Shown here: positions 1 through 58,531 of the stretch, piece by piece
Layout: each line of letters opens with the position of its first letter
Numbering within the stretch: position 1 is the first letter of the stretch
Notes under the pieces: model-generated
Database searches by the model: none
What the model was told of the DNA's origin: nothing
The model's input: the letters and a program-made list of their open reading frames with translations, nothing else
Origin: an uncultured Gammaproteobacteria bacterium
GTDB taxonomy: Bacteria > Patescibacteriota > Microgenomatia > Levybacterales > GWA1-39-11
Assembly: GCA_964448725.1 (NCBI GenBank)
Contig: CAYVAJ010000007.1
Coordinates: 1-58,531 of the forward strand
DNA: 58,531 nucleotides
Direction of reading: 5' to 3'
Made by a program: the position numbers and the translations under genes

Positions 1-574
1 GGCGGGGGGGATATACTTTTCCTACTTGATGTTCTCCTTTTACCATTTCATACGCTTGACGGCTTTCCAGTACCTTCCAATCTGCGTTTTGATCAGGGTT
101 TTCAGATAATACTCCTTTATCATACACATAAAATCGTTGGTTGTTTTCTACATATTGAAAACGAGCCTCTGGACCGTATACCCATGATCTACTGATCTGG
201 CCTACTAGACCATCAGTCCTATTTACTGTATCTAATACACGTTGTGGTACAGAAATTGATTCGAATTGTGCAGTGATTTCTGGAGAATATGCGAGATCAG
301 CAATGGCTGTATTATCTACTATATCAGGAATATGAGAAGTATTATCTGAAGTATCTAAAGAAGTTGAATTATCAACATTTGCTTTAGCAGAATTTGGCAG
401 TAAGCGATCCGCAACTGCTGCACCTGCTAATCCTGCAATACCTTTTAAGAAAGATCTTCTTGAGATACGTGTGTTTAAAGGTTCTTCTGGGGTATTTCGA
501 ACAGTAGAATTATCATCAACTTGGGGTTGAGCTTCCGGAGAGGTATTGTTATTTACTTCAAATTCTCTGCTCAT
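1..574 (-). CDS. Tat-signal secreted protein, N-terminal part (C-terminus lies beyond window start)
   Basis: ATG at 572-574. Hand translation MSREFEVNNNTSPEAQPQVDDNSTVRNTPEEPLNTRISRRSFLKGIAGLAGAAVADRLL... stays open to base 1. SRRSFLK plus a hydrophobic stretch is a twin-arginine motif. Absent from the ORF track because it is truncated. Confidence 0.6.
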   Translation of the reverse strand, partial: MSREFEVNNNTSPEAQPQVDDNSTVRNTPEEPLNTRISRRSFLKGIAGLAGAAVADRLLPNSAKANVDNSTSLDTSDNTSHIPDIVDNTAIADLAYSPEITAQFESISVPQRVLDTVNRTDGLVGQISRSWVYGPEARFQYVENNQRFYVYDKGVLSENPDQNADWKVLESRQAYEMVKGEHQVGKVYPPR

Positions 575-591
575 GTTTTATTATAGGATGG

Positions 592-620
592 ATTATATAG
601 TGTTTACACTCTTTTGTCAA
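592..620 (-). promoter_or_regulatory. sigma70-type promoter TTGACA-17-TATAAT
   Basis: Minus strand TTGACA (620-615), 17-nt spacer, TATAAT (597-592), 17 nt upstream of ATG 574. Confidence 0.6.
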
Positions 621-640
621 GTAGAAAGATATTATTATTC

Positions 641-1207
641 TTATTCTGGCTCAGCCCACTCGTAAATTCTGACCCCTGTAATATATCCTGTTTTTTCTTC
701 TTGATCTATATTATATGATACCATAACATGGTCTCCTTTACTTATATCAGCAATTGTTGCTTTCTGCTCTGTTCCTTTCCCATCCTTCACTGTCACAATT
801 ATTATTTCAGCAGATGAATAAACAGGTAATATCTCATTTATGAGTTCACCGTTGTTTTTAATTACGGATAAATATGTTGTATTGTCTACATTACTAATAT
901 CTTGGATTGTTCCACTAACGGTAGTTAGTGCAAGAGTGTCTTCTCCGGGAATTTTAATGAGTTGATTAAATTGATCACCTTTTGGTACAGGAGTAAGCTC
1001 TATAAGCGAAAATGAAGTGCTAGTTTCCTGTGGTGGCGTGGTAACAATATTTTTATTGGTTGTATCGGATGATGAGAATGGGAGAAATGATAATACAGAA
1101 TCAAGGGGAAGAATTTTTGTTCTATCTAGTACAATCAGACTACCAAGAATAACGCTAAATAAACAAAGAAATATTATAAGTGTGATTTGGAGAATTCGAG
1201 AGTTCAT
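641..1207 (-). CDS. membrane-anchored hypothetical protein
   Basis: 188-aa ORF. N-terminal hydrophobic helix ILQITLIIFLCLFSVILGSLIVL followed by a Thr/Ser-rich linker. No family recognised. Confidence 0.55.
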   Translation of the reverse strand: MNSRILQITLIIFLCLFSVILGSLIVLDRTKILPLDSVLSFLPFSSSDTTNKNIVTTPPQETSTSFSLIELTPVPKGDQFNQLIKIPGEDTLALTTVSGTIQDISNVDNTTYLSVIKNNGELINEILPVYSSAEIIIVTVKDGKGTEQKATIADISKGDHVMVSYNIDQEEKTGYITGVRIYEWAEPE

Positions 1208-1246
1208 ACTCTACATCAATAGTATAAGAGTTAGAAAAAATTTGCA

Positions 1247-1279
1247 AGAAAAAAGGAGAGGGGCTGGCGACTCTCTCCT
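1247..1279 (-). terminator. intrinsic terminator of the 1278-1739 gene
   Basis: Minus strand AGGAGAG-(12 nt loop)-CTCTCCT followed by TTTTTTC. The 5' arm overlaps the TAG stop. Confidence 0.65.
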
Positions 1280-1790
1280 AGTTTACTGATACATATCCTT
1301 CCTCAACGAACCCACCATCCGAGTAGGTACCATTCCCGATGTTGATCGAGAATGCCCCGCCCAAGGATCCTTCCTGAAGGTTCGCATGGGCGCATTGGAA
1401 CGGAAATGTCCGTTGGCCAGGAAGGTAGAACGTACCGCATGCGTAGACGTCTGCGGTCGTCTCACTGGTGACCGTGTTGTACACGACTCCCCAGAAATAG
1501 GCACCATTGTCATGGTTTCTATAAGTGAGGACGCGATTCTGACATTCCCCTCTGCCGAAGCTTTGGGAAACGCGAACGCAAATGCTGACATCTTTTGAGC
1601 CTTCCCCAACGGAGAAGAGCTCTGAAATTTTTGCTTCAAGCTGTGATTCTCCACGCTTCCAGCCAGCTGCACTTGCTGGAGCGAGTGTGACAGCGGCCAG
1701 GGCAGCGATGATGAAGAGAATCGTCATCAGACGTCGCATGTTTGCCTCCATTATTTAATAAAATGTGCGAATCAGGGCGCCAGCCCCTCT
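1257..1790. repeat. 13-bp inverted repeat pair bracketing the G+C-rich ORF
   Basis: AGAGGGGCTGGCG at 1257-1269 and its exact reverse complement CGCCAGCCCCTCT at 1778-1790. Confidence 0.7.
1278..1739 (-). CDS. secreted hypothetical protein, G+C-rich orphan
   Basis: GGAGG lies 5 nt before ATG 1739 (the track ORF starts 4 codons earlier). Signal peptide MRRLMTILFIIAALAAVTLAPASA. Line 1381-1440 counts 33/60 G+C versus about 30% in neighbours. Confidence 0.6.
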   Translation of the reverse strand: MRRLMTILFIIAALAAVTLAPASAAGWKRGESQLEAKISELFSVGEGSKDVSICVRVSQSFGRGECQNRVLTYRNHDNGAYFWGVVYNTVTSETTADVYACGTFYLPGQRTFPFQCAHANLQEGSLGGAFSINIGNGTYSDGGFVEEGYVSVN

Positions 1791-1846
1791 AAGTGTATAT
1801 TCTTTCGCTTATGTGCCCGTAAGCACGAGCAAAAGACAACCCTGCT

Positions 1847-1874
1847 ATTATACATAAAAACAAGCAAATGTCAA
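1847..1874 (-). promoter_or_regulatory. sigma70-type promoter TTGACA-16-TATAAT
   Basis: Minus strand TTGACA (1874-1869) and TATAAT (1852-1847). About 110-nt leader to ATG 1739. Confidence 0.6.
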
Positions 1875-2022
1875 ACTATGGGTTCTGTCTTAAATGGTGA
1901 AATATGATTGGCGGAAAGTATTATTTGATTTCTATACTACTTGAGATGTAGCTAATGTTACATCTCGCATCTCTTAACAACCGTCCAATTATAGGATTTA
2001 TCTCAATCATATCTCATTTCGC

Positions 2023-2048
2023 ACTTCAGCACTCTAGAGTGCTGAAGT
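2023..2048. repeat. 26-bp perfect palindrome ACTTCAGCACTCTAGAGTGCTGAAGT (copy 1)
   Basis: Exact self-complementary 26-mer, 10 nt downstream of the stop of the TrpR-like gene. Confidence 0.9.
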
Positions 2049-2058
2049 AAAGGGATTA

Positions 2059-2547
2059 TTATTTGTTGTCAATTTGTTTATGTATTTTTGTTTTTTGTTT
2101 TAGGTTTGTTTTCAGTGTAGTTACTATAGTGTTTCTTTTTTTGCGATTGTGAGATTCATGTGCATTAATAATTCTATCTAGCAGAAAATAAGTTGGATAT
2201 TTTTGCTGTACTTTCTTCCACTCTGAAATCATAAGAGGATCAATTGATTCTTTGTCTGTTGGTAAAGTATGAATAATTTTCCTAATACCTTCTCCTTTCG
2301 CTTCGAGCCATGCAGCTACTTTTGCAACAGTTGCTTCACCTACGCCTAATTGATCCACAATCTCACTATATGTTTTTTGTTGTAACAGTAACTTAGCAAT
2401 TCTCATACGTCTGGATATTCTGTTAAGTTCTGATTCTGTAAGGATATCCTGAAGAAAAACGGCAATTGTGGAGATATCACGACAGAGCGTAATAGCAAAA
2501 AGTAAATCAAATAATTGATCATCAGTACTCTGATGCCTATCATTCAT
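2059..2547 (-). CDS. TrpR-like YerC/YecD-family DNA-binding protein with C-terminal extension
   Basis: LFDLLFAI...FLQDILTESELNRISRRMRIAKLLLQQKTYSEIVDQLGVGEATVAKV matches the YerC/TrpR helix-turn-helix pattern from memory. Confidence 0.65.
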   Translation of the reverse strand: MNDRHQSTDDQLFDLLFAITLCRDISTIAVFLQDILTESELNRISRRMRIAKLLLQQKTYSEIVDQLGVGEATVAKVAAWLEAKGEGIRKIIHTLPTDKESIDPLMISEWKKVQQKYPTYFLLDRIINAHESHNRKKRNTIVTTLKTNLKQKTKIHKQIDNK

Positions 2548-2593
2548 AGATCTTTTCTCTCATATATCATACCATTTCCACCAGATATAGTGT

Positions 2594-2619
2594 ACTTCAG
2601 CACTCTAGAGTGCTGAAGT
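2594..2619. repeat. 26-bp perfect palindrome (copy 2), candidate operator
   Basis: Identical 26-mer lying 22 nt upstream (minus strand) of an extended -10 TGGTATGAT that precedes ATG 2547. Confidence 0.9.
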
Positions 2620-2679
2620 GTTGAGTGTTGGTTTGGAAGATGTGAGGGAGATGGGTATGGGTATATGGTATGGTTGTGG

Positions 2680-3348
2680 TTATTTTTTGAGGCTGGTGAG
2701 TGCTTTTTTTGCTGCTTGTTTTTCTGCTTCTTGTTTTGACTTTCCTACTCCACGGCCTAGCTCACGGTTGCCAAGACTAACACGTACAGTATATGTGCGG
2801 GCGTGATCAGGACCTTCTTCTTGAACTATTTCATAGATTGGTGAATCTTTGTACTTTTCCTGTAAAATTTCTTGCAGATGGCTTTTTGGGTCTTTGAGTC
2901 CCTGATCTTGAATAATCGTATCAATTTGACTAAGAATTGTGTCAGCAATAAATTGCTGTGCTGCTTCAATTCCTTGATCTAAATAAAGTCCGCCCACTAC
3001 TGATTCATAGGTATTGGCAAGTAAACTTTTATTGGTACGTCCTCCTCCTGCTTCTTCCCCTTTCGAAAGATTAAGCAGTTCTCCTAACCTCAGATCATTG
3101 GCAACATGATACAGTGTCTCGGTATTGGTGAGAATTGACCTGAGATTTGTAAGTTCTCCTTCTTTAAGGTGTGGGTATTTTTTGTAAATATATGAAGAGA
3201 CGACATATGACAATATGCTGTCACCTAAAAATTCCATGCGTTCATTTGATTCTTTTGCACTATTTGACTCGTTCAAATAAGAACGATGAGTAAAGACTTG
3301 GAATTGAATGTCTTTGTTATGAAATTTAGGAAGAGATAGATTTTTCAT
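2680..3348 (-). CDS. rnc: ribonuclease III
   Basis: ERMEFLGDSIL signature and a C-terminal dsRBD-like KSKQEAEKQAAKKAL. Confidence 0.9.
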   Translation of the reverse strand: MKNLSLPKFHNKDIQFQVFTHRSYLNESNSAKESNERMEFLGDSILSYVVSSYIYKKYPHLKEGELTNLRSILTNTETLYHVANDLRLGELLNLSKGEEAGGGRTNKSLLANTYESVVGGLYLDQGIEAAQQFIADTILSQIDTIIQDQGLKDPKSHLQEILQEKYKDSPIYEIVQEEGPDHARTYTVRVSLGNRELGRGVGKSKQEAEKQAAKKALTSLKK

Positions 3349-3706
3349 TTTCTTGTAGTTCTTTTAATAGTTTACCTAATGCACCGTTTATAAATCCAGG
3401 GGAGGATTCTCCTCCGAACTCTTTTGCTAATTCAATTGCTTCATCAATGATTACTTTCGGTGGCTGAGTTTTTTCAATCATTAGTTCATAAGCGCCGAGG
3501 CGCAAAATTGCAAGATCAATTTTATTGAGTTTTGGTATAGGAAATTCTGGAGCTATATACTCGATTTTTGCATCTATATCCTCAATATTCTGCAAAATAT
3601 TTTTTGTTTTTTCATCAGTGATAGATTGATCGGTAAATGTGTGTGCAAAAAGAGTCTGGATAATTCGCTGTCGATGAATATGACGAGGATCACGAGAAGT
3701 TTTCAT
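3326..3706 (-). CDS. nusB: transcription antitermination factor NusB
   Basis: RHIHRQRIIQTLF...AILRLGAYEL pattern. Overlaps the rnc start by 23 nt. Confidence 0.85.
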   Translation of the reverse strand: MKTSRDPRHIHRQRIIQTLFAHTFTDQSITDEKTKNILQNIEDIDAKIEYIAPEFPIPKLNKIDLAILRLGAYELMIEKTQPPKVIIDEAIELAKEFGGESSPGFINGALGKLLKELQENEKSISS

Positions 3707-3782
3707 ATTATAGTATGATAATACTCAATTGTTAAATTGCTGTTAAGCAGATTTTGATATATATAATTTATTTCTACAAAAA

Positions 3783-3959
3783 TTACTTTTGTATTACTTG
3801 CTGGCCTTTATAAAACCCACAAGTGCGGCAAACAATATGCGGTGCATTTGCTGCTCCACAATTGGTGCATCGAGCAATAGATGTAAGAGACAATCGGATT
3901 GCCTCGCGTCTTTTACCTTTTCGTGCGACTGAATGTCTTTTCTTTGGTTCGTGTGCCAT
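3783..3959 (-). CDS. rpmF: 50S ribosomal protein L32
   Basis: MAHEPKKRHSVARKGKRR...CxxCG...CxxCG. GAAGGAG SD before ATG 3959. The longer track ORF is an upstream extension. Confidence 0.9.
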   Translation of the reverse strand: MAHEPKKRHSVARKGKRREAIRLSLTSIARCTNCGAANAPHIVCRTCGFYKGQQVIQK

Positions 3960-4045
3960 AATGTCTCCTTCGGAGGAATTTTCAAATTCCAAATTACAAT
4001 TTTCAATGAATTTTAAAAATTTAAAATTTCAAATTAAAAATTAGA

Positions 4046-6121
4046 TCAATCAGGATTGACCTTTTGTATTATAGTAGATTTGAGCCTGTCTTGCAATATC
4101 GGATACTGAGAGAGGTGAACATATATTTTTCGTGCGTCCTGTTGAGACTTATGAATAAGAGACTGGTCACCAAAATTTGCTACTTTGAGCATTCGTGATC
4201 CATGCTGTACAGTGCCATATATATCGCCTGCTCCACGCATACGAAGATCAATTTCTGCAAGCGCTGCTCCAGTATGAGTAGTTTCTAAAGATTTAAGTCG
4301 AGAGGTTGTCTTACTGCTTTCGCTTTCAGTGAATAACAGGCAGTACGATTGTTTATCATTCCGCCCTACTCGGCCACGGAGTTGATGGAGACTGGCAAGT
4401 CCGAATCGTTCTGCAGCTTCAATTACCATGATTGTCGCATTAGGAATATCGATTCCTACTTCAACAACTGGAGTTGAGACTAATATTTGAGTATCTCCTT
4501 GTTGAAATTTGCTCAGAATTTCTTGTTTTTCAGTTGCTTTCATTTTTCCATGTAATAATCCGAGTTTGAATTCAGGAAAGACATTTTTTTGGAGGTGCTC
4601 ATATTCTTTCATTGCTGCACGCACACTCTGCATACTCTCTGATTCTTCAATGAATGGACAGACAATAAATACTTGGTTGTAATTACCTTTTTTATCTTTT
4701 TGTAAGATATTTTTCTTAATCCATTCATATGCAGCAGCCCGTTTGTGATTGGGAGTAAGCCATGTTTTGATTGGAAGTCTCCCATGAGGCAGTTCATCAA
4801 GAATTGAGAGCTCAAGATCGCCATACATAGTCAGAAAGATTGTCCTAGGGATTGGTGTTGCAGTCATACTCAAAAAATGCGGTGCCAACCCTTTATCTCG
4901 TAAAGTACCTCGTTGATGTACGCCAAACCGGTGTTGTTCGTCAACAACAACAAAGCCAAGATTATTGAAATCTGCACTATTGTGAAGCAATGCGTGCGTT
5001 CCGATCAAAATGTCAGGTAAATCTTGACTATCGGAGCCATTGGGTGATTTATTTGTTGCTCTTTTTGATTTATTTCCACTCGTTACCAGACGTACAGTTA
5101 CACCCAGTGGTTGGAGAATACGGGTTACTGTTGCATAGTGTTGTTCTGCCAAAATCTGAGTTGGTGCCATAAGTGCTGATTGGAATCCATTGAGATAGGC
5201 AATATACATGCCAATTGCAGCAACAACTGTTTTACCTGAGCCTACATCTCCCTGAAGAAGTCTATTCATAGGTGTTGATTTGCTGATATCAGATAAAATC
5301 TCATCAATTGCCCTCATTTGTGCAGTTGTTAGGGTAAAAGGCAGGGTCTTGTATAGGGCAGAAAGTTTCTTTTTATATGGATCTGTTTTAAATGCATGTG
5401 TTGTTTTTTTCGTTGTCCATTCATTTTTACGATGAATTGCGCCGAGTTGGATCATAAATAGCTCGTCATAGGCAAATCTATTACGAGCTTGCTCTGCCTC
5501 TTTTAGGTTAGTGGGAAAATGAATTTTTATGATCGCCTCATTGAGCGGAAGGAGCTTATTTTCTGACAAGATTGTCTCAGGAAGATGTTCTATAAAAAAA
5601 TCATTGGTGGAATCAAGCAGAGTTCTAATACGGTTCCGAATCCATTTTGAGCTTACCCCTCGTGTTTCAGGATATACTGGGACGAGTGCGCCAGTATGAA
5701 TAGTTGGTGATGCAAGGTCAGGTATTACTTCATACTCTTTGACTTGTATTGTTGATTTATTCCCAAAACGCTCTACTCTTCCTGACACACTCAAGAAATC
5801 ACCAATATGCAGATTTCGTGTGACATACGATTGATTAAACCATACACACTCAATGGTCCCGCTATCATCGGCTATTTCTACTTTTTGAATCTGAAATCTC
5901 GTTCTCGTATAGACATTTTGAATAGATGCAACAGTGCCTTTTACTGTTACTATATCGATGTTTTGAACAAGAGCAATAGGTGATGTATGGGTATAATCAT
6001 CGTACCGAGAAGGCAGATGCATGAGCAGATCTTTCACAGTGTGGATTCCAAGTTTTTCAACTTTTTTAGCATAGAGAGAAAATGCACGTCCTGCTTGATT
6101 AAGTGGTGTATCAAGTGTCAT
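4046..6121 (-). CDS. recG: ATP-dependent DNA helicase RecG
   Basis: N-terminal OB wedge region, Walker A GDVGSGKT, DEQHRFG box, 691 aa. Confidence 0.9.
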   Translation of the reverse strand: MTLDTPLNQAGRAFSLYAKKVEKLGIHTVKDLLMHLPSRYDDYTHTSPIALVQNIDIVTVKGTVASIQNVYTRTRFQIQKVEIADDSGTIECVWFNQSYVTRNLHIGDFLSVSGRVERFGNKSTIQVKEYEVIPDLASPTIHTGALVPVYPETRGVSSKWIRNRIRTLLDSTNDFFIEHLPETILSENKLLPLNEAIIKIHFPTNLKEAEQARNRFAYDELFMIQLGAIHRKNEWTTKKTTHAFKTDPYKKKLSALYKTLPFTLTTAQMRAIDEILSDISKSTPMNRLLQGDVGSGKTVVAAIGMYIAYLNGFQSALMAPTQILAEQHYATVTRILQPLGVTVRLVTSGNKSKRATNKSPNGSDSQDLPDILIGTHALLHNSADFNNLGFVVVDEQHRFGVHQRGTLRDKGLAPHFLSMTATPIPRTIFLTMYGDLELSILDELPHGRLPIKTWLTPNHKRAAAYEWIKKNILQKDKKGNYNQVFIVCPFIEESESMQSVRAAMKEYEHLQKNVFPEFKLGLLHGKMKATEKQEILSKFQQGDTQILVSTPVVEVGIDIPNATIMVIEAAERFGLASLHQLRGRVGRNDKQSYCLLFTESESSKTTSRLKSLETTHTGAALAEIDLRMRGAGDIYGTVQHGSRMLKVANFGDQSLIHKSQQDARKIYVHLSQYPILQDRLKSTIIQKVNPD

Positions 6122-6142
6122 AAAAATAGTGACTGATATACG

Positions 6143-6256
6143 TTATGCTGGGATAGCTGGCAGAATATATGGCAGAATAGCACCAATAATCATAATCAGC
6201 GCAGTGATTATGATGATGAGTTTTAAGATCCATGTTTTTCTTCTAAAGAGTTCCAT
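6143..6256 (-). CDS. possible 37-aa hydrophobic peptide
   Basis: Hand translation MELFRRKTWILKLIIIITALIMIIGAILPYILPAIPA fills the recG-tyrS gap. Below the ORF-track size cutoff. Confidence 0.3.
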   Translation of the reverse strand: MELFRRKTWILKLIIIITALIMIIGAILPYILPAIPA

Positions 6257-6268
6257 ATTTCTATAGTA

Positions 6269-7447
6269 TTATACAACTTCAATTTTAACAAATGTTCGTT
6301 TTCCTATTTGTAATATTCCTTCTCTAATAACTTCATTCATGCTTGAGACAGGTTGTGTATCAAATGATATTCCTCCTTGTTCGATTAATCGTTTTCCTTC
6401 CGAGCGTGACGGTACTAAATTGTTTTCTACTAAAAAATCTAATATTGTACGTTGTTCTCCTGAGGTAAGTGTAATAGTGTCAATATCACGAGGTACTCCT
6501 TTTTGCTGGACAACTGTTACAAATTGATTTTGGGCATATTCTGCATCTTGAGCGTTGTGCAGTTCAGTCACAATAGTTCTTGCCAATTCTTTTTTTATTT
6601 CAATTGGATTTTCTCCACTCTCAAGACGACTTTTTACTGTTGCTACTTCATTCAGTGGCATATTTGTGCAGAGCGTGTAGTATTCAAGTATTAAATCATC
6701 TGGAATTGACATTACTTTACCGAACATATCAACAGGATTATCCTCAAGCCAGATTGCATTACCCCATGTCTTACTCATTTTTCGCCCGTCAGTTCCAGTT
6801 AAAAATTCATTAGTCATAATGAATGATTCTTTATTGCGCAATTCTTTCTGCAATGTTCTTCCGGCCTGCATATTAAAGGTCTGATCAGTGCCACCCAACT
6901 GTAAATCTGTATCTAAGTAGTAACTATCATATCCTTGCATTACTGGATATAAGGCTTCATGAAGTCCAACTTTTTTACCATCTGTGAGTCGTTTTTTGAT
7001 TAACTCACGGTTTGCAAAATCACCAAAAGAAAAATGCTGTGTGAGTTTAATAATATCAGAAAAAGTGAGTTTGGAAAGCCACTCACTATTGTATCTCACC
7101 GTGATATTTGAGAAATCAAGGATTTTTTCTGCTTGTTTTTTGTATGTTTCAAAATTTTTAGCAATCTCTTCACTGGTAAGAATTGGGCGTTCACTCTCTT
7201 TGTCAGATGTATCACCAATAAGTGCGGTGAAATCACCAATTAAAAATGTAACATTATGTCCCATTTCTGAAAATTTTTGTAACTGCCGCAGCGGAAAGGC
7301 ATGGCCAAGATGAATATGAGTAGATGTTGGATCAATACCAAGATACACATTAATTTTTTTATCAGATTGAAGGAGTTTTTGTAAGTTCTCTTTATTTGCA
7401 ATAATATTTGCCACACCTCGTGTTAATAACTCATCAATTGGATTCAT
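6269..7447 (-). CDS. tyrS: tyrosine--tRNA ligase
   Basis: HIGH-type HLGH, KMSKT loop, C-terminal S4-like domain. Confidence 0.9.
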   Translation of the reverse strand: MNPIDELLTRGVANIIANKENLQKLLQSDKKINVYLGIDPTSTHIHLGHAFPLRQLQKFSEMGHNVTFLIGDFTALIGDTSDKESERPILTSEEIAKNFETYKKQAEKILDFSNITVRYNSEWLSKLTFSDIIKLTQHFSFGDFANRELIKKRLTDGKKVGLHEALYPVMQGYDSYYLDTDLQLGGTDQTFNMQAGRTLQKELRNKESFIMTNEFLTGTDGRKMSKTWGNAIWLEDNPVDMFGKVMSIPDDLILEYYTLCTNMPLNEVATVKSRLESGENPIEIKKELARTIVTELHNAQDAEYAQNQFVTVVQQKGVPRDIDTITLTSGEQRTILDFLVENNLVPSRSEGKRLIEQGGISFDTQPVSSMNEVIREGILQIGKRTFVKIEVV

Positions 7448-7454
7448 AGAAGAT

Positions 7455-7483
7455 ATTATATCTTAAATACTTCTTAGGATAAA
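7455..7483 (-). promoter_or_regulatory. tyrS promoter, leaderless geometry
   Basis: Minus strand TATAAT (7460-7455) only 7 nt before ATG 7447, no SD. Weak -35 TTTATC. Confidence 0.5.
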
Positions 7484-7522
7484 GCATTTTTCCCCTTTTC
7501 CCTATTCTCATTTTTGCTATTT

Positions 7523-7531
7523 TGCTATAAT
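7523..7531 (+). promoter_or_regulatory. extended -10 (TGcTATAAT) of the PBP gene, leaderless geometry
   Basis: TGCTATAAT ends 9 nt before ATG 7541. No SD in between. Confidence 0.5.
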
Positions 7532-7540
7532 AGATTCTCT

Positions 7541-9901
7541 ATGCGGTACTACTCTGCTCCAACTCGCAGATCACGTCGTTTACGAAATAAATCAAGTCTT
7601 AAACGGCTTATTTTGCTCTCCAAATTTACCAAATTTGCATTTATTGGTCTGATTGCAGGAATCTTTCTATTCTTTGGATATTTTCTCTGGATATCACGTA
7701 GTTTGCCCACACCAGGAAAACTTGCCAATCCAGATATTAAAGATTCAACAAAAATAGTTGATAGAAATAATGTTGCACTGTACTCGATATATAAGGATTA
7801 CAACCGTACATACGTAAAACTGTCAGATATTCCGAAAGAATTACAGGAGGCAACTATTGCTACAGAGGATCAGGATTTTTATGAAAATTCTGGGTTTTCC
7901 TGGAGAGGCTATGCCCGTGTTGTAAAAGACCTTATCTTAAAACAGCAGCTCACCGGAGGATCTACGATTACGCAGCAGCTCGTAAAAACTATTCTTCTAA
8001 CCCCCGATAGAAATATTACTCGTAAAATGAAGGAGCTTATTTTAGCAGTGCAAGTAGATAAGCGTTTCACAAAAGATGAGATTTTAGAGATGTATCTAAA
8101 TAATATTCCGTATGGAGGTACTGCAGTTGGCATTGAAGCAGCTGCAAATCAATATTTTGGGAAAAAAGCAAAAGATCTAAATTTGGCAGAATCAGCATTT
8201 TTAGCAGGACTGCCTCAGTCACCAAGCTACTACTCACCATATACTGGAGAAAAAGCATATGTAAATAGATCAGCACATGTGTTAAATCGCATGGTAGATG
8301 AGGGTCATATTTCAGAAAAAGAAGCTGAAAAAACACTTGCACAAATCAAGAAATTTAAATTCGAGCAAGAAGGAGGCAACTTTAAAGCACCTCATTTTGT
8401 GATGTATGTACGACAGCAGCTCAATGAATTATTTGGCGAAAATGCAGTGTTAAATGGGAATTTAACAGTTAAGACGACACTTGATTATGATATCCAAAAG
8501 CATGCAGAAAAAACTCTCAAAGAAGAAATTGATCAGCTTGAAGAATATCGGGTAACTAATGGGTCAGTTGTCGTGCTTGATCCTAAAACTGGTGCAATAC
8601 TATCTATGGTTGGGTCAGCTGATTATTTTGATCAGGAAAATGATGGGAATTTTAATACAGCAATCGCACTTCGGCAACCAGGTTCAAGCCTTAAACCGCT
8701 TATTTATGGTGTGGCGCTTGAAAAAGGATATACCCCTGCTACATTGCTGATGGATGTTTCCACCGATTTCCCTGGTGCTTCAGCAGATAAGCCATATAGA
8801 CCAGTAAACTATGATGGAAAATATCGAGGTCCGATGCATATGCGGTTTGCGCTGGGAAATTCCATTAACGTGCCAGCTGTTAAAATGCTTGCAATGGTTG
8901 GTTTGAAACCAGTTATGCAAAAAGCATATGATGCAGGTATTGAAAACTGGAAACCAACTGAGAAAGCAATGCAAGACGTTGGTCTTTCACTGGTTTTAGG
9001 AGGTCGTGAAGCAACATTGCTGCAGATTACCTCGCTCTACTCTGCATTTGCTGATAAAGGTGTTCAACACGCACCATTTGCAATCTTAGAAGTGAAAGAT
9101 GCAAAAGGAAAAGTAATATACAAACATGATCAGGATCAAGGAAATCAGCTGTTCAGTGAAGAAGTTTCCTTTTTAATTTCACATATGTTATATGACAATA
9201 ACGCACGAAGTATGGTATTCGGTACGAATTCATTATTAAATATTCCGGGTAAAACTGTGGCAGTCAAGACTGGTACAACAGATGAGAAAAAAGATAACTG
9301 GGCTGTTGGGTACACCCCTTCATATGCAGTTGGTGTTTGGGTTGGTAATAATGACAACTCCTCGATGAATCCGGCAATTGCCTCAGGTGTTACAGGTGCA
9401 TCTCCTATCTGGCATGATGTGATGGTTGAGATTCTTAAAGATAAGAAAAATGAACAATTTGAAGTACCAAAAAATGTTTTAGCAATGGAAATTGATGCGC
9501 TTGGTGGTGGACTTCCAGTGGATGGACAAGCAAAGCGAACAGAGTACTTTGTAAAAGGTACTGAACCAACAACACAAAGCCCAATATATAAAGAAGTAAA
9601 AGTATCGAAGTCAGACAATAACAAATTGGCAAATGAAGAAGAAATCAAACGAGGAGATTATGATGTGAAGCAGTTCGTGGTATTTGAAGAAGCAGATCCT
9701 GTCTCAGGTGATAATAAAAATCGCTGGCAGGAAGCTATTAATGCATGGCTTGCAGGTAATTACAAGGATGATCCAAAGTATCATCCTCCGACAGAAAACT
9801 CTGATAAAGATTATGATGGAGAAACAGCCAAGAAAAAAGACGAAGATGATGATGACGATGAGATTGCCGGTGTTGCAATATCCCCAGTCATTAATCCATA
9901 G
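7541..9901 (+). CDS. class A penicillin-binding protein (glycosyltransferase + transpeptidase)
   Basis: GT51 motifs EDQDFYENSGF and RKMKE; transpeptidase SSLKP (SxxK) and KTGTT; acidic C-terminal tail. Confidence 0.85.
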   Translation: MRYYSAPTRRSRRLRNKSSLKRLILLSKFTKFAFIGLIAGIFLFFGYFLWISRSLPTPGKLANPDIKDSTKIVDRNNVALYSIYKDYNRTYVKLSDIPKELQEATIATEDQDFYENSGFSWRGYARVVKDLILKQQLTGGSTITQQLVKTILLTPDRNITRKMKELILAVQVDKRFTKDEILEMYLNNIPYGGTAVGIEAAANQYFGKKAKDLNLAESAFLAGLPQSPSYYSPYTGEKAYVNRSAHVLNRMVDEGHISEKEAEKTLAQIKKFKFEQEGGNFKAPHFVMYVRQQLNELFGENAVLNGNLTVKTTLDYDIQKHAEKTLKEEIDQLEEYRVTNGSVVVLDPKTGAILSMVGSADYFDQENDGNFNTAIALRQPGSSLKPLIYGVALEKGYTPATLLMDVSTDFPGASADKPYRPVNYDGKYRGPMHMRFALGNSINVPAVKMLAMVGLKPVMQKAYDAGIENWKPTEKAMQDVGLSLVLGGREATLLQITSLYSAFADKGVQHAPFAILEVKDAKGKVIYKHDQDQGNQLFSEEVSFLISHMLYDNNARSMVFGTNSLLNIPGKTVAVKTGTTDEKKDNWAVGYTPSYAVGVWVGNNDNSSMNPAIASGVTGASPIWHDVMVEILKDKKNEQFEVPKNVLAMEIDALGGGLPVDGQAKRTEYFVKGTEPTTQSPIYKEVKVSKSDNNKLANEEEIKRGDYDVKQFVVFEEADPVSGDNKNRWQEAINAWLAGNYKDDPKYHPPTENSDKDYDGETAKKKDEDDDDDEIAGVAISPVINP

Positions 9902-10121
9902 ATTCTATTAATTGAAATCGTGGTCCTGAGTACCCATCACGTTCAATGTGTTCATTCCACATGCGTATAGGTCTTGCCCACAAAGAATTCTTTCCATATT
10001 CTTTACTGTCATGTTTGTAAAAGACCATTTCTTCTAACGTTTCACTATGACGGCCTGTACCGATTACTTCGTATATTCCTCCTTTAAAATGGCGGTATAG
10101 ACCTTTTTTAATTACTTTCAT
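9891..10121 (-). CDS. DUF1653-family protein
   Basis: YRHFKGGIYEV...GRHSETLEEMVFY...LWARPIRMW pattern. Confidence 0.7.
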   Translation of the reverse strand: MKVIKKGLYRHFKGGIYEVIGTGRHSETLEEMVFYKHDSKEYGKNSLWARPIRMWNEHIERDGYSGPRFQLIESMD

Positions 10122-10126
10122 GTCTA

Positions 10127-10450
10127 TTATATAAGTTTAAATTTAATTATTTTGATAGGTGTATCCAGTGTTACTGTTGTATTGTAGTAGCCTGAATAAG
10201 TGGTGAGCATTTCATCAATTGATTTGAATTTTTCGTGTCCTTGCGTGTCTTCTTCTCTGAGATGTTTAAATGTTGTCTCTTTTACCCATTGTATCTCAGC
10301 TTTACCAAATTCATTTCGGTCTGAATCTATGAGTGATAAGATGTCACCTTTTTGAAGATCTTTATCATCGTTGATTCTCCAGGTGGTATCTTTCTCACCT
10401 TTCAGAATCATTTCAGGAAGTGGTTCAATAAATTTCAATGTTTTAATCAT
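10127..10450 (-). CDS. ASCH-domain protein
   Basis: ILKGEKDTTWR and a short beta-barrel-like layout typical of ASCH. Confidence 0.6.
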   Translation of the reverse strand: MIKTLKFIEPLPEMILKGEKDTTWRINDDKDLQKGDILSLIDSDRNEFGKAEIQWVKETTFKHLREEDTQGHEKFKSIDEMLTTYSGYYNTTVTLDTPIKIIKFKLI

Positions 10451-10453
10451 ACT

Positions 10454-12400
10454 CTACACTATTTTTGCTTTTAATTCTTTTTCCAGTGCGCTATATACTT
10501 TCTTGCGAATATCTACTATATCCTCATTCGTTAGATTGCGTTTCGCGTGCTGATAGACAATACGAAAAGTTTTTTTATCCTCATATGTATCAAGCAAAGT
10601 GACATCTTTTATTAAATTACTTTGTTTGGTAATTACTGAGACAATTTGTTCATAAGTAGTATCAGCTTCTGTTTGAAGACGTACGTCTTCAATAATTGGC
10701 GGATGTTTGATAATCGGTGTATATTTTTTAGCTGATGTGGCATGTGCAATGAGTTCAGTAAAATTAAGTTCAAAATCAACCAAATTAGAGTCTAAAATTT
10801 CGACAGTTCCAATGTGTCTTTTTTCAAGAAATATATCTGCACCATGAAGGTTATCTGAAGGTTTAAATGTAAGCTCAACATTAAGGTCTGTTGCCAGTTG
10901 TTCGATATACCCTTTTAGTGCATAAAAGGATATATTTTCTTTTTTGATAACTGCAGCCAAATACAGTATCTCATGTGGAAGATTCTTTCCGTTTTTTATA
11001 TATACATTGGCAATTTCAAAAAGCATGATGTGTTCATTACTATCATTTTCTCGTACTACTTCAAGAAGGCTTGGAATAAGAGATTTACGCATATACACAT
11101 GATCTTCATCAAGAGGATTTTTTAGTTTTATAGCTTCGGTTTCCGGACCCTCAAGCATAGTGTCTGATACCATTGAATATGTGTAGGTTTCAGTGAATCC
11201 CCAGTATTTGAATGCATTTTTAACTCTGCGCTCCCAGTAAAATGGATCAGATGCTTGATGGTATACAGCCGAGGTTTGCAGAGGCGGGAGTACTGAAGGT
11301 AAATTATGATAACCATATACTCTGGCAACTTCTTCAATAATGTCTTCTTCTATTGCTATATCGTTCATTCGCCAGCTTGGTACGGTAACTGTGATATTTG
11401 AATCATGCTGCACAGGATTAAACCCAAGGTCTTTGAGAATTGCTTTTATCTGCGTATCTTTTATATCAACCCCAATAACAGATCTGATAGTATGAGTATT
11501 TGCGGTAACGGTTTTCTCTTTTAAAGGATTCGGGTAGATATCGATAATATTTGATACTACAGTTGCCTGTGCGATTTCTTTGTAGAGTTGAATTCCGCGT
11601 AGAAAGGCTTTTTCCATGGTCTCAGGGTCAACTCCTTTTTCATTCAGTACTGCTGCTTCAGTACGTATTCCAAGATTCATAGATGTTTTGCGGATTATAT
11701 GAGGATTATTATTATCAAGAAAGAAAAGTATTCGCTTTGTTTGTGAAGTGACAACACTATTAGCAGTTCCCATAATACCAAGTAAATCAACAATTTCACC
11801 TTCCCCATTATCTGCCACTATATCGCCTCCAGGCAAAGTATATGTTTTTTTATCTAATGTCGTAATTTGTTCGCCTTTTTTGGATTGTCGAATGATGAGA
11901 TTTTTAGTGGTGAGTCGGTCATAGTCAAAAACGTGTGCAGGATGACCAGTCTCACGCATTACATAATTGGTAACGTCAATAATATTATTGAGACTGCGAA
12001 TATCACTTGTTTCAATTCGATTTTGTATTTTTTTAGGAGATGTTCCCATAGTGACCTCAAGTAATACTGCGAGTATTCTATTTACCAGCTTGGGGTCATT
12101 TTTGATGGTTATATCTGCTTTTTTTCCGATTGATGGTAAAGGCTGAGTTTTCAGCGGTTTAAACGCTGCCTGAACTCCAAATTGAGGAAGTACAACTGCT
12201 GCTTCTCGTGCAATTCCTATTACTGACATAAGATCAGGACGGTTTGTGGTGACTTCTATATCATATATGTAGTCTGATCCATGCTTTTCAATACGCTCAA
12301 CAGCGACGCTTGTCAATGACAATGCTTTAGTCATTTCAGATATTGTCGCTTTCGTATCGACATATTCTCGTAACCAACTGTCTAATATTTTTATGTTCAT
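10454..12400 (-). CDS. pheT: phenylalanine--tRNA ligase beta subunit (short form without N-terminal OB domain)
   Basis: B3/4, B5 and C-terminal anticodon-binding-like regions. Adjacent to pheS. Confidence 0.85.
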   Translation of the reverse strand: MNIKILDSWLREYVDTKATISEMTKALSLTSVAVERIEKHGSDYIYDIEVTTNRPDLMSVIGIAREAAVVLPQFGVQAAFKPLKTQPLPSIGKKADITIKNDPKLVNRILAVLLEVTMGTSPKKIQNRIETSDIRSLNNIIDVTNYVMRETGHPAHVFDYDRLTTKNLIIRQSKKGEQITTLDKKTYTLPGGDIVADNGEGEIVDLLGIMGTANSVVTSQTKRILFFLDNNNPHIIRKTSMNLGIRTEAAVLNEKGVDPETMEKAFLRGIQLYKEIAQATVVSNIIDIYPNPLKEKTVTANTHTIRSVIGVDIKDTQIKAILKDLGFNPVQHDSNITVTVPSWRMNDIAIEEDIIEEVARVYGYHNLPSVLPPLQTSAVYHQASDPFYWERRVKNAFKYWGFTETYTYSMVSDTMLEGPETEAIKLKNPLDEDHVYMRKSLIPSLLEVVRENDSNEHIMLFEIANVYIKNGKNLPHEILYLAAVIKKENISFYALKGYIEQLATDLNVELTFKPSDNLHGADIFLEKRHIGTVEILDSNLVDFELNFTELIAHATSAKKYTPIIKHPPIIEDVRLQTEADTTYEQIVSVITKQSNLIKDVTLLDTYEDKKTFRIVYQHAKRNLTNEDIVDIRKKVYSALEKELKAKIV

Positions 12401-12511
12401 ACAGATAATTTACAATTTTAAATTTTCAATTTTTACTGAATTTTCAATAATTAATTTTTTAACATTAAAACATTTAGATTTCATTTCAAATTTTAAATTT
12501 CAAAATAAAAA

Positions 12512-13567
12512 TTAAAATTGTCTAAGAAAATCTAGGTTATTTCCGTATAGTAGTCTCAGATCATCAATCTCAATCCCTTCTTTCATCATTAGAACACGCT
12601 CAACCCCCCAGCCAAACGCAAATCCATTATATTTTTTAGGGTCGATTCCGCTATTGCGCAGAACATTGGGGTGTACCATGCCAGCTCCACCCATTTCAAG
12701 CCAACCTTCTTTACATAATCTGCACCCTTTTCCTGCACATATACCACATGATACATCAACTTCAAATGACGGTTCAGTAAATTGGAAGTGGTATGGTCGT
12801 ATACGAGATACTCGTTTTTCTCCAAAATACGATTTTACAAAATAGTCCAATACTCCTTTGAGGTGCGTGATAGAAATACCATGATCAACTACGAGTCCTT
12901 CAAATTGATGGAACATTTGAGTATGAGATACATCTGACTGTCTGCGGTATGTTTTAGCAATATTTAACATTTTAATGGAAATGTTATTATCTTTTGCTTC
13001 TTTTGTTGCGCGAGTCATCTCTCTAATTTGTCCTGAGGAAGTATGAGGTGTGAGAAGCATTGGACCTTTTTTACTATCTACTGGTGTATCAATAAAAAAT
13101 GTTTCCCAGTCGTCTCGTGCAGGGTGCTGATCAGGAAAATTCAAAGCTTCAAATGCGTACCAATCCCACTCTACTTCTGGATACCGGACTCTGGTAAATC
13201 CAATTTTCTCAAAAATCTGAGTGATTTCATCAATTGCCTGAGTAACGAGATGTAGATGTCCAAGCGGCGGTTTGATACCAGGCATTGTTACATCGATATT
13301 ACTTGTTTGTTTTTTTCGGGATTCATTTTTAAGTGTTTTGAATTTATCTTCAATAAGTTCTTCAATCGCGTTTTTTACCTCATTTGCGAGTCTACCAATA
13401 ATTGGGCGTTGATCTGCAGGCACTTTTGGCAGTGTTTTAAGTGCTGCGGTAAGACGACCGTTACGTCCAATATACTCGAGTTTGATACGATTTAGCTCTT
13501 CAGCATTTTCAGCCGCAATAATCATGCTAACTGCATCATTTTTTATATTTATCAAATCATTTTGCAT
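12512..13567 (-). CDS. pheS: phenylalanine--tRNA ligase alpha subunit
   Basis: FPDQHPARD motif and class II core motifs. Confidence 0.9.
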   Translation of the reverse strand: MQNDLINIKNDAVSMIIAAENAEELNRIKLEYIGRNGRLTAALKTLPKVPADQRPIIGRLANEVKNAIEELIEDKFKTLKNESRKKQTSNIDVTMPGIKPPLGHLHLVTQAIDEITQIFEKIGFTRVRYPEVEWDWYAFEALNFPDQHPARDDWETFFIDTPVDSKKGPMLLTPHTSSGQIREMTRATKEAKDNNISIKMLNIAKTYRRQSDVSHTQMFHQFEGLVVDHGISITHLKGVLDYFVKSYFGEKRVSRIRPYHFQFTEPSFEVDVSCGICAGKGCRLCKEGWLEMGGAGMVHPNVLRNSGIDPKKYNGFAFGWGVERVLMMKEGIEIDDLRLLYGNNLDFLRQF

Positions 13568-13575
13568 AGTAAATA

Positions 13576-13604
13576 AGTTTAAAACTAATAGTGTAAAGTG
13601 TAAA
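13576..13604 (-). promoter_or_regulatory. pheS promoter TTTACA-17-TAAACT, leaderless geometry
   Basis: The -10 (13581-13576) ends 8 nt before ATG 13567. No SD. Confidence 0.5.
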
Positions 13605-13612
13605 ACTATAGC

Positions 13613-13996
13613 TTAAAGTTTAAATTTTCTTTTGCCTTTGAGCGTTAATAAGCTTGCACCAATTATATTACACAATTGCCTTGTTTCATCAAGAAATTGA
13701 TTAACTTTCACTTTATCACTTTCTGTAGCATCTCTTAAAATTCCTAACCAGTACTGTGTTTCAGTAGCGCTTTTTAATGCAATATTAAAAAACTTAATAA
13801 AATCACGTTTACTCGATGCCGCTTGTGCTTCAATTATATTTGCTCCGATCGAAGTGGCAGAACGTAGTAACTGATCAGATATAACCCAATATACCCTTGA
13901 ATCAGGTAGCGTTGAAACATATTTTACAATTGCAATTGAGAATTTATACGCGCGTATTTTTAACTCTTGCTTTGTTCTATTTTCTTCGCTATCCAT
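13613..13996 (-). CDS. four-helix-bundle protein (23S rRNA intervening-sequence protein family)
   Basis: SATSIGANIIEAQAASSKRDFIKFFNIALKSATETQYWL signature. Confidence 0.8.
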   Translation of the reverse strand: MDSEENRTKQELKIRAYKFSIAIVKYVSTLPDSRVYWVISDQLLRSATSIGANIIEAQAASSKRDFIKFFNIALKSATETQYWLGILRDATESDKVKVNQFLDETRQLCNIIGASLLTLKGKRKFKL

Positions 13997-14061
13997 TTTC
14001 AGTTATAGCTTTACATTTTAAGCTCTAAACTCTTCGCTTACCTGAAAGGATACCAGAAATT

Positions 14062-14385
14062 TTATTTGATTTCACTATCTTGAACGTGATGTGTTGCATC
14101 TGTGTCATTTTGTTCAGATGGAATATCATAGTCTTTATTACCATTGAGAGACATAAGAATTACCTCTTTCCCATTTCTTGGACATAGTGCAGTCTCAGTA
14201 CCCAAGAGTGATGCAGGGACAATTCCTGAATCATACTGACATCCTTTGATTTTTTCAGTTGCTAAATATGGACATGTGACTCCGTCATTTTGTATGCAGG
14301 GAGACAGCATGAGAGAATCATTTTGTTGTGTTTCTCTGATTGCTTGTGCCATATCAATTGATGTACGTATTTTATTTTCTATCAT
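14062..14385 (-). CDS. orphan 107-aa Cys-containing protein (driven by module M1)
   Basis: 13-nt SD AGAAAGGAGGTGA lies 7 nt before ATG 14385. No family recognised. Confidence 0.55.
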   Translation of the reverse strand: MIENKIRTSIDMAQAIRETQQNDSLMLSPCIQNDGVTCPYLATEKIKGCQYDSGIVPASLLGTETALCPRNGKEVILMSLNGNKDYDIPSEQNDTDATHHVQDSEIK

Positions 14386-14450
14386 ATGTATTTCACCTCC
14401 TTTCTTGTCATAACCTTCGGCTATGCTCAGGATATTGGCATTTTGCCAAT

Positions 14451-14473
14451 AAAAAAACCTCCCGTTTGGGAGG
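14451..14473 (-). terminator. intrinsic terminator CCTCCC-AAAC-GGGAGG-T7 (M1)
   Basis: 6-bp GC stem, 4-nt loop, seven T. Confidence 0.7.
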
Positions 14474-14501
14474 TCTGTGCATTCGTGGCTTTTACGTTTA
14501 T

Positions 14502-14606
14502 TTACTTGCTCATACCACGAGCAAACCTCCCTTTAAGGGAAGTAAAGTAAAAAAAGTAAAAAGCTTGCGCGGTTTGGGTAATGGTATATAGATTCTGAGC
14601 GGCCAT
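14502..14606 (-). CDS. possible 34-codon leader ORF of M1
   Basis: ATG 6 nt after the rplT stop. MAAQNLYTITQTAQAFYFFYFTSLKGRFARGMSK reads through seg1 and seg2 and stops 28 nt before seg3. No SD. Confidence 0.25.
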   Translation of the reverse strand: MAAQNLYTITQTAQAFYFFYFTSLKGRFARGMSK

Positions 14607-14611
14607 ATGAA

Positions 14612-14962
14612 TTATTTATCAAAGACTTTCTGAGTAATTGTTTTAAATGTTTCAGGATCAGATGATACGAGATTTGCTAAGATTTTACGGTCGATTTTAA
14701 TGTTTTTCTTGTTCATACCATCGATGAATTTGCTGTAAGAATATCCCATTTCATCAAGTGCACCATTAATTCGCGTAATCCAAAGTCTTCGCATATCACG
14801 TTTTCGTAATTTACGTCCATGAAACGCATATGCTCCTGCATGCAATACTGCTTCGTGAGCTGCTTTAATCAGTGTGCTTTTTGATGCACGGTATCCTTTT
14901 ACCTGCACCATTAATTTATTGTGTTTTCTTCGTGATACGGTTCCCCGTTTAATTCTAGCCAT
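14612..14962 (-). CDS. rplT: 50S ribosomal protein L20
   Basis: MARIKRGTVSRRKHNK... typical L20. Last gene of infC-rpmI-rplT. Confidence 0.95.
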   Translation of the reverse strand: MARIKRGTVSRRKHNKLMVQVKGYRASKSTLIKAAHEAVLHAGAYAFHGRKLRKRDMRRLWITRINGALDEMGYSYSKFIDGMNKKNIKIDRKILANLVSSDPETFKTITQKVFDK

Positions 14963-15036
14963 AATATCCTTTCAGGAAAATATCAATTCTCAAATCCCAA
15001 TTTTTGTTATTTGGTATTTGTATTTTGATATTTCAC

Positions 15037-15243
15037 TTATGCTTCTCCAAGCATTTGTTTGATTTTCTTTGCGAACTCACCTGTAGTGAGTACTCCAATT
15101 TCTTTTTGTCTTCGGATTCGTGACTTTGATTTATTCAGTTTTTTATGTGATCCATACTGATGGCCAAAAATCACTTTACCATTTTTGGTTACTCTGAATC
15201 TCTTTGATACTGAGCTTTTAATTTTTTTCTTTTGCTTTTTCAT
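15037..15243 (-). CDS. rpmI: 50S ribosomal protein L35
   Basis: MKKQKKKIKSSVSKRFRVTKNGKV... typical L35. Confidence 0.9.
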   Translation of the reverse strand: MKKQKKKIKSSVSKRFRVTKNGKVIFGHQYGSHKKLNKSKSRIRRQKEIGVLTTGEFAKKIKQMLGEA

Positions 15244-15253
15244 AATTTTCTCC

Positions 15254-15787
15254 TTATTTTAGTCTCGAAAGTATTGTTACCATTTGGCGACCTTCCATGT
15301 GTGGTTCTCGCTCAACTTTTGCAACATCTTCAAGCTTTGTAATCACTTTTCTCAAGACTTGTTCGCCGAGCTCTTTTTTCGTAAATTCTCTTCCACGGAA
15401 ACGGACTTCAAATTTTACCTTATCTCCATCATCAAAAAACTCTTTTGCTCGTTTTACCTTAATATCCAAATCGTGATCCCCGATAAAAGGTCCCATTCTG
15501 ATTTGTTTAGTCTCAGAAGTGACACTTTTTTTCTTCTCTTCTTGTTTCTTTTTCTTTAACTGATACAAAAACTTACTGTAATCAATTAATCGCGCTACAG
15601 GCGGTTTTGCCATTGGCGCAATCTCAACCAGATCTAATTCCTGTTCATCACTCAGTTTTCGTGCTTCATCGATGCTCATCACACCGATTTGTTTTCCTTC
15701 ACTGTCAAGAAGTCGTACTTCTCGAGCCCGGATCTGATGATTTATCCGGTAAAATGGTTGTTTTGTTTGATTATATTTTTTTCTCAA
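15254..15787 (-). CDS. infC: translation initiation factor IF-3
   Basis: RINHQIRAREVRLLDSEGKQIGV. The start codon is TTG (15787-15785), consistent with the known non-AUG autoregulated infC start. Overlaps the thrS end by 17 nt. Confidence 0.9.
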   Translation of the reverse strand: MRKKYNQTKQPFYRINHQIRAREVRLLDSEGKQIGVMSIDEARKLSDEQELDLVEIAPMAKPPVARLIDYSKFLYQLKKKKQEEKKKSVTSETKQIRMGPFIGDHDLDIKVKRAKEFFDDGDKVKFEVRFRGREFTKKELGEQVLRKVITKLEDVAKVEREPHMEGRQMVTILSRLK

Positions 15788-17540
15788 TTTCGTTTTGGAT
15801 TCTCTCTAAAAATTCAGAGAGCGCAAGACTTCCAAGATCTTTGCCGTCACGGGTTCGGATGCTTACTATCTCTTTTCCCACACTATTACTCTCGGATTCT
15901 TCCTTTCCGCCTATTATACACAGATAAGGCACCTTTTGTAAAGTAGCCTCACGGATTTTTGCTCCTACTGTTTGGTTTGAGTTATCAAGCTCAACACGAA
16001 CTCCAGAAGACTCTATTATTTTATAAATTTTTTGAGCATATTCTTCAACTTTTTCTGAGACAGGCAAGACTGCGACTTGTGTAGGTGCAAGCCAGACAGG
16101 AAATGCACCAACATAGTGTTCGATGAGTATTCCTAAGAACCGTTCAAGTGAGCCATAAATTGCCCGATGAAAAACAACAGGCATTTTTTCTGATCCATCA
16201 GATTCTGTATATTTAAGCTTAAAGTTTTTAGGTTGCTGAAAATCAAGTTGAATTGTTCCTGTTTGCCATTGTCGGCCAATTGCGTCTTGCATGAGAATAT
16301 CTACCTTTGGTCCATAAAATGCTCCTTCTCCTTCGGCTTTAAAGTATTCTTGACCTGATTCTTTGAGGACTGATTCTAATGCTTCTTCTGCCATATCCCA
16401 GTCTTTACTTTCTCCCATAAATTTTTCAGGCCTTGTACCAAATCGTAATGTATAGGAGAGATTAAATGGTGCATACATTGCGTCAATCATCTGCATAATC
16501 TGATCAAATTCATCTTTAATCTGATCTAAAGTAATAAATATATGAGCATCATCCTGCCTGAACTGTCTAGTTCTAAATAGTCCGTTAAGCGTTCCTGAAC
16601 GCTCAAATCGATGTAAAAGACTTGTATCAGCAAGTCTTAAGGGGAGGTCATTATATGATCTGGTTTTTGATTTAAATATAACCATTGCATTTGGACAGTT
16701 CATTGGTTTTATTCCAAATATTTCATCATTACTCTGCTCTTTAGCTGGTATTTGCAGACGGTCCATATCGGCAATGAACATATCATCCTTATAATGTGAC
16801 CAATGTCCAGAGGTTTCATACAACTCTTTTTTATTTAATTGCGGAGTCATTACTTCTTGATAGTCAAATTTGGTATATATTTCTCGAGTAAAGTCATATA
16901 GTATGTTATATAAAACAAGACCTTTTGGAAGCCAATATGTCATACCAGGGGATGTCTCATGAATCATAAATAAATCAAGGTCTTTACCGATTTTTTTGTG
17001 GTCACGTCTTTTTGCTTCTTCTAGCATATGCAGATATGCATCAAGTTCTTCTTGTGTTGGAAAACAAGTGCCGTAAATTCGGGTAAGCATTGGATTTTTT
17101 TCATCTCCGCGCCAATATGCCCCAGCAAGTGATAACAGCTTAAAAGCACCTATATTTTTATTTGGTGTTTCACTATGTCCGCCACGACACAGGTCTTCAA
17201 ACATACCAGCTTTGTAAAATGTGAGTTTTTCACCTCTGTTCTCAATCTCATCAATGAGTTCAAGTTTGAAAGGGTTATCATGGTAATATTCACGTGCCTG
17301 TTCAGCAGATACTTCCCGATGGGAAAATTTATCCCAGTCTTTGAGTGTCTTCTCCATCATTTTTTCAATTTTTGGGAGATCTGATTCTGAGATGGGTTGG
17401 GCGAACTGAAAGTCATAATAGAACCCATGCTCTATTGCTGGTCCAATTGTGAGCTTTGTATCTGGATATAGTCGTAGAACTGCTGCCGCAAGCAAATGCG
17501 CACACGAGTGTCGTAGATTGTTTAATGCTTCATTATTCAT
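15771..17540 (-). CDS. thrS: threonine--tRNA ligase (no N-terminal TGS domain)
   Basis: Editing/second-additional-domain HxxxH (SCAHLLA), class II core, anticodon-binding domain. Confidence 0.9.
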   Translation of the reverse strand: MNNEALNNLRHSCAHLLAAAVLRLYPDTKLTIGPAIEHGFYYDFQFAQPISESDLPKIEKMMEKTLKDWDKFSHREVSAEQAREYYHDNPFKLELIDEIENRGEKLTFYKAGMFEDLCRGGHSETPNKNIGAFKLLSLAGAYWRGDEKNPMLTRIYGTCFPTQEELDAYLHMLEEAKRRDHKKIGKDLDLFMIHETSPGMTYWLPKGLVLYNILYDFTREIYTKFDYQEVMTPQLNKKELYETSGHWSHYKDDMFIADMDRLQIPAKEQSNDEIFGIKPMNCPNAMVIFKSKTRSYNDLPLRLADTSLLHRFERSGTLNGLFRTRQFRQDDAHIFITLDQIKDEFDQIMQMIDAMYAPFNLSYTLRFGTRPEKFMGESKDWDMAEEALESVLKESGQEYFKAEGEGAFYGPKVDILMQDAIGRQWQTGTIQLDFQQPKNFKLKYTESDGSEKMPVVFHRAIYGSLERFLGILIEHYVGAFPVWLAPTQVAVLPVSEKVEEYAQKIYKIIESSGVRVELDNSNQTVGAKIREATLQKVPYLCIIGGKEESESNSVGKEIVSIRTRDGKDLGSLALSEFLERIQNEIEKKI

Positions 17541-17629
17541 ACTTTATACTTATCTCGTACTATATCAGAAAATAGGCTCAATATGAAGTCTTATTCTTAC
17601 AAAAGCATATCTGCAGCTATGCTTTGTTT

Positions 17630-17860
17630 TTACTCCAAATTGGTATCCAATAAAACTACTTCTTCTGATATATCAAGCACTTCATTGCTCGCATATTCTG
17701 GATTTGCTTTGACGAGACTTCCTATTCCAATGTACGGTAACTCATTTACTGATGGGTTTTCTGATTGGTAAGCTCTTTTACTTTCCGCAATTTTTTCTCT
17801 TCGTTCTTCAGTAGTTCCACTAAATATGTAATCAGTTATTAATCTTTCTCGTTCAGACAT
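17630..17860 (-). CDS. orphan 76-aa acidic protein (driven by module M2)
   Basis: AGAAAGGAGGTGA SD. The ATG at 17860 is preferred over the track GTG that lies inside the SD. Confidence 0.5.
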   Translation of the reverse strand: MSERERLITDYIFSGTTEERREKIAESKRAYQSENPSVNELPYIGIGSLVKANPEYASNEVLDISEEVVLLDTNLE

Positions 17861-17924
17861 ATATGTCACCTCCTTTCTTGTTATAACCTTTGGCTATGCT
17901 CAGGGTTATTGGTATTTTGCCAAT

Positions 17925-17947
17925 AAAAAAACCTCCCATGTGGGAGG
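17925..17947 (-). terminator. intrinsic terminator CCTCCC-ACAT-GGGAGG-T7 (M2)
   Basis: 6-bp GC stem plus T7. Confidence 0.7.
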
Positions 17948-17974
17948 TCTGTCAGCACGCAAACAAAAACCTCC

Positions 17975-18019
17975 CTAGGAAGCTTTCATTTGCATCATTA
18001 CGTTAGTTGTTATTATCAT
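17975..18019 (-). CDS. 14-codon leader mini-ORF of M2 (MIITTNVMMQMKAS)
   Basis: ATG 9 nt after TATAAT (18034-18029). The stop TAG (17977-17975) is the loop of the seg1:seg2 hairpin. Confidence 0.4.
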   Translation of the reverse strand: MIITTNVMMQMKAS

Positions 18020-18059
18020 AGTGCAATTATTATATATCAAATCTTTCATTTGTATGCAA

Positions 18060-18332
18060 TTAGCTATTGCGGATTGAGCCTTGTTCATACAGGTAATTTA
18101 AAATATCACTGATAAAATTCCCAACAAACGGTATAACGTCAACGAACTGAGATAAAAGACTTACTAATGAAAGAATTAACGCAATACCAATGATCGATCC
18201 AATTCCCCAAAAAATACCTCCAAGTAAATTGTTTGCGATTATCTCTCCTTTTGATAATTTAGAAGATCTTTCAAATGGTTGAACTGGTGTGGTTGGTGGG
18301 GGTGTTTCTTTGCTTTTCTTAAATTTTGCCAT
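18060..18332 (-). CDS. small membrane protein
   Basis: Start taken at MAKFKKSKETPPP because the longer track ORF runs into the tRNA-Val gene. One TM helix GGIFWGIGSIIGIALILSLVSLL. Confidence 0.5.
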   Translation of the reverse strand: MAKFKKSKETPPPTTPVQPFERSSKLSKGEIIANNLLGGIFWGIGSIIGIALILSLVSLLSQFVDVIPFVGNFISDILNYLYEQGSIRNS

Positions 18333-18397
18333 TGCGTCTACTAGTGTACCATAATTATGTGATTTTGGAACCCCAGATAATGCTGAATAGAGTTTTG

Positions 18398-18469
18398 TGC
18401 GCGCACATGGGTTCGAACCAAGGACCTCTTCGATGTCAACGAAGCACTCTACCACTGAGCTATGCGCGC
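18398..18469 (-). tRNA. tRNA-Val (GAC)
   Basis: Hand-folded cloverleaf: acceptor GCGCGCA/TGCGCGC, anticodon arm CTTCG-TTGACAT-CGAAG, T-loop TTCGAAC (one U-U in the T stem). No encoded CCA. Confidence 0.8.
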
Positions 18470-18479
18470 TAATTTAAAT

Positions 18480-18655
18480 TAATGTGCTCACCACACTTGT
18501 CTGCGGCTTGCCTTGCAAGTGATCTCCCTCACTACGTTCAGTCCGATCCAACTGAGCTATGACTCCAAATAAAGCTGTCTGTTTGATAGTTAGCAGACTT
18601 AAGCTATGACTCCGGAATAATCAAAACCTGACTATGATAGACAAGCTATGACTTG
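18480..18655 (-). repeat. three tandem copies of a tRNA 5'-end-like fragment
   Basis: Minus strand GGAGTCATAGCTCAGTTGGA (18566-18547), GGAGTCATAGCTT (18613-18601), AAGTCATAGCTT (18654-18643). No matching 3' acceptor strand found. Confidence 0.5.
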
Positions 18656-18703
18656 CGAGAGCCTCACAATTATACAAAAGCAGTACGTGTTTGACAATGA
18701 AGA

Positions 18704-18943
18704 TTATCCTTTATGTACCAGATCTTGTATATGTACTATCTGGTTTTCTGATGCACTTACTTCATTAAATGGATTTTCAGGATATTGTACTTCAATGAGA
18801 TCACCATATGAATCAAAAGCATTTTGGATAGCTGCTGTTACGTGCTCAACTTCTTGAACAGAATTCTGCTGGGTATGCTCCAAATCTCTATTACTCCAGT
18901 TGTTATACATATCTTGTATCATTGCTAATTCATGATTTGCCAT
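18704..18943 (-). CDS. orphan 79-aa acidic protein (driven by module M3)
   Basis: AGAAAGGAGGTGA SD 7 nt before ATG 18943. Confidence 0.5.
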   Translation of the reverse strand: MANHELAMIQDMYNNWSNRDLEHTQQNSVQEVEHVTAAIQNAFDSYGDLIEVQYPENPFNEVSASENQIVHIQDLVHKG

Positions 18944-19010
18944 ACTATTTTCACCTCCTTTCTTTTCATAACCCTTCGACTATGCTCAGGGTTATTGGCA
19001 TCTTGCCAAT

Positions 19011-19051
19011 AAAAAAACCTCCTGTTGCCTCGTTGTACGAGGTAAAGGAGG
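19011..19051 (-). terminator. intrinsic terminator CCTCC...GGAGG-T7 with inner hairpin (M3)
   Basis: CCTCC/GGAGG outer stem, inner CCTCG-TACAA-CGAGG, then seven T. Confidence 0.6.
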
Positions 19052-19078
19052 TTGCCAATTCACTGGAACAACACTCCC

Positions 19079-19132
19079 TTAAGGAGTAATAATTCCAAGA
19101 ATAATGTCAAATTGTATATATTGTTTTTTCAT
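19079..19132 (-). CDS. 17-codon leader mini-ORF of M3 (MKKQYIQFDIILGIITP)
   Basis: The stop TAA (19081-19079) is exactly the loop of hairpin ACTCCT-TAA-GGGAGT. Confidence 0.35.
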   Translation of the reverse strand: MKKQYIQFDIILGIITP

Positions 19133-19167
19133 ATGTTGTCTAGCTATATTTTTGTTAGTTTCGAGAT

Positions 19168-19191
19168 GAGGGGCACAGACGTGTGCCCCTC
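19168..19191 (-). terminator. GC-rich hairpin after ORF 19267-19548
   Basis: GAGGGGCAC-6 nt-GTGCCCCTC, a 9-bp stem with no clear T-run. Confidence 0.4.
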
Positions 19192-19266
19192 GTGATAGTA
19201 AGCCGGTCAGCGGTTTTCCAATTTCCTCGCGATTGAGGAGTTGGACAGTCAAGCGCTGTCCCGGAC

Positions 19267-19548
19267 TTAAAATTGTGGTACTTGTGTTTTATCTCCAAAG
19301 CTAGGGCCACGTTTGTTGCCCTGTTTACGCTTTTCTGGGTGCACAAGAGGCCCCCAGGGAGTATCTGAAGGAGGATCTTGAATGTGGGAGTAGCCATCAT
19401 CTGAAACTGCTCCACAATTCTTTTCATCGGGAGCGCTATAATTAGTAGCGCCATCCCATTCGCCCCAATGAGCCTCAAGGATTTCTCGATGAAGCTCTGC
19501 TAACTTGAGTTCCTCTCGGTTCGGTCTGCGTAGTTTACTGGAGTTCAT
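19267..19548 (-). CDS. G+C-rich orphan protein D (93 aa)
   Basis: GAAAGGAAG SD 5 nt before the ATG. 13-nt gap after the upstream ORF. No family recognised. Confidence 0.5.
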   Translation of the reverse strand: MNSSKLRRPNREELKLAELHREILEAHWGEWDGATNYSAPDEKNCGAVSDDGYSHIQDPPSDTPWGPLVHPEKRKQGNKRGPSFGDKTQVPQF

Positions 19549-19560
19549 GATACTTCCTTT

Positions 19561-20163
19561 CTATCCGAAAACATACTCAGATACGGTTGCTCGGATCCCA
19601 CGTCGGCGTGAACGATTCTTTCGTTCCTCCTTGAATTGTCTGACAGGTGTCATATCCCAGTCGTGACCGACCAGTCTATCCCACCTGTTAAGCCATTCTT
19701 GAGCTTGAGCGTTATCCTGTGGCACAGAGCCACACGGAAGTATGCTCTGGTCCTTTTGAAGGACGCGGAGATGAGCGAACCGCAACGTATTGTTGACGAG
19801 AACGCTCATGTCGTGCTTGAGGTGGCGCAGATCGCCTTTCCTCACAAGATGTACCATCGGCGTCTTTAACGCCAGAGGAATGATATCCTTACCGATGAGT
19901 CTGTAAGACTCGATCATAAGGTTCTTTTTGAACCACCTAAACAACTTGCGGTTGCCATCGTAGCCCATGAAGAACAATCCGTCACTTGGAACTTCTTCAG
20001 GATAATCCACTATTTGAACTTTTACGCCTTTTCGTCCTCTTTGAGTTTGGATCGCCATACTGGCTAACTCATCAGAGGAGAGTGCGTAAAGCGTAATGCT
20101 AGGTTGAATGGGAAGTTCCATTTCTTTTATTCCTTGCCGTAAGATTGAATCTATTCCCTTCAC
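19561..20163 (-). CDS. G+C-rich orphan protein C (about 186-200 aa, start uncertain)
   Basis: The track start is GTG 20163. An alternative ATG at 20121 (MELPIQP) has AAGGAA upstream. Basic C-terminal tail KNRSRRRG. Confidence 0.5.
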   Translation of the reverse strand: MKGIDSILRQGIKEMELPIQPSITLYALSSDELASMAIQTQRGRKGVKVQIVDYPEEVPSDGLFFMGYDGNRKLFRWFKKNLMIESYRLIGKDIIPLALKTPMVHLVRKGDLRHLKHDMSVLVNNTLRFAHLRVLQKDQSILPCGSVPQDNAQAQEWLNRWDRLVGHDWDMTPVRQFKEERKNRSRRRGIRATVSEYVFG

Positions 20164-20420
20164 CTCTGTGGTCTATCACACCCTCATGGATGGTGACTCC
20201 TTTCACTTGTACGACTACCACGGTAAAGGGATACTGATGACAAGACATATCACCACTATTCCCTTCACCGTGTGATTAGTACCACGGTGTCTTGTACTGC
20301 ACACAATCGCAGTTGCGCTTTTGCACCATTGATCGTGTTTTCCAAGACGATGTTAATGTACATGCCCCTAAAAAACATCCTTCGGCAATGCTCAGGATTG
20401 TATTTTCTCCTATAAAATAC

Positions 20421-20445
20421 AAAAAAACCTCCCTTTTTGGGGAGG
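20421..20445 (-). terminator. intrinsic terminator CCTCCCC-AAAAA-GGGAGG-T7 (M4)
   Basis: GC stem plus seven T. Confidence 0.7.
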
Positions 20446-20486
20446 TAGTTAGGTATATTCTTTGGGCTATATTGCTCCTCCCACTA

Positions 20487-20543
20487 TTAGACCGCCTCTG
20501 TAAAGAGGACGTTCACAATAATAGGAAGGAGTTGCATACTCAT
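20487..20543 (-). CDS. 18-codon leader mini-ORF of M4 (MSMQLLPIIVNVLFTEAV)
   Basis: ATG 10 nt after the -10, no SD. TAA sits 4 nt before seg2. Same length and same stop context GGTCTAAT as in M6. Confidence 0.5.
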   Translation of the reverse strand: MSMQLLPIIVNVLFTEAV

Positions 20544-20617
20544 ATTAGTAATTATTTTATGCTCATCTGTTTGATTTGTCAACACTGAATTATTTTTTTA
20601 TGATCTTGAGAAAGATT

Positions 20618-20644
20618 GGTTCGGGAGGATAGACCCCCCGAACC
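20618..20644 (-). terminator. 11-bp hairpin after ORF B
   Basis: GGTTCGGGGGG-TCTAT-CCTCCCGAACC (one G-U). Weak T-run. Confidence 0.4.
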
Positions 20645-20691
20645 AAAACGAGAATGCGTGGGCATCAATATTCCGAGCGTACACGGAAATG

Positions 20692-21243
20692 TTACCCCAG
20701 CATCCAGCCAGTGTGCGGACTGAGCAGCCCTCGACTGATTGTGACCGGAGATTTGTATCGATACCGGCGCAGTTTCATGAGTACCTGCTTTAGATCAGGC
20801 GTTTCTTCCCAGTCGACAGAAAGATTTCTCAGGATCTGTACTTCCTTCAGCCATTGTTCATACAGAAGCATGTTTGCTTCCTCTGTGGGCTCACTTGGTC
20901 CCCAGGGGTTCCCTGTATAGTTGCTAACTCGCCATTCTTCGATAGCGACGGCCGCTTCGAGAAGCGGAATATCCAACGAAGCCTCAGCGGATACATAAAT
21001 CCCAAGACGATTAGGTGTCGCAATTGAGTTAGGGCACTCTACTCTGTGTGATGCTGTGCGGATGACAGGAACTTTCTTGTGTTCTGATTCTTGCGGCATT
21101 GCAGTAATTAAGATATCTGTTTCCTCGTGCAGGTCATTGTACTTGTTTGGATAACGCACAATGCATCCTGCGTATTCAAGGATCCTTCCTGCCTCAATCA
21201 CTCGTGGCGGGCTATCAAGATATACACTATATACACACCGCAT
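20692..21243 (-). CDS. G+C-rich orphan protein B (183 aa)
   Basis: AAAGGA SD 8 nt before the ATG. The N-terminus MRCVYSVYLDSPPRVIEAGRILEYAGCIV resembles that of protein A. Confidence 0.55.
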   Translation of the reverse strand: MRCVYSVYLDSPPRVIEAGRILEYAGCIVRYPNKYNDLHEETDILITAMPQESEHKKVPVIRTASHRVECPNSIATPNRLGIYVSAEASLDIPLLEAAVAIEEWRVSNYTGNPWGPSEPTEEANMLLYEQWLKEVQILRNLSVDWEETPDLKQVLMKLRRYRYKSPVTISRGLLSPHTGWMLG

Positions 21244-21405
21244 GATGTGATCCTTTCAGTAAAATCTTTCTCCCCAGATTGGGAGCTAACAAACTCTGAC
21301 GTCTGTCAGAATTTCTCTACTCACAACCTGGTATGTCAAAGAACTACCCATTCGACAACCTGCTTGTAGGCAGGGCTCAGGGTTATGATTCTATTTATAA
21401 GTCAC

Positions 21406-21429
21406 AAAAAAACCTCCCTTTTGGGGAGG
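21406..21429 (-). terminator. intrinsic terminator CCTCCCC-AAAA-GGGAGG-T7 (M5)
   Basis: GC stem plus seven T. Confidence 0.7.
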
Positions 21430-21455
21430 TGCTTTCAGTTAAAAATTATTTTTTA

Positions 21456-21542
21456 CTATACTTTCAGACTATCCCTCCCCACAGCAGTGATATGCCACAT
21501 ACGTGGGAGAGATGTAAGTGTAAAAGAATTGTTTAATTTCAT
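21456..21542 (-). CDS. 28-codon leader mini-ORF of M5 (MKLNNSFTLTSLPRMWHITAVGRDSLKV)
   Basis: ATG 7 nt after the -10 (leaderless). Reads through seg1 and seg2. Stop lies 26 nt before seg3. Confidence 0.45.
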   Translation of the reverse strand: MKLNNSFTLTSLPRMWHITAVGRDSLKV

Positions 21543-21582
21543 ACGGTCTAGTTTAAAGAATATATAGGATTCTGTCAAGGTT

Positions 21583-21616
21583 AAAAGATGCGCGGCGGAT
21601 GGTGATTTCCGCCGCG
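21583..21616 (-). terminator. terminator of ORF A
   Basis: CGCGGCGGA-8 nt-TCCGCCGCG, a 9-bp stem, then CATCTTTT. Sits 5 nt before the M5 -35. Confidence 0.55.
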
Positions 21617-21684
21617 TGTAGTGTGCAATTAGCTCGGTATGAGCATTTGGTCCGACCATGTCGGGAAATACTCCTTGTTCCGAA

Positions 21685-22161
21685 CTAGTAGCCGCTGTAG
21701 AGGCGGACATATCGCACTTTCGGCTTTCCCCTCGCGTCAATGACCGCATAATTGGCCTCTTCGGCCATACGGTTTAATGTTATTTGAATCCTGCGAGGGA
21801 GAGGTTCGTCTATTTTGACAGCAATTTCTTTTGCTGCGTTTACCACAGCAAAGGCAAAGCTGCCTGCGTATTGAGCATTTAAATGCTCACGCATCACTAT
21901 GTGCTGTGAGAACGCTTTTGCCCACCCGGGCATGTGTTCGTCAGATACCCTACGGCGGGTAGTCATGACGTGCCGTTTGTTCCATTGGACTGATCCAAGG
22001 GGAACAAAGATTGCAACATCACCAGGATCTGGATCCATCGCAAAGACGAACCGTTGTGTTTCATGCAGGACTGCTTTCTCTTTCACGAGAAATCCAGCAT
22101 TTCTCAGAGCTTCAGCTGCTTTTGTGCTGGTCGGGCATTCAACATTATAGATGATACGCAT
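21685..22161 (-). CDS. G+C-rich orphan protein A (158 aa)
   Basis: GGAGGTG SD 4 nt before ATG 22161 (the track ORF is 18 codons longer). Line 21901-21960 counts 36/60 G+C. Confidence 0.55.
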   Translation of the reverse strand: MRIIYNVECPTSTKAAEALRNAGFLVKEKAVLHETQRFVFAMDPDPGDVAIFVPLGSVQWNKRHVMTTRRRVSDEHMPGWAKAFSQHIVMREHLNAQYAGSFAFAVVNAAKEIAVKIDEPLPRRIQITLNRMAEEANYAVIDARGKPKVRYVRLYSGY

Positions 22162-22296
22162 GACGCACCTCCATGCTACTTCCACATTGGAAGCACAGAA
22201 CGTTTGACAGTTCAAACGCTCTTCTCTTCCAATGATAATTACTGTTAAAGAACACCCTTCGACAAGCTCAGGGTTATGATTCTATTTATAAGTCAC

Positions 22297-22319
22297 AAAA
22301 AAACCTCCCGTGTGGGAGG
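22297..22319 (-). terminator. intrinsic terminator CCTCCC-ACAC-GGGAGG-T7 (M6)
   Basis: GC stem plus seven T. Confidence 0.7.
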
Positions 22320-22362
22320 TTCCTGAAATTGTATGTAATTTACTTATGACATCTCTCCCACA

Positions 22363-22419
22363 TTAGACCCGCTCCATAAGGAGACAGAAATCAAAAAGTG
22401 GATAGAGATTTTTCATCAT
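22363..22419 (-). CDS. 18-codon leader mini-ORF of M6 (MMKNLYPLFDFCLLMERV)
   Basis: ATG 9 nt after the -10, no SD. TAA sits 3 nt before seg2. Confidence 0.5.
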   Translation of the reverse strand: MMKNLYPLFDFCLLMERV

Positions 22420-22461
22420 TTCGTAATTATTTTAACGAAGTAAAAGCGTTTGTGTCAAGTA

Positions 22462-23130
22462 TTATCCGGTTTGAGTTGCTATTGAACGTTCTGAAGACAA
22501 GCTAAATGAAGTGCCTTTTTTAGCAAACTGATTCCAATATTTTTGTTGACCTTTTTTGCTTGCAAAAAGTGCCAGCCAGTTTTTCCCTTCCTCTACTCGT
22601 ACGCGTGCGTTACGGACTGTAATGAGTACCCATTCCAAGAAATTAACTTGATATGTACTTGCTTTCCCTAAAGTACTTTCTACGGTTACTTGATGGGAAA
22701 CTTGCTTAAATGCCATTTCCATTTCTTTTGACGCTTTAATAAGTTTTTTTATTTCCATTTGCAGTAGCTCTACCTGCTGAGTTGTTTCAATTTCTTGCGT
22801 AGAAGATGTCTCTGCATGATCGAAAGATCGGACATATTCTCGATGCTCAGCGGTGATCGTTGCTTTTTCTCCTGATTTTTCTTGAATAAGTGAGAATTCT
22901 TGTCCTTCTTGCAGTACCGCTTCTTGACGAATATTCTCTGTTTTTTCTGATTTTTTACTCAACAGCTGCTCAGGAAGGGTCTGTTTTGCAGACGCTTTGA
23001 AAAAATCTTCCCACATGCTGCGAATTGCATCTTTTGAGAGCGTTGAGACTTGTTTTCCCACTTCATTTCCGCTTGTTTCAATAGAATCTTGAAAGTAGGA
23101 TTGTTTGTTAGATTTACCCTGTTGTTTCAT
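22462..23130 (-). CDS. hypothetical protein (222 aa)
   Basis: Long AT-rich ORF between tig and M6. Polar, Lys/Glu/Gln-rich. No family recognised. Confidence 0.55.
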   Translation of the reverse strand: MKQQGKSNKQSYFQDSIETSGNEVGKQVSTLSKDAIRSMWEDFFKASAKQTLPEQLLSKKSEKTENIRQEAVLQEGQEFSLIQEKSGEKATITAEHREYVRSFDHAETSSTQEIETTQQVELLQMEIKKLIKASKEMEMAFKQVSHQVTVESTLGKASTYQVNFLEWVLITVRNARVRVEEGKNWLALFASKKGQQKYWNQFAKKGTSFSLSSERSIATQTG

Positions 23131-23196
23131 AAGAAATTGATCGTATTATAAGATATTTTACGTTCAATTTCAAGTTTGCATTCAATATATCTGAAC

Positions 23197-24027
23197 TTAC
23201 AGTTGCATTAGATAATCAATAGTTTTTTGCTGGCGAATAAGGGCCACAAGAAAATAGGGGTTTTTAGCAATTTCTTCTTTATTTTTTGGATCTTGGAATT
23301 TGCTGAGCGCTTCTTCTATATCTTTTTGTTCAACTGAGATGTTTTCGCTGTCTGCAATTTTTTTGAGTAAGAATTCTAATTTTAAATCACGTTGAGCTTT
23401 AGCTTCATATCCTTTGCGCATATCCTCTGCAGTTTGGCTGCGTGCAGCTAAATATTGATCAAGATTCATACCTAGCCGTTGTAATTCTTCAACGAGTTGG
23501 GAAAGCAATCGATTTGTCTCTTCTTCAATCAATATTGTAGGAACAGTGATTTCAGCTCCTTCAAGTGCAGCTGTCAGTATATCGTCTATTTTTGGTTTTT
23601 CAGCTTCTTTTTCGCCAGGTTTTATGATTTTATTTTTAGCTGTCACATCTTTGACTGCTTTTTTATAATCTCCAAGCTTTACTTCAGGCTCAAGTGCGGT
23701 TACTGCTTCAAATACAAGATCTGTACCCTCTTCAAATACTTCAATATGGAGCTTAGGAGATACAATTGGCTGTAGTTTTTCTTCTTGGATAGCTTTGTTA
23801 TATGCTTCTGGAACAACTTTTTTGAGTGTTTCTTCTTGAACTACGTGCTTTGGAAGCTTTTCATCAGCAATTTTTTTTGGAACCTGCCCTTTTCGAAAGC
23901 CTGGAGCTGAAATATTTTTGCTCAGTTCTGATTTTACTTTTTCGCGAGCTTTTTCAACTTCTACAAAAGGCACTGTGATTTTAAGCACAAGTGTTCCGTC
24001 ATCTTGTTTTTTAATTTCTGGTTTCAT
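23197..24027 (-). CDS. tig: trigger factor, short form lacking the PPIase domain
   Basis: Start at MKPEIKK (24027). GFRKGQVP ribosome-binding signature, then directly a C-terminal arm-like region. 276 aa. Confidence 0.75.
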   Translation of the reverse strand: MKPEIKKQDDGTLVLKITVPFVEVEKAREKVKSELSKNISAPGFRKGQVPKKIADEKLPKHVVQEETLKKVVPEAYNKAIQEEKLQPIVSPKLHIEVFEEGTDLVFEAVTALEPEVKLGDYKKAVKDVTAKNKIIKPGEKEAEKPKIDDILTAALEGAEITVPTILIEEETNRLLSQLVEELQRLGMNLDQYLAARSQTAEDMRKGYEAKAQRDLKLEFLLKKIADSENISVEQKDIEEALSKFQDPKNKEEIAKNPYFLVALIRQQKTIDYLMQL

Positions 24028-24036
24028 ATCTGCCCT

Positions 24037-24065
24037 ATTATACAAATTGATAGTGTAAAGTGCAA
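24037..24065 (-). promoter_or_regulatory. tig promoter TTGCAC-17-TATAAT, leaderless geometry
   Basis: The -10 (24042-24037) ends 9 nt before ATG 24027. No SD. Confidence 0.55.
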
Positions 24066-24101
24066 AGTGTAAAGCTGAAAGCGTAAAATTGAGGGGAATT
24101 T

Positions 24102-24119
24102 TGGTGCCCGAGAGAGGAA
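24102..24119 (-). repeat. echo copy of the tRNA-Leu(CAG) 3' end
   Basis: GTGCCCGAGAGAGGA at 24104-24118 repeats 24168-24182. The echo carries CCA (minus strand ...CTCGGGCACCA). Confidence 0.7.
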
Positions 24120-24167
24120 TTGCGCCCCAAGGGCACTTGCTATTGCATAGCGGCGAACCAACTTTTG

Positions 24168-24250
24168 TGCCCGAGAGAGGAGTTGAACCTCCACACCGTT
24201 GCCGATACAGCGTTCTGAACACTGCGTGTCTACCATTCCACCACTCGGGC
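24168..24250 (-). tRNA. tRNA-Leu (CAG)
   Basis: Acceptor GCCCGAG, anticodon arm CAGTG-TTCAGAA-CGCTG, long variable arm, T-arm GGAGG-TTCAACT-CCTCT. Confidence 0.8.
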
Positions 24251-24345
24251 ATAATTTAGTTATTGGGCAGTTCATATATTTTGATATATTTTATCCCTTT
24301 TGATCTTCCTTGACAAGCAAATACATCTATGGAAAGATAGAAGGA

Positions 24346-24942
24346 ATGGACAAACGGATTATTCTGCTCGGTGTCTATTTGCTCACTGCTCCTGCTGCAC
24401 TTTTCGTTCTTATCTTTTATACCCTTTACTATCACCATGAGCATACTCTGTCTCGTACACCTTCTGTAAAGGTGTTGAATTATAATGGTAATTTTGAAGC
24501 TCTACCTGACAATACTGTAAGCACATCAGCGATTAACCTACCAAGTACTGATGCCAGAATTGCAGCGCTGGATGACTTCTTTAAGAAGCACAAATCCCCA
24601 CTTGTCTCTCATAGCAAAATTATTGTTCAGCAGGCTGATGAATATGGGTTTGATTATCGGCTTCTACCTGCAATTGCCATGCAAGAAAGCAACCTGTGTA
24701 AAAAAATTCCTAAGGGAGCTGATCATAACTGTTGGGGTTTCGGTATATACGGAAAAAAACGTACTGGATTCGAATCGTATGATAGAGCTATACAAGTTAT
24801 CTCTAAAACTCTTTCCGAGCAGTACATAAGTAAAGGTTTGGAAACTCCGGAGCAGATCATGTCCAAGTATACTCCTAACAGCAATGGTTCATGGGCAAAT
24901 GGAGTTATTTACTTCATGAATCAAATCCACTCTAATATTTAG
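24346..24942 (+). CDS. membrane-anchored protein with lytic-transglycosylase-like E-S motif
   Basis: Start at MDKRIILLG. YRLLPAIAMQESNLC resembles the catalytic SLT-type motif. Paralog of 25297-25845. Confidence 0.45.
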   Translation: MDKRIILLGVYLLTAPAALFVLIFYTLYYHHEHTLSRTPSVKVLNYNGNFEALPDNTVSTSAINLPSTDARIAALDDFFKKHKSPLVSHSKIIVQQADEYGFDYRLLPAIAMQESNLCKKIPKGADHNCWGFGIYGKKRTGFESYDRAIQVISKTLSEQYISKGLETPEQIMSKYTPNSNGSWANGVIYFMNQIHSNI

Positions 24943-25032
24943 CTGCTATATAGTGGTCCAAACTACAAGTGACCACTAAGGCAATTCCAGATTAGGCCGT
25001 ATTTATGCTATTTTGAGCATTGTTTTACAGAC

Positions 25033-25061
25033 TTGACAGACTCATAGTTGTTTGCTATAAT
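25033..25061 (+). promoter_or_regulatory. consensus promoter TTGACA-17-TATAAT
   Basis: TTGACA 25033-25038, TATAAT 25056-25061. Confidence 0.7.
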
Positions 25062-25103
25062 ACGTGCTAGGTCTCGAGGTAGCCCAAAACTTACTTTGAG
25101 ACT

Positions 25104-25185
25104 CTTTAAAAGGACTGAATCAGTGAATTTTTTCTACTAAAAAATTCATCCCAATACGAGGCGATTTAGTCCTTTTAAAGTTTTT
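25104..25185 (+). terminator. 18-bp hairpin + T5 inside the 230-nt leader
   Basis: CTTTAAAAGGACTGAATC (25104-25121) pairs with GATTTAGTCCTTTTAAAG (25163-25180) with one G-U. Inner 9-bp hairpin 25125-25147. TTTTT at 25181-25185. Confidence 0.6.
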
Positions 25186-25296
25186 AACCCTTTATCTTCA
25201 CATCCACGCGTAATTGCCTCGGAGTTCCAAGAGAATAAATTGATTATTTTTTTGGAGTCCCAGGTAAGCGCAACAAGCAGACCTTGGGATGTGTTT

Positions 25297-25845
25297 ATGA
25301 AAAAACTATTTATTCTTATCGCCTTTCTTCTTGCGATAAGTATCACCCCACAAACCTACGCGTCAGAAAAAATTGCTGGACGCTCAGCTCAACTTACTAC
25401 TACAACAGTATCAACGGAAAACACTATTTCCTATGATGCTCGGGTGGTTGCACTCACTAACGTATTACAAAAGTACGATTCTATATTAGTGCCTGAAGCT
25501 AAAAACTTTGTGTACTATGCTGATGCGCATGGTATTGATTGGAGACTTTTAGTATCTATTGCAGGACTTGAGTCTACCTTTGCTTCACGGTATGTACAAG
25601 GATCATATAATGCGTATGGTTGGGGTGGTGGCTACATTTACTTTGATAGCTGGGAAAACGGTATTGATTCTATATCTCGTGCCTTACGGAAGAATTACTA
25701 TGACCGTGGTGCAAACACTGTAGAAAAAATTGGTCCTATTTATGCAGCTAACCCTCATTGGGCACAACGTATTAACGTGTTTATGAATGAAATTGATGAA
25801 GAATACGCACGTATCACAACACTCTCAGTCGCTCCTCAATTTTAA
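25297..25845 (+). CDS. secreted protein with lytic-transglycosylase-like E-S motif (paralog)
   Basis: Signal peptide MKKLFILIAFLLAISITPQTYA. WRLLVSIAGLESTFA. Confidence 0.45.
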   Translation: MKKLFILIAFLLAISITPQTYASEKIAGRSAQLTTTTVSTENTISYDARVVALTNVLQKYDSILVPEAKNFVYYADAHGIDWRLLVSIAGLESTFASRYVQGSYNAYGWGGGYIYFDSWENGIDSISRALRKNYYDRGANTVEKIGPIYAANPHWAQRINVFMNEIDEEYARITTLSVAPQF

Positions 25846-26002
25846 CTGAGAATACCCTCTTGCATTCAAAATGTCTAGATTCCAACTAGACATACCGATA
25901 TTCTAGCCACAATAAAGAAACAATTATGTCTAGAATCTATCTAGACATAAATTTTCGATTGCAGTGGGAGATGTAAAACGTATATAATGTGAGGCGTAGT
26001 AT

Positions 26003-26085
26003 GCGGATGTGGTGGAATGGTAGACACGCTAGTTTTAGGAACTAGTATTCGCAAGAATGTGGGGGTTCAAGTCCTCTCATCCGCA
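26003..26085 (+). tRNA. tRNA-Leu (TAG)
   Basis: Acceptor GCGGATG/CATCCGC, anticodon arm CTAGT-TTTAGGA-ACTAG, long variable arm. Confidence 0.85.
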
Positions 26086-26409
26086 CACTTAGTAAAAAGC
26101 TTCTACTCAACCTTTCAAATATACATAATTGCCAAAAAATCTCTGGAATAGTTGAAGAATATTCATCTTAAGAGAGGCAAATAACTTTCTGATAAAGAAA
26201 AAGTTTCAGAATGAATCAGATCTGATACATACACTTAAATTGTGTATTATTTTCCATTATAAATTCTATTTTTGTGCTAAAATACAGCAATGACAAAAGG
26301 GGTCATTTACCTAATGACAACGGCTATTTCGGTTTGGAATCGGATGAATGACGGTGAGTTACTAAATTAGGTACTAACGGTGTTGATAGCTGGTTGATTA
26401 GTAAAGATT

Positions 26410-26715
26410 ATGACAACTAAGAATCAGGTAAAAAAAGTATGTGATCGTGGACATGTTTTTTATAAATCAAGCGATTGTCCTGTCTGCCCAACATGTTGGA
26501 GTGGATATTATCGTGAAGGACACAATGGAGATTTCCCTGAAAAATTGTCTGCACCTGCACTGCGTGCTCTTTTGAACGCTCACATTTTCAATCTTGCACA
26601 GTTAGCAAAGTATTCAGAAAATGAAATTTTAGAACTCCATGGGATGGGACCGAGCTCAATTCCTCTACTCAAAGAAGCGATGCACAAGAAAAAGTTAGAG
26701 TTCAAAAAAGGTTAA
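26410..26715 (+). CDS. zinc-ribbon + helix-hairpin-helix small protein
   Basis: CDRGH...CPVCPTC then LSAPALRALLNAHIFNLAQLAKYSENEILELHGMGPSS (RNAP alpha-CTD-like HhH). Confidence 0.5.
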   Translation: MTTKNQVKKVCDRGHVFYKSSDCPVCPTCWSGYYREGHNGDFPEKLSAPALRALLNAHIFNLAQLAKYSENEILELHGMGPSSIPLLKEAMHKKKLEFKKG

Positions 26716-26770
26716 TTAAATTACGTATTAAATAGATGAATAAAAACTGGTTTCTTGGTAACATAGAGCT

Positions 26771-27139
26771 ATGAAACCCAAAAGCGTTGATGAATTTATT
26801 GAGGGTTTTCCCTCCAATCAGAAAGCAAAGTTGATAGAGCTGCGAAAGATTATAAAAACCACATTGCCTGATACTGATGAAGCACTCAAATGGGGTGAAC
26901 CCGCTATCTTAGATAAAGATGGAATGATCTTAGTAATTTATGGAGGTTATAAACAACACATGAATATTGTTGCTACTCCAAGCACTAAACAGGCCCTAGA
27001 AAGCGAACTGTTAAATTATAAAACAGGAAAAGGATCTATTCTGCTCCATTACGATAAACCTCTGCCAGTTGCTTTAATTAAGAAGATTGTATTGTATAGA
27101 GCAAAAGAGTACCGTGAAAACGGTGTTAAATGGATGTAA
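26771..27139 (+). CDS. DUF1801 (YdhG-like) protein
   Basis: VDEFIEGFPSNQKAKLIELRKIIKTTLPDTDEALKWGEPA pattern. Confidence 0.65.
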   Translation: MKPKSVDEFIEGFPSNQKAKLIELRKIIKTTLPDTDEALKWGEPAILDKDGMILVIYGGYKQHMNIVATPSTKQALESELLNYKTGKGSILLHYDKPLPVALIKKIVLYRAKEYRENGVKWM

Positions 27140-27314
27140 TTCCAGCATTTACTTTTGCAACATTCGATATCTAAAAGATTTTAGCGTATTGATACTAGTG
27201 TAATAATCCTAGGCAAATCGAGACTTCTCATTCTTTCCCTATTCTTACCCCATTTTTGGCCTTTTATTGCTTCCTGTCTATAAGATAGTCGTTATTTGAT
27301 TGGAGGTGATATAT

Positions 27315-27494
27315 ATGGCAGATAATACTCAAGATCAGAAAGAAAATGAACAGAATATACAAAACGGACAAGATTTTTCTCTTGAAGATGAGCAAGGAAT
27401 TGCAGGAGGAGAAGCAGAATATGATCAAAGCGATATTGATCTATTAGATTTGGATCAGGAAGACATTACTGGTACAGATGAAAATCAAATATAG
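27315..27494 (+). CDS. small highly acidic protein
   Basis: GGAGGTGA SD before ATG 27315. MADNTQDQKENEQN... Confidence 0.4.
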   Translation: MADNTQDQKENEQNIQNGQDFSLEDEQGIAGGEAEYDQSDIDLLDLDQEDITGTDENQI

Positions 27495-27535
27495 AGATGT
27501 GGTGCAGAAGAGATTTTCTGCACCAAGAATTTATT

Positions 27536-28396
27536 ATGGCAAAACCAACACCACCGCAACCAGCTCAAACTCTTACTACACAGCCAGGAAAAGAACATGA
27601 AATGGCTCAAAAACCAGAATTTTTTGGTGAAGATTATAAACCAGCAGGAAAATTATTAGAAAAAGTGGCATTGATTACTGGAGGAGATAGCGGGATAGGC
27701 AGATCAGTTGCTGTTCATTTTGCCCGTGAAGGAGCAGATATTGTAATCGCATATTTAAATGAACATAAAGATGCAGAGAAGACACAAAAAGAAATCAAAA
27801 AGTTAGGGAGAACATGCCTGCTTATTCCAGGAGATTTAGGAGACGAATCTCATGCACAGTCCGTCGTTGATGAGGCTGTAAAAAAGTTTGAAAGAATAGA
27901 TATTCTGGTAAATAATGCAGCAGAACAACATCCACAAGCAAGTATTGAAGATATTTCATCAGAACAGTTAGAACGAACGTTCCGCACAAATATATTTGCC
28001 TATTTTTATCTCACAAAAGCTGCTCTTTCTCACTTAAAAGAAGGTAGCACAATCATTAATACTACTTCAGTAACTGCATATCGTGGAAGCGGACATTTGC
28101 TTGATTATTCTTCAACAAAAGGCGCCATTGTCGCTTTTACTCGGTCTCTTGCCAGTCAGTTAGCTCAGAAAAAGATTAGAGTTAATGGAGTTGCTCCAGG
28201 TCCAGTATGGACGCCGCTTATCCCCTCTACTTTTAGTGAGGAGGAAGTGCAGGAATTTGGTGCAAAAGAACCACTTGAACGTCCTGGACAACCTGATGAA
28301 ATCGCACCAAGCTATGTCTTCCTTGCTTCACAGGATTCTTCATATATGACGGGGCAAGTACTCCACCCTAATGGGGGAGAAATAATAAATGGGTAA
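27536..28396 (+). CDS. SDR-family oxidoreductase (YhxC/YghA-like)
   Basis: TGGDSGIGRS Rossmann motif, NNAA, YxxxK region (YSSTKGA). Confidence 0.8.
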   Translation: MAKPTPPQPAQTLTTQPGKEHEMAQKPEFFGEDYKPAGKLLEKVALITGGDSGIGRSVAVHFAREGADIVIAYLNEHKDAEKTQKEIKKLGRTCLLIPGDLGDESHAQSVVDEAVKKFERIDILVNNAAEQHPQASIEDISSEQLERTFRTNIFAYFYLTKAALSHLKEGSTIINTTSVTAYRGSGHLLDYSSTKGAIVAFTRSLASQLAQKKIRVNGVAPGPVWTPLIPSTFSEEEVQEFGAKEPLERPGQPDEIAPSYVFLASQDSSYMTGQVLHPNGGEIING

Positions 28397-28419
28397 CAGG
28401 TTTTTCCCTGTTGGGATTT

Positions 28420-29382
28420 CTATTTCGTCTTTTTTTTCGAAGGGGCTGGAGTTGTAAAAGTAGCCTGAATTGTTTTGAGATCAAGTCGTGATTTATAAAA
28501 AAAGTACCCTACAATACCAAATGTTGCAATCGGTGAAATCCAATCAGGAATATCTACATCAAAACTATGTAATACCATAACAACTCCCAGAATCAGTATT
28601 GAATACATAGCTCCATTTTTTAGGTATTTATATTTTTTAATCCGGTCAATATTACTGATGGTTAATTGTCGCAGCACTATTGCTCCAATTCCATTCCCAA
28701 CCAAAATGAGGGGAATTGCAAACGTAAATGCAAATGCGCCGATTACTCCATCAATTGAAAAACTTGCATCAAGCACTTCAAGATATGCAATCTTTGCAAT
28801 ATCTGACATGCCTCCCCCTAATAGCTTTTTTTCTTGCTGTTCTGCAAAGTTTCTAAACCCATGGATAATAAAAAATGCAGTAGATCCTACGACTGCTCCG
28901 AATTGTAATAGCGGATGATGATGTTGAAATGCGAGCCAAACAATAGCAGTCAACAGTAGAGATACAATTGCATAAAACCATGCCCCCTGTGCCTGAAAGA
29001 AACGTTCTCCTCGCAGACCAAAATTTTTTGGTTCAAGAAATAGCCAGTGAAAAAAAAGAAAGATTAAAAATATTCCTCCTGCAATGAGCAGTACATGTGA
29101 GGATTCTTTTACCACTTCGCCGATTCGAGGATCACTAGAGAATGCTGCGGTTAACGTGCCAAGTACTCCAAGCTGTGGAGTTGCTGCAAAGAGTATGAGA
29201 AATGGTAAGAGTCCACGAACCAAAAATACGGAAAAAAAGATTCCCCAGGTTAAAAACCACCTACGGGCCTTTTTACTCATGCCTGAGAGAACCTCAGCAT
29301 TAATAATCGCATTATCAATACTTGTAATAATTTCAAATAGGGAGAGCCCGAGGACAATTAAAACTATTGAGAAAAAATCCAT
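28420..29382 (-). CDS. TerC/DUF475-like integral membrane protein
   Basis: Start at MDFFSIV. SIDNAIINA and SFSIDGVIGA repeats. Multiple TM helices. Confidence 0.6.
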   Translation of the reverse strand: MDFFSIVLIVLGLSLFEIITSIDNAIINAEVLSGMSKKARRWFLTWGIFFSVFLVRGLLPFLILFAATPQLGVLGTLTAAFSSDPRIGEVVKESSHVLLIAGGIFLIFLFFHWLFLEPKNFGLRGERFFQAQGAWFYAIVSLLLTAIVWLAFQHHHPLLQFGAVVGSTAFFIIHGFRNFAEQQEKKLLGGGMSDIAKIAYLEVLDASFSIDGVIGAFAFTFAIPLILVGNGIGAIVLRQLTISNIDRIKKYKYLKNGAMYSILILGVVMVLHSFDVDIPDWISPIATFGIVGYFFYKSRLDLKTIQATFTTPAPSKKKTK

Positions 29383-29595
29383 ACAAAAGTGATTATAGCA
29401 AACAACAGGCAATCTGAAAAATGGCAAAACATCTAACAGTGTTCATTCATTGATATTGCCTATAATATTTTGTAAAATGTAAGCCTGCGTGCACAAGTAT
29501 GGGCCGGCAATGCAAGCAACGTGTTGCAGGCGGACTCAGTAAATACAAGTGGCAATTAAGATTAGTACTTAATTGTATAGTATAATGAACTTTAC

Positions 29596-29676
29596 GGGCT
29601 GGTGGCGAAATGGTAGACGCGTACGCTTGAGGGGCGTATGGGGCAACCCTTGGAGGTTCAAGTCCTCTTCAGCCCA
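29596..29676 (+). tRNA. tRNA-Leu (GAG)
   Basis: Acceptor GGGCTGG/TCAGCCC, anticodon arm TACGC-TTGAGGG-GCGTA, long variable arm. Confidence 0.8.
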
Positions 29677-29757
29677 CACGTTCGTAATGAACGAGTAATT
29701 TTATTGTATCTTCTTCATACATCATAGAACCTATTATATTTTCCTAACGTGTTCTCT

Positions 29758-29798
29758 ATAAAAAAAGTGCCCCGATCCAAAAATATGAACCGGGGCGA
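29758..29798 (-). terminator. intrinsic terminator of the 29814-31178 gene
   Basis: Minus strand GTCGCCCCG-16 nt-CGGGGCAC followed by TTTTTTTA. Confidence 0.6.
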
Positions 29799-29813
29799 CT
29801 CCTGCTTAACGTG

Positions 29814-31178
29814 TCATGCGACTTGTCCAAGTCGTTCGCCTTCAGTTTGTTCGAAAGCTCCGACTAAGAGGTACGCGCCTGCTACACCCATCGCAACACA
29901 GAAAACAGCCACCATTACAACGACAAGCCAGACAAGCGTTGAAATCTCCGGCCAGAGCCGATACGATTCGATGGTGTCGGCATACGCAGAACTGGTTTCA
30001 CTTATGTTGCGTATTGCTTGTTCTGAGTCAGCTGTTGTCTGCTCGAGCAGATCAAAGGTCTTGGTCCCGGACACGACAAGATCCGCAGATGTTTGATCTA
30101 GCTGAGTGTTTACGGATTGAAGGTTCTCCCGCTGAATAGTCAGATCTTGGATGATCTCGACACGTTGTGTGTCTACGACTTCCAAGAAATCCCCTCCAAT
30201 TGTGATAAATTCATCGCCTGAATCAAGAGCGGTGTCAATCGTATTGACATTTTCGCCCAGATCAGCGACAAATAGCGTATCTGAGGCATCGACTCCATCA
30301 AGTATATCCTGAAGTATCAGGAGCATGGAGAAGTTGATTTCGCTAAATCCTTCCTGATCACTCCAATCTGCAAAGTCATGCAGAAGACCTGGCAAATCTT
30401 CCAGGTATGGTGCAGTACTTCCAGATAATTGGCGATCAAGATCGTCTGCGAGTCCTCGAAGGTCATCGGTTGTCACGATAACGCTTTCTGAGAAAACGAT
30501 ATCGTAGCCTTCTTCCCTTGCCAAGTCAGCCAGATCCCGTACAACCTGTGAACCAGAGACTCCTTCAGGCCAATCATTTTGTGCCTCAAGGTACTTAACC
30601 TCTGACGCAATGGTGTACAAGTCGTCTGAAGTAAAGAGTCTTTGCCCCTCTGAGCGGTCAACCCTGTCTTGCCATTCATTGATGACAAGCCGTGCGTCAG
30701 CACTCATGCTGCTCATTTCTGCAGCATAGTCAGAGTGAGATGCCGTGACAGTACGTGCTTCAGCAATGACTGCTTGAGCATCGGAGAAGATGTTTGATCC
30801 TGTGTTCAGGATGGGTGGAACATCTTCATCTATGAGGGTTTGTGTTCTCTCGAGAGAAACGTCAAGATCTGTGATGATCTTCTGACTTGTACTGACTCCT
30901 TCTGGCAAGTCAGTGAGTAGTATTGTGCGGAACTCCTGTAGGGGCTCATTTGATTGATTCACATCATCAGCGATCTTATCCAAGTCGCTTGCTGATACTC
31001 TAAGTCCTTCTGCGGCCTCTACTTGGAGAGGAGTCATCGCAGAGTCAAGGCTCCCTTCGATGATTGAAGGGAGAAATAACGATGAGATAAGTCCTACCAG
31101 ACCTGCAACAAACAGGAGAACTCCCATAGCTGCCCTGAAAGAATGCCAACGCCCAGATCGAAGTCTAAATCGATTCAC
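29814..31178 (-). CDS. G+C-rich, very acidic protein with N- and C-terminal TM helices (orphan)
   Basis: GTG start. TM1 AAMGVLLFVAGLVGLISSLFLPSII, TM2 STLVWLVVVMVAVFCVAMGVAGAYLLVGAF, with about 370 Asp/Glu-rich residues between them. Line 30421-30480 counts 30/60 G+C. Confidence 0.55.
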   Translation of the reverse strand: MNRFRLRSGRWHSFRAAMGVLLFVAGLVGLISSLFLPSIIEGSLDSAMTPLQVEAAEGLRVSASDLDKIADDVNQSNEPLQEFRTILLTDLPEGVSTSQKIITDLDVSLERTQTLIDEDVPPILNTGSNIFSDAQAVIAEARTVTASHSDYAAEMSSMSADARLVINEWQDRVDRSEGQRLFTSDDLYTIASEVKYLEAQNDWPEGVSGSQVVRDLADLAREEGYDIVFSESVIVTTDDLRGLADDLDRQLSGSTAPYLEDLPGLLHDFADWSDQEGFSEINFSMLLILQDILDGVDASDTLFVADLGENVNTIDTALDSGDEFITIGGDFLEVVDTQRVEIIQDLTIQRENLQSVNTQLDQTSADLVVSGTKTFDLLEQTTADSEQAIRNISETSSAYADTIESYRLWPEISTLVWLVVVMVAVFCVAMGVAGAYLLVGAFEQTEGERLGQVA

Positions 31179-31361
31179 CTTACTAACCTTTCTGGTTACA
31201 TGAAGACAACACCGAAAGCTTAATACCCTCCATTCTATTAATGTGCAATGCGGAGAGACATCCGCAGTGTGTTAAGAGCAGGAGCTACTACATAATAAAG
31301 CATATTGGTTGTTTTTCCAAATCTTGAATGTACTAAGCATAGTAATGTATCATTCTTGTGT

Positions 31362-31389
31362 TTGAACAAGATGATATATATGATATAAT
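31362..31389 (+). promoter_or_regulatory. promoter TTGAAC-16-TGaTATAAT for the tRNA cluster
   Basis: TTGAAC 31362-31367, extended -10 31381-31389, tRNA-Val starts at 31423. Confidence 0.6.
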
Positions 31390-31422
31390 TTGCAGGCTAG
31401 AAAGATTTTGATAGTCTAATTT

Positions 31423-31497
31423 GGGCGCTTAGCTCAGCTGGTTTAGAGCGCCTCGTTTACACCGAGGAGGTCAGGGGTTCGAATCCCTTAGCGCCCA
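31423..31497 (+). tRNA. tRNA-Val (TAC)
   Basis: GGGCGCT acceptor, anticodon arm CCTCG-TTTACAC-CGAGG, T-loop TTCGAAT. Confidence 0.85.
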
Positions 31498-31571
31498 CAA
31501 ATTAGTTATTGGTTTATGGTAAATAGTAAGAAGTAAATGAACCTTGAACTAATAAGTAAGTAGTATAAAAT

Positions 31572-31634
31572 GCCAAGGTGGTCAAGGCGACCCGATGAAC
31601 ATCGGGGTTGTCCGGTAATCCGGATACGCTTGCA
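31572..31634 (+). pseudogene. degenerate copy of tRNA-Phe
   Basis: Shares GCCAAGGTGGTCAAGGCG and the 3' flank CTTG(G)CACAATAA with the intact gene. The anticodon arm is replaced by CCCGATGAACATCGGGG, the T-arm by TCCGG-TAAT-CCGGA, and the acceptor is incomplete. Confidence 0.5.
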
Positions 31635-31652
31635 CAATAAGGCTTTAAATTT

Positions 31653-31725
31653 GCCAAGATAGCCAAGGTGGTCAAGGCGCCTGTCTGAAGAACAGGTTAT
31701 CCGGGTTCGACTCCTGGTCTTGGCA
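31653..31725 (+). tRNA. tRNA-Phe (GAA)
   Basis: Acceptor GCCAAGA/TCTTGGC, anticodon arm CCTGT-CTGAAGA-ACAGG. Confidence 0.8.
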
Positions 31726-31954
31726 CAATAATAAAAGCTTAGATCTGAGAGTGTAAATCTGAGAGCTAAGCACAAAATGATGTAATTCACGGAAAAAAAC
31801 GTTAGTTTGTCTTCGAATATAAATACCGTAGTGTTGAAGGTATAAGAAGTGTACAGCGTAGTTGCCCGTCACATAAGACTTACTAAATAATGCAACACTA
31901 CGAAACAATAGAGGAAAAGTTCCTCGAAGAAAAACGTTAGTTTGTCTTCGAAAT

Positions 31955-32029
<75 letters not shown>

Positions 32030-32034
32030 CGAAA

Positions 32035-32075
32035 GGAGAAGGTCGTCCCGATGCAAATCGGGGTTCACCGCTCCA
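32035..32075 (+). repeat. echo of the 3' half of tRNA-Gly with substituted hairpin
   Basis: GGAGAAGGTCGTC + CCCGATGCAAATCGGGG + TTCACCGCTCCA. The first and last blocks repeat 31992-32004 and 32018-32029. Confidence 0.7.
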
Positions 32076-32147
32076 CATTTCTACTTTACTCTCTTCATAC
32101 CCATATCTTGCAATCATTTCATTTTTTGTGTTTACTATATTCAAGAT

Positions 32148-32591
32148 ATGCAAATTCAAAGCGTGATGTTTTCAGACAATGAATTTATTCCCATGCAATA
32201 CACATGTGAAGGAGAAGATATTATTCCTCCTCTACTCTTTCTAGATGTTCCACAGGACGCGAAAAGCCTGGTTGTAATCGTTGATGATCCTGATGCAGCA
32301 GTTGGGCTGTGGACACATTGGGTTGTTTTTAATATTCCTCCTGATACTCATGAATTTAGTGAAGGAGAAATTCCACCTGGTACACAGGGACTTTCAAGTT
32401 ATAAAAAACCTGAATGGAGAGGACCATGTCCTTCTAATGATACAGTCCATCATTATAGATTTAAGCTCTTTGCACTCGATACAATGCTTGATTTAGATGA
32501 AAATGCAACACGTGAGGAGATTGAGACTGCGATGAGTACCCACGTGATTGAGGAAGCAGAGCTTACTGGCTTGTATCAGAAAACAAAGTAG
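32148..32591 (+). CDS. YbhB/YbcL-family PEBP (Raf-kinase-inhibitor-like) protein
   Basis: DDPDA...WTHWVVFNIP...HHYRFKLFALD signature. Confidence 0.8.
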   Translation: MQIQSVMFSDNEFIPMQYTCEGEDIIPPLLFLDVPQDAKSLVVIVDDPDAAVGLWTHWVVFNIPPDTHEFSEGEIPPGTQGLSSYKKPEWRGPCPSNDTVHHYRFKLFALDTMLDLDENATREEIETAMSTHVIEEAELTGLYQKTK

Positions 32592-32807
32592 ATTTATTGA
32601 TTAACAAGTGTACTATTCTCTATGATCCATTCACTAATATCCAAAAACATATTCATCCTTGCTTGGCATTCTTACATTCATTTGATATATTCTATCTAGT
32701 CAATTCTTCTCTCTCTCCTACCCCAGAATTGTAAGAAAACCATCCAAAATTTACATAATCCTTACCCTTTTTTATCTGGAAATTAATATTGATACAGTTT
32801 GACATAG

Positions 32808-32836
32808 TTGACTCCTCATTTTGTACATGGTATAAA
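32808..32836 (+). promoter_or_regulatory. promoter TTGACT-17-TATAAA
   Basis: About 100 nt upstream of the GH18 gene. Confidence 0.5.
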
Positions 32837-32938
32837 CTCTCTGTTTGAATAAATCAAATAGCGAAGCAAGCAAAAAAGATTGACAATTCAAGCCAAATCG
32901 AATTTATCTCACCCTGTTAATACTATTTTTGCTAAGGA

Positions 32939-34213
32939 TTGGTGAATACTATTTTTAATACACATAACACACAAATAAATCGCAATAAGCGCCTGACTCT
33001 TTTAACGATTACGGTAACATTTCTTATATTTATTCTTAACACCGTATTCAATGGAAATTTCAATATTATTTCTCCGCTTGCACAAGGATCTGGTGAGCTT
33101 GAACCATTAAAAGAAGGTAAGTCACAAAAAGAAGTTTTTGGATTTGCACCTTATTGGACTATTAATCGACTCGATAATGTTGATTTCAATGTCCTCACTA
33201 CTTTTGCATATTTTGGTATTCCTGTCGGGGGTGACGGAAACCTTGATACTTCCTATCAGGGGTACAACACATTTCATAGCGAAACTGCAACAGAACTTTT
33301 CAAAAAAGCACATCGACATGGTACTCGGGTAGTACTAACGATAACTCAAATGAATAATAGCGAGATTAAAGCACTTATGGATGATCCTGTGGCACAAGAC
33401 AGGTCAATTGCACAGACAGTCACATTAGTCAAAAATCGCGGTATTGACGGAGTAAATATCGACATTGAATATACTGGTAATCCAGGTGCTTCGTATCGTG
33501 CAAAATTTAGTGAGTATGTACGTAAAATGAGCAATGCAATGCACGCAGCTGTACCCCAATCTAAAGTAACTGTATCAGTATATGCATCTGCAGTAAAAGA
33601 ACCAAAGATTTATGATATTGCAGCGATGGGTGAATATACGGATGGAGTATTTATGATGGCCTATGATTTTGCGGTTGCTTCTTCAGATCATGCAATCCCT
33701 ACTGCTCCACTCTATGGACATAAGCAAGGCAAATATTGGTATGACGTCTCAACTGCAGTAGAAGATTTCCTTAACTACATGCCTGCTGAGAAGCTTATTT
33801 TAGGAGTACCATGGTATGGATATAACTACAATGTGAGCTCTCCAACAGTAAAAGCAAAAACAGGATATGGAAGAGGATTTGCGCAAACCTATTCATTAGT
33901 GGAAGAACATGTGAGTCAAGAGATGCCAGGAATTTATGAATATGCAACAGGATGGGATGAAGCTGGACAAGTCGGGTGGAAAGCGTATTATTCAGCAGCG
34001 AGCGGTACATGGCGAATGGTATTTATCGATGATGTAAGATCGCTTGATATTAAGTTTGAATATGCAAAACAGAAGAACCTCGGCGGTGTGGGTATGTGGG
34101 CACTTGGATTTGATGACGGAAAAGACGATTTCTGGGCACTGCTTGATCGTAAATTCGGTGCAAAATATGCTGATGCTCATATTGTTAACAAGCAGATTAA
34201 TGAAAATATGTAA
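32939..34213 (+). CDS. glycoside hydrolase family 18 (chitinase-like) secreted protein
   Basis: DGVNIDIEY catalytic DxxDxDxE motif. N-terminal TM/signal. Start codon uncertain (TTG/GTG). Confidence 0.75.
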   Translation: MVNTIFNTHNTQINRNKRLTLLTITVTFLIFILNTVFNGNFNIISPLAQGSGELEPLKEGKSQKEVFGFAPYWTINRLDNVDFNVLTTFAYFGIPVGGDGNLDTSYQGYNTFHSETATELFKKAHRHGTRVVLTITQMNNSEIKALMDDPVAQDRSIAQTVTLVKNRGIDGVNIDIEYTGNPGASYRAKFSEYVRKMSNAMHAAVPQSKVTVSVYASAVKEPKIYDIAAMGEYTDGVFMMAYDFAVASSDHAIPTAPLYGHKQGKYWYDVSTAVEDFLNYMPAEKLILGVPWYGYNYNVSSPTVKAKTGYGRGFAQTYSLVEEHVSQEMPGIYEYATGWDEAGQVGWKAYYSAASGTWRMVFIDDVRSLDIKFEYAKQKNLGGVGMWALGFDDGKDDFWALLDRKFGAKYADAHIVNKQINENM

Positions 34214-34214
34214 T

Positions 34215-35285
34215 ATGAAAAACCTAAATATACAATCATTACTAGACCAACTGAAGAACATTAATTTCGATACCTTTAATCGCCGTCCGTTTTGGATTGC
34301 ACTCATCGGAGGATTTGCGATGGCATTTTTTCAGAATACAGGTATTGCAGCTGATTTTATTTCACCGTTTGCAGATGACAAAACAGTAGTTGAAGCAGCA
34401 GATCCTATCACGCCAAAACTTCAGGCAAAAGAAAATACAATTACTCTTTCCAGAAAAATTGGGACCACACAGCCAGAAGTAGATGCTCGCGCATATATTG
34501 TAGTAGATATGGACACACATGAAATTATTGCAGAAAAAAAATCAGAAGTACCAACGCCTGTTGCCTCCCTTACAAAAGTACTCTCAGCAGTAGTAGCACT
34601 AGATTTAGCTGATGTCACAGAACGATTTACTGTCTCAGAGCATGCGGCCAGTATTATTCCAACTAAAATTGGAGTTGTACCTGGTGAAGAAATGACGCTT
34701 TCAGAGTTAATACAGGCAATGCTGCTTACCTCAGCAAATGATGCAACAGAAGTCATCAAAGAAGGGATTAATACTAAATATAACGAAGATATATTTATTC
34801 ATGCGATGAATACAAAAGCACGGTTTATTGGTATGAACAATAGTCATTTTGTAAATCCGCAAGGATTTGATAATCGGGAACATTATTCAAGTGCGTATGA
34901 TCTTGCACTTCTTTCGCTCTATGCAATACAAAATTATCCAGAAATAAAAGAAGTAGCACAACAAGATTATGCTTTTTTGCCAAAAAATGATTCACATAAG
35001 CAATTTGATTTATATAACTGGAACGGACTCATAGGCGTATACCCTAATACATTCGGCCTAAAAACTGGTATGACAGAACGCGCAGGCAATACAACTATTG
35101 TGATGGCAGAACGAGACGGTAAAAAGATGCTAGCAGTACTGCTTGGAGCATCGTCAATTATTGATCGTGATCTGCAAGCAGCTGCTCTTTTGAATGCTGG
35201 TTTTGCGTCTGCTGCAATAACACCATTTGCAGTTGACGAAACAATGTTACAAAAGCGGTATGGGAGGTGGGAGTTCTGGAATTAA
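34215..35285 (+). CDS. D-alanyl-D-alanine carboxypeptidase (S11, PBP5-like)
   Basis: Start at ATG 34215, 1 nt after the GH18 stop. ASLTK (SxxK), SANDA (SxN), KTGMT (KTG). Confidence 0.8.
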   Translation: MKNLNIQSLLDQLKNINFDTFNRRPFWIALIGGFAMAFFQNTGIAADFISPFADDKTVVEAADPITPKLQAKENTITLSRKIGTTQPEVDARAYIVVDMDTHEIIAEKKSEVPTPVASLTKVLSAVVALDLADVTERFTVSEHAASIIPTKIGVVPGEEMTLSELIQAMLLTSANDATEVIKEGINTKYNEDIFIHAMNTKARFIGMNNSHFVNPQGFDNREHYSSAYDLALLSLYAIQNYPEIKEVAQQDYAFLPKNDSHKQFDLYNWNGLIGVYPNTFGLKTGMTERAGNTTIVMAERDGKKMLAVLLGASSIIDRDLQAAALLNAGFASAAITPFAVDETMLQKRYGRWEFWN

Positions 35286-35494
35286 AAAATATTATTCGTG
35301 TTATTGCAGGAATTTTGGAGCGACTATTCCCAAAGCCTACTCCGGCATATGCACGAGTTAGAAATACTGCGTAATGTTAGTTAATAATATAGCAGAATAA
35401 TTCCTTTCTGTAATCCTATTTTTAATACACGTTCACTAACACTTATTTGTCTAATTCTTACACAATATTGTGATCTCCATAAATAATTCTTACT

Positions 35495-37636
35495 ATGCTT
35501 ATTGATATGAAGAAGTTTTTATTTACAAATAAAGCAAATATCGTAATACTTTTATTTGCAATTCTTGGATTTTTTATATTTTCATCTCTATTTACCTATC
35601 TGTACTTTGCGAAAGATCTGAAGAGTAAAGAATCAATCATGAACCGTAATAATACCGGTATTATTCTAACTGATCGCAATGATGTGCCATTTTTTACTTT
35701 TTATTCTGCGCATAAAAAAACATTTGTGCCATTAGCCCAAATTCCTGATTCTGTAAAAAATGGGTTAATCGCAGCAGAAGATAAAGATTTCTATACTCAT
35801 CCGGGTTTTTCAGTTGAAGGAATTGTCCGTGCTATTTTCCGCAATGTATCAGAACAGGATGTTGTTGCTGGTGGGTCAACCATTACTCAACAGTTAGTAA
35901 AAAATTCACTTTTGACTCCACAGCGAAATTTCTTGCGAAAATTTCAAGAAGTAGTACTTGCTCAAGAAATAGAGAGAAGATATACAAAAGATGAAATTTT
36001 AGAAATGTATCTTAACTCTGTCTATTTTGGTAATGGTGCATTTGGTATTGAGGAGGCAGCACAACGCTATTTTGGTAAATCAGCAGCAGAGTTGACGCTC
36101 GCTCAAAGCAGTATGTTAATTGGAATATTGCCTGCACCGTCTGCATACTCTCCTCTTAATGGAGATAACAAAGCTTCGAAAGTACGACAGAAATATGTGC
36201 TCACACAGATGGTTGAACTCAGGGTGATTTCTGAAAAACAAAAGGAAGAAGCATATAAAGAAAAGCTCGTGTATGCAAAAGCATCTGATGATATTAACAA
36301 TACTGCTCCTCATTTTGCAATAATGGTACGGGATAAATTGATTGATACCTATGGAGAAGAAAATATTATTCGTTCAGGGTATAAAGTAAAAACAACTCTT
36401 GATTTGGAGATGCAGCAATTTGCAGAAACAGTAGTAGCTCAAGAAGTTGAAAAATTGGCAGAAAATAATGTATCAAATGGTGCAGCTGTTGTAGTTGATC
36501 CAAAGACAGGCGAGATATTGTCACTTGTGGGAAGCAATAATTGGTTTAACGAAGAATACGGACGGGTAAATGTTGCGACACAAACTCGCCAGCCAGGATC
36601 TGCTTTTAAGCCAATTGTCTATGCAATTGCGTTGGAAGAACAAAAAATAACTCCTGCAACAGTACTGCATGATAAGCCAACAACATTTGCGAATAATTAC
36701 CGACCACAAAATTATGATAGGCATTTTCGTGGTAATGTGCTTGTCAGACGTGCGCTTGCAAATTCATTGAATGTACCAGCAGTTGAAGTTATGACAATGC
36801 TTGATCTGGAGCATGTATTGCAGCGTGCCAAAGATTTTGGTATTACGACTCTTGGTAAACCAGTAAATTATGGTCCTTCACTCGTTCTGGGAACAGGTGA
36901 GGTAAAGCTTACAGAAATGACTCAAGTGTATGCTATGTTTGCCAATAACGGCAAACGAAATGAAGTAACAGCAATTCAATCGATTATTGATAAAGTTGGA
37001 AAACCAATCTATACGTATACACCAAAAAATGAACAGGTACTCAGTCCACAGGTCTCCTTTCTTATCTCCTCTATTCTTTCCGATAACAATGTGCGTGCTG
37101 AAGTTTTTGGAAACTCATTGACGATTTCGAGAACCGCAGCAGTTAAGACCGGTACAACTGAAAATTATCGTGATGCATGGACAATCGGATATACACCACA
37201 GCTAGCAGTCGGAGTATGGGTAGGAAACAACGATGGTGCTTCTATGGATCAGATTGCCGGAAGTCTTGGTGCTGCTCCGATCTGGAGGAGACTTATGGAA
37301 GAGTACCATCGGGAAAAACCAGAGCTTGCTTTTGAACCGCCTGCAGATGTTGTTGCCCTATCTGTGTGTTCGTATAATGGATTACTCGCCCGATCTGATA
37401 GTACAGGATCAACTGAGTATTTTCTTGCAGGGACACAACCTACACGTAGATGTAATCCACCTCGTGTTAGAGAAGAGGATCAAGACTCTCCTGATAATCA
37501 GGATTATTCCTTTGATAATGAGAATATCTCAGAAGAGCTCAAACGGCACAGAGAGGTAGTACGTGAGGAGCTGAGAAAAAGAAGGGAATCAATACGTGAG
37601 CAGATATTTAGAAATAGAATAGATAATAATGATTAA
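35495..37636 (+). CDS. second class A penicillin-binding protein
   Basis: EDKDFYTHPGF GT51 motif, SAFKP, KTGTT, charged C-terminal tail. Confidence 0.85.
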   Translation: MLIDMKKFLFTNKANIVILLFAILGFFIFSSLFTYLYFAKDLKSKESIMNRNNTGIILTDRNDVPFFTFYSAHKKTFVPLAQIPDSVKNGLIAAEDKDFYTHPGFSVEGIVRAIFRNVSEQDVVAGGSTITQQLVKNSLLTPQRNFLRKFQEVVLAQEIERRYTKDEILEMYLNSVYFGNGAFGIEEAAQRYFGKSAAELTLAQSSMLIGILPAPSAYSPLNGDNKASKVRQKYVLTQMVELRVISEKQKEEAYKEKLVYAKASDDINNTAPHFAIMVRDKLIDTYGEENIIRSGYKVKTTLDLEMQQFAETVVAQEVEKLAENNVSNGAAVVVDPKTGEILSLVGSNNWFNEEYGRVNVATQTRQPGSAFKPIVYAIALEEQKITPATVLHDKPTTFANNYRPQNYDRHFRGNVLVRRALANSLNVPAVEVMTMLDLEHVLQRAKDFGITTLGKPVNYGPSLVLGTGEVKLTEMTQVYAMFANNGKRNEVTAIQSIIDKVGKPIYTYTPKNEQVLSPQVSFLISSILSDNNVRAEVFGNSLTISRTAAVKTGTTENYRDAWTIGYTPQLAVGVWVGNNDGASMDQIAGSLGAAPIWRRLMEEYHREKPELAFEPPADVVALSVCSYNGLLARSDSTGSTEYFLAGTQPTRRCNPPRVREEDQDSPDNQDYSFDNENISEELKRHREVVREELRKRRESIREQIFRNRIDNND

Positions 37637-38952
37637 CGCTTCTTTCTTTTTTTTGGTACAGAGATTTTTACCTGTTCAATTCTCCTTTTATCCATTGAAA
37701 TAATTTCAATAGTCAGGTCACCAATTTGTACAATATCGCCAGTAACTGGTTGATGACCAAGCAGTCCAAATACAAGCCCTCCAATAGTAGTATATCCTTG
37801 ACCTTGTATAGGGATATGGAGATATTTTTTAACACGATCAATCGGGGTGAGTCCATCGATAATAAAACTGCCATTATCTTGTTTTTGAATATCGTGAATA
37901 GGTTGCTCGAATTCATCATGAATTTCGCCAACTAAACTCTCAATAATGTCCTCAAGTGTTGCCATGCCTGCTGTGCCGCCAAATTCATCATTGATGATTG
38001 TGATATGAATTCTTTGTTTACGCATATCAAGTAACACATCATCAATTCTTTTGCTTTCTGGAACAGATATAATTTCCCGAATAATTTTTGTCTCTGATAA
38101 CTTTGTTTTCCCGCCGTTTTTTAGTAAGGCTTTATAAACATCTTTTATATGAACAAATCCAACTATGGTATCCATGCTATGTTCATAAACTGGAAATCTG
38201 CTATGAGGATGTCTTTCTATTTTTTTAATAATTTTTTCAAGAGTAGTTGCAATATTGAATGCCAGCATCTCTGTTCTGGGTACCATAATTTGCCGTACAG
38301 GAATATCTCCAAGGCCAAATACGCTATATACCATCTCGGCTTCTTTTGATGCAATTGCTCCACTCGCAGCACTTTGAGAGAGAATCATTTTTATTTCTTC
38401 TTCAGAATGTACTAAATGATGACCGTCAGGTGCATGCATTCCAATAATTCTGAGTACTAAATTACCAGCACCGTTGAGAACCCAAATAAATGGTTTAAAC
38501 ACACGAGTGAAGAGACGAAGCGGTGTGATAATTGCAAGTGATGTTTTTTCAGATCGCTGGAGGGCAATAGTTTTGGGTGCTAACTCTCCGAGAACAATAT
38601 GCAAGAAAGTAATGATGGTAAACGCGATTGCAACAGAGAGCGTATGTGCAGTAATAATCTGCATAGTATGTGGAAGAAATGTAAATAAAGGTTCAATAAA
38701 ACGTGCTATAGCTGGTTCACCAACCCACCCAAGTGCGAGACTCGCAAGTGTGATTCCCAGCTGTGTAGCTGAGATATAACTATCGAGATCATCGAGTGAT
38801 TTTTTTACCAACTTTGCTGAATTACTGCCTTTTTTTGCTAATTCGTTTATGCGAGTTTTTCGTACGCCGACTAACGCGAACTCTGATGCGACAAAAAATC
38901 CATTGAGAAGAACAAGAAAAATCACAAGAAGTAGTGATAGAATTATTTCCAT
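37633..38952 (-). CDS. CNNM/HlyC/CorC-family membrane protein (DUF21-CBS-CorC)
   Basis: N-terminal 4-TM DUF21, CBS pair, C-terminal CorC_HlyC-like region. Confidence 0.85.
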   Translation of the reverse strand: MEIILSLLLVIFLVLLNGFFVASEFALVGVRKTRINELAKKGSNSAKLVKKSLDDLDSYISATQLGITLASLALGWVGEPAIARFIEPLFTFLPHTMQIITAHTLSVAIAFTIITFLHIVLGELAPKTIALQRSEKTSLAIITPLRLFTRVFKPFIWVLNGAGNLVLRIIGMHAPDGHHLVHSEEEIKMILSQSAASGAIASKEAEMVYSVFGLGDIPVRQIMVPRTEMLAFNIATTLEKIIKKIERHPHSRFPVYEHSMDTIVGFVHIKDVYKALLKNGGKTKLSETKIIREIISVPESKRIDDVLLDMRKQRIHITIINDEFGGTAGMATLEDIIESLVGEIHDEFEQPIHDIQKQDNGSFIIDGLTPIDRVKKYLHIPIQGQGYTTIGGLVFGLLGHQPVTGDIVQIGDLTIEIISMDKRRIEQVKISVPKKRKKR

Positions 38953-39066
38953 GGTGTTGATTATAGCATGACCACTTTAAACCTGCTGTTATACAGATAT
39001 ATTCATCAAATTATTACACTCTCTTAACTGCTCATACACAATAAAATTTTAGAATCTTAAACGTAT

Positions 39067-40638
39067 ATGTTAGATGTTATAATACCGTTTGGTCCTGTGC
39101 GTGAAGTCGAAAAAGGAAAAGGATTTTTCTATAAAGGTATTGAATATATACACCATGCACAGTTGTTCTATAGTGAAATGGCATTTTTTAGGGTCTCACA
39201 TGGACAACACTTACTGATTGCTCTGATTGTTTTTCTGTTAAGTGTTGGATTTGTTACTAACTGGCACATAACTATTTCCATTTTTGTTGCAGTTTTGATG
39301 GTGCTTTATTTCGCTGATTTATTATTTAATTTATTTTTAATATTTCGCAGCTTTTTTAAGGCTCCAGAGATTAAAATCCCAGACTATATAGTTCGGCAGG
39401 TGCCTGATACATATTGGCCTCAATATACTATTTTTTGTCCGTTATATAAAGAATGGAAAGTTCTTGGACAATTTATTGAGGCGATGCAAAAGCTTGATTA
39501 CCCAAAGGATCGACTGCAAATTCTGTTACTTTTGGAGGAAGATGATGTACTGACTATTGAGCAAGTAGGAAATTATCAGTTGCCATCTTATTTCAAGGTG
39601 ATTATTGTTCCGAAATCTCTTCCTCGAACAAAACCAAAAGCACTTAATTATGGATTACGGTTCGCATCAGGAGAATATGTAGTTGTGTATGATGCGGAAG
39701 ATATACCTGATGAGGATCAGTTAAAAAAAGTAGTGATTGCATTTGATAAGTCAGATAAGAAAATAAAATGCATACAGGCAAAACTTAATTTTTATAATCC
39801 TCACCAAAATCTTCTTACCAGAATTTTTACTGCAGAATACTCACTATGGTTTGATCTTGTACTTACTGGGCTACAGTCTATTCACGCACCAATCCCGTTG
39901 GGTGGAACATCAAATCATTTCCGTGTACGTGATCTCGCTGATCTCAAAGGATGGGATCCTTTTAATGTCACAGAGGATTGTGATTTGGGTATGCGGCTTG
40001 TCAAACGAGGATATAATACCGCAATAGTTGACTCTACTACACAAGAAGAGGCAAATAGCAGTCTTTCTAACTGGTTCTGGCAACGGACACGTTGGATTAA
40101 AGGATATATTCAGACATATCTTGTCCATATGCGAAAGCCAAAAGAATTTATCCGCGATTGGAAGCACCCTGATATTGTGACATTTCAATTAGTGGTGGGA
40201 GGAAAAGTATTATCCATGCTTATTAATCCAATTATGTGGATAATTACCATTTCATACTTTTTGTTCCGTCCAGTCGTTGGCGATTTTATTGATACGTTCT
40301 TTCCGCCAGTTGTGTTATACATGGGGGTGTTTTCACTCGTTGCTGGGAATTTCCTGTACCTCTATTACTACATGATCGGCTGTTCGAAAAGAGGATACAA
40401 TGATATTGTAAAGTACGTATTATTTGTTCCAGTATATTGGCTTGCAATGAGTGTGGCTGCCTGCACTGCTATATACATGCTTGTTCGGAATCCACATTTT
40501 TGGTCAAAAACAAAACATGGGTTACATCTGAAACGCCGCTCTGTACCTAGTGCCTCTCAAATAGTTGATCGTGCTTTTACTGGTTTTGTACCTTCAATAC
40601 ATTCATTGATAAAACCCATCAGTTTTACTGATCTATGA
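39067..40638 (+). CDS. processive family-2 glycosyltransferase (cellulose/chitin-synthase-like)
   Basis: YDAEDIPD, TEDCDLG, QRTRWIKG (QxxRW), flanking TM helices. Confidence 0.75.
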   Translation: MLDVIIPFGPVREVEKGKGFFYKGIEYIHHAQLFYSEMAFFRVSHGQHLLIALIVFLLSVGFVTNWHITISIFVAVLMVLYFADLLFNLFLIFRSFFKAPEIKIPDYIVRQVPDTYWPQYTIFCPLYKEWKVLGQFIEAMQKLDYPKDRLQILLLLEEDDVLTIEQVGNYQLPSYFKVIIVPKSLPRTKPKALNYGLRFASGEYVVVYDAEDIPDEDQLKKVVIAFDKSDKKIKCIQAKLNFYNPHQNLLTRIFTAEYSLWFDLVLTGLQSIHAPIPLGGTSNHFRVRDLADLKGWDPFNVTEDCDLGMRLVKRGYNTAIVDSTTQEEANSSLSNWFWQRTRWIKGYIQTYLVHMRKPKEFIRDWKHPDIVTFQLVVGGKVLSMLINPIMWIITISYFLFRPVVGDFIDTFFPPVVLYMGVFSLVAGNFLYLYYYMIGCSKRGYNDIVKYVLFVPVYWLAMSVAACTAIYMLVRNPHFWSKTKHGLHLKRRSVPSASQIVDRAFTGFVPSIHSLIKPISFTDL

Positions 40639-41561
40639 TCTCAATAGTTATTCCTGTATTTAATGAAGAAAAAAATATTGCACCGCTTTTTGCAGAAATA
40701 CTGTCTGTGATGAAAAAGGTCAAGATACCGTATGAGGTCCTATTTGTAAATGATGGGAGTAGTGATGGAACACAACAGGAGATTATTCAACTGAAACGTA
40801 GATATGCAAATATAAAATGGATTGAATTTAGGGTGCAGTCAGGAAAAGCAGCTGCATTGCATGAAGGTTTCCACCATGTCAAAGGAGACATTATTTTTAC
40901 ACTCGATGGAGATTTACAAGATGATCCGCATGAGATCCCGAGATTTTTGAAAAAACTTGAAAGTGGATTTGATATGGTGTCTGGGTGGAAAGAAAAACGC
41001 CGTGATTCATTTATTAAAAATAATACTTCTAAAGTATTTAATGCAGCAACAAACATAATATCTCGAGTCAAGCTTCATGACTTTAATTGTGGGTTTAAAG
41101 TGTATAGAAAAGAAGTGCTTGAAAGAATGAATCTCTATGGAGAGTTACATCGATATATTCCAGTACTTGCTGCAGCAAATGGTTTTACCGTAGGAGAACT
41201 ATCAGTACATCACCGCAAACGTTATAGTGGGAAGTCTAAGTACGGACCTATTCGTTTTATCCATGGAGCGCTTGATTTGGCAACAGTATTATTTATTACA
41301 AGATTTAGAAAACGACCGCTTCATTTATTTGGATACGTGGGAATGGCATTTTTTGGTCTGGGAGTACTGATTGCACTATATCTTACATTTATGAAGCTTA
41401 TATACAATCAGCCAATTGGTGGACGTCCACTCCTGTTATTTGCAGTACTTATGATTATTGTTGGAGTACAAATTTGGATTACAGGGCTCATAAGCGAACA
41501 TATTACCACAACTCTGCGGCCATATGATCTACGTCCTTCTATAAAATCTATGCATCAATGA
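40635..41561 (+). CDS. family-2 glycosyltransferase, polyprenyl-phosphate sugar synthase type
   Basis: SIVIPVFNEEKNI, DGDLQDDP, two C-terminal TM helices. ATGA overlap with the upstream gene. Confidence 0.8.
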   Translation: MISIVIPVFNEEKNIAPLFAEILSVMKKVKIPYEVLFVNDGSSDGTQQEIIQLKRRYANIKWIEFRVQSGKAAALHEGFHHVKGDIIFTLDGDLQDDPHEIPRFLKKLESGFDMVSGWKEKRRDSFIKNNTSKVFNAATNIISRVKLHDFNCGFKVYRKEVLERMNLYGELHRYIPVLAAANGFTVGELSVHHRKRYSGKSKYGPIRFIHGALDLATVLFITRFRKRPLHLFGYVGMAFFGLGVLIALYLTFMKLIYNQPIGGRPLLLFAVLMIIVGVQIWITGLISEHITTTLRPYDLRPSIKSMHQ

Positions 41562-43126
41562 AAAAAATTACTCTATGGTTTCAGTTATATGATCAGAAAA
41601 TTATCATCATTCTTACTCTTATACTGAGCATATCCTCATTTTTCTACTGGTTTTTAAACGGAGACATTACTGCATATGGAGATTCCCGTGCTCATCTCAA
41701 TATAGCTCGCCGTGTTGTGGATAGTCTTACGCCTGGAATTGCCCAATTTGGAGGAACATGGCTTCCATTACTCCATATATTAATGATTCCGACAATATGG
41801 ATAGATTTCATGTGGCAAAGTGGCATTTCCGGCAGCATAGTAAATATGGTTGCGTATTGTATTGGGATGATAGTTCTCTATAAATTAGCGTATGAACTTA
41901 CTAATAGTAGATTAAGTGCGCTTATCGTATACGTAGCTGTTGCGCTTAATATTAATATACTCTACTTTCAATCGACTCCAATGACAGAGGTATTGTTCAT
42001 TTCGACTTTAATTATTGCATTATATTTTTTATTCCGATGGCGAAAGGAATTTCGAATTACTGATTTGATAGCGTCTGGATTCTTCTTCTTTCTTACTTCA
42101 TTTAATCGATATGAAGGTTGGATTGTGGTAATTGGAGCGATGATTGTGGTAGGCCTCATTTCATTAGTGAAATTTGGAAAAAATAAAGCAGAAGCAGATC
42201 TTATGATTTTTAGTATGATTGCCTGTTTGGGAATTGCGCTTTGGTTTTTATGGCAGCTGGTCATATTCGGTAACCCGTTGGATTTTTTGCAAAATGAATT
42301 TGCTGCGGGAGTAAATACCGCACGGGATATAGAAGCTGGAACTGTTCCGACATATAAAAATTTATGGTTATCAATTCTCACAGAAATGTATGCATCGTTT
42401 CATACATCAGGAGTAGTACTAACTCTTTTGGGGTTTATTTCTATTATTCTTTTTATTCTGAAAAAAAATGTTGGAATTCTTAGATCAGCAATGGCACTTA
42501 TGCTTATTAGTATGATTCCTTTTTTGTTTGAAGTACTTGTAGTATATAGAGGAAATGTACCTGTGTATGTTCCAGAAATCAGAATTAATAAAGAAATTCC
42601 TCCATTTTTTAATGTGCGATACGCACTCTATTTCTTACCTGGATTAGCACTTTTTATTGCTTATCAGTTCAAAAAAAATAGTGTTAAAGTTGGAATTCTC
42701 ATTGTATTACTTATCAATAACTTTCTTCTTCTTGGATACGGTGGAGATTCTCAAATATTGGCAATGAAAGATTGGGGTAATCTTAAATCTCGTGAGCATT
42801 TAGATGCAAAAGAATGGTTTATAAATAACTATGATCATGGAATTGTACTGGTCAGTGTGGCAAGCTCAGACGCGTTTATCTTTAACTCGGGTTTACCAAT
42901 GAAACGTTTTATTTCTGAAGGTAGTGGAAAATATTGGACCGAGTCATTACAAAAGCCAAATAAATATGCACGATGGATAATTATTCAAGATAGTGGCAGA
43001 GATCTTTTAGTAAGGAAAATTAACACATTAGATCTGCGAAGAAGATTTACTCTTTTAGAAAAAAAGGGTGGATATCGGTTCTATAAAATTAAAACAGCTC
43101 CTTTAGTAAAGATCTCAGATGAGTAA
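41558..43126 (+). CDS. polytopic membrane protein, ArnT/PMT-like GT-C glycosyltransferase candidate
   Basis: More than 8 predicted TM helices. Early acidic/Arg loop GDSRAHLNIARRV. ATGA overlap with the polyprenyl-P GT. Confidence 0.5.
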   Translation: MKKITLWFQLYDQKIIIILTLILSISSFFYWFLNGDITAYGDSRAHLNIARRVVDSLTPGIAQFGGTWLPLLHILMIPTIWIDFMWQSGISGSIVNMVAYCIGMIVLYKLAYELTNSRLSALIVYVAVALNINILYFQSTPMTEVLFISTLIIALYFLFRWRKEFRITDLIASGFFFFLTSFNRYEGWIVVIGAMIVVGLISLVKFGKNKAEADLMIFSMIACLGIALWFLWQLVIFGNPLDFLQNEFAAGVNTARDIEAGTVPTYKNLWLSILTEMYASFHTSGVVLTLLGFISIILFILKKNVGILRSAMALMLISMIPFLFEVLVVYRGNVPVYVPEIRINKEIPPFFNVRYALYFLPGLALFIAYQFKKNSVKVGILIVLLINNFLLLGYGGDSQILAMKDWGNLKSREHLDAKEWFINNYDHGIVLVSVASSDAFIFNSGLPMKRFISEGSGKYWTESLQKPNKYARWIIIQDSGRDLLVRKINTLDLRRRFTLLEKKGGYRFYKIKTAPLVKISDE

Positions 43127-43175
43127 TAATAGGTGAGATACGTATATTTCGATTCAATGCGTAATCTGGTATTAT

Positions 43176-44417
43176 GTGAAAGAGTTCATGAGCTATATTT
43201 ATATATTTGTTTTAGGTCGTAACACTGATTTGTCGCTTGCCGAGCTGCGGTCTGTGTTTGCTTATTATAGTTTGCCCTTTAAACTCCTGCAGTCATCGAA
43301 TAGTATCGCTCTTGTTGAAAGTACGGCATTTTCAATACCAGAACTAAATGCACGGTTAGGTGGAATAGTTAAAATAGGTACTGTTATTGAGTCACTGCCA
43401 TTATCATCTCTTACTGATCTTCCTGAATTGTTCTCATATGAGGTATTATTCCATGAATTCTTCTCAGACGAATTACGGAAAGTTGAATTTGGTGTCAGTA
43501 TTTATTCTTGTGGAGGAAAAGAATCTGATGTAACAAAAGTACATACGCTGCATCAGCAGATTACGCTTTCAATAAAAAAAGAATTGGAAAAAAACAGTAT
43601 AAAAGCGCATTTCCCTCAACTGCGTGAAACAACATTATCCTCAGCATCAGTTGATAAAAACAAGCTTATTTCTCGTGGCGCAGAGATTTTAATCATAGTT
43701 ACTCAAGATGCTGTATTGGTTGGGAAAACCGGTGCAGTGCAAGAGTTTGAGTCATTTAGTAAGCGTGATTTTGGACGACCTGTCCGCGATATGAAATCAG
43801 GAGTTATGCCACCGAAGCTTGCCCGTATGATGATAAATTTAGCTCAGCTTTCTCCCAAACACACATTGCTCGATCCTTTTTGCGGTAGTGGTACTGTACT
43901 GCAGGAAGCACTGCATCTCGGCTATACCAATGTTATTGGTACTGATAAGTCGGCAAAAGCAATAAAAGATTCAAGAGAAAATATTGACTGGTATGTTAAA
44001 AAATTTAATCCTAATATACAGGATGCGCAAGTGGTAATAAAACACGCAGAAGTAACAAAGCTCACATTAGAAATTACACCTGGCTCAATTCATGGAATTG
44101 TCACAGAACCATATTTGGGTCCAACGCTACAAAAACGATTAAAACCAAAAGAGATATCCCGATCGATTGATGAACTCTCAGATCTTTATCTAAAAGCATG
44201 GAAAGAATTTCATAAAGTACTGGTACGATCAGGAACGGTAGTAATGATTCTTCCTGTATTTCAGACTAATACAGCACATAATCTCCCGATCCTATCAGAT
44301 ATCCAAAAATTTGGTTTTACACAAATAGCTCTTTCAGGAAGTGAGCGGAAATCAGTGATTGTAGGAAATCGCCGTGATTTTGTGTTACGTGAAATTATAA
44401 AGTTTGTAAAACAGTAG
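43176..44417 (+). CDS. class I SAM-dependent (RNA) methyltransferase
   Basis: LLDPFCGSGTVLQEA motif I and TEPYLGP (NPPY-like) motif IV. Confidence 0.6.
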   Translation: MKEFMSYIYIFVLGRNTDLSLAELRSVFAYYSLPFKLLQSSNSIALVESTAFSIPELNARLGGIVKIGTVIESLPLSSLTDLPELFSYEVLFHEFFSDELRKVEFGVSIYSCGGKESDVTKVHTLHQQITLSIKKELEKNSIKAHFPQLRETTLSSASVDKNKLISRGAEILIIVTQDAVLVGKTGAVQEFESFSKRDFGRPVRDMKSGVMPPKLARMMINLAQLSPKHTLLDPFCGSGTVLQEALHLGYTNVIGTDKSAKAIKDSRENIDWYVKKFNPNIQDAQVVIKHAEVTKLTLEITPGSIHGIVTEPYLGPTLQKRLKPKEISRSIDELSDLYLKAWKEFHKVLVRSGTVVMILPVFQTNTAHNLPILSDIQKFGFTQIALSGSERKSVIVGNRRDFVLREIIKFVKQ

Positions 44418-44418
44418 A

Positions 44419-45189
44419 TTATTTTGCTTCAAAATTTGAAAAAAGCTGAACACAGGCATTTTCGTGGCAGCTGGTACAACTGTATTTGTAATTGCCCTCT
44501 ATTGATGCACGGTGTATTCCTGAATTCATCCACCACGCAAAAGCTCTCTCTTCACTACTCATCCAGATTGCATTCTCATACACACGATATGGTAATCCAC
44601 GGTTTCTGAGCCCGCTATGCAGCGTACCATTGGTAATTTCACCTCGTATTTCAGGAGCACGAGATTGTGCAACTTCACATAGTCTTCCTTCTTTTTCAAA
44701 GGGGGGTAGTCCTCTGCTTATTCGATGATTATTGACTAAATTAAACAGATGATCCGCATTTAACCCTCCTGTTGAGATTGGAAGGGGTGTAATTATGGGT
44801 GCAGCTGTAGGAGTTGGCTGTTCTTGAACATATTCATATACTGTATCCTCTGCAGTAAATTCTTCATATGTTTCTTCTTGAGCTGTGATTTCAGGATAAA
44901 AGACTGTCACTTGGGGAATATTATCTGAGACTGGGGGAAAATATGTTGGTTCAACAGATGACTCAGTAAATGCGGTATCTCGAGGGAAAATCAATTCAAT
45001 GAGTAATAATGCGATAAGAAGAACTGTGGGAGCAAGTGTGTAGCTGGCCTTTGTGAGCTTATGAGATCTAGGTCGAATACGTGATGGCTTTCCGCAGACA
45101 AGAACTGATTCATTCGAAAAATATGAGTGAACTGAGGTGCTGACGTGCTGCGCTTTTGAGTATAAATATGAAATAATTCCTTCTGCCAT
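44419..45189 (-). CDS. membrane-anchored CAP/SCP-domain protein
   Basis: TM helix VLLIALLLIELIF. C-terminal LFNLVNNHRISRGLPPF...GHRASI pattern of CAP (YkwD-like) domains. Confidence 0.6.
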   Translation of the reverse strand: MAEGIISYLYSKAQHVSTSVHSYFSNESVLVCGKPSRIRPRSHKLTKASYTLAPTVLLIALLLIELIFPRDTAFTESSVEPTYFPPVSDNIPQVTVFYPEITAQEETYEEFTAEDTVYEYVQEQPTPTAAPIITPLPISTGGLNADHLFNLVNNHRISRGLPPFEKEGRLCEVAQSRAPEIRGEITNGTLHSGLRNRGLPYRVYENAIWMSSEERAFAWWMNSGIHRASIEGNYKYSCTSCHENACVQLFSNFEAK

Positions 45190-45297
45190 GTAACCAATTC
45201 CTATCGGGCAGAAGCATATCAGAATACTACTTTCTCAAGGTAAGAAAAATGTAAGAATGTTGTCAGTGGATACAGCACGCTATGATATAAATGTAGG

Positions 45298-45846
45298 ATG
45301 AAGTCACAGAAGCCAACGCATGAAGAGTTAGAACAAGCAGTTTTATTGACAGTACCTGATATTATTGCGCCTCATTTAACCGTATTATTCTGTGGTATCA
45401 ATCCCGGCCTCTATACTGCAGCAACGGGATATCATTTTGCACGACCTGGAAATAGATTTTGGAAAGCGCTTTTTCTTGCAGGATTCACCCCTACTCTTTT
45501 TCATCCAAGTGAACAGGAACGATTGGTATCATTGGGATATGGAATTACTAATTTTGTGCCACGAACAAGCAGAACAGCTGCAGAACTATCTCAGGGTGAG
45601 ATACAACAAGGTGCACAACAATTAGTACAAAAAGTAGAAAAATATCATCCCAAAATACTCGCTATACTGGGAGTTGATGTCTATCGAAAGGGTTTTAACA
45701 GACCAAAAGCAAGAGTTGGACTGCAGATTGAGACGATTGGGATGACTCGAATATGGGTGCTTCCTAATCCCAGTGGTCTGAATGCGCATTATACAGCTGA
45801 ATCAATTGCTCAGTTATTGAAGAAAATGAAAAAAGAAGTTTACTAA
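45298..45846 (+). CDS. mug: G/U mismatch-specific DNA glycosylase
   Basis: LFCGINPGLYTAATGYHFARPGNRFWKAL and LPNPSGLN motifs. Confidence 0.8.
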   Translation: MKSQKPTHEELEQAVLLTVPDIIAPHLTVLFCGINPGLYTAATGYHFARPGNRFWKALFLAGFTPTLFHPSEQERLVSLGYGITNFVPRTSRTAAELSQGEIQQGAQQLVQKVEKYHPKILAILGVDVYRKGFNRPKARVGLQIETIGMTRIWVLPNPSGLNAHYTAESIAQLLKKMKKEVY

Positions 45847-45853
45847 ATACTAC

Positions 45854-46108
45854 TTAGGCTGCGGTTTTTTTCTTTGCGTTTTTTTGTGACTGCTCGTATC
45901 TTTTTTGTTTTTCAGCTTGGATAGCTTCTTTTTTTTCTCGTTCTTGTCTGAACTTCTCTTCTACAATTTTTTGGCACTCTTCATCAGGGCATACTGTTTC
46001 GGTATGGGTGACAAAAGAGGTGCCAAAAAAATTTGTAATTTCTTCTTTCCAAGTCTTTGATATTATTCGTTCTTTTCCGCATCTAATGCACGGGTTTGAA
46101 TTATTCAT
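45854..46108 (-). CDS. small zinc-ribbon protein
   Basis: CIRCGK...CPDEEC, Lys/Glu-rich tail. Confidence 0.45.
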   Translation of the reverse strand: MNNSNPCIRCGKERIISKTWKEEITNFFGTSFVTHTETVCPDEECQKIVEEKFRQEREKKEAIQAEKQKRYEQSQKNAKKKTAA

Positions 46109-46132
46109 ACATATACCTCATCTTTCTTATAT

Positions 46133-46489
46133 TTACCATCGGTTTCCACCTTTTCTATCTCGATCATTACCACGATTTGATTTGAAATCACGGCCTGAGC
46201 CGCCACTTCTAAAACCACCGCCTGATCCAGGTGTGCGTGGTTCCATTGGTCGTGCTTCTTTTACAATAATTGTCCGTCCTCCAAAATCAGTGTTATCCAT
46301 AGTTTCAATTGCTTTTTTTGCTTCTTCTTCTGTGCTCAATTCAACAAAACCAAATCCTTTGCTCTGTCCGCTATTGCGGTCAGTAATTACTTTCGCTGAA
46401 GTAACAGTTCCAACTGATGCAAAATGCTCAGATAGTTGTTCGTCAGTGACGCTATATGGCAGTCCTGCTACAAATAATTTATTTATCAT
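46133..46489 (-). CDS. RRM-type RNA-binding protein with RGG-like tail
   Basis: GGAGGAGGGG SD before ATG 46489. RNP1 KGFGFVEL, RNP2 LFVAGL. Confidence 0.8.
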   Translation of the reverse strand: MINKLFVAGLPYSVTDEQLSEHFASVGTVTSAKVITDRNSGQSKGFGFVELSTEEEAKKAIETMDNTDFGGRTIIVKEARPMEPRTPGSGGGFRSGGSGRDFKSNRGNDRDRKGGNRW

Positions 46490-46695
46490 TACTATCCCCT
46501 CCTCCCTGTACACTTGTCCCTGCCTTCGCTTAATGAGTATCGGTATACGTAATGAAATAAATCTCAGCTACTTTCCGGAAACACTACCCGATTAAGGAGG
46601 ATGATGTTAGAGTACACTTTCATTATACCAGATTTTTACACAAGTTACCTATGTAAACCTGTAATTTTGTAATATCACCCTACTCATTCGGGAAT

Positions 46696-46727
46696 CTTAC
46701 TTCAGCACTCTAGAGTACTGAAGTAAG
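46696..46727. repeat. third copy of the 26-bp palindrome (1 mismatch, arms extended by 3 bp)
   Basis: CTTACTTCAGCACTCTAGAGTACTGAAGTAAG, in the divergent region between the RRM gene and typA, about 28 nt upstream of the typA -10. Confidence 0.85.
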
Positions 46728-46751
46728 AAAGTATTATTTTGTGCGTGATTT

Positions 46752-46760
46752 TGATATAAT
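46752..46760 (+). promoter_or_regulatory. extended -10 TGATATAAT (typA)
   Basis: TG-N-TATAAT. About 136-nt leader to ATG 46897. Confidence 0.5.
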
Positions 46761-46896
46761 ACTAAAGGCCGCAGAAAGGCGGCTTTTCGTGTGTAAAATA
46801 CGCACGAGTCACACGACCCGCCAAAAATTGCTCTATGAGCCGTGTACGAATAGTACCAGAAGGCGAATAGTAAAATTGGGCGGGTTTTTCAATCTT

Positions 46897-48753
46897 ATGG
46901 AAATACGAAATGTCGCAATTATCGCTCATGTTGATCATGGGAAAACAACATTGGTAGATGCATTGTTGAGACAGTCAAATACCAAAATGCATAAAGATAC
47001 TGCTGATTCACTGATCATGGATAGTAACGAGCTTGAACAAGAGCGTGGTATTACTATTTTTTCAAAAAATGCTTCAGTGGTATGGAATGGGGTAAAAATA
47101 AATATTATTGACACACCAGGCCACGCTGATTTTGGTGGAGAAGTAGAACGGGTGTTAAAAATGGCTGATGCTTGTTTACTTCTCATTGATTCTAAAGAAG
47201 GACCAATGCCACAGACTCGCTTTGTGTTAAAAAAAGCTCTAGATATGAAGCATAAGATTATTGTTGTGGTTAACAAAATAGACAAGCCAGATGCACGGAT
47301 TGATTATGTATTAGATAAAACACTTGATTTATTTATTGAGTTGGGAGCTGATGATGACGCAGCAGACTTTCCAATAATTTATGCATCAGGGAAAAATGGT
47401 CTTGCTGGACTTGAACCGGATATAACTACCATGAAAGATTTCACCCCAATTTTTGATGCAATTTTGCAATATACTCCAGCTCCAAGTGGTACTATTGATA
47501 ATTCTCTTCAAATACTTATTACTACACTAGGCTCTGACCAACATAAAGGAAGAATTTCAATCGGAAGGATTTATAACGGAAAAATAAAGAGCGGACAAGA
47601 TTGTATACAAATTACTCGTGATGGAGAGCATAAGAAATTCAGGGTTAGTTCACTTATGACATTTGAAGGACTTGACCGTGTAGAGACAACAGAAGCCTCT
47701 GTAGGTGATATTGTTGCAGTTGCTGGAATTACAGACCCTGTTATAGGTGAAACAATTGCAGATACCGTAAATCCTACTCCACTTCCACTCCTTGCAATTG
47801 AAGAACCTACAATTAGGGTATCATTTATGGTTAACAATTCTCCGTTTGCTGGAAAAGAAGGAGAATTTAAAACTTCAAGACAAATTAGAGATAGGTTATA
47901 CAAAGAACTTGAAACAGATATGGCACTTCGAGTTGAGGACGAAGAATTAGGGCCTGCCCGCCAAGCAAGCCAGCTTGCTGGCGTTGCGGGCGGGGGATGG
48001 ACAGTATCTGGACGCGGTGAATTACATATTGCAATTTTGATCGAACGTATGCGGCGTGAAGGGTATGAATTTCAAGTTGCTCGCCCTCAAGTAATTGATA
48101 AAGTTATTGACGGAAAGAAACTTACTCCGTATGAAATGGTATTCATCGAAGTTCCGGAAGAATTTAGTGGAGTTGTTATGCAAAAAATGGGATCGAGACG
48201 CGCTGATATGAAAGATATGCGCGTAGAAAATGGTGTAGCTTTTATGGAATTTGTGATTTCTACAAAAGGATTATTTGGATACCGAAGTGAATTTATTACA
48301 GATACCAAAGGATTGGGAATCATAAACACCCTTTTTGATCGATATGATACAGATAATGGATATTCATATGAACGAGAACAAGGCTCGCTAGTGGCACATG
48401 AAAGCGGACAAGCAACATTGTATGCGCTTACCAATGCACAAGACCGAGGAAACCTCTTTATAGGACCAGGAACTGCAGTCTATAAAGGACAGGTTGTAGG
48501 GCAACATGCTCGTGCAGGTGACCTATGGATTAATGTATGTAAGTTAAAACAATTGACCAATATGCGTTCAAAAGGCGAAGGTGTTTCAACATACTTTAAA
48601 ACGCCGCATAGTATGGGACTTGAAGAGGCATTGGAATATCTTGCTGATGATGAGCTGGTTGAAGTAACACCAGAAAGTATCAGAATCCGTAAAACCATTC
48701 TAGATGAAGCAGCCTCTCGCAGAGCAAAATCCCAAGGGAAAATACAACATTAA
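46897..48753 (+). CDS. typA: translational GTPase TypA/BipA
   Basis: Start at MEIRNVAIIAHVDHGKTTLVD. DTPGHADF, NKID. The upstream 52 codons of the track ORF are leader, not coding. Confidence 0.9.
   Translation: MEIRNVAIIAHVDHGKTTLVDALLRQSNTKMHKDTADSLIMDSNELEQERGITIFSKNASVVWNGVKINIIDTPGHADFGGEVERVLKMADACLLLIDSKEGPMPQTRFVLKKALDMKHKIIVVVNKIDKPDARIDYVLDKTLDLFIELGADDDAADFPIIYASGKNGLAGLEPDITTMKDFTPIFDAILQYTPAPSGTIDNSLQILITTLGSDQHKGRISIGRIYNGKIKSGQDCIQITRDGEHKKFRVSSLMTFEGLDRVETTEASVGDIVAVAGITDPVIGETIADTVNPTPLPLLAIEEPTIRVSFMVNNSPFAGKEGEFKTSRQIRDRLYKELETDMALRVEDEELGPARQASQLAGVAGGGWTVSGRGELHIAILIERMRREGYEFQVARPQVIDKVIDGKKLTPYEMVFIEVPEEFSGVVMQKMGSRRADMKDMRVENGVAFMEFVISTKGLFGYRSEFITDTKGLGIINTLFDRYDTDNGYSYEREQGSLVAHESGQATLYALTNAQDRGNLFIGPGTAVYKGQVVGQHARAGDLWINVCKLKQLTNMRSKGEGVSTYFKTPHSMGLEEALEYLADDELVEVTPESIRIRKTILDEAASRRAKSQGKIQH
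47950..47997 (+). repeat. in-frame G+C-rich palindromic insertion within typA
   Basis: CCCGCC (47957-62)/GGCGGG (47989-94) and AGCAAGC (47964-70)/GCTTGCT (47973-79). Encodes GPARQASQLAGVAGGG. Confidence 0.6.
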
Positions 48754-48781
48754 TCTGAAAAGCTTGCTACAGTACGTTTTC

Positions 48782-49144
48782 CTAATTAAGATGTTTTTCA
48801 ATTTTTGCAAGTAAGTCATTTATCTCAAACGGCTTTGCTACAAAATCATCTGCTCCTGCTTTTTTTGCAATCTGCTTACCATTAGTATTGGCCGATATCA
48901 TGATGATCGGAATATGTTTTGTTGTAGTTTGATTTTTTAATTGGTTGCATATATCTCTTCCATCTGTTCCTGACATCCAGATATCAAGTAATATAAGATC
49001 TGGAAAATCTTTCTGCAGTCGTTCAACAGTTTTGCCATCTGTTGTTGTGGTAACATGATACCCAACATCTTCAAGCATTGCCTGCAGTGCATCTCCAATA
49101 GCTTGGTTATCATCTGCAACTAAAATATGTTTGATTGTATTCAT
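48782..49144 (-). CDS. stand-alone response-regulator receiver protein
   Basis: DD...D (LLDIWMSG)...K (AKPF) receiver pattern. No output domain. Confidence 0.8.
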   Translation of the reverse strand: MNTIKHILVADDNQAIGDALQAMLEDVGYHVTTTTDGKTVERLQKDFPDLILLDIWMSGTDGRDICNQLKNQTTTKHIPIIMISANTNGKQIAKKAGADDFVAKPFEINDLLAKIEKHLN

Positions 49145-49222
49145 ATTGAATATTGTATGGATAACACAAGAACAAATAAGTATACTCGTAAAATTTAAGA
49201 ATTTGTGAAGAGTTTGAACAAT

Positions 49223-50722
49223 TTACTCTTGTTGAACAGTATCCTTTGATTTGTTGTGTGTAAGCGGAAGATTGAAGCAAAAAGTAGACCCATTTTTAGT
49301 ACTACTTTCCACCCAGATAGATCCTCCTTGTCTTTTTATGATTTCTGAAGATATATACAGTCCCAGACCTAATCCAGGATAAGTCTCATGTTTTGGCCCG
49401 CTTACACGGAAAAATCGTTCAAATATTTTATTTCTTCTGTTTTTTGGAATACCTACTCCAAAATCTTGAATACAGATGGTGAGTGAATTTTTATGTATAG
49501 ATGTTTTTACTATTATTTTTTCAGTATTTGGTGAGTATTTAATAGCATTGGAGATAAGATTTGTCAGAACTTGTCCAATACGTTCACGATCTCCATAGAG
49601 GATTTTTGTACGGGAAAGTTTCGGAATAATTGTATGCTTTTGAGTAGTTCGTTGCAGCTCTTCAATAATTTCATATATTAATTCATTGCTATCAAAATAA
49701 TCTTGCTGAAACTGCAGCTTATCCGCTTCAATTTTTGTAGCATCTAACAGGTCTCCGATTAAGCTGTGAAGTTTGTTAAGCTGTGCATCCATTTTTCCTA
49801 ACATAAGTGCAGATTTTTCATCTCCTTGTCTGGAGAATCGTGTTTGTAATACCTGTGTATATGCTTTTATACTCGTAACCGGTGTTTTGAGCTCATGTGT
49901 CGCAATACTTACAAAGTCATCCTTTTGTTTGAGAAGCAATTCACGTTCAGTAATATCAAAAAAGTACCACACATACCCATAGTAGGTATCCTTTCCAGCA
50001 GTAATAGGTGCTCCATACCGTTCAAAGATTCTGCCATCTTTCAGGTAAAGCTTTTCTTTACTCTTTTTTTTAGTTTTATACAGATAGGCGATTCGTTCCA
50101 TAAACTCTTGAGGGTTTATAAGCTGTTCTTGTGCTGCTTGAAGCGCTATCTCATCAAGCTGACTTTGCAGTACTCTTTTTGGAAGTCTCCACATAGCTGC
50201 AAATTGCTTGTTGTGAGAGATAATTTTTCCATTTGGAGATACAATAAGTATTCCTTCAGGCGCAACTTCTTGCTGCGCTTCAAGTAAGCTGTTTTGATAC
50301 TTGAGTTTTTCATCAGATGCTTTGCTCTCTGTTAAATCTTCTTGTACACTAACCCAGTGTCTTTTGCCATGTATTTCTATTGCTGTTATACGAGTAAAAG
50401 TGGTAAAGGATGTTTTATCTTTTTTTATGTTGCTGAACTCTCCTGACCATACGCCTTTCGTTTTGAGTTGTTTTATGACATTGTTAACAATTCTTCTGTT
50501 TTCCTCAGCAGGATAGGAGTTTTGAATGGAGACATGTTTTCCAATCAGTTCTCCTTTTTTATATCCAAACATTGTATCTAGAGTGGGATTTGTGTAGACG
50601 ATTATTCCATTCTCATCACTAACACTTACTCCCTCTGCCATACTTTCCAAGACCTGTAAATAGACAGCTTCATGAAAGGAATGTGTTGTAGGATGTGCCG
50701 ATAGCTTTTTTTTATGCTTCAT
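49223..50722 (-). CDS. PAS-domain sensor histidine kinase (cytoplasmic)
   Basis: Start at MKHKKK. Two PAS-like regions, H-box THELKTP, N/G boxes NAIKYS, GLGLGL. Confidence 0.8.
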   Translation of the reverse strand: MKHKKKLSAHPTTHSFHEAVYLQVLESMAEGVSVSDENGIIVYTNPTLDTMFGYKKGELIGKHVSIQNSYPAEENRRIVNNVIKQLKTKGVWSGEFSNIKKDKTSFTTFTRITAIEIHGKRHWVSVQEDLTESKASDEKLKYQNSLLEAQQEVAPEGILIVSPNGKIISHNKQFAAMWRLPKRVLQSQLDEIALQAAQEQLINPQEFMERIAYLYKTKKKSKEKLYLKDGRIFERYGAPITAGKDTYYGYVWYFFDITERELLLKQKDDFVSIATHELKTPVTSIKAYTQVLQTRFSRQGDEKSALMLGKMDAQLNKLHSLIGDLLDATKIEADKLQFQQDYFDSNELIYEIIEELQRTTQKHTIIPKLSRTKILYGDRERIGQVLTNLISNAIKYSPNTEKIIVKTSIHKNSLTICIQDFGVGIPKNRRNKIFERFFRVSGPKHETYPGLGLGLYISSEIIKRQGGSIWVESSTKNGSTFCFNLPLTHNKSKDTVQQE

Positions 50723-50834
50723 TATATATGAAGGTAAATTTTCTATGATTGTAACGAAAGAATGCAGAATGTACAAGTATTCCAGATATGTGCCTCAGTA
50801 GTAAGACTTAGGTCTTCTGTTCTATACTTATGTT

Positions 50835-51095
50835 ATGGAGAAGAAATACTTTGTCTATATTCTTGAATGTGCAGATGGATCCTATTATATTGGCAAAGCA
50901 GAAAATGTAGATAAAAGAGTAAGAGCGCATAATGGTGAGTATTCAGGAGGTGCGAAATATACACGGAGCAGGCGCCCAGTTACAGTGAAATATGTCGAAG
51001 AATGTGAATCTATAAGCGATGCGCTCAAACGAGAATATATGCTTAAAAAACTATCTCGAAAACAAAAAGAAAAGCTGATTTACCAAAATATATGA
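50835..51095 (+). CDS. GIY-YIG nuclease-family protein
   Basis: [29 protein letters not shown]. Confidence 0.8.
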
Positions 51096-51108
51096 TATAC
51101 TGTTCTTT

Positions 51109-51441
51109 ATGGATACATCTGATATAAAGATTGAAGAGCTAACAGTTGGTAAAGGAACTGAAGCAAAAAAAGGTGATACAGTAACTGTCCACTATACTGG
51201 TTGGTTAACAGATGGTAAGAAATTTGATTCATCTGTTGACCGAAATATGCCATTTACGGTTAAAATCGGTTATGGGTATGTGATCAAAGGATGGGATCAG
51301 GGAATTCCTGGAATGAAAGTCGGCGGAAAACGAAAATTAACTATTCCAGCACATCTTGGATATGGTGATTATGGTGCTGATCCTCTTATACCTGGTGGCG
51401 CAACACTTATTTTTGAGGTAGAACTGCTTGAGGTTGCGTAA
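51109..51441 (+). CDS. FKBP-type peptidyl-prolyl isomerase
   Basis: [21 protein letters not shown]...[20 protein letters not shown]. Confidence 0.85.
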
Positions 51442-52567
51442 CATCGGTTGATTTTTTTGATAATTTTTCTCTAATTGCTTCCAGCACTTCAGGTATTCCT
51501 TCTTCATTTTTCACTGATAAAAATAGTGGAGATTTATCAGCGAATTCATTTGCGAGTTCTTCTTTTTCTTCTTCTGAGAGGGCATCCATTTTGTTAAATA
51601 AATACAAAATATCTTCAGGTCCTCGTCCAAGATCTTCTAATATATCATTTACCACATTTATTTTGACAGTAATTTCCGGATCTGATGCATCGACTACATG
51701 TAACAGAATGTCTGCGTGGATAGATTCCATGAGTGTTGATTTAAATGCGCTTACAAGTATCGGAGGCAAATCACGGATAAATCCAATGGTATCGGTAATG
51801 AGAACTTCACTATTCATGGTAGGAATGTACATTTTTCCTATACTACTATCAAGTGTGGCAAATAGTTCATTTTTAGTGTAATTTTTTTTACCAGTGAGTA
51901 TATTAAAGAGAGAGCTTTTTCCAGCATTCGTATATCCAACAATTGATACTGTCTTAAATCCTGCTTTTTTTCGTTGTTCGAGCTGATTTTCTCGGTTTTT
52001 AGTAATTTTTGCAAGTTCATCTGTCACTTTTTTCATCTCATTTCTCCAGTGTCGTTTCATCAGTTCAGTATTTGTTTCACCTATTCCAACAGTACCGATT
52101 CCTCCTCCTTGTCTTGATAACACATGTCCCATACCATAAATTCGTGGTCCCATATATCGCATACGAGCAAGTTCAATTTGCAAATTTGCCTCTGCAGTTG
52201 AGGCATGTTTCTCAAAAATATGTAAAATGAGATCGATACGGTCCCAGACTTTAATCTGCGGGTTAACTTTTTCAAATGCACGGGTGAGTGCGTGAATCTG
52301 TCCAGGTTTGACGAGGCTATTTACAATTATGACATCAATATCTTTCTCTGTGATAATTTCAGCAACTGATTCCATTTTTCCTTTCCCCAAAAATGCCATT
52401 TTACTGATTTTATCAGTGCGTTGAATAACACGGTCAATGATCTCTCCACCTAATGTATTAATCAATGACTCAAGTTCTTCACCAATGTGAATGCTCTCAT
52501 TTTTTGTGTCACGGGGATTTATTACATGAATTGGGAGGATACGAAGTGTATGTGATAGATTGTGCAT
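51407..52567 (-). CDS. hflX: GTPase HflX
   Basis: HflX N-domain, G1 [21 protein letters not shown]. Confidence 0.85.
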
Positions 52568-52651
52568 TGCTCTATTATACCAGGAATGGTGGTAAGTGGA
52601 TTTTGGCTGAGAAATATTAAAAAAAATTCATGATACAATACATGTAATAGC

Positions 52652-54196
52652 ATGAATAAAATTCTACGCTATATAAATCCAATCTCCCACTTAGGGAACA
52701 AAAAGTATTCAATCCTGTTCCCGTTCTTCGTTACGGTCATTTTGTGTATTTTATCTGAGGTACATGTACAAGTAATTGCACAAACATCAGAAGAAATTGG
52801 AACACATGTTATTTATCTCTTCTTCACGGTTATTATTTATTTCGCATTTCGTGATGGAATACGTGGAGGTGTCATTGCGACAATTGTCACGCTCTCATAT
52901 TATAGCTATATTGTTTTTCAATACGCGAGATCTCCTGAAGAACAAGGCGCACTATGGGAGACTATTATTATTTTAGGGTTCATATATTTAACATTATCGA
53001 CTTTGGTTGGATGGCTCAAACAAACAATAGATAATCTAATAGAGCGTGAAGCAAATGAAAAAAGACGTCTGCAATCAGTAGTACAGCAGTTACCGGCAGG
53101 CGTTATCATAACAGACAGTAACGGTACCATTATCCAGGCAAATAGGCAGTCAGAACTTATACTTGGAAAAAAGATTCGCACTGGTTTACCAGTCCAATCA
53201 ATTTTGCTTTCTATGAAGAAACAAAATGAAAAAAAAGAAGTTGTTCAATGGCCGCTTCTTCAGGCACTGACTACAGGGAGATCAGTAATTGGTAAGGAAT
53301 ATGTGCTTGAACGGGAAGATGGAAGGCGAGTCTTTGTACAAATGAGTGCATCACTTATTCACAATAAAGAACATAAACTAATTGCAGCTGCTTCAATTAT
53401 AAATGATATAACTGTGCAAAGAGAGATGGAAGAAAGAAAAGATGATTTTGTAAATATGGCATCTCACGAGTTAAAAACACCAATAACTAGTATGAAATTA
53501 TATATTGATTCGCTTCTTAATAGAATACAGGCACAGGGTGATGAAAAAGGTGTAAAAACTCTTACGAGTATTAAGTATCAAACAGAACGATTACAGGAAC
53601 TTGTGAGTGATCTGCTGGATGTATCACGATTGCAGACTGGAAAACTGGGTTTTAACAAAGAAAAATTTAGGCTTGATGAACTTATAATTGAAACAATAAA
53701 TGAATTAAAAGGATTTACGAAACAACAGAAAATTATATTTAAAAAATCTCCACAGGTACAAGTGAATGCTGATAAATTTCGTATTTATCAAGTAATTACA
53801 AATCTTATCACAAATGCAGTCAAATACTCACCAGCTGGATCTGATATCACTATTACGTTAAAAAAAGAGGCACAAAAAGCAATAGTAAGTGTACAAGATT
53901 TAGGCATTGGCATAGAAAAAAATCAGCAGAAAAAGATATTTGAACGTCTATATCAGGTAACAGATCCAAAAGAGAAAACATTTCCCGGACTTGGTATGGG
54001 GCTTTATATTACGAAAGAAATTGTAAAGAAGCACAAAGGTACTATTTGGGTAGAAAGTGAAAAAGGAAAAGGATCAACTTTTTACTTTAGCTTGCCATTA
54101 ACTACGCAGGAAAATACAAAATCCGATAAAAAGAGCACAAAAAAGAAAACAAAATCACGCAAACGTACACGAAGTTCAGCATATAATGTAGCATAA
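52652..54196 (+). CDS. membrane-bound PAS sensor histidine kinase (paralog of 49223-50722)
   Basis: N-terminal TM helices, PAS, H-box SHELKTP, NAVKYS, GLGMGL. Lys-rich tail. Confidence 0.8.
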   Translation: MNKILRYINPISHLGNKKYSILFPFFVTVILCILSEVHVQVIAQTSEEIGTHVIYLFFTVIIYFAFRDGIRGGVIATIVTLSYYSYIVFQYARSPEEQGALWETIIILGFIYLTLSTLVGWLKQTIDNLIEREANEKRRLQSVVQQLPAGVIITDSNGTIIQANRQSELILGKKIRTGLPVQSILLSMKKQNEKKEVVQWPLLQALTTGRSVIGKEYVLEREDGRRVFVQMSASLIHNKEHKLIAAASIINDITVQREMEERKDDFVNMASHELKTPITSMKLYIDSLLNRIQAQGDEKGVKTLTSIKYQTERLQELVSDLLDVSRLQTGKLGFNKEKFRLDELIIETINELKGFTKQQKIIFKKSPQVQVNADKFRIYQVITNLITNAVKYSPAGSDITITLKKEAQKAIVSVQDLGIGIEKNQQKKIFERLYQVTDPKEKTFPGLGMGLYITKEIVKKHKGTIWVESEKGKGSTFYFSLPLTTQENTKSDKKSTKKKTKSRKRTRSSAYNVA

Positions 54197-54203
54197 TGTA
54201 ATT

Positions 54204-54563
54204 ATGAACAAAAAAGTATTAATTGTAGATGACGATTACAGTGTATTAGATGCGATATCTCTCATTTTGGATGAGGCAGGATATCACGTTAAAACAACGA
54301 CAAAAGGTGAACAAACATACAATATGGTACGGGAATTTAAACCTGATCTAATCTTACTTGATGTACTTATGTCTGGTAATGACGGTAGACATATTTGTAA
54401 AAAACTGAAAACTAATGAAGATTCAATGCATATTCCGATCATTATGATTTCTGCTCATCCAAGTGCAGAAAAATCAATAAAAGAATGTGGTGCAGATGAT
54501 TTTATAGCAAAACCATTCGAAACTGTTGATTTACTTGAATTAGTCTCGCATTATGTCTCCTGA
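54204..54563 (+). CDS. stand-alone response-regulator receiver protein (paralog of 48782-49144)
   Basis: Same receiver motif set, e.g. HIPIIMISA and GADDFIAKPFE shared with the other copy. Confidence 0.8.
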   Translation: MNKKVLIVDDDYSVLDAISLILDEAGYHVKTTTKGEQTYNMVREFKPDLILLDVLMSGNDGRHICKKLKTNEDSMHIPIIMISAHPSAEKSIKECGADDFIAKPFETVDLLELVSHYVS

Positions 54564-54593
54564 TCGCTATCTCAGATGGAGGAGGAACAATTT

Positions 54594-54604
54594 GTTGCTG
54601 GACT
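54594..54604 (-). repeat. 11-nt echo of the tRNA-Gln 3' end
   Basis: GTTGCTGGACT at 54594-54604 and at 54701-54711. Confidence 0.4.
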
Positions 54605-54667
54605 TGCACTCTTCGGGTATTTCGCTTCGCTCAAGATTCGAGGCGAAATCTATTCCGTACTAACCAC

Positions 54668-54695
54668 AAAAAAAGACGACATATGTCGCCTTTTT
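54668..54695. terminator. bidirectional terminator
   Basis: A7-GACGACAT/ATGTCGCC-T5 between the convergent receiver gene and tRNA-Gln. Confidence 0.65.
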
Positions 54696-54698
54696 CTA

Positions 54699-54772
54699 TG
54701 GTTGCTGGACTAGGATTCGAACCTAGATAAACGGATCCAAAGTCCGTTGTCCTACCATTAGACGATCCAGCA
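54699..54772 (-). tRNA. tRNA-Gln (TTG), CCA encoded
   Basis: U1-A72 acceptor TGCTGGA/TCCAGCA, anticodon arm ACGGA-CTTTGGA-TCCGT, T-arm CTAGG-TTCGAAT-CCTAG, A-CCA end. Confidence 0.8.
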
Positions 54773-54896
54773 GTAAGGGAGAAAAAGAAAACAGAGATAT
54801 ATCTGCTTTCTTGAACCTGTATATGATATCAAAATTACGTTTTTGCTTCAACAAATTAACTTATTTCTTATTCTTGTATCGTACTATTTTCCAGAT

Positions 54897-55145
54897 ATGG
54901 ATACAAAAGATTTGAAAAAAATGACTCCCCCTACTCCGCTCTGGGAATTAAAAATTGGAGAAGTAACGGGGCATAATCTGGAATCCTCTGGTCGTGATGA
55001 GGTAAATAAGATGCTTGATCAAGGGTGGATTTTACTACATATTTATACACTCAGGTATCGCGATGAATCAGATGGAGACGGTACCTGGCGTGAACGTCCA
55101 ATGGCAATATTAGGTAAGCCAACCAAACAGGTGAAACTCGCTTGA
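54897..55145 (+). CDS. hypothetical 82-aa protein
   Basis: Start taken at MDTKDLKKM. No family recognised. Confidence 0.4.
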   Translation: MDTKDLKKMTPPTPLWELKIGEVTGHNLESSGRDEVNKMLDQGWILLHIYTLRYRDESDGDGTWRERPMAILGKPTKQVKLA

Positions 55146-55176
55146 ATAATAGACTTTTATCTTTACAAACTTTAGG

Positions 55177-55210
55177 AACTTTATAAACTTTATAAACTTT
55201 ATAAACTTTT
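55177..55210. repeat. 9-nt tandem repeat AACTTTATA x3.7
   Basis: Lies between convergent genes. Confidence 0.7.
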
Positions 55211-55214
55211 ATCT

Positions 55215-56624
55215 CTAAAGTGTAATAACCTTGATAGTATCAGTTGCGCCGCTTACTCCTACTGCTGTGCCGCCAATCATGACAACTTTTTCACCATTTT
55301 TCCCTATATTATTTTCCTGAATTTCTTTAGCAATTGCATCCCAGAATGAATCACTGGTAGTGGTTGGTTTGATGACTATTGGTTGAAGCCCCCAGACAAG
55401 ACTAAGCTGATTTTGTGTTAGCGTATCATGAGTGACCGCAACAATATGTGCATTAGGTCGAAAAGAAGCGATATTAAATGCTGTTCCTCCTTTAGAAGTG
55501 GCAACAGCAAGTAAATTCGTCTTGAGTTTGTAAGCAAGAGAAGCAGCTGATGAGGTGATTGCATTTGACTGCAAGCTCTTGTCATCGATATGCTCCCAAT
55601 TTACTTTTACGTATTGTTTAAATTCTGGTGTTTTCTCAACTGATAAAATAATATCGTGCATGACTTGGACTGCTCGTACTGGATACTTCCCTGCAGCAGA
55701 TTCAGCAGACAGCATGACTGCATCTACTTGATTCATGACTGCGTATCCCACATCAGATGCTTCAGCGCGGGTTGGTCGTGGATTTTCTATCATAGACTCA
55801 AGCATTTGAGTTGCGACTATAACTGGCTTTTGATATTCACGACATAGTCTTATGATACGTTGTTGCAAAATAGGTACTTGTGAAGCAGATGTTTCGATTG
55901 CCAAGTCTCCTCGAGCAATCATTACCGCATTACTCAATTGTATGATTTCCTGAAGATGTTCAATTGCTTCATTTTTTTCTATTTTTACACAGATTTTTGT
56001 ATTACTTCTATGTTTTTCAATAAATTCTTTGATCTCAAGTACATCATCCGGAGTTTGGACAAAAGATAATGCAATATATTCAACATCTTGTGAAAGTGAA
56101 AATTTTATATCCTCATGATCTTTTTTTGTAAATACATCTTTTGTAAAGTGTGTATCAGGTATATTGATCCCTTTATGCGAATCAATCCATCCATCATTTT
56201 TTGCAATCGTTATGATCCTCTTTCCATGAATCTCTGTTACTTCCAGTTCAACCAGCCCGTCATTCATAAAAATACGGTGACCTTTCTTAACCATCTCGGA
56301 AAGATCAAATTGTAATGGGAGGTCAGCATCTGATGGCTCAGACGAGAGGGATATTCCCATGCCTTTCTGAATATCTAATCTTTTTTCCAGTGTGCCTAAT
56401 CGTAATTTTGGTCCTTGAATATCTGCAATAATGGCAACAGGCTTGTGGAGTTTTTTTGCAACTGTTCTAATGAGTTTGATGTTTTCTTTTTTTTCTTGGT
56501 GATTACCATGAGAAAAATTGAGTCGTGCAACGTCCATTCCTGCATTGATCAGTTCAGTTATTGTATCCTCATTATTTGATGCAGGGCCAATAGTGCAGAT
56601 AATTTTTGTTTTTTTTGTCACCAT
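55215..56624 (-). CDS. pyk: pyruvate kinase
   Basis: TKIICTIGPAS, ARLNFSHG, MIARGDL, typical length. Confidence 0.9.
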   Translation of the reverse strand: MVTKKTKIICTIGPASNNEDTITELINAGMDVARLNFSHGNHQEKKENIKLIRTVAKKLHKPVAIIADIQGPKLRLGTLEKRLDIQKGMGISLSSEPSDADLPLQFDLSEMVKKGHRIFMNDGLVELEVTEIHGKRIITIAKNDGWIDSHKGINIPDTHFTKDVFTKKDHEDIKFSLSQDVEYIALSFVQTPDDVLEIKEFIEKHRSNTKICVKIEKNEAIEHLQEIIQLSNAVMIARGDLAIETSASQVPILQQRIIRLCREYQKPVIVATQMLESMIENPRPTRAEASDVGYAVMNQVDAVMLSAESAAGKYPVRAVQVMHDIILSVEKTPEFKQYVKVNWEHIDDKSLQSNAITSSAASLAYKLKTNLLAVATSKGGTAFNIASFRPNAHIVAVTHDTLTQNQLSLVWGLQPIVIKPTTTSDSFWDAIAKEIQENNIGKNGEKVVMIGGTAVGVSGATDTIKVITL

Positions 56625-56685
56625 ATATATCTGTATTTCTATTGATAGTTTACTCTATCAGGTGTTTTGATTACAATAGTATGAT

Positions 56686-56949
56686 ATGGAAAATACAGTT
56701 CGTTGTCAAAGTTGCGGTATGCCATTGGATGATGGATTCTTTGGGACTGAAAAAAATGGAGAACTCAATCATGAATACTGCAAATTCTGTTATCAGGATG
56801 GAACATATTTACAACCTGATTTAACCGTAGATGTCATGATTCAGATGTCAATAAATAATATGATTGAAGAACAAGGCTTCGAAGACCCACAAGCAGAAGA
56901 AATTGCACGCGCCTTTATCCCGACTCTGAAGAGATGGAGGAAGGAATAG
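56686..56949 (+). CDS. zinc-ribbon domain protein
   Basis: CQSCGMPL...EYCKFCY pattern of the putative zinc-ribbon family. Confidence 0.55.
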   Translation: MENTVRCQSCGMPLDDGFFGTEKNGELNHEYCKFCYQDGTYLQPDLTVDVMIQMSINNMIEEQGFEDPQAEEIARAFIPTLKRWRKE

Positions 56950-57125
56950 GGAGTATTGAGTATTGATTGTAGATTACTTATTATTTATCAATTATTATGG
57001 ATTTAAGACTTAGAGCGTAAGATATAAGGTTTAAAATAAAAGGATAAGAAAGAAAATAAAATATAAAAATAATCAATAATAATAGATAAATAAGTTCGCA
57101 GTATACGGAGTAAGAATCAAATATC

Positions 57126-57145
57126 AATAATAAATAATAAGTAAT
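57126..57145. repeat. 20-nt AT-rich inverted repeat (partner at 58489-58508)
   Basis: AATAATAAATAATAAGTAAT versus the exact reverse complement ATTACTTATTATTTATTATT. Confidence 0.5.
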
Positions 57146-57154
57146 AAATTATAA

Positions 57155-57379
57155 ATGTCTTCTATGGTTTTTCGTGAAGTTCCTACAAGATCGATTATAA
57201 AGACTTTGACATATCGGCTCGTTATTATTCTTTCAAACTTTATAGTGACATATTTGCTGACTGGATCTTTTGATTTAGCTACCAAAGTTGCAAGTGTTAC
57301 ATTTGTTGTTAATACTGGCATTTATTTTTTCCATGAACGGGTTTGGAATTCAATACGTTGGGGAAAGAAAAAGAACTAG
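57155..57379 (+). CDS. DUF2061-family membrane protein
   Basis: RSIIKTLTYRLV...FFHERVWN pattern. Confidence 0.65.
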   Translation: MSSMVFREVPTRSIIKTLTYRLVIILSNFIVTYLLTGSFDLATKVASVTFVVNTGIYFFHERVWNSIRWGKKKN

Positions 57380-58417
57380 CTATTTGATAAGTTTTTGCTG
57401 AGCGGAGACCTCGGTTGGAAAAGTAATGCCTAAATGTTGGTACGCAGCAGCAGTCGCAATACGTCCGCGCGGAGTTCTTTTTAGAAAACCAATTTGCATT
57501 AGATATGGTTCGATTACATCTTCAAGTGTTCCCACGTCTTCTGATAGTGAAGATGCAAGTGTTTCAATACCTACAGGGCCGCCGTTATGCATCTCTATAA
57601 TAGTTTTAAGTAATCTAGTATCTGCACCATCAAGACCCATATGATCAACCTCAAGCATTTTAAGTGCTTCCTGAGCAAGCTGATGGGTAATTTTTCCATT
57701 TCCTTTTACCTGTGCGAAATCTCGTGCACGTTTTAAAATTTTCAATGCAATCCGAGGGGTACCGCGACTGCGCAGTGCTATTTCTTCCACACTTTTTACA
57801 TCGATCTCTGTTCCGAGTTTTTCAGCAGCTTTTTTAATTACTACTCCCAGTTCATTCGGTGAATAAAAATGAAGTCTATGAATAACTCCAAATCGGTCGC
57901 GAAGCGGAGCTGAAAGCAACCCTGCTCTGGTAGTGGCCCCGATGATAGTAAACTGCGGAAGATCTAACCTTAGCGTGCGGGCTGATGGGCCTTTGCCAAT
58001 TACAATGTCTAGACAATAGTCTTCCATAGCTGGATACAGTGTTTCCTCAACAACCTTATTAAGTCGGTGAATTTCATCAATAAATAAAATATCTCCTTTT
58101 TCAAGATTGGTTAAGATAGAGGCTAGATCTCCTGCTCGTTCAATTGCTGGTCCTGATGTCACTCTTATATTACTATCCATTTCACGAGCAATTAAATGAG
58201 ATAAGGTTGTTTTTCCCAGACCAGGCGGACCATAGAGTAATACGTGTTCAATTGCTTCTTCTCGCTGTTTGGCAGCAGTAATAGAGATTTGCAACGATTC
58301 TTTAATGTTTTCCTGACCATAAAACTCATTCCACGATTTTGCCCGTAGTGAATTAATTAATACTTCCTCTTCAGGATTCTCTGTCTGTGTTCGAATAAGC
58401 GGGTTAATGTTGTCCAT
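57380..58417 (-). CDS. ruvB: Holliday junction branch-migration helicase RuvB
   Basis: [10 protein letters not shown] Walker [16 protein letters not shown]. Confidence 0.9.
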
Positions 58418-58531
58418 ACTTAATTATTTATTATTTATTACTTATTATTGATTATTGATAACTCAGGATACATAATTATTTATTATTGATTACTTATTAT
58501 TTATTATTTTAGGTTCTATATTTTACATTTT

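Follow-up and report, generated by a model that had tools for sequence, protein, structure and literature searches.

The window, a stretch of 58,531 nucleotides, contained six modules (M1–M6), all at the positions originally predicted. Each consisted of a mini-ORF, four short segments (seg1–seg4) and a seg3:seg4 hairpin followed by a T-tract; the modules, with the genes behind them, lie on the minus strand, to which all the coordinates of their features refer. The CCTCCC-loop-GGGAGG-T7 hairpin had been reported only from the modules and was indeed restricted to these six sites, with none elsewhere in the 58.5 kb. A search of the whole window with the exact pattern CCTCCC-N3-6-GGGAGG-T5+ returned five matches, all on the minus strand (14453–14473, 17927–17947, 20423–20445, 21408–21429 and 22299–22319), against 0 expected from 100 shuffles. 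The M3 terminator was a longer variant, AACCTCC..GGAGG-T7 (19011–19053), and fell outside the exact pattern.

The M1 leader ORF (MAAQNLYTITQTAQAFYFFYFTSLKGRFARGMSK; 14502–14606) had 34 codons with an FYFFYF run, and its ATG was 5 nt 3′ of the rplT stop codon; neither a Shine-Dalgarno (SD) sequence nor a clear promoter was found for it. Its seg1 (ACTTCCCT) was at 14536–14543, its SD-like seg2 (AGGGAGGT) at 14525–14532 and its terminator (seg3:seg4 and T7) at 14451–14475. The genes behind M1 (10454–14385) were orf107 (14062–14385), a gene for a 23S-rRNA-IVP protein (13613–13996), pheS (12512–13567) and pheT (10454–12400). M2 comprised a leader ORF (MIITTNVMMQMKAS; 17975–18019), seg1 (AAAGCTTCC; 17978–17986), seg2 (GGGAGGTTTTT; 17965–17975) and a terminator (17925–17949), followed by orf76 (17630–17860), thrS (15771–17540), infC, rpmI and rplT (together 14612–17860). 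In M3, the leader ORF (MKKQYIQFDIILGIITP; 19079–19132) encoded five Ile, seg1 TACTCCT and seg2 GGGAGTG (19072–19088) had the stop codon TAA between them, and the long terminator (19011–19053) enclosed an inner hairpin; orf79 (18704–18943) followed.

M4 had a leader ORF (MSMQLLPIIVNVLFTEAV; 20487–20543), seg1 (CTCCTTCC; 20524–20531), seg2 (GGGAGGAG; 20475–20482) and a terminator (20421–20446). The region behind it (19267–20376) held a conserved structured 5′UTR with a tiny SD-led uORF (20176–20187), orf200 (19561–20163) and orf93 (19267–19548). The M5 leader ORF (MKLNNSFTLTSLPRMWHITAVGRDSLKV; 21456–21542) read ..SLPRMWH.. and appeared to be a decayed Trp leader; it was accompanied by seg1 (TCTCTCCCAC; 21503–21512), seg2 (GTGGGGAGGGA; 21472–21482), a terminator (21406–21431) and orf183 (20692–21243). 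M6 comprised a leader ORF (MMKNLYPLFDFCLLMERV; 22363–22419), seg1 (ATCTCTATCCAC; 22398–22409), seg2 (GTGGGAGAGAT; 22351–22361) and a terminator (22297–22321) in front of orf158 (21685–22161). The stop codon adjoined seg2 in M2, M3, M4 and M6. Seg2 and seg4 were alike in sequence because both are SD sequences.

A further 39 leaders of the same design were identified in related metagenome and genome contigs, and they fell into amino-acid classes. M1 belonged to an aromatic class (YFWFYFTS) located directly 3′ of rplT, with orthologous leaders at this position in approximately 19 relatives, where the YFWFYF leaders preceded pheST or a DAHP-synthase-family gene. M2 belonged to a Thr or Thr/Met class found 5′ of thrS (M2-type relatives: L051, MRALFTTMMHMPS; L050, MNKEIVATTTTTAS); runs of 3–5 Thr codons were directly 5′ of thrS in L050, L053, L062 and L064, and in L067 such a run was 5′ of a small ORF that precedes thrS. 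M3 was of an Ile class, as were leaders in L056, L063 and L235. M4 and M6 fell into a branched-chain/Leu class, with orthologues of the M4 leader in L002 (MHKQLFPIIMVVLFNEAI) and L235 (MSLQLLSIINIVLFTEAI) and of the M6 leader in L235 (MHKNLFSLYLSYLLER). The Trp class read PRWW in relatives, including the M5 orthologues in L002 and L235, and PRMW in M5.

Covariance model R1 was built from 17 foreign aromatic leaders and contained no window sequence. It scored M1 at 75.3 bits (E=3.6e-11), and its best six matches on both strands of the window were the six modules, the seventh having E=1.3. The original prediction had looked to such a search for more copies and for covariation; more leaders were found in relatives, but covariation was almost nil, because the helices (CCUCC/GGAGG) are almost invariant. 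A double change was seen in 2/11 pairs of the Thr-family alignment, and for the aromatic family RNAalifold gave no consensus pairs in the seg1:seg2 region. Among strain variants (96–100% identity), substitutions fell in the 5′ portion of the M1 leader ORF, which is unstructured, with 0 in seg1, seg2 and seg4 and none in the inserted hairpins of M1.

Promoters had been named for four modules. Those of M4 (TTGACA-17-TAAAAT; 20554–20582), M5 (TTGACA-17-TAAACT; 21550–21578) and M6 (TTGACA-18-TAAAAT; 22429–22458) were the strongest sigma-70-like matches in this region, at 11/12 positions for M6 and M4 and 10/12 for M5. The M2 promoter region (18029–18059) included the TTGCAT-17-TATATA named earlier (18031–18059) and a TATAAT (18029–18034) 9 nt 5′ of the ATG. 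The sigma-70-like search gave no convincing promoter for M1 or M3, and promoter-like matches in the region were no more numerous than expected by chance (24 against 23). Across all 45 leaders, a perfect TTGACA at 17–18 nt spacing was present in about half, with the −10 directly 5′ of the ATG (3–15 nt from the end of the −10 to the leader ATG), and an SD preceded 0/45 leader ORFs.

Each seg1 and seg2 was located where it had been placed, and every proposed seg1:seg2 pairing was present in the minimum-free-energy fold. Constrained folding, suggested as a check, gave 1:2 plus 3:4 in the free RNA of all six modules. When seg1 was masked and the RNA cut before seg4, 2:3 was the minimum-free-energy fold in 6/6 modules; masking both seg1 and seg2 brought the terminator back. 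A codon-by-codon ribosome mask was then applied to the 45 leaders, in 39 of which the terminator was part of the minimum-free-energy fold. In most of them, and clearly in 6/6 window modules, the antiterminator (5–6/6 seg3 bases paired) was confined to a window of A-site positions spanning the regulatory codons, such as ATTTT in L050, YYWFIF in L048, NVMMQM in M2 and QFDIILGI in M3; it was lost once the simulated ribosome got to seg2 or the stop codon. The switch was thermodynamically feasible. Masking seg1 in M4 and M6 still left the terminator state favoured over the antiterminator by 7–9 kcal/mol, so that any read-through there would need to be kinetic.

The 1:2/2:3/3:4 logic first read from the six modules was supported by folding, by the 39 foreign leaders and by the covariance-model matches. 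On this sequence and modelling evidence, each module is quite probably a ribosome-mediated (leader-peptide) transcription attenuator, and we infer termination, read-through and an amino-acid response as follows. A sigma-70-type promoter would yield an essentially leaderless transcript with no SD, of which 14–34 leader codons would be translated as RNA polymerase proceeds. Where charged tRNA is scarce for codons 5′ of or within seg1, the ribosome would stall and separate seg1 from seg2, leaving seg2 (GGGAGG) to pair with seg3 (CCTCCC); no terminator would form and the polymerase would continue into the downstream genes. With unhindered translation the ribosome would run on to the stop codon, which is at seg2 or immediately 3′ of it, and would cover seg2, and with no translation seg1 would pair with seg2; in either case seg3:seg4 and U7 would form and transcription would stop. 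M1 would sense Phe/Tyr, M2 Met and/or Thr, M3 Ile, and M4 and M6 Leu/Ile/Val, while M5 would be a Trp leader in which one of two Trp codons has been lost. Two of these sensors may be weak or in decay: M2, with just two Thr codons and three internal Met codons in its leader, and M5, with one Trp.

M1 headed pheST and M2 headed thrS-infC-rpmI-rplT, with a small ORF intervening. By this arrangement M1 would govern orf107 and the IVP gene and probably pheST as well, and M2 would govern orf76 and possibly thrS-infC-rpmI-rplT. The thrS gene had its own proximal TATAGT promoter (17559–17587), and a proximal thrS promoter was present in nearly all relatives, which makes the influence of M2 on thrS uncertain.

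The genes behind the modules had been described as orphans, and none of them had a Pfam or PHROG match. They had 1–4 members per 90%-identity cluster; a homologue search with orf107 found none beyond its own cluster, and a search of 1.84 billion representatives yielded two distant relatives of orf183. The description did not hold for the genes of M3–M6, which are lineage-specific families; L235 had a homologue of orf79 behind the Ile leader (E=3e-4), one of orf183 (38% identity) behind the Trp leader and a distant one of orf158 (E=8e-9) behind the equivalent leader. The pairing of leader class and gene family was kept between the window and L235 despite 20–38% protein identity. Judged by these alignments, the genes behind M3–M6 are fast-evolving, lineage-specific families whose leader class has been kept in a syntenic relative. 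The product of orf183, behind the Trp leader, was itself Trp-rich (5/183 residues), an odd property for a gene that would be induced by Trp-tRNA shortage.

The attenuator reading was weighed against a mainly or only translational role of the 3:4 hairpin, in which it would hide an SD (seg4), with the U-tract as spacer, as in erm/cat-like translational attenuation. GGGAGG, U6-9 and then ATG/GTG occurred in 27/44 leaders, whereas a start codon directly followed only 4.3% of 1819 other T-runs at the same loci. In 19/26 cases this codon was the start of either the main ORF or a short, coupled uORF of 2–22 codons ending at the main start. M5 and M6 retained GTG ACT TAT AAA TAG, and one strain variant with 5 substitutions had an unchanged uORF length. 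However, the G+C-rich 6–9-bp stem with U7 is a canonical intrinsic terminator, M1–M4 had no start codon 3′ of the T-tract, and M1–M3 had their own strong SD 45–60 nt downstream, beyond masking by the hairpin. Both modes could operate together: a purely translational mode is unlikely, and translational gating is plausible as a further layer in relatives, where the start codon directly after the U-tract means that the hairpin probably gates translation too.

Still less likely, we consider, is that the hairpins are ordinary terminators of the preceding genes, or of small stand-alone RNAs or tiny protein genes expressed from the promoters; the alternative pairings would then arise incidentally from SD-like and anti-SD-like sequence. 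M1 follows rplT and M3 follows orf93, neither with a clear promoter of its own, and the helices hardly covary. The attenuated transcripts of 95–155 nt could also act in trans; such action is described for the Sinorhizobium trpL attenuator RNA (PMC6614838). Such terminators would leave unexplained why class-specific codon runs sit at precisely those positions where ribosome stalling frees seg2, why the codon classes match thrS, pheST and DAHP-synthase contexts, and why the stop codon adjoins seg2 in four modules. Moreover, the genes 5′ of M4 and M5 ended in their own terminator-like hairpins (20616–20646 and 21591–21616), 5′ of the module promoters, and no promoter-like sites were found between the T-tracts and the genes.

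The similarity among modules was close to that first described: M1–M3 shared 90–91% identity over 78–94 nt from terminator to start codon, and M5 and M6 shared 96% over 51 nt. The earlier conclusion that the module itself had been copied applied to a two-hairpin insert 3′ of the T-tract but not to the leaders, which belong to separate classes with orthologues elsewhere. The six leaders span five or more amino-acid classes, with foreign orthologues for each class, and are not recent copies of one module; the copied part (44–80 nt) is, from the alignments, a separate two-hairpin element between T-tract and ribosome-binding site. The 44-nt element varied in presence among orthologous attenuators. 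In M1 (14410–14450) it consisted of a hairpin, ATTGGCAAAATGCCAAT, and then a tandem-GA hairpin, ATCCTGAGCATAGCCGAAGGTTAT, and was missing in the closest relative, L080. In M2 (17883–17924; variant CCAAAGG) and M3 (18968–19010) a first hairpin was likewise followed by the GA hairpin. The M4 insert (20377–20420; first hairpin GTATTTT..AAAATAC, then GA hairpin) was present in L002 and absent in L235. The post-terminator parts of M5 (21346–21405) and M6 (22254–22296) contained the GTG-initiated uORF and a GA hairpin, which in M5 had an extra inserted stem.

The GA hairpin resembles REP/REPIN elements in being a short, imperfect intergenic palindrome, in reaching high copy numbers within the genomes of some lineages, in forming inverted doublets in a Chloroflexota MAG and in being present or absent at orthologous sites. 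Unlike REPs, its core (CUGAGC-loop-CGAAG, tandem G.A) recurs in many phyla and viral contigs, and in the lineage of the window it always adjoined the attenuator U-tract. That the whole module is a dispersed MITE- or REP-like repeat, multiplied in the region and with no regulatory role, is hardly credible, despite the identities above and the membership of the CCTGAGC..CGAAGG hairpin in that widespread repeat class: the repeated part runs only from terminator to ribosome-binding site, leader ORFs and seg1 differ among modules, and orthologous leaders occupy the same genomic positions without the insert (L080, L047, L050, L235 and others), so the repeat explanation is accepted, on these comparisons, for the 44-nt insert only.

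Attenuation is a textbook mechanism that had not been described before in the candidate-phyla-type group. The modules resemble classic ribosome-stalling sensors of amino-acid shortage, here in a small-genome bacterium of that type, and precede two operons for tRNA synthetases as well as several rapidly evolving genes of unknown function. They would be of the same mechanism class as Rfam Phe_leader (RF01859) and the enterobacterial Thr, Leu, His and Trp leaders. The alignment of M1 spanned the entire RF01859 model, Phe codons, seg1:seg2 hairpin and CCUCCC/GGGAGG terminator included, with 40.8 bits (E=3e-4; gathering score 55), and M6, M2 and M5 scored 22–27 bits; as these are below the gathering score, the modules are not RF01859 members by the Rfam criterion. 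The Rfam Thr, Trp and His leaders gave no match at E<=10 in the region. T-boxes, which had no match in the Rfam scans, likewise allow aminoacyl-tRNA synthetase expression at poor tRNA charging through a terminator/antiterminator choice (thrS and pheS in Firmicutes), but they bind uncharged tRNA directly, without a leader peptide.

The gene order in E. coli is thrS-infC-rpmI-rplT, the pheM leader and pheS-pheT. M1 resembles the E. coli pheST attenuator (pheM) in its position 3′ of rplT and 5′ of pheS-pheT, in its short leader ORF, where a Phe-rich run lies just 5′ of a stem-loop and U-tract terminator, and in its alternative 1:2, 2:3 and 3:4 pairings; the likeness is one of position and design rather than of demonstrated sequence homology. 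M1 differs in being leaderless and without an SD, in mixing Tyr (in relatives also Trp) with Phe, in having one or two additional genes (orf107, IVP) and the two-hairpin insert between terminator and pheS, and in that its class is also found 5′ of a DAHP-synthase-family gene in relatives. Classical attenuators precede pheST in gamma-proteobacteria and are found upstream of trpS and leuS in Streptomyces (PMC1262725). The Streptomyces examples share with the window a leader-peptide attenuator on an aminoacyl-tRNA synthetase gene rather than a biosynthetic operon, but they belong to another phylum and have other sequences, and the synthetase genes here are thrS and pheST.

The minus strand of the window was read through from 23000 to 13800 and its ORFs were listed. 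This revealed the six mini-ORFs, the seg1/seg2 stretches and the small downstream ORFs of the modules (M1 to M6) to be where the original prediction had placed them. An intrinsic terminator was present between the leader ORF and the genes in all six, with stems of -10 to -16.5 kcal/mol followed by T7. The hairpin had been described as exclusive to the modules, which agreed with a pattern search: CCTCCC-N3-6-GGGAGG followed by at least five T gave exactly five matches in 58.5 kb (M1, M2, M4, M5 and M6) and none in shuffled sequences, and the M3 terminator was a longer variant of the same hairpin. The promoters predicted for M6, M4 and M5 were the top three sigma-70-like matches on the relevant strand between 13900 and 22700, where the total count of promoter-like matches was at chance level. 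The leader peptides encoded clusters of regulatory codons: FYFFYF in M1, five Ile in M3, and Leu/Ile/Val-rich runs in M4 and M6. The clusters of M2 (two Thr and three internal Met) and M5 (one Trp) were weaker, and relatives of these two leaders carried TTTTT, TTMMHM and PRWW. Additionally, the seg1:seg2 hairpin GCTTCC-TAG-GGAGG of M2 (17965-17986, minus strand) and of a related locus, L050 (7918-7935), resembled a second, weak terminator upstream of the main one, as it was followed by TTTTT.

M2 was located before orf76 and thrS. The genes thrS-infC-rpmI-rplT (from thrS at 15771-17540 down to rplT at 14612-14962) were followed by M1 and then by orf107, a gene for a 23S-rRNA-IVP protein, pheS (12512-13567) and pheT (10454-12400). 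M6, M5, M4 and M3 lay in succession between a DUF5660 gene (22462-23130) and tRNA-Val (18397-18469). The gene content of the window included the IVP protein, DUF5660 and DUF5665, and the nearest labelled relative was the Levyibacteriota MAG L031, which together make a Patescibacteria/Microgenomates-type bacterium the probable source; we think that the Gammaproteobacteria label of the syntenic GTDB contig L002 is a mislabel. A thrS -10 element of the TTTGCTATAGTA type was conserved in nearly all relatives (thrS loci L046-L091) and was present in the window at 17559-17587 (minus strand). It was 5-10 nt from the thrS ATG in several relatives, a short gap that suggests a leaderless thrS mRNA, and ~18 nt from it in the window. 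This proximal promoter was downstream of the Thr-leader terminator wherever both existed. The region upstream of tRNA-Val (18470-18690, minus strand) contained several copies of GTCATAGCT and a stretch resembling a tRNA 5' half (GGAGTCATAGCTCAGTTGGATCGG...) that was called by neither ARAGORN nor Rfam; the matching position of L002 (900-1330) encoded a GIY-YIG-type ORF flanked by tRNA-like pieces. These pieces near tRNA-Val may have been left by a tRNA gene that was split or invaded.

Related leaders were gathered by a ThrS scan of metagenome contigs confirmed by tblastn (62 loci), by a DNA-pattern scan of GTDB genomes (45 loci, with a close design in four: L002, L031, L039 and L043) and by protein look-ups, which gave the strain variants L108-L114 and a third syntenic relative, L235. 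The organism of the window, or close strains of it, was present in SRR23814900-02 and SRR7082966/76. The resulting collection comprised 45 leaders in all. In ~19 relatives a mini-ORF directly after rplT encoded the run (Y/F)(F/Y)WF(Y/T)(Y/F)FT(S/P), and was followed in order by seg1 ACTTCCC, seg2 GGGAGG, one or two small hairpins and a CCTCCC-loop-GGGAGG-T7-9 terminator. Behind these aromatic leaders were pheST (often past one small unrelated ORF), a gene of the DAHP-synthase family (L063) or a PfkB kinase. In about 15 of the 19 aromatic leaders (L047-L104), a start codon with a single sense codon and a stop behind it lay 6-8 nt past the SD-like seg2, for example ATG GTT TAA and GTG GCG TAA, with GTG GTA TGA in M1 (14509-14517). 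The three codons were in frame with the leader ORF in some aromatic leaders and out of frame in others, and may form a two-codon ORF that is translated or simply follow from a conserved hairpin.

The leaders found before thrS in relatives, either directly or with one ORF between, were MNKEIVATTTTTAS, MIYSDIITTTIIL, MKTIILITTTTATP, MKAMTVITTTTATP and MKIQIALTTTTTLS; in each of these Thr-type leaders the stop codon abutted GGAGG and the same kind of terminator followed. The closest relative of the M2 leader, MIITTNVMMQMKAS, was that of L051, MRALFTTMMHMPS. M3 was matched by Ile-rich leaders ending in IITP/TITP (L056, L063) and by MKNKQIKIILAIIYS (L235), and both M4 and M6 were matched by Leu/Ile/Val-rich leaders. 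The M4 peptide was nearly conserved between the window (MSMQLLPIIVNVLFTEAV), L002 (MHKQLFPIIMVVLFNEAI) and L235 (MSLQLLSIINIVLFTEAI), and the ..SLPRMWH.. of M5 corresponded to the Trp-Trp leaders ..SPRWWK.. (L002) and ..HPRWWR.. (L235). The design was conserved at orthologous loci, with an amino-acid class that fitted the regulated genes and a class-to-gene pairing that was kept in L235. A covariance model (R1) of 17 aromatic leaders, from which the window and its closest relative were excluded, was run unfiltered over the whole window. It scored M1 at 75.3 bits (E=3.6e-11), M6 at 43.5, M5 at 41.9, M4 at 32.9, M2 at 19.4 and M3 at 19.3; the next match after the six modules scored 15.4 bits (E=1.3).

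The complementarity of seg1, seg2 and seg3 was also present in the homologous leaders, and is supported by conservation rather than covariation, because CCUCC and GGAGG hardly vary: seg2, seg3 and seg4 were nearly invariant and double changes occurred at 2 of 11 pairs. In the aromatic family, register shifts kept RNAalifold from reaching a consensus over the seg1:seg2 stretch. Seg1 varied yet its pairing was kept, as in CTCCTTCC and CTCTTCCC, both against GGGAGGAG. As free RNA, the six modules folded into the 1:2 pairing plus the 3:4 terminator. When seg1 was masked and the transcript ended just short of seg4, as it does when the polymerase has to decide, the 2:3 antiterminator was the minimum-free-energy structure in 6/6 modules, and the terminator reappeared when both seg1 and seg2 were masked. 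In the full-length RNA with seg1 masked, 2:3 remained the best fold in M1 and M5, was within 1 kcal/mol of the best in M2 and M3, and was worse by 7-9 kcal/mol in M4 and M6; for these last two the argument is kinetic, in that 2:3 would win only before seg4 is made.

A simulated ribosome footprint was shifted codon by codon along the 45 leaders. Most of them, and clearly all six modules of the window, had an A-site window in which 5-6 of the six seg3 bases were paired upstream. This window spanned the regulatory codons and closed once the footprint reached seg2 or the stop codon. The unconstrained minimum-free-energy fold contained the terminator in 39 of the 45 leaders, and an exact upstream complement to seg3 (at least 6 nt) was present in 25 of them compared to 2.7% of dinucleotide shuffles. 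By the masked folds, the footprint scan and the count of seg3 complements, the 2:3 pairing is competitive, as the original prediction requires. None of the 45 leader ORFs was preceded by an SD, the -10 element ended 3-15 nt upstream of the leader ATG, and about half had a perfect TTGACA at 17-18 nt spacing; the leader peptides thus appear to open leaderless transcripts. Between the T-tract and the gene, the only promoter-like site was a weak 9/12 match over the start codon of orf107. These features speak indirectly against transcription starting beyond the T-tract. Judged by anatomy, conservation and energetics, the six modules are probably ribosome-mediated attenuators, and the mechanism of the original prediction is the best supported.

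The identity of seg2 and seg4 is attributed to both being Shine-Dalgarno sequences. The T-tract was directly followed by ATG or GTG in 27 of 44 leaders, compared to 78 of the 1819 (4.3%) other T-runs of at least 6 in the same loci. This codon was the start of the main ORF in 7 of 26 such cases, and in 12 of the 26 it opened a uORF of 2-22 codons that ended no more than 25 nt from the main start; five of those 12 uORFs had the ATGA overlap that is typical of translational coupling. The enrichment of start codons suggests that the terminator's 3' arm and its U-tract probably double, across the wider family, as a ribosome-binding site and its spacer. In the window, the start codon after the T-tract was kept only in M5 and M6 (GTG ACT TAT AAA TAG). 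A strain variant of this uORF (GTG GTT TCT GAA TAA) had five substitutions and an unchanged ORF length.

A two-hairpin insert of ~44 nt was found directly after each U-tract, at 14410-14450, 17883-17924, 18968-19010, 20377-20420, 21346-21405 and 22254-22296 (minus strand). The predicted repeats were recovered, M1-M3 sharing ~90% identity between terminator and start codon and the M5/M6 repeat showing 96% identity across 51 nt. In M1-M3 the near-identical stretch consisted of the invariant terminator, the hairpin ATTGGCAAAATGCCAAT, a second hairpin (AACCCTGAGC-AUAG-YCGAAGGGTT, with a possible tandem G.A; here termed the GA hairpin) and a canonical SD. M4-M6 had the same arrangement with different first hairpins. 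L080, the closest relative, contained the M1 leader and terminator and lacked the hairpins, which were also found in none of ~37 leaders from the thrS loci L046-L107. At the M4-type attenuator the window and L002 had the insert and L235 lacked it; at the Trp-type attenuator the window and L235 had it and L002 did not. In L235 the copy was the M1-M3 version (~39/44 nt), at a non-orthologous attenuator. This pattern of presence and absence at orthologous attenuators identifies the copied element as a 44-nt unit of its own, always adjoining the U-tract. The near-identical stretch taken as a sign that the module itself had been copied is thus real, but the unit that was copied is the insert and not the whole module. 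Its spread would be due to transposition or to gene conversion between its identical flanks (terminator and SD).

The core of the GA hairpin, CUGAGC-loop-CGAAG, fell into a class of short palindromic repeats that is very widespread, with many copies, as inverted doublets, in Chloroflexota and Ktedonobacteraceae MAGs, and others in Flavobacteria, Treponema, Proteobacteria, one Asgard MAG and many viral contigs. REP/REPIN-like elements, for comparison, are short palindromes scattered in numerous copies between genes, frequently as inverted doublets, and accompanied by a RAYT (Y1) transposase. The window contained six single copies of the GA hairpin only, all directly behind attenuator terminators. 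No Rfam family covered the GA hairpin at E<=10, whether here or in the Flavobacteria/Chloroflexota copies, and a literature search with the hairpin sequence and its spurious translations found no paper. Complementarity of the outer stem over 75 instances showed a modest excess only, with 2.7 consecutive pairs compared to 1.9 in the shuffled control. A short uORF stopped just before or inside the GA hairpin in five copies with a start codon after the T-tract. Our guess is that the insert acts as a 5' stabiliser or processing site for the read-through mRNA. A self-cleaving ribozyme, a K-turn and a boxB-like hairpin were considered as readings of CUGAGC..CGAAG and set aside, the hammerhead core being incomplete and the K-turn bulge absent.

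The genes behind the leaders had been called small orphan genes. This held for the databases, with no Pfam and no PHROG match, but not for the genes of M3-M6, which had homologues in L235. No homologue of orf107 (behind M1) was found beyond its own cluster, and orf183 (behind M5) had two distant relatives among 1.84 billion representatives. In L235, homologues of orf158 (M6; E=8e-9), orf183 (38% identity), orf200 (M4; 30%, E=2e-16) and orf79 (M3; E=3e-4) were encoded in the same order, each with the same leader class, which argues that the M3-M6 genes are lineage-specific, fast-evolving families with a conserved leader assignment and not random ORFs. Both orf183 and its L235 homologue were Trp-rich (5-6 Trp) despite the Trp leader in front. 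The 5'UTR between the M4 hairpins and orf200 (20164-20376, minus strand) was long, conserved in L002 and L235, and contained the long-range pairing CGTCTTG..CAAGACA. It also contained a tiny uORF (20176-20187) with its own strong SD, which ended 13 nt before the orf200 start and read ATG AGG GTG TGA in the window, ATG AGG TCG TGA in L002 and GTG GGG ATT TCG TAA in L235.

The ORFs behind M4-M6 (orf93, orf200, orf183 and orf158; 19267-22161) had a GC content of 47-49%, against a window value of 38% and one of 38-40% in their leaders and UTRs, which raised the idea of foreign genes captured behind native leaders. This idea was weakened by the same pairs of family and leader class in L235; the L235 and L002 homologues of these ORFs were also GC-rich. 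A phage or moron origin was rejected, as the composite of terminator and GA hairpin had no match in viral contigs and the downstream proteins had none in PHROG, and so were integron-like cassettes, as the 3' ends of the small ORFs shared no element. Paralogy of the downstream proteins was discarded, with no BLASTP match at E<=0.01 among the 29 proteins behind leaders. The small ORFs behind aromatic leaders were unrelated between genomes, and several were strikingly poor in Phe, Trp and Tyr, which made up 3 of 107 residues in the window (14062-14385), 1 of 73 in L080 (2220-2441), 1 of 105 in L082 (4938-5255) and 0 of 75 in L101 (2070-2297). This could be an adaptation to translation in aromatic shortage or mere intrinsic disorder.

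A joint reading of these observations, which we consider rather doubtful as a whole, would be that of a compact dual-purpose attenuator gating transcription and translation, a genome-wide starvation regulon and a functional, pan-bacterial class of GA hairpins. A leaderless transcript would begin with the sensor peptide, the SD would be supplied by the 3' arm of the terminator, and the U-tract would be the spacer to the start codon. The regulon, in candidate-phyla bacteria unable to make amino acids, would extend over aaRS operons and over fast-evolving genes whose unknown function might lie in scavenging or host interaction. The 44-nt tandem-GA element would then not be junk; it would represent a hairpin class as yet without a name, with a role such as 5' stabilisation of mRNA, processing or coupling.

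Candidate-phyla bacteria of the Patescibacteria type combine tiny genomes with an almost complete lack of amino-acid biosynthesis, and very few regulatory systems are recognised in them; a full-text literature search found no paper on leader-peptide or transcription attenuation in these bacteria. The finding is of note mainly for where it occurs and what is regulated. If the elements work as proposed, transcription-translation coupling and classical attenuation operate in these bacteria, the charging of at least five tRNA classes is monitored by them, and unknown genes gain a first label, "induced when amino acid X runs short". Such labels, if true, would be a concrete entry point into proteins without homologues. 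The 45-leader collection suffices to seed covariance models for the annotation of candidate-phyla genomes.

Comparison with Rfam at gathering thresholds revealed tRNAs only, in the window and 15 related loci. At E<=10 the only relevant matches were to Phe_leader (RF01859), all below its gathering threshold of 55 bits (M1 40.8, M6 26.8, M2 24.9 and M5 21.9); no other Rfam amino-acid leader family gave a match that counts over any module. The T-box model matched neither at gathering score anywhere in the window nor at E<=10 between 13900 and 22700. From the order thrS-infC-rpmI-rplT, M1, pheST, M1 sits at the position occupied in E. coli by pheM, the leader of pheST. Functionally, the six modules resemble the classical attenuation of the enterobacterial trp, thr, phe and pheST leaders. 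Among aaRS genes, pheST is preceded by known attenuators in gamma-proteobacteria, as are trpS and leuS in Streptomyces (PMC1262725). The six modules show variant traits in their apparently leaderless sensor ORF, in the SD inside the terminator arm and in the hairpin insert that follows the terminator.

Follow-up and report, generated by a model that had tools for sequence, protein, structure and literature searches.

What do very short open reading frames (ORFs) contribute when they begin almost at the predicted 5' ends of transcripts and end where the leader RNA could switch between two folds? This question is raised by five modules, M2 to M6, at positions 17,975 to 22,419 of the window, the 58,531-nt stretch of DNA analysed here, and by a sister module, M1, that lies outside this interval (Table 1). 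M1 to M6 are probably paralogous ribosome-dependent (leader-peptide) transcription attenuators of Candidatus Levybacteria (Microgenomates, CPR). In these modules, a pyrimidine-rich segment inside the ORF (seg1, ..CUUCC..) is predicted to pair with a segment that resembles a Shine-Dalgarno (SD) sequence (seg2, GGGAGG). In an intrinsic terminator (seg3:seg4 followed by U7), the 5' arm is seg3 (CCUCCC), and this would be the alternative partner of seg2.

Table 1. Positions of the features of modules M1 to M6 in the window; each leader peptide is followed by a stop codon.
Feature	Positions	Strand	Basis and remarks
M2 leader ORF, MIITTNVMMQMKAS	17975..18019	(-)	translation; ortholog L101_M2 is MNSHQLVLSMQMKSS
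M2 promoter-like site TTGCAT-19-TATAAT	18029..18059	(-)	promoter scan; 9 nt gap to ATG
M2 alternative site TTGATA-17-GATAAT	18040-18012		promoter scan
M2 seg1:seg2 hairpin, 16 bp, UAG stop as triloop	17959..17993	(-)	MFE fold; 3' arm GGGAGGU is seg2
M2 terminator (seg3:seg4), GACCUCCC-ACAU-GGGAGGU7	17925..17949	(-)	
M3 leader ORF, MKKQYIQFDIILGIITP	19079..19132	(-)	translation
M3 Ile-rich core	19088-19105		
M3 seg1:seg2 hairpin, UAA stop in loop	19065..19096	(-)	MFE fold
M3 terminator, long AACCUCCU...AGGAGGU7 stem with inner hairpin	19011..19053	(-)	MFE fold
M4 leader ORF, MSMQLLPIIVNVLFTEAV, 18 codons	20487..20543	(-)	translation
M4 promoter-like site TTGACA-17-TAAAAT (11/12)	20554..20582	(-)	promoter scan; 10 nt gap to ATG
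M4 seg1 20516-20531, inner hairpin 20495-20508, seg2 20475-20490	20475..20531	(-)	MFE fold; seg2 includes the TAA stop and GGGAGGAG
M4 terminator, ACCUCCCC-AAAAA-GGGAGGU7	20421..20446	(-)	
M5 leader ORF, MKLNNSFTLTSLPRMWHITAVGRDSLKV, 28 codons	21456..21542	(-)	translation; traverses seg1 (21502-21512) and seg2 (21472-21484)
M5 promoter-like site TTGACA-17-TAAACT	21550..21578	(-)	promoter scan; 7 nt gap to ATG
M5 terminator	21406..21430	(-)	
M6 leader ORF, MMKNLYPLFDFCLLMERV, 18 codons, diverged M4-type paralogue	22363..22419	(-)	translation
M6 promoter-like site TTGACA-18-TAAAAT (11/12)	22429..22458	(-)	promoter scan; 9 nt gap to ATG
M6 seg1 22398-22409, inner hairpin 22372-22383, seg2 22351-22361	22351..22409	(-)	MFE fold
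M6 terminator	22297..22321	(-)	
M1 leader ORF, MAAQNLYTITQTAQAFYFFYFTSLKGRFARGMSK, 34 codons	14502..14606	(-)	translation; sister module
M1 FYFFYF codons	14544-14561		
M1 seg1:seg2 hairpin	14525-14543	(-)	MFE fold
M1 terminator	14451..14475	(-)	

The mini-ORFs of M2 to M6 are genuine, conserved features and not chance frames. Translation reproduces exactly the peptides and stops that a preliminary description of this DNA had listed for M2 to M6 and for M1. Frame, length and stop position, which that description had proposed to compare in homologous modules, are well preserved, and all modules found have an open frame. Orthologous modules on related Candidatus Levybacteria contigs retain TTGACA-17-TAnnnT, an ATG 7-12 nt later, the open frame and the stop position. 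All five copies of the M4 type (M4, L004, L097, L101 and L107) are 18 codons long. All four M3-type copies have IIL(G/E)II and then a stop (UAA/UAG) in the loop; the leader peptides of the orthologs are MKNHTLQSIILEIISS, MSKHLIKSIILEIISS and MKDITLQTNRQVIILGIIYS, and the lengths from ATG to core (24, 24, 27 and 36 nt) are all multiples of 3. Both M2-type copies end in ..MQMK(A/S)S-UAG, and the M5 type has 28 codons here and 29 in L004 (MNYTYSFTRKYSPRWWKNTCVGGIVKYKN). The M6 counterpart, MMKNLYPLFDLCLLMERV, is on a contig (L104) where the neighbouring DUF5660 protein is 94% identical. M1-type ORFs have 34, 34 and 31 codons, with AQAFYFFYFT identical.

The pattern of change is also informative. 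Indels keep the frame in the M2 and M3 types, and nucleotide changes in the M3 Ile core are mostly synonymous (ATT>ATC, CTT>CTC). Variable columns of the M1 type fall 12/7/20 by codon position, and synonymous changes are numerous. While the two to four codons that follow the ATG have diverged to saturation, the ATG itself never varies and keeps a fixed spacing to the -10 element. Of 16 non-redundant promoter-bearing modules, 15 have an ATG 7-12 nt past the -10 that begins an ORF of 14 or more codons; with a null of 0.04 per module, and treating homologous modules as independent, the binomial P is 4e-20. Period-3 base composition is significant against a null conditioned on the absence of stops (P = 0.0025 for M2-M6), and for 19 non-redundant ORFs all 2000 shuffles stayed below the observed value. 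In the M4 type, much of the apparent peptide conservation is conservation of RNA structure. Its variable columns show no preference for one codon position (8/11/10), and a compensatory RNA change converts VLFTE to VRFNA. Each of the conserved elements, LPII, MQMK and the stop codons, falls within a paired segment.

Each unit would have a strong sigma-70-type promoter of its own, except M1, which would be part of the rplT transcript, and M3, for which the promoter scan and the sequence give neither a clear promoter nor an SD upstream. The ATGs of M2, M4, M5 and M6 had been placed 9, 10, 7 and 9 nt past the -10 with no SD. This is confirmed for M4, M5 and M6, whose sites are the highest scorers in the scan. 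The M2 assignment is ambiguous: the scan prefers the alternative site, from which transcription would start past the ATG at 18019 and leave a 7-codon ORF, MMQMKAS. In about 20 modules of different genomes the gap from -10 to ATG is 7-12 nt, mostly 9, which supports the proposal that the ATG lies at or within a few nucleotides of the predicted 5' end. Judged by these predicted start sites, the mRNAs probably begin at or 1-5 nt ahead of the AUG of an ORF of 14-34 codons.

In the MFE folds, the seg1:seg2 hairpin and the terminator coexist. Just as the preliminary description had it, the stop codon is the loop of this hairpin in M2 and M3, and it lies within the loop in all six M2/M3-type copies found. 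For M4 and M6 the common length of 18 codons holds, and the position of the TAA needs correction: it lies not just 5' of seg2 but inside the 3' arm of the helix, at its 5' edge. The M5 and M1 ORFs do read through seg2, with stops 43-44 nt ahead of the U-run. Covariation supports these pairings. The share of paired cells in seg1:seg2 and the inner hairpin is 80%, compared with 45-64% with a slid partner, and 6 pairs are altered on both sides. In L097_M1 the four segments co-vary as a set (ACCCG, CGGGG, CCCCG, CGGGG).

We suggest that the position of the leading ribosome would set this switch. With no ribosome, seg1:seg2 would form and the terminator would fire. Once a ribosome had reached the stop codon, which M2 and M3 have in the seg1:seg2 loop and M4 and M6 at the 5' margin of seg2, it would cover seg2 and so allow termination; in M1 and M5 a ribosome that had moved past seg2 would cover it with the same result. 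If the ribosome were held up on seg1 or immediately ahead of it, seg2 would stay free, the antiterminator would form and the downstream gene would be transcribed. The earlier proposal of termination with a ribosome at the stop and antitermination with one stalled before it is supported by folds in which a ribosome footprint was masked codon by codon and the RNA refolded, a thermodynamic and not a kinetic treatment. In most modules seg3 is unpaired without a ribosome, pairs with seg2 for central A-site codons, and loses this pairing once the ribosome reaches the last codons or the stop. The antiterminator window of M4 spans codons 3-17 and is closed with the ribosome at codon 18 or the stop. 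That of M3 opens, fully or partly, at codon 7, lasts through the final sense codon and is closed at the stop, and that of M1 closes one or two codons past FYFFYF. The profile is flat in M6, L104_M6 and L109_a, where seg3 is partly paired even without a ribosome, and the folds of M2 and L101_M2 had wrongly set limits of the terminator arm.

The amino-acid content indicates what such a switch could report. It had been noted that no mini-ORF has a run of one amino acid. This is literally correct and misleading, given FYFFYF in M1 and IILGII in M3, the latter with four Ile in six codons (P ~4e-4 per 6-codon stretch). M1 corresponds to E. coli pheM/pheL, as an attenuator of pheST that is specific for Phe/Tyr. 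Its ORF starts 5 nt past the rplT stop, in the order rplT-leader-pheS. Leaders with F/Y/W runs are found upstream of pheS (M1, L095 and L097) and upstream of a DAHP-synthase/pheA/tyrA/aro operon (L093 and L094). The Rfam model RF01859 (Phe_leader) aligns end to end on M1 (positions 1-125). L093 passes its gathering score of 55 with 60.0 bits, and below that threshold are M1 (40.8 bits), L094, L095 and L101 (38-41 bits) and M2, M5 and M6 (22-27 bits); M3 and M4 have no match to this model. Of the remaining modules, M3 most likely reports charging of Ile-tRNA. The M4 and M6 peptides are rich in Leu/Ile/Val/Phe, and these modules most likely report charging for those amino acids or simply elongation speed.

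The preliminary description had instead dismissed an amino-acid attenuator in favour of a translation-status or antibiotic sensor. This dismissal is unsupported, because M2 to M6 are paralogues of M1, whose family is linked to Phe and has a pheL-like design, and because the cargo genes carry no resistance determinant. As a sensor, the M2-M6 ORFs would report no particular amino acid, and slowing of the lead ribosome by ribosome-targeting drugs, global starvation or poor leaderless initiation would cause read-through into stress or accessory genes. We consider this unlikely for M2-M6 as a whole. The stop codon is indeed the switch point in M2, M3, M4 and M6, delay at nearly any codon of a 14-18-codon ORF keeps the antiterminator in the masking folds, and M4, M5 and M6 are without a single-amino-acid run. 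The M4-type UTR also has, farther down, a conserved 3-codon micro-ORF (MRV, then a stop) with a strong SD, which we take to resemble the very short drug-sensing ORFs of some antibiotic-responsive attenuators. The downstream genes, in a variable island, are ORFans, unconnected to amino-acid metabolism, and vary between genomes behind the same leader; thus the gene-to-codon logic is missing for M2-M6. However, the M2-M6 cargo proteins match no Pfam, NCBIfam, PHROG or PADLOC family, so that no resistance determinant, be it a methyltransferase, an ABC-F protein or an efflux pump, and no domain of any other known kind was found among them. The leader peptides show no recognised arrest motif, the family has clear Phe-specific members, and four Ile codons are kept across four M3 orthologs. 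Since the stop codon is the switch point, sensing of general translation speed may still apply to M2, M4, M5 and M6.

Two further readings would make translation of the ORFs either incidental or an end in itself. The switch could be set by a protein, a small RNA or a 30S subunit on GGGAGG, or the modules could be ~120-nt small RNAs. A strong promoter, a ~120-nt transcript and a strong terminator are typical small-RNA architecture, the conserved peptide segments map onto helices, and M4-type compensatory changes override amino-acid identity. Attenuator-derived small RNAs acting in trans have at least one described precedent, rnTrpL (PMC6614838). This reading is nevertheless very improbable in view of the invariant distance from -10 to ATG ahead of saturated codons, the open frames, the period-3 signal, the frame-preserving indels, the third-position excess of the M1 type and the aromatic codon runs linked to Phe or aromatic-pathway genes. 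It is hardly credible that the products are functional hydrophobic peptides of 18-30 aa, membrane-active or type-I-toxin-like, whose translation the RNA structure merely limits. The M4, M6, L048, L060 and L024 peptides are strongly hydrophobic, and M4 has 8 of 10 consecutive residues L/I/V/F/M (P ~9e-4), but orthologs put Arg, Lys, Asn or Glu within the hydrophobic stretch (VLF to VRF; V/M to N/K), and M1, M2, M3 and M5 are not hydrophobic yet have the same architecture. We therefore favour leader-peptide attenuation, in which the M1-M6 ORFs are presumably translated.

The closest known design is that of E. coli pheL-pheA, in which Phe-rich codons of a short leader ORF lie directly 5' of a CUUCCC...GGGAGG hairpin. 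This hairpin, CUUCCC-CUGAAU-GGGAGG, has the stop in its loop, as do M2 and M3, and the terminator is of the CCUCCC...GGGAGG-U type, as in the Levybacteria modules. E. coli pheM sits between rplT and pheST, and the position of M1 matches. The differences are also clear. E. coli pheL has a normal SD (AAGGA) and a 5' UTR, whereas the short gap in promoter-bearing Levybacteria modules leaves no space for an SD. Here the design occurs in at least six copies in 8 kb, five of which control ORFans rather than Phe genes, and the host is a CPR bacterium. In erm, cat and ABC-F attenuators, a ribosome stalled on a short ORF remodels the downstream RNA, as proposed here; the Levybacteria modules differ in having no downstream resistance gene in domain searches and no recognised arrest motif.

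Leader-peptide attenuators have been predicted in Actinobacteria for trp, ilvB, leuS and trpS (PMC1262725). These likewise place a leader ORF and a terminator upstream of biosynthetic or aminoacyl-tRNA synthetase genes outside Proteobacteria, though in a different phylum. Mutation of the candidate regulatory codons in the S. coelicolor ilvB leader left regulation unaffected (PMC1262725), a caution that carries over to the Levybacteria modules. The mycobacterial 'Cys ribulon' consists of leaderless polycysteine short ORFs with an obvious Cys run and Cys-metabolism targets (bioRxiv 10.1101/834739). It shares with our modules, as interpreted here, a leaderless sensory short ORF as first cistron, several genomic copies and a collective ribosome-mediated response, whereas the Levybacteria modules contain a terminator, are mixed in codon content and have ORFans as targets. 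What sets the Levybacteria modules apart is a predicted near-leaderless form of this known kind of attenuator, duplicated as a module in a CPR bacterium before several genes of unknown function.

On the evidence of sequence, the six paralogous leader modules M1-M6 are classical amino-acid attenuators by design and family, because the family has Phe-linked relatives, one of which passes the Rfam Phe_leader gathering score, and is built like E. coli pheL. M1 begins 5 nt past the rplT stop codon and encodes ..AQAFYFFYFT... The same leader is found directly upstream of pheS in L097 (L numbers denote other contigs with related modules, and L097_M1 is the ortholog of M1 there). In L095 the leader contains NFYFLF and is followed by a small ORF and pheS. 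The leaders of L094 (WFYSYF) and L093 (FWFYFYF) are upstream of DAHP synthase, which in L094 is followed by prephenate dehydratase, chorismate mutase, prephenate dehydrogenase, aroB, aroQ, aroA and aroK. Phe_leader (RF01859) aligns full-length on M1 with 40.8 bits (E = 3e-4), below the gathering score of 55, and reaches 60.0 bits on L093, above that score. It gives 38-41 bits on L094, L095 and L101, is weak on M6 (26.8 bits), M2 (24.9 bits) and M5 (21.9 bits), and does not match M3 or M4. At gathering thresholds Rfam reports only tRNAs in the window, and the Phe_leader matches surfaced in E-value scans alone. In the E. coli pheL region, UUU ACC UUC CCC UGA AUGGGAGG ... GGCCUCCCAAAUCGGGGGGCCUUUUUU, a CUUCCC/GGGAGG hairpin holds the stop codon in its loop and is followed by a CCUCCC-type terminator, which is the arrangement of M2 and M3. 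The preliminary description had considered the mini-ORFs to be unlike amino-acid attenuators; the pheL-type stop-in-loop design, the Phe- and aromatic-linked relatives and the Phe_leader matches weigh against this. A T-box or riboswitch was rejected, since Rfam lends no support to either and the RNA ahead of the terminator has no conserved core resembling an aptamer.

The window is low in GC (about 37%), and its minus strand carries, in order, trigger factor, DUF5660, a 4-kb stretch of 45-47% GC, tRNA-Val, DUF5665, thrS-infC-rpmI-rplT, two small genes and pheS-pheT. All named DUF5660 homologs are from Candidatus Levybacteria/Levyibacteriota (Microgenomates, CPR). The six modules are on this strand at 14.4-22.5 kb, and a search of the whole window for additional promoter-short ORF-terminator units gave none beyond them. 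Each has a variable leader and then a nearly identical terminator, ACCUCCC-N4-GGGAGG-U7, with a hairpin and CCUGAGC...GAAGG element, an SD and a small gene (the cargo) on its 3' side.

Translation of the five mini-ORFs of M2-M6 and the 34-codon ORF of M1 returned exactly the peptides described before. Homologous modules were gathered without ORF presence as a criterion, from pattern scans (terminator plus downstream motif) of genome and metagenome collections and from contigs encoding homologs of the neighbouring DUF5660 protein. All 32 modules collected have an ATG-initiated ORF that enters seg1, the first of the four pairing segments. Of 16 non-redundant promoter-bearing modules, 15 have this ATG 7-12 nt past the -10 hexamer, at the head of a frame of at least 14 codons. 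The shuffle expectation for such an ORF is 0.04 per module (binomial P = 4e-20), and since the modules are homologous this value gauges retention under divergence, not independent origin. Period-3 base composition also exceeds the effect of an open frame alone (P = 0.0025 for M2-M6). The position and length of the leader ORF are far beyond chance; translation itself is predicted. When frame, length and stop position are compared in the homologous modules, as had been proposed, the ortholog groups retain length and stop position (Table), and the stop-to-U-run distances cluster tightly in two ranges (39-49 and 55-61 nt).

Since the gap between the -10 hexamer and the ATG is so short, the promoter-bearing modules are predicted to have a 5' UTR of about 0-5 nt. 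A promoter-adjacent ATG had been claimed for M2, M4, M5 and M6. The claim stands for M4, M5 and M6 (gaps of 10, 7 and 9 nt), whose promoters are near-consensus (TTGACA, 17-18 nt, TAAAAT or TAAACT), whereas M2 is ambiguous, with two candidate promoters, one of which would cut the ORF to MMQMKAS. The promoter scan found no promoter for M3.

Table. Conserved leader ORFs and other features of the modules and their surroundings
Feature	Position	Strand	Detail
M1-type ORF			34, 34, 31 codons
M2-type ORF			MQMK(A/S)S-UAG in 2/2
M3-type ORF			IIL(G/E)II-x-x-stop, loop UAA or UAG, 4/4; N-terminal length differences 0, 3, 12 nt
M4-type ORF			18 codons in 5/5
M5-type ORF			28 vs 29 codons
M6 ORF			18 codons also in the L104 contig (DUF5660 protein 94% identical)
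Post-U-run hairpin + CCUGAGC-N(2-25)-GYCGAAGG	14410-14450	minus	directly after terminator
Same	17883-17924	minus	directly after terminator
Same	18968-19010	minus	directly after terminator
Same	20377-20420	minus	directly after terminator
Same	21346-21405	minus	directly after terminator
Same	22254-22296	minus	directly after terminator
M4-type UTR past terminator	about 20130-20420	minus
M4 micro-ORF	20187-20176	minus	ATG AGG GTG TGA (MRV-stop)
Cargo span of the island	19267-22215
ORFan and PF05635 gene	13613-14385	minus	between Phe attenuator and pheS
thrS promoter	17541-17600	minus	TGATATAGT
Promoter before repeats	18697-18669		TTGTCA-17-TATAAT
GAGTCATAGCT(CAGTTGG) copies	about 18470-18660	minus	three, degenerate

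The seg1:seg2 helices and the terminators are present in the MFE folds, and the terminators were also called by the terminator scan. These folds bear out the earlier placement of the M2 and M3 stop codons inside the loop of the seg1:seg2 hairpin and, together with the ORF positions, the reading of the M1 and M5 ORFs as running through seg2; the TAA of M4 and M6 is at the 5' end of the 3' arm of this hairpin. The exclusive pairings seg1:seg2, seg2:seg3 and seg3:seg4, the last being the intrinsic terminator with its U-run, were found by MFE folds, masking folds and covariation. Covariation was tested for seg1:seg2 only, the terminator columns of alignment A3 being too shifted to count, and in the M4 type it backs both this helix and the inner hairpin. 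The four segments of L097_M1 have all changed in concert (ACCCG, CGGGG, CCCCG, CGGGG), which is what an attenuator requires.

A first fold test, which took the whole terminator into the MFE calculation for the masked leader, was uninformative in most modules, because outside the M1 type the GC-rich terminator of 7-8 bp was always the more stable structure. It was therefore replaced by folding only to the end of seg3. In this masking test, which is a thermodynamic approximation and not a kinetic simulation, the ribosome-covered RNA (through A-site +12) is masked and the transcribed RNA is folded to the seg3 end. In most modules none of the 7-8 bases of seg3 is paired when no ribosome is present, which leaves the terminator able to form. 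An A site within a central window of codons lets seg3 bind seg2 as the antiterminator, and once the ribosome has reached the last codons or the stop, seg3 becomes unpaired once more. The antiterminator window closes at or just past the aromatic run in M1, L093, L094 and L095. Within this model, the behaviour is the classical logic of attenuation. The idea that the stop codon is the switch point is supported for M3, M4 and the M4 orthologs, whereas the M2 and M6 profiles are uninformative; profiles are flat for M6, L104_M6 and L109_a (a module of the L109 contig), and the terminator arm is mis-delimited in M2 and L101_M2.

RNA and peptide are both under constraint. In the M4 type, a compensatory change from CCUC/GAGG to CCGC/GCGG turns VLFTE into VRFNA, so that selection in this stretch acts on the RNA. 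Although they fall outside the helices, the start codon and the open frame do not vary. By codon position, the variable columns number 12/7/20 in the M1 type, a third-position excess, and 8/11/10 in the M4 type; this test supports amino-acid-level selection for the M1 type only, with no third-position excess in M4, M3 and M2. M1 and L097 differ by seven synonymous changes within the first 14 codons, and 3/4 changes in the M3 core are synonymous. An alignment with the distant L109 modules was dropped because it was misaligned.

In or near seg1, M1 has a cluster of cognate codons, FYFFYF, and M3 probably has one too, IILGII, which is conserved in 4 orthologs. Ile takes up four of these six codons in M3 (P about 4e-4), and the independent modules L078 (EIIIT) and L089 (IGIIIT) resemble this Ile core. 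In M4, 8/10 residues are L/I/V/F/M (P about 9e-4), with similar stretches in L048, L060, L024 and L103/L110; M4 and M6 are rich in L/I/V/F without a run of a single residue. M2 has MMQM, and M5 has only MW, with one Trp, compared with WW in its L004 ortholog. Since the regulatory-codon candidates are all inside helices, RNA constraint may contribute to these enrichments. Genes for amino-acid metabolism or charging were recognised behind modules of the M1 type only (pheS or an aromatic operon) and not behind M2-M6.

The cargo bears on two other readings. An antibiotic-specific sensor, towards which the preliminary description leaned, has no positive support, as no resistance determinant is found downstream among the seven cargo proteins searched in four libraries (Pfam, NCBIfam, PHROGs and PADLOC). 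The same seven proteins have no match of any kind in these libraries, and when orf200, one of the cargo ORFs, was compared with 5.8 billion proteins, only itself and one relative (83% identity) were returned. An M4-type leader, identical in kind, precedes three unrelated cargos in different genomes. Because the cargo is unmatched and differs behind this leader, it is possible that the copies that switch at their stop codon are general translation-speed sensors, the status reading of the preliminary description. An unlikely extension is that promoter, 18-codon ORF, terminator and the conserved UTR through SD-ATG-Arg form a portable near-leaderless platform, a generic expression socket behind which foreign higher-GC ORFans are swapped. 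Its leader would respond to the overall rate of translation or to amino acids from the host rather than to a single cognate amino acid, and would turn accessory genes on in a starved episymbiont. Such a socket would have its place in a Levybacteria hypervariable island, tig-DUF5660-[island]-HD-DUF5665. For the family as a whole, we favor amino-acid attenuation.

Between the DUF5660 gene and the HD/DUF5665 genes there is a hypervariable island whose gene content varies among close relatives (compared in L004, L078, L097, L101 and L109). The cargo ORFs orf158, orf183, orf200 and orf93 are all ORFans, with 45-47% GC against 36-38% in the backbone. The M4-type UTR past the terminator is conserved in M4, L004, L097, L101 and L107 despite differing cargo. 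It contains a long hairpin (GUCUUG...CAAGAC), then the SD GAAAGGAG and a 3-codon micro-ORF. This micro-ORF reads MRS-stop in L004 and ATG CGT GTT... in L101, where Arg is kept via a different codon family; in homologous SD context, the M5 cargo starts with MRCVY and the M6 cargo with MRIIY. The conserved platform seems to run through SD-ATG-Arg, with cargo exchanged just behind it.

Behind M1, an ORFan (107 aa) and a PF05635 gene (127 aa; 23S-rRNA-intervening-sequence family, four-helix bundle) precede pheS; in L097 pheS is directly behind the Phe leader with no intervening genes. This suggests that the two genes were inserted behind the M1 attenuator. Since thrS has its own extended -10-like promoter, which is conserved in L097, the M2 attenuator probably controls only a 76-aa ORFan and not thrS. 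L097 has neither the M2 module nor this ORFan. Elsewhere, a strong promoter precedes the GAGTCATAGCT(CAGTTGG) copies, which lie between it and tRNA-Val(GAC). The repeat resembles the 5' end of a tRNA (acceptor/D-arm), and ARAGORN and Rfam call nothing in this stretch. In L097 the stretch is missing and the promoter is directly before the tRNA. A module of the same architecture is also found in L071 (minus strand, terminator at ~1717 in that orientation), between a DUF5665-like gene and the gene for a 538-aa protein of unknown function; its leader, MKSKNIFSCTCTTIS followed by a stop, mixes Cys and Thr codons.

The hairpin that precedes CCUGAGC...GAAGG after the terminators covaries. As a part of the switch the element was rejected, because it is missing at the same place in the orthologous modules of L097, L101 and L107; it is therefore a ~45-nt insertion between terminator and SD. 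The core is extremely widespread, with dozens of copies, often in inverted pairs, in one Chloroflexota MAG and one Ktedonobacteraceae MAG. It adjoins duplicated tRNA 3' ends in Bacteroidota (L026 and L036), and in L060 one copy is nested in another. No Rfam family matches it, and a literature search by sequence string found nothing relevant. It resembles a small mobile element or repeat that inserts immediately 3' of terminators.

Proteobacteria are known to use leader-peptide attenuators. To our knowledge, almost nothing is known about gene regulation in CPR bacteria, and we found no relevant report of leader-peptide attenuation in CPR/Patescibacteria in the searchable literature. Such attenuators have been predicted in Actinobacteria (PMC1262725), and mycobacteria are known to have leaderless sensory short ORFs (bioRxiv 10.1101/834739). 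The mycobacterial Cys attenuators use a polycysteine tract and unmasking of the ribosome-binding site, whereas the ORFs in the window have no Cys tract and are coupled to intrinsic-terminator control. The mechanism itself is not new. The novelty lies in the taxon, in a conserved start that is predicted to be near-leaderless and in the copying of a single scaffold with a single terminator sequence, as well as in its use ahead of ORFans in a variable island, which is not the same in close relatives. The modules are candidate amino-acid or translation sensors for organisms that rely on host amino acids, and they flag accessory genes that are likely starvation-induced. Our findings indicate that textbook leader-peptide attenuation operates in CPR, almost base-for-base as in the E. 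coli phe leader. In contrast to that leader, the Levybacteria ORFs are predicted to be near-leaderless, the module has been duplicated at least six times in 8 kb, and most of its copies are before lineage-specific ORFans in the variable island.

Follow-up and report, generated by a model that had tools for sequence, protein, structure and literature searches.

A G+C-rich array of fast-evolving genes behind putative leader-peptide attenuators in a Candidatus Levyibacteriota genome

In the thr, ilv, leu, his and trp operons, the attenuators share a four-segment design with the regulatory codons in segment 1. Attenuators normally gate amino-acid genes, a point that counts against a reading in which they gate other payloads. 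Leader-peptide control is also found for accessory or virulence genes, as in the Salmonella mgtCBR leader, which senses Pro-tRNA. Comparative work on classical ribosome-mediated attenuators is cited in PMC3082878. In the searchable literature, we found no earlier description of leader-peptide attenuation in a CPR lineage. Here, we analyzed a window (the whole stretch of DNA under study, 58,531 nt) from an AT-rich Candidatus Levyibacteriota (CPR) genome, which carries a G+C-rich block of four genes, A to D. We consider it rather probable that this block is a clade-conserved, fast-evolving accessory array of three units, each with its own promoter and each gated by an attenuator.

Layout and composition of the block

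As presented in Table 1, the block is laid out as three promoter-leader-terminator-ORF-terminator units, which hold A, B and C with D, respectively. Each unit starts from a strong sigma70-like promoter on the minus strand (10-11 of 12 positions matched) and ends, as a previous reading made from the sequence alone had proposed, in its own hairpin (z = -5.8 to -6.3). That sequence-only reading had also described the promoter-attenuator-gene-terminator arrangement as occurring three times in a row; this holds for the three units, but the leader type itself occurs six times in the window, with m4, m5 and m6 standing before AT-rich small ORFs (18704-18943, of 79 aa; 17630-17860; and 14062-14385, of 107 aa).

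Table 1. Features of the array and of the further attenuators in the window
Feature	Coordinates	Strand	Description
Promoter, unit 1	22429..22458	-	TTGACA-18-TAAAAT, 11/12 matches
Leader mini-ORF m1	22363..22419	-	MMKNLYPLFDFCLLMERV, stop
Attenuator terminator, unit 1 (segments 3:4)	22297..22319	-	CCUCCCACACGGGAGG-U7
GA-hairpin, unit 1	22254..22274	-	Small inserted palindromic element, ACCCUGAGC-loop-GUCGAAGGGU
Long 5' UTR hairpin, unit 1	22185..22234	-	Conserved and covarying; 19 pairs, 7 with compensatory changes
ORF A	21685..22161	-	158 aa, GC3 0.47, predicted cytoplasmic protein
End hairpin, unit 1	21591..21616	-	Folding z = -5.8
Promoter, unit 2	21550..21578	-	TTGACA-17-TAAACT
Leader mini-ORF m2	21456..21542	-	MKLNNSFTLTSLPRMWHITAVGRDSLKV, stop; reads through GUGGGGAGG segment
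Attenuator terminator, unit 2	21406..21430	-	
GA-hairpin, unit 2	21345..21385	-	Additional inner hairpin within loop
5' UTR hairpin, unit 2	21274..21331	-	Conserved and covarying
ORF B	20692..21243	-	183 aa, GC3 0.47
End hairpin, unit 2	20616..20646	-	Folding z = -6.3
Promoter, unit 3	20554..20582	-	TTGACA-17-TAAAAT
Leader mini-ORF m3	20487..20543	-	Leu/Ile/Val type; MSMQLLPIIVNVLFTEAV, stop
Attenuator terminator, unit 3	20421..20446	-	
GA-hairpin, unit 3	20377..20398	-	Within 39 nt that the orthologous L031 leader lacks
ORF C	19561..20121	-	186 aa, GC3 about 0.5
Hypervariable segment	19283..19616	-	D and the final ~20 codons of C; sharply bounded; 46-71% identity between strains, flanks 97-100%
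ORF D	19267..19548	-	93 aa, hypervariable; PWG, HPE and PSFGD islands conserved
End hairpin, unit 3	19168..19191	-	Folding z = -5.8
Fourth attenuator, m4	18944..19132	-	Ile-type leader MKKQYIQFDIILGIITP, stop; terminator and GA-hairpin 18968-18995
Fifth attenuator, m5	17861..18060	-	GA-hairpin; before the 76-aa ORF 17630-17860 and thrS
Sixth attenuator, m6	14386..14600	-	Between rplT and pheS; leader ...AQAFYFFYFTSL...; GA-hairpin

The G+C-richness of the block, first noticed by eye from line counts that proved exact (36/60 at 21901-21960, 18/60 at 10141-10200), was strongly borne out. The block (19267-22161) has 45.9% GC vs 37.4% in the remainder of the window, GC3 reaches 0.47, 0.47, 0.51 and 0.36 in A, B, C and D vs a median of 0.27 in the 52 large ORFs of the window, and nearly all amino acids are shifted toward G/C-ending codons. 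A chimeric assembly does not explain this block, as the leader/payload junctions are bridged by two independent contigs, L068 and L069, and the order recurs in L065. The site is a variable hot spot with the DUF5660 gene on one side and a tRNA-Val gene on the other. Relic 5' tRNA fragments lie near this tRNA-Val gene.

A to D are real genes. Their reading frames show GC1 > GC2 periodicity, and comparison between strains indicates purifying selection on B (pN/pS 0.14, with 0.47 for C and 0.49 for A). ORF C most likely starts at ATG 20121 rather than at GTG 20163, and the 186-aa form is also present in a public collection; in its predicted structure, the N-terminal part is alpha/beta, the C-terminal part is helical and the tail is basic. 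Both this tail and the start of D about 13 nt past C, on the same strand and with its own SD, had been described before. As had also been stated, no known domain was recognised in A to D: searches of Pfam, NCBIfam, PHROGs and PADLOC gave no family match, the defence models of PADLOC-DB matched neither A to D nor the three small ORFs, PDB and Foldseek searches with the payloads were negative, and the predicted structures gave no fold assignment. No signal peptide suggesting secretion was found in the payloads, and A to D are almost without homologs among 5.8 billion protein clusters. The possible paralogy of A and B was not demonstrated, the BLASTP match (E = 0.14) lying in another register and hhalign giving E = 0.03 with a probability of 1.5%.

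The leader attenuators and their proposed switching

In all six copies, an intrinsic terminator of the form CCUCCC-N4-6-GGGAGG followed by U7 lies between the leader ORF and the next gene. In MFE folds of m1 and m3, segments 1:2 pair across the regulatory codons and segments 3:4 form the terminator; the m1 codons (segment 1) pair with segment 2, GUGGGAGAG, at about 22353-22361, and the LLPIIV codons of m3 pair with UAAUAGUGGGAGGAG. Clustered sensed codons upstream of the terminator are present in m3 (LLPIIVNVL) and m6 (FYFFYF) and are less clean in m1 and m2. Two observations count against reading the leaders as switches: neither m1 nor m2 encodes a clean run of a single amino acid, and no obvious Shine-Dalgarno sequence was seen ahead of the mini-ORFs.

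We built an nhmmer profile from m1-m3 and the L031 leader and searched it in Levyibacteriota loci. About 60 sites were recovered, all on the thrS strand and clustered downstream of DUF5660 and downstream of rplT. Leader peptides after rplT (n = 17) had an FYW fraction of 0.25 and an LIV fraction of 0.15, and preceded DAHP synthase, shikimate kinase, PheA, AroA or pheS; those after DUF5660 (n = 21) had an LIV fraction of 0.32 and an FYW fraction of 0.08, and Thr runs were present in the leaders immediately before thrS in L057, L027 and L017. Antiterminator (2:3) pairing exceeded shuffles in 72% of 43 leaders (mean z = -2.8). These comparisons establish the anatomy of the attenuators, their family relationship, the match between leader peptide and downstream gene and the pairing potential, and strengthen the earlier view of the switches as resident, host-type elements: m1-m3 are paralogs of the attenuators used by this lineage for pheS/aro genes and thrS, and leader-peptide transcription attenuators like these predicted switches form a family found throughout Levyibacteriota. 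In relatives, the family members that precede aro genes, pheS and thrS have a link to amino-acid metabolism or charging, which was not found for the A-D payloads; this feature is typical of the class and not obligatory.

By analogy with the trp, phe and ilv attenuators, on which the mechanism was modeled, we infer the switching and its trigger signal. Most likely, judging from the leader sequences, ribosome stalling at leader codons would turn on the hypervariable accessory array. Under an ample supply of the sensed aminoacyl-tRNAs, the ribosome would complete the 17-28-codon leader to its stop and mask segment 2 (..GUGGGAGG..), so that the CCUCCC/GGGAGG-U7 hairpin would form and transcription would be terminated. 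A stall on Leu/Ile/Val codons in m3, or on Leu/Phe/Tyr codons in m1, would leave segment 2 free to pair with the CCUCCC arm; no terminator would form and the payload would be transcribed. Conditional control, as previously suggested, is the best interpretation.

Conservation, strain variation and the nature of the payloads

The four genes had been taken for orphans, which proved too strict, since B, C and D have syntenic, highly diverged orthologs in other Levyibacteriota and A probably has one. In L065 and L070, the same units stand in the same order behind orthologous leaders and are GC-rich, at about 20-47% protein identity (A about 20-24%, B 38%, C 30-47%, vs 68-91% for flanking proteins). 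The B ortholog has exactly equal length (E = 7e-28 at the protein level), that of A was recognised through synteny and end-to-end alignment, and that of D through its motif. L067 and L031 carry the same leaders but other or shorter payloads. Across L031, L065 and L067, the leaders, including those of m3 and m4, are orthologous, with conserved peptides and changed payloads; in L065, the counterpart of m1 reads MHKNLFSLYLSYLLER. The strains share 98-100% identity in their leaders, and identity between them is a mosaic in which the C tail and D are replaced by a divergent allele (pS 0.79). Taken together, these data establish the reality of the payload genes, their synteny, their rapid divergence and their persistent GC-richness.

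It is possible that the payloads form a conflict system (toxin-antitoxin, abortive infection, or competition or host-directed effectors), armed by attenuators sensing translation stress. The genes are fast-evolving, restricted to one clade and located at a variable hot spot, and C and D are tightly paired, an arrangement also found in L065, L069 and L070; B' of L065 likewise has a small partner ORF downstream, and in other Levyibacteriota none of the payloads under this leader type is annotated. The joint replacement of the basic C tail and the whole of D, as expected of interacting partners, is the sole hint at a defence, toxin or competition role. By contrast, no match was found in PADLOC, Pfam or PHROGs, pN/pS was < 1 wherever measurable, and neither nuclease, kinase or other toxin folds nor secretion-type signal peptides were recognised. 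We tentatively suggest an intracellular conflict or stress module, in which D, which is partly acidic, would interact with the basic C-terminal tail of C, the two being swapped between strains as a unit. A more specific version, which we regard as doubtful, would be a CPR conflict/stress module of a new kind: hypervariable cytoplasmic proteins, including the co-swapped C tail and D, would be armed only on ribosome stalling, caused by host-imposed amino-acid starvation or by an attack on translation, GC-richness would be a trace left by continual exchange of alleles, and the attenuators would be duplicated and re-used general translation-stress sensors.

The block had also been proposed to be a compositional mosaic of foreign-looking genes. 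A recent foreign island, with GC-rich genes captured behind resident promoters and not yet ameliorated, would agree with the strong deviation from host GC3 (0.47-0.51 vs 0.27) and codon usage, with the adjoining tRNA-Val and its relic fragments and with the near absence of homologs in the protein clusters. However, the array is not absent from this site in relatives: L065 and L070 hold the orthologous ordered units and leaders, still GC-rich. Ortholog GC3 is 0.49-0.62, and a B-family gene of L066, preceded by a mini-ORF and a terminator, has 58% GC within a 37-39% GC genome. Since the orthologs of the A-D families are also GC-rich, this composition is a long-maintained property of these families; with synonymous sites at saturation (pS about 0.8), amelioration would be expected of any old import. 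In addition, the surrounding 8 kb or so contain no integrase, transposase or phage gene, in agreement with the first inspection, and no relatives of A to D were found in viral contigs. We therefore consider a recent island unlikely; related genomes have inherited the array at this same site, and it was not imported recently from a foreign source. The GC-richness of the payloads is most simply attributed to continual allele exchange at the hot spot, with a GC-richer pool or GC-biased gene conversion as its source. One single recent transfer does not account for the data.

Another reading, which we hold to be improbable, is that the leaders are separate small-RNA genes or the terminators of preceding genes, and that the payloads are constitutive through read-through or unrecognised promoters. 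The mini-ORFs without a clear SD would fit this reading, as would the conserved GA-hairpin and UTR hairpin, which sit past the terminator with no assigned role, and in other bacteria a transcript derived from an attenuator can function as an sRNA (PMC6614838). Against it, the peptide follows the downstream gene phylum-wide (Phe/Tyr/Trp for aro and pheS, Thr for thrS), the antiterminator complementarity is significant, and no consistent promoter was seen in the terminator-to-ORF intervals.

Finally, a structured non-coding RNA (rRNA-like or intron-like, with spurious ORFs) is very unlikely and already largely refuted: a 3-kb GC-rich patch within an AT-rich genome is typical of rRNA and the A and C-D regions fold beyond shuffles (z about -5), but no Rfam family was found at gathering or permissive thresholds, B shows a pN/pS of 0.14, an equal-length ortholog and no excess folding, the frames keep GC1 > GC2 periodicity, and the mRNAs of the A and C families fold somewhat above shuffles, as do some host genes with similar z.

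If confirmed, the preferred reading of an attenuator-gated accessory array would document classical leader-peptide attenuation in CPR/Patescibacteria, gating thrS, pheS and aro genes, with duplicated attenuators re-used for unrelated, rapidly diversifying genes, and would offer a testable handle on the expression timing of CPR "dark matter" genes. It would also separate compositional foreignness from recent transfer, with the caution that recent transfer should not be read from GC deviation alone. GC-rich families in AT-rich genomes at saturated synonymous divergence call for an explanation, for which a recombination hot spot with biased gene conversion, a GC-richer exchange pool and selection are candidates.

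Comparison with known systems

As in type II toxin-antitoxin pairs, C and D are small, adjacent, 13 nt apart and on the same strand, and an interface-like region (the C tail with D) is swapped as a unit between strains, but neither family nor fold searches linked A to D to known toxins or antitoxins. As in tRNA-adjacent islands and integron cassette arrays, short, deviant and unannotated genes lie between repeats beside a tRNA gene, at a site that is variable. Unlike in integron cassette arrays, neither an intI integrase nor attC-like R''/R' sites were found (on inspection, RYYYAAC/GTTRRRY did not fit the inter-ORF repeat); each unit has its own promoter, unlike in cassettes and islands, and the repeat is a regulatory leader. 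Unlike newly inserted tRNA-adjacent islands, the array has kept its synteny in relatives and has diverged there.

The E. coli pheST attenuator, with its pheM leader peptide, also stands between rplT and pheS, as m6 does, and m6 likewise codes for a leader rich in Phe/Tyr (FYFFYFTS), with an intrinsic terminator after it. Against Rfam RF01859 (Phe_leader), m6 gave a full-model match of 40.8 bits, with weaker full-length matches for m1 (26.8 bits) and m2 (21.9 bits), all below the 55-bit gathering threshold. Unlike in the pheST attenuator, the terminator stems here are made of SD/anti-SD-like CCUCCC/GGGAGG, and a small ORF and a 23S_rRNA_IVP gene separate the attenuator from pheS.

With the thr, ilv, leu, his and trp attenuators, the family shares the four segments, the regulatory codons in segment 1 and the matching of leader to gene (Thr for thrS, aromatics for aro); it differs in its CPR lineage and in that the genes behind m1-m3 have no link to amino-acid metabolism. 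The Salmonella mgtCBR leader has no sequence relationship to these leaders, and here several paralogous leaders precede a hypervariable gene array. Overall, the array would nonetheless resemble mgtCBR in the predicted use of charged-tRNA-sensing leaders to time the expression of non-biosynthetic genes.

Composition and layout of the GC-rich block

The ORFs A to D, referred to as payloads, lie behind three of the six leader mini-ORFs of the window (m1 before A, m2 before B, m3 before C and D). As claimed in the sequence-only reading, whose two G+C counts per 60 nt were exact, these ORFs form a GC-rich block, with 45.9% GC at 19267-22161 compared to 37.4% elsewhere in the window (45-52% at 19.2-22.2 kb, for a window value of about 37%). 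The GC3 was 0.47 for A, 0.47 for B, 0.51 for C and 0.36 for D, whereas 52 large ORFs had a median of 0.27. The shift toward G/C-ending codons affected nearly all amino acids in A-D, with an enrichment in Arg, Pro and Trp and a depletion in Ile, Lys and Phe. The three-unit layout was also found as described, each unit possessing a promoter (10-11 of 12 positions matching), a mini-ORF and a CCUCCC/GGGAGG-U7 terminator, and the hairpins ending the units were confirmed by folding (z = -5.8 to -6.3).

Selection for starvation-robust codons was rejected as the cause of this composition: single-tRNA two-codon NNY families shift to C equally strongly, and the further attenuator-gated small ORFs s79, s76 and s107 have a GC3 like the host. 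mRNA structure was also discarded, the families disagreeing and the host genes falling in the same range. Finally, a 23S rRNA, first suspected for a GC-rich stretch of 3 kb, was ruled out because the Rfam matches were tRNAs only, no rRNA or known ncRNA family being detected in the block at gathering or permissive thresholds.

Outside the block, we observed two other GC3-rich genes, neither with a convincing Pfam family. The shorter one has a signal-peptide-like N-terminus and a strong promoter upstream, without attenuator; the longer one codes for an acidic protein whose ends are hydrophobic. The block therefore does not contain all of the GC-rich accessory genes.

Coordinates of the features in the window and in related loci (L-numbers)
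Feature	Coordinates (nt)	Strand	Details
A	21685-22161	minus	homologs: a 97% strain variant and a protein at the syntenic position in L065 (identity of 20% in the best local BLASTP match and 24% end-to-end)
B	20692-21243	minus	homologs: three relatives among 1.84 billion representatives
C	19561-20121	minus	homologs: four members among 5.8 billion clusters
D	19267-19548	minus	
Region divergent between strains	19616-19283		last ~20 codons of C, and D
s79	18704-18943	minus	79 aa
s76	17630-17860	minus	76 aa
s107	14062-14385	minus	107 aa
GC3-rich gene outside the block	1278-1751	minus	157 aa, GC3 0.56
GC3-rich gene outside the block	29814-31178	minus	454 aa, GC3 0.43
23S_rRNA_IVP gene	13613-13996	minus	PF05635, E = 4e-23
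tRNA 5'-end partial copies	18644-18653, 18602-18613, 18548-18566	minus	GGAGTCATAGCT...
tRNA-Val(GAC)	18397-18469		intact
ThrRS gene	15771-17540		
ThrRS gene, L070	2018-3784		
B-family gene, L066	4380-5973		452 aa
CxxC...CxxC protein gene, L067	~3996-4250		84 aa
GA-hairpin copies	22254-22274, 21345-21385, 20377-20398, 18968-18995, ~17886-17912, ~14409-14436	minus	
5' UTR hairpin, m1/m2-type units	22185-22234, 21274-21331	minus	
5' UTR hairpin, L065	~1336-1395		
5' UTR hairpin, L067	~3918-3978		

Conservation and diversification of the array

According to its ThrRS relatives, the window belongs to Candidatus Levyibacteriota, and the ThrRS identity to the closest species represented is 80%. The block is flanked by DUF5660, DUF5665, thrS-infC-rpmI-rplT and pheST, and the order tig-DUF5660-[gap]-DUF5665-thrS-infC-rpmI-rplT-[gap]-pheS-pheT is kept in about 40 loci, where each of the two gaps ranges from ~0.1 to 7 kb. 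A metagenome scan with DUF5660 added just one locus. The payloads had been regarded as orphans, which does not hold in the strict sense, orthologs being present at the same site in related genomes. In L065, whose DUF5660 fragment is 68% identical to that of the window, this gene is followed by an m1-like leader and an A-like ORF, by a B ortholog (38%, E = 7e-28) and a 63-aa ORF, by an m3-like leader preceding a C ortholog (30%, E = 3e-16) and an ORF resembling D, and by an m4-like leader preceding an ORF resembling s79, then tRNA-Val. In L070, InfC, RplT and PheS are 86-91% identical to those of the window, C is 47% identical and D is recognisable by motif only. Orthologous leaders are kept in L031 and L067 (MSFRWLPIINIVLFTEEI, MSMHLLPIINIVLVTEAI), with shorter or different GC-rich ORFs behind them. 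In the first unit of L067 after DUF5660, the leader and the UTR hairpin are homologous to those of the window, but the payload is a different one, a CxxC...CxxC protein; payloads are therefore swapped while the switch in front of them is conserved. A B-like N-terminal domain was also found in L066, in a different neighbourhood (between NTP-transferase and peptidase M19 genes), where a gene of 58% GC in an AT-rich genome stands behind a mini-ORF (MEIKKKLSSWLHFNLFELTKEIGFS, then stop) and an intrinsic terminator.

The orthologous payloads were all GC-rich (GC3 of 0.49-0.62). Because these genomes have reached saturation at synonymous sites (pS ~0.6-0.8), the GC-richness seems to be maintained over time and not to be the remnant of a recent import. 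The interpretation of the sequence-only reading thus stands in part: the attenuators are resident, and the genes deviate in composition and lack known domains. It does not stand for a fresh compositional mosaic; judging from these comparisons, the array is an old, syntenic and rapidly diversifying feature of this clade. The proposed paralogy of A and B is unproven, comparisons of A, B and C giving hints only.

The pN/pS ratio was 0.14 for B, 0.49 for A (only 8 differences), 0.47 for C and 0.54 for D, compared to 0.08-0.15 for housekeeping genes; by this measure, the payloads are real genes under a weaker constraint than housekeeping genes. Identity between strains was mosaic, with 98-100% for leaders, 85-97% for payload cores and just 46-71% for the end of C together with D. 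The D protein was 33% identical, the PWG, HPE and PSFGD islands alone being kept, and its pS of 0.79 indicates the import of a divergent allele.

Other genes of the region also varied. ThrRS of the window and of L070 are 60% identical, with adjoining InfC, RplT and PheS at 86-91%, and recombination appears to have replaced the thrS allele in one of the two lineages. Upstream of tRNA-Val, three partial copies of a tRNA 5'-end correspond to the tRNA-Val found in the relatives L031, L065 and L067. The intact gene of the window has another acceptor stem (GCGCGC...) and L070 a third version, pointing to recurrent replacement or integration events at this tRNA gene. A 23S_rRNA_IVP gene, distant from any rRNA gene, was located between the Phe attenuator/107-aa ORF and pheS.

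Searches for payload function

Neither A-D nor the three small ORFs had a match in Pfam, NCBIfam, PHROGs or PADLOC, in agreement with the absence of known domains first noticed in A-D, and the PDB sequence search was negative. The AlphaFold model of B was unusable (pLDDT 43). The model of C was moderate (pLDDT 64.5, pTM 0.66), and Foldseek gave nothing significant against PDB and BFVD; its best matches were weak, the confident part, a predicted N-terminal beta-alpha-beta-beta, weakly resembling flavodoxin/CheY-like folds. No Pfam domain was detected in the P0018 extension and other payloads, and the payloads that distant Levyibacteriota have behind leaders of this type are likewise unannotated. 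A phage origin was rejected, profiles of A, B and C finding no relative in viral contigs, and mobility genes were, as previously seen, absent within 8 kb of the block. The small acidic ORFs s76, s107 and s79 stand between amino-acid attenuators and the expected targets (thrS, pheS), and relatives hold recognisable counterparts of s76 and s79 (LITDY, MYNNW motifs).

Leader-peptide attenuators and associated RNA elements

We counted six copies of the leader module in the window, all of them on the minus strand: three precede A, B and C, and three the AT-rich s79, s76 and s107. Using an nhmmer profile of the leaders, we found about 60 sites in related loci, clustered after DUF5660 and after rplT, with peptides that track location and downstream gene. 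Post-rplT peptides are aromatic-rich (NYFWFYFTS, AQAFYFFYFTS; FYW 0.25, n = 17) and precede genes that we take, from their N-terminal sequences, to be DAHP synthase, shikimate kinase, prephenate dehydratase, EPSP synthase or pheS. Post-DUF5660 peptides are Leu/Ile/Val-rich (LIV 0.32, n = 21), and Thr runs were observed in leaders immediately upstream of thrS (L057, L027, L017). This distribution across related loci upholds the view of the switches as resident-type attenuators.

Two additional RNA elements accompany the leaders. All six attenuator terminators are followed, 20-26 nt past the U-tract, by a small GA-hairpin with a covarying stem and an invariant CUGAGC...CGAA core (possibly tandem G-A pairs), of which there is no other copy in 58 kb. 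L031, L067 and L070 lack it in their orthologous leaders, and it is found after terminators in L010, L013 and L065; the m3 copy sits within a clean 39-nt insertion, and those of m4-m6 are accompanied by an AUUGGCA...UGCCAAU hairpin. No Rfam family matched it and, by inspection, its sequence does not fit a hammerhead, k-turn, attC site or promoter. The GA-hairpin resembles a small palindromic insert, mobile and strongly preferring this position, or a functional add-on. In m1/m2-type units, the interval between terminator and start codon holds a conserved two-tier 5' UTR hairpin, possibly a second element for regulation or stabilisation; of its 19 predicted pairs, 7 show compensatory changes.

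The pairing of the upstream segment with the terminator 5' arm was better than in shuffles for 72% of 43 leaders (mean z = -2.8). We conclude from these sequence features that the leaders are likely genuine leader-peptide attenuators forming a lineage-wide family, whose regulatory logic is well supported in silico. No paper connecting CPR bacteria with leader-peptide attenuation was found in the literature. The predicted folds of m1 and m3 are classical, the regulatory codons (segment 1) pairing with ..UAGUGGGAGG.. (segment 2) and 3:4 forming the terminator, and m6, between rplT and pheS, matched the full Rfam Phe_leader model with 40.8 bits, under the 55-bit cut-off.
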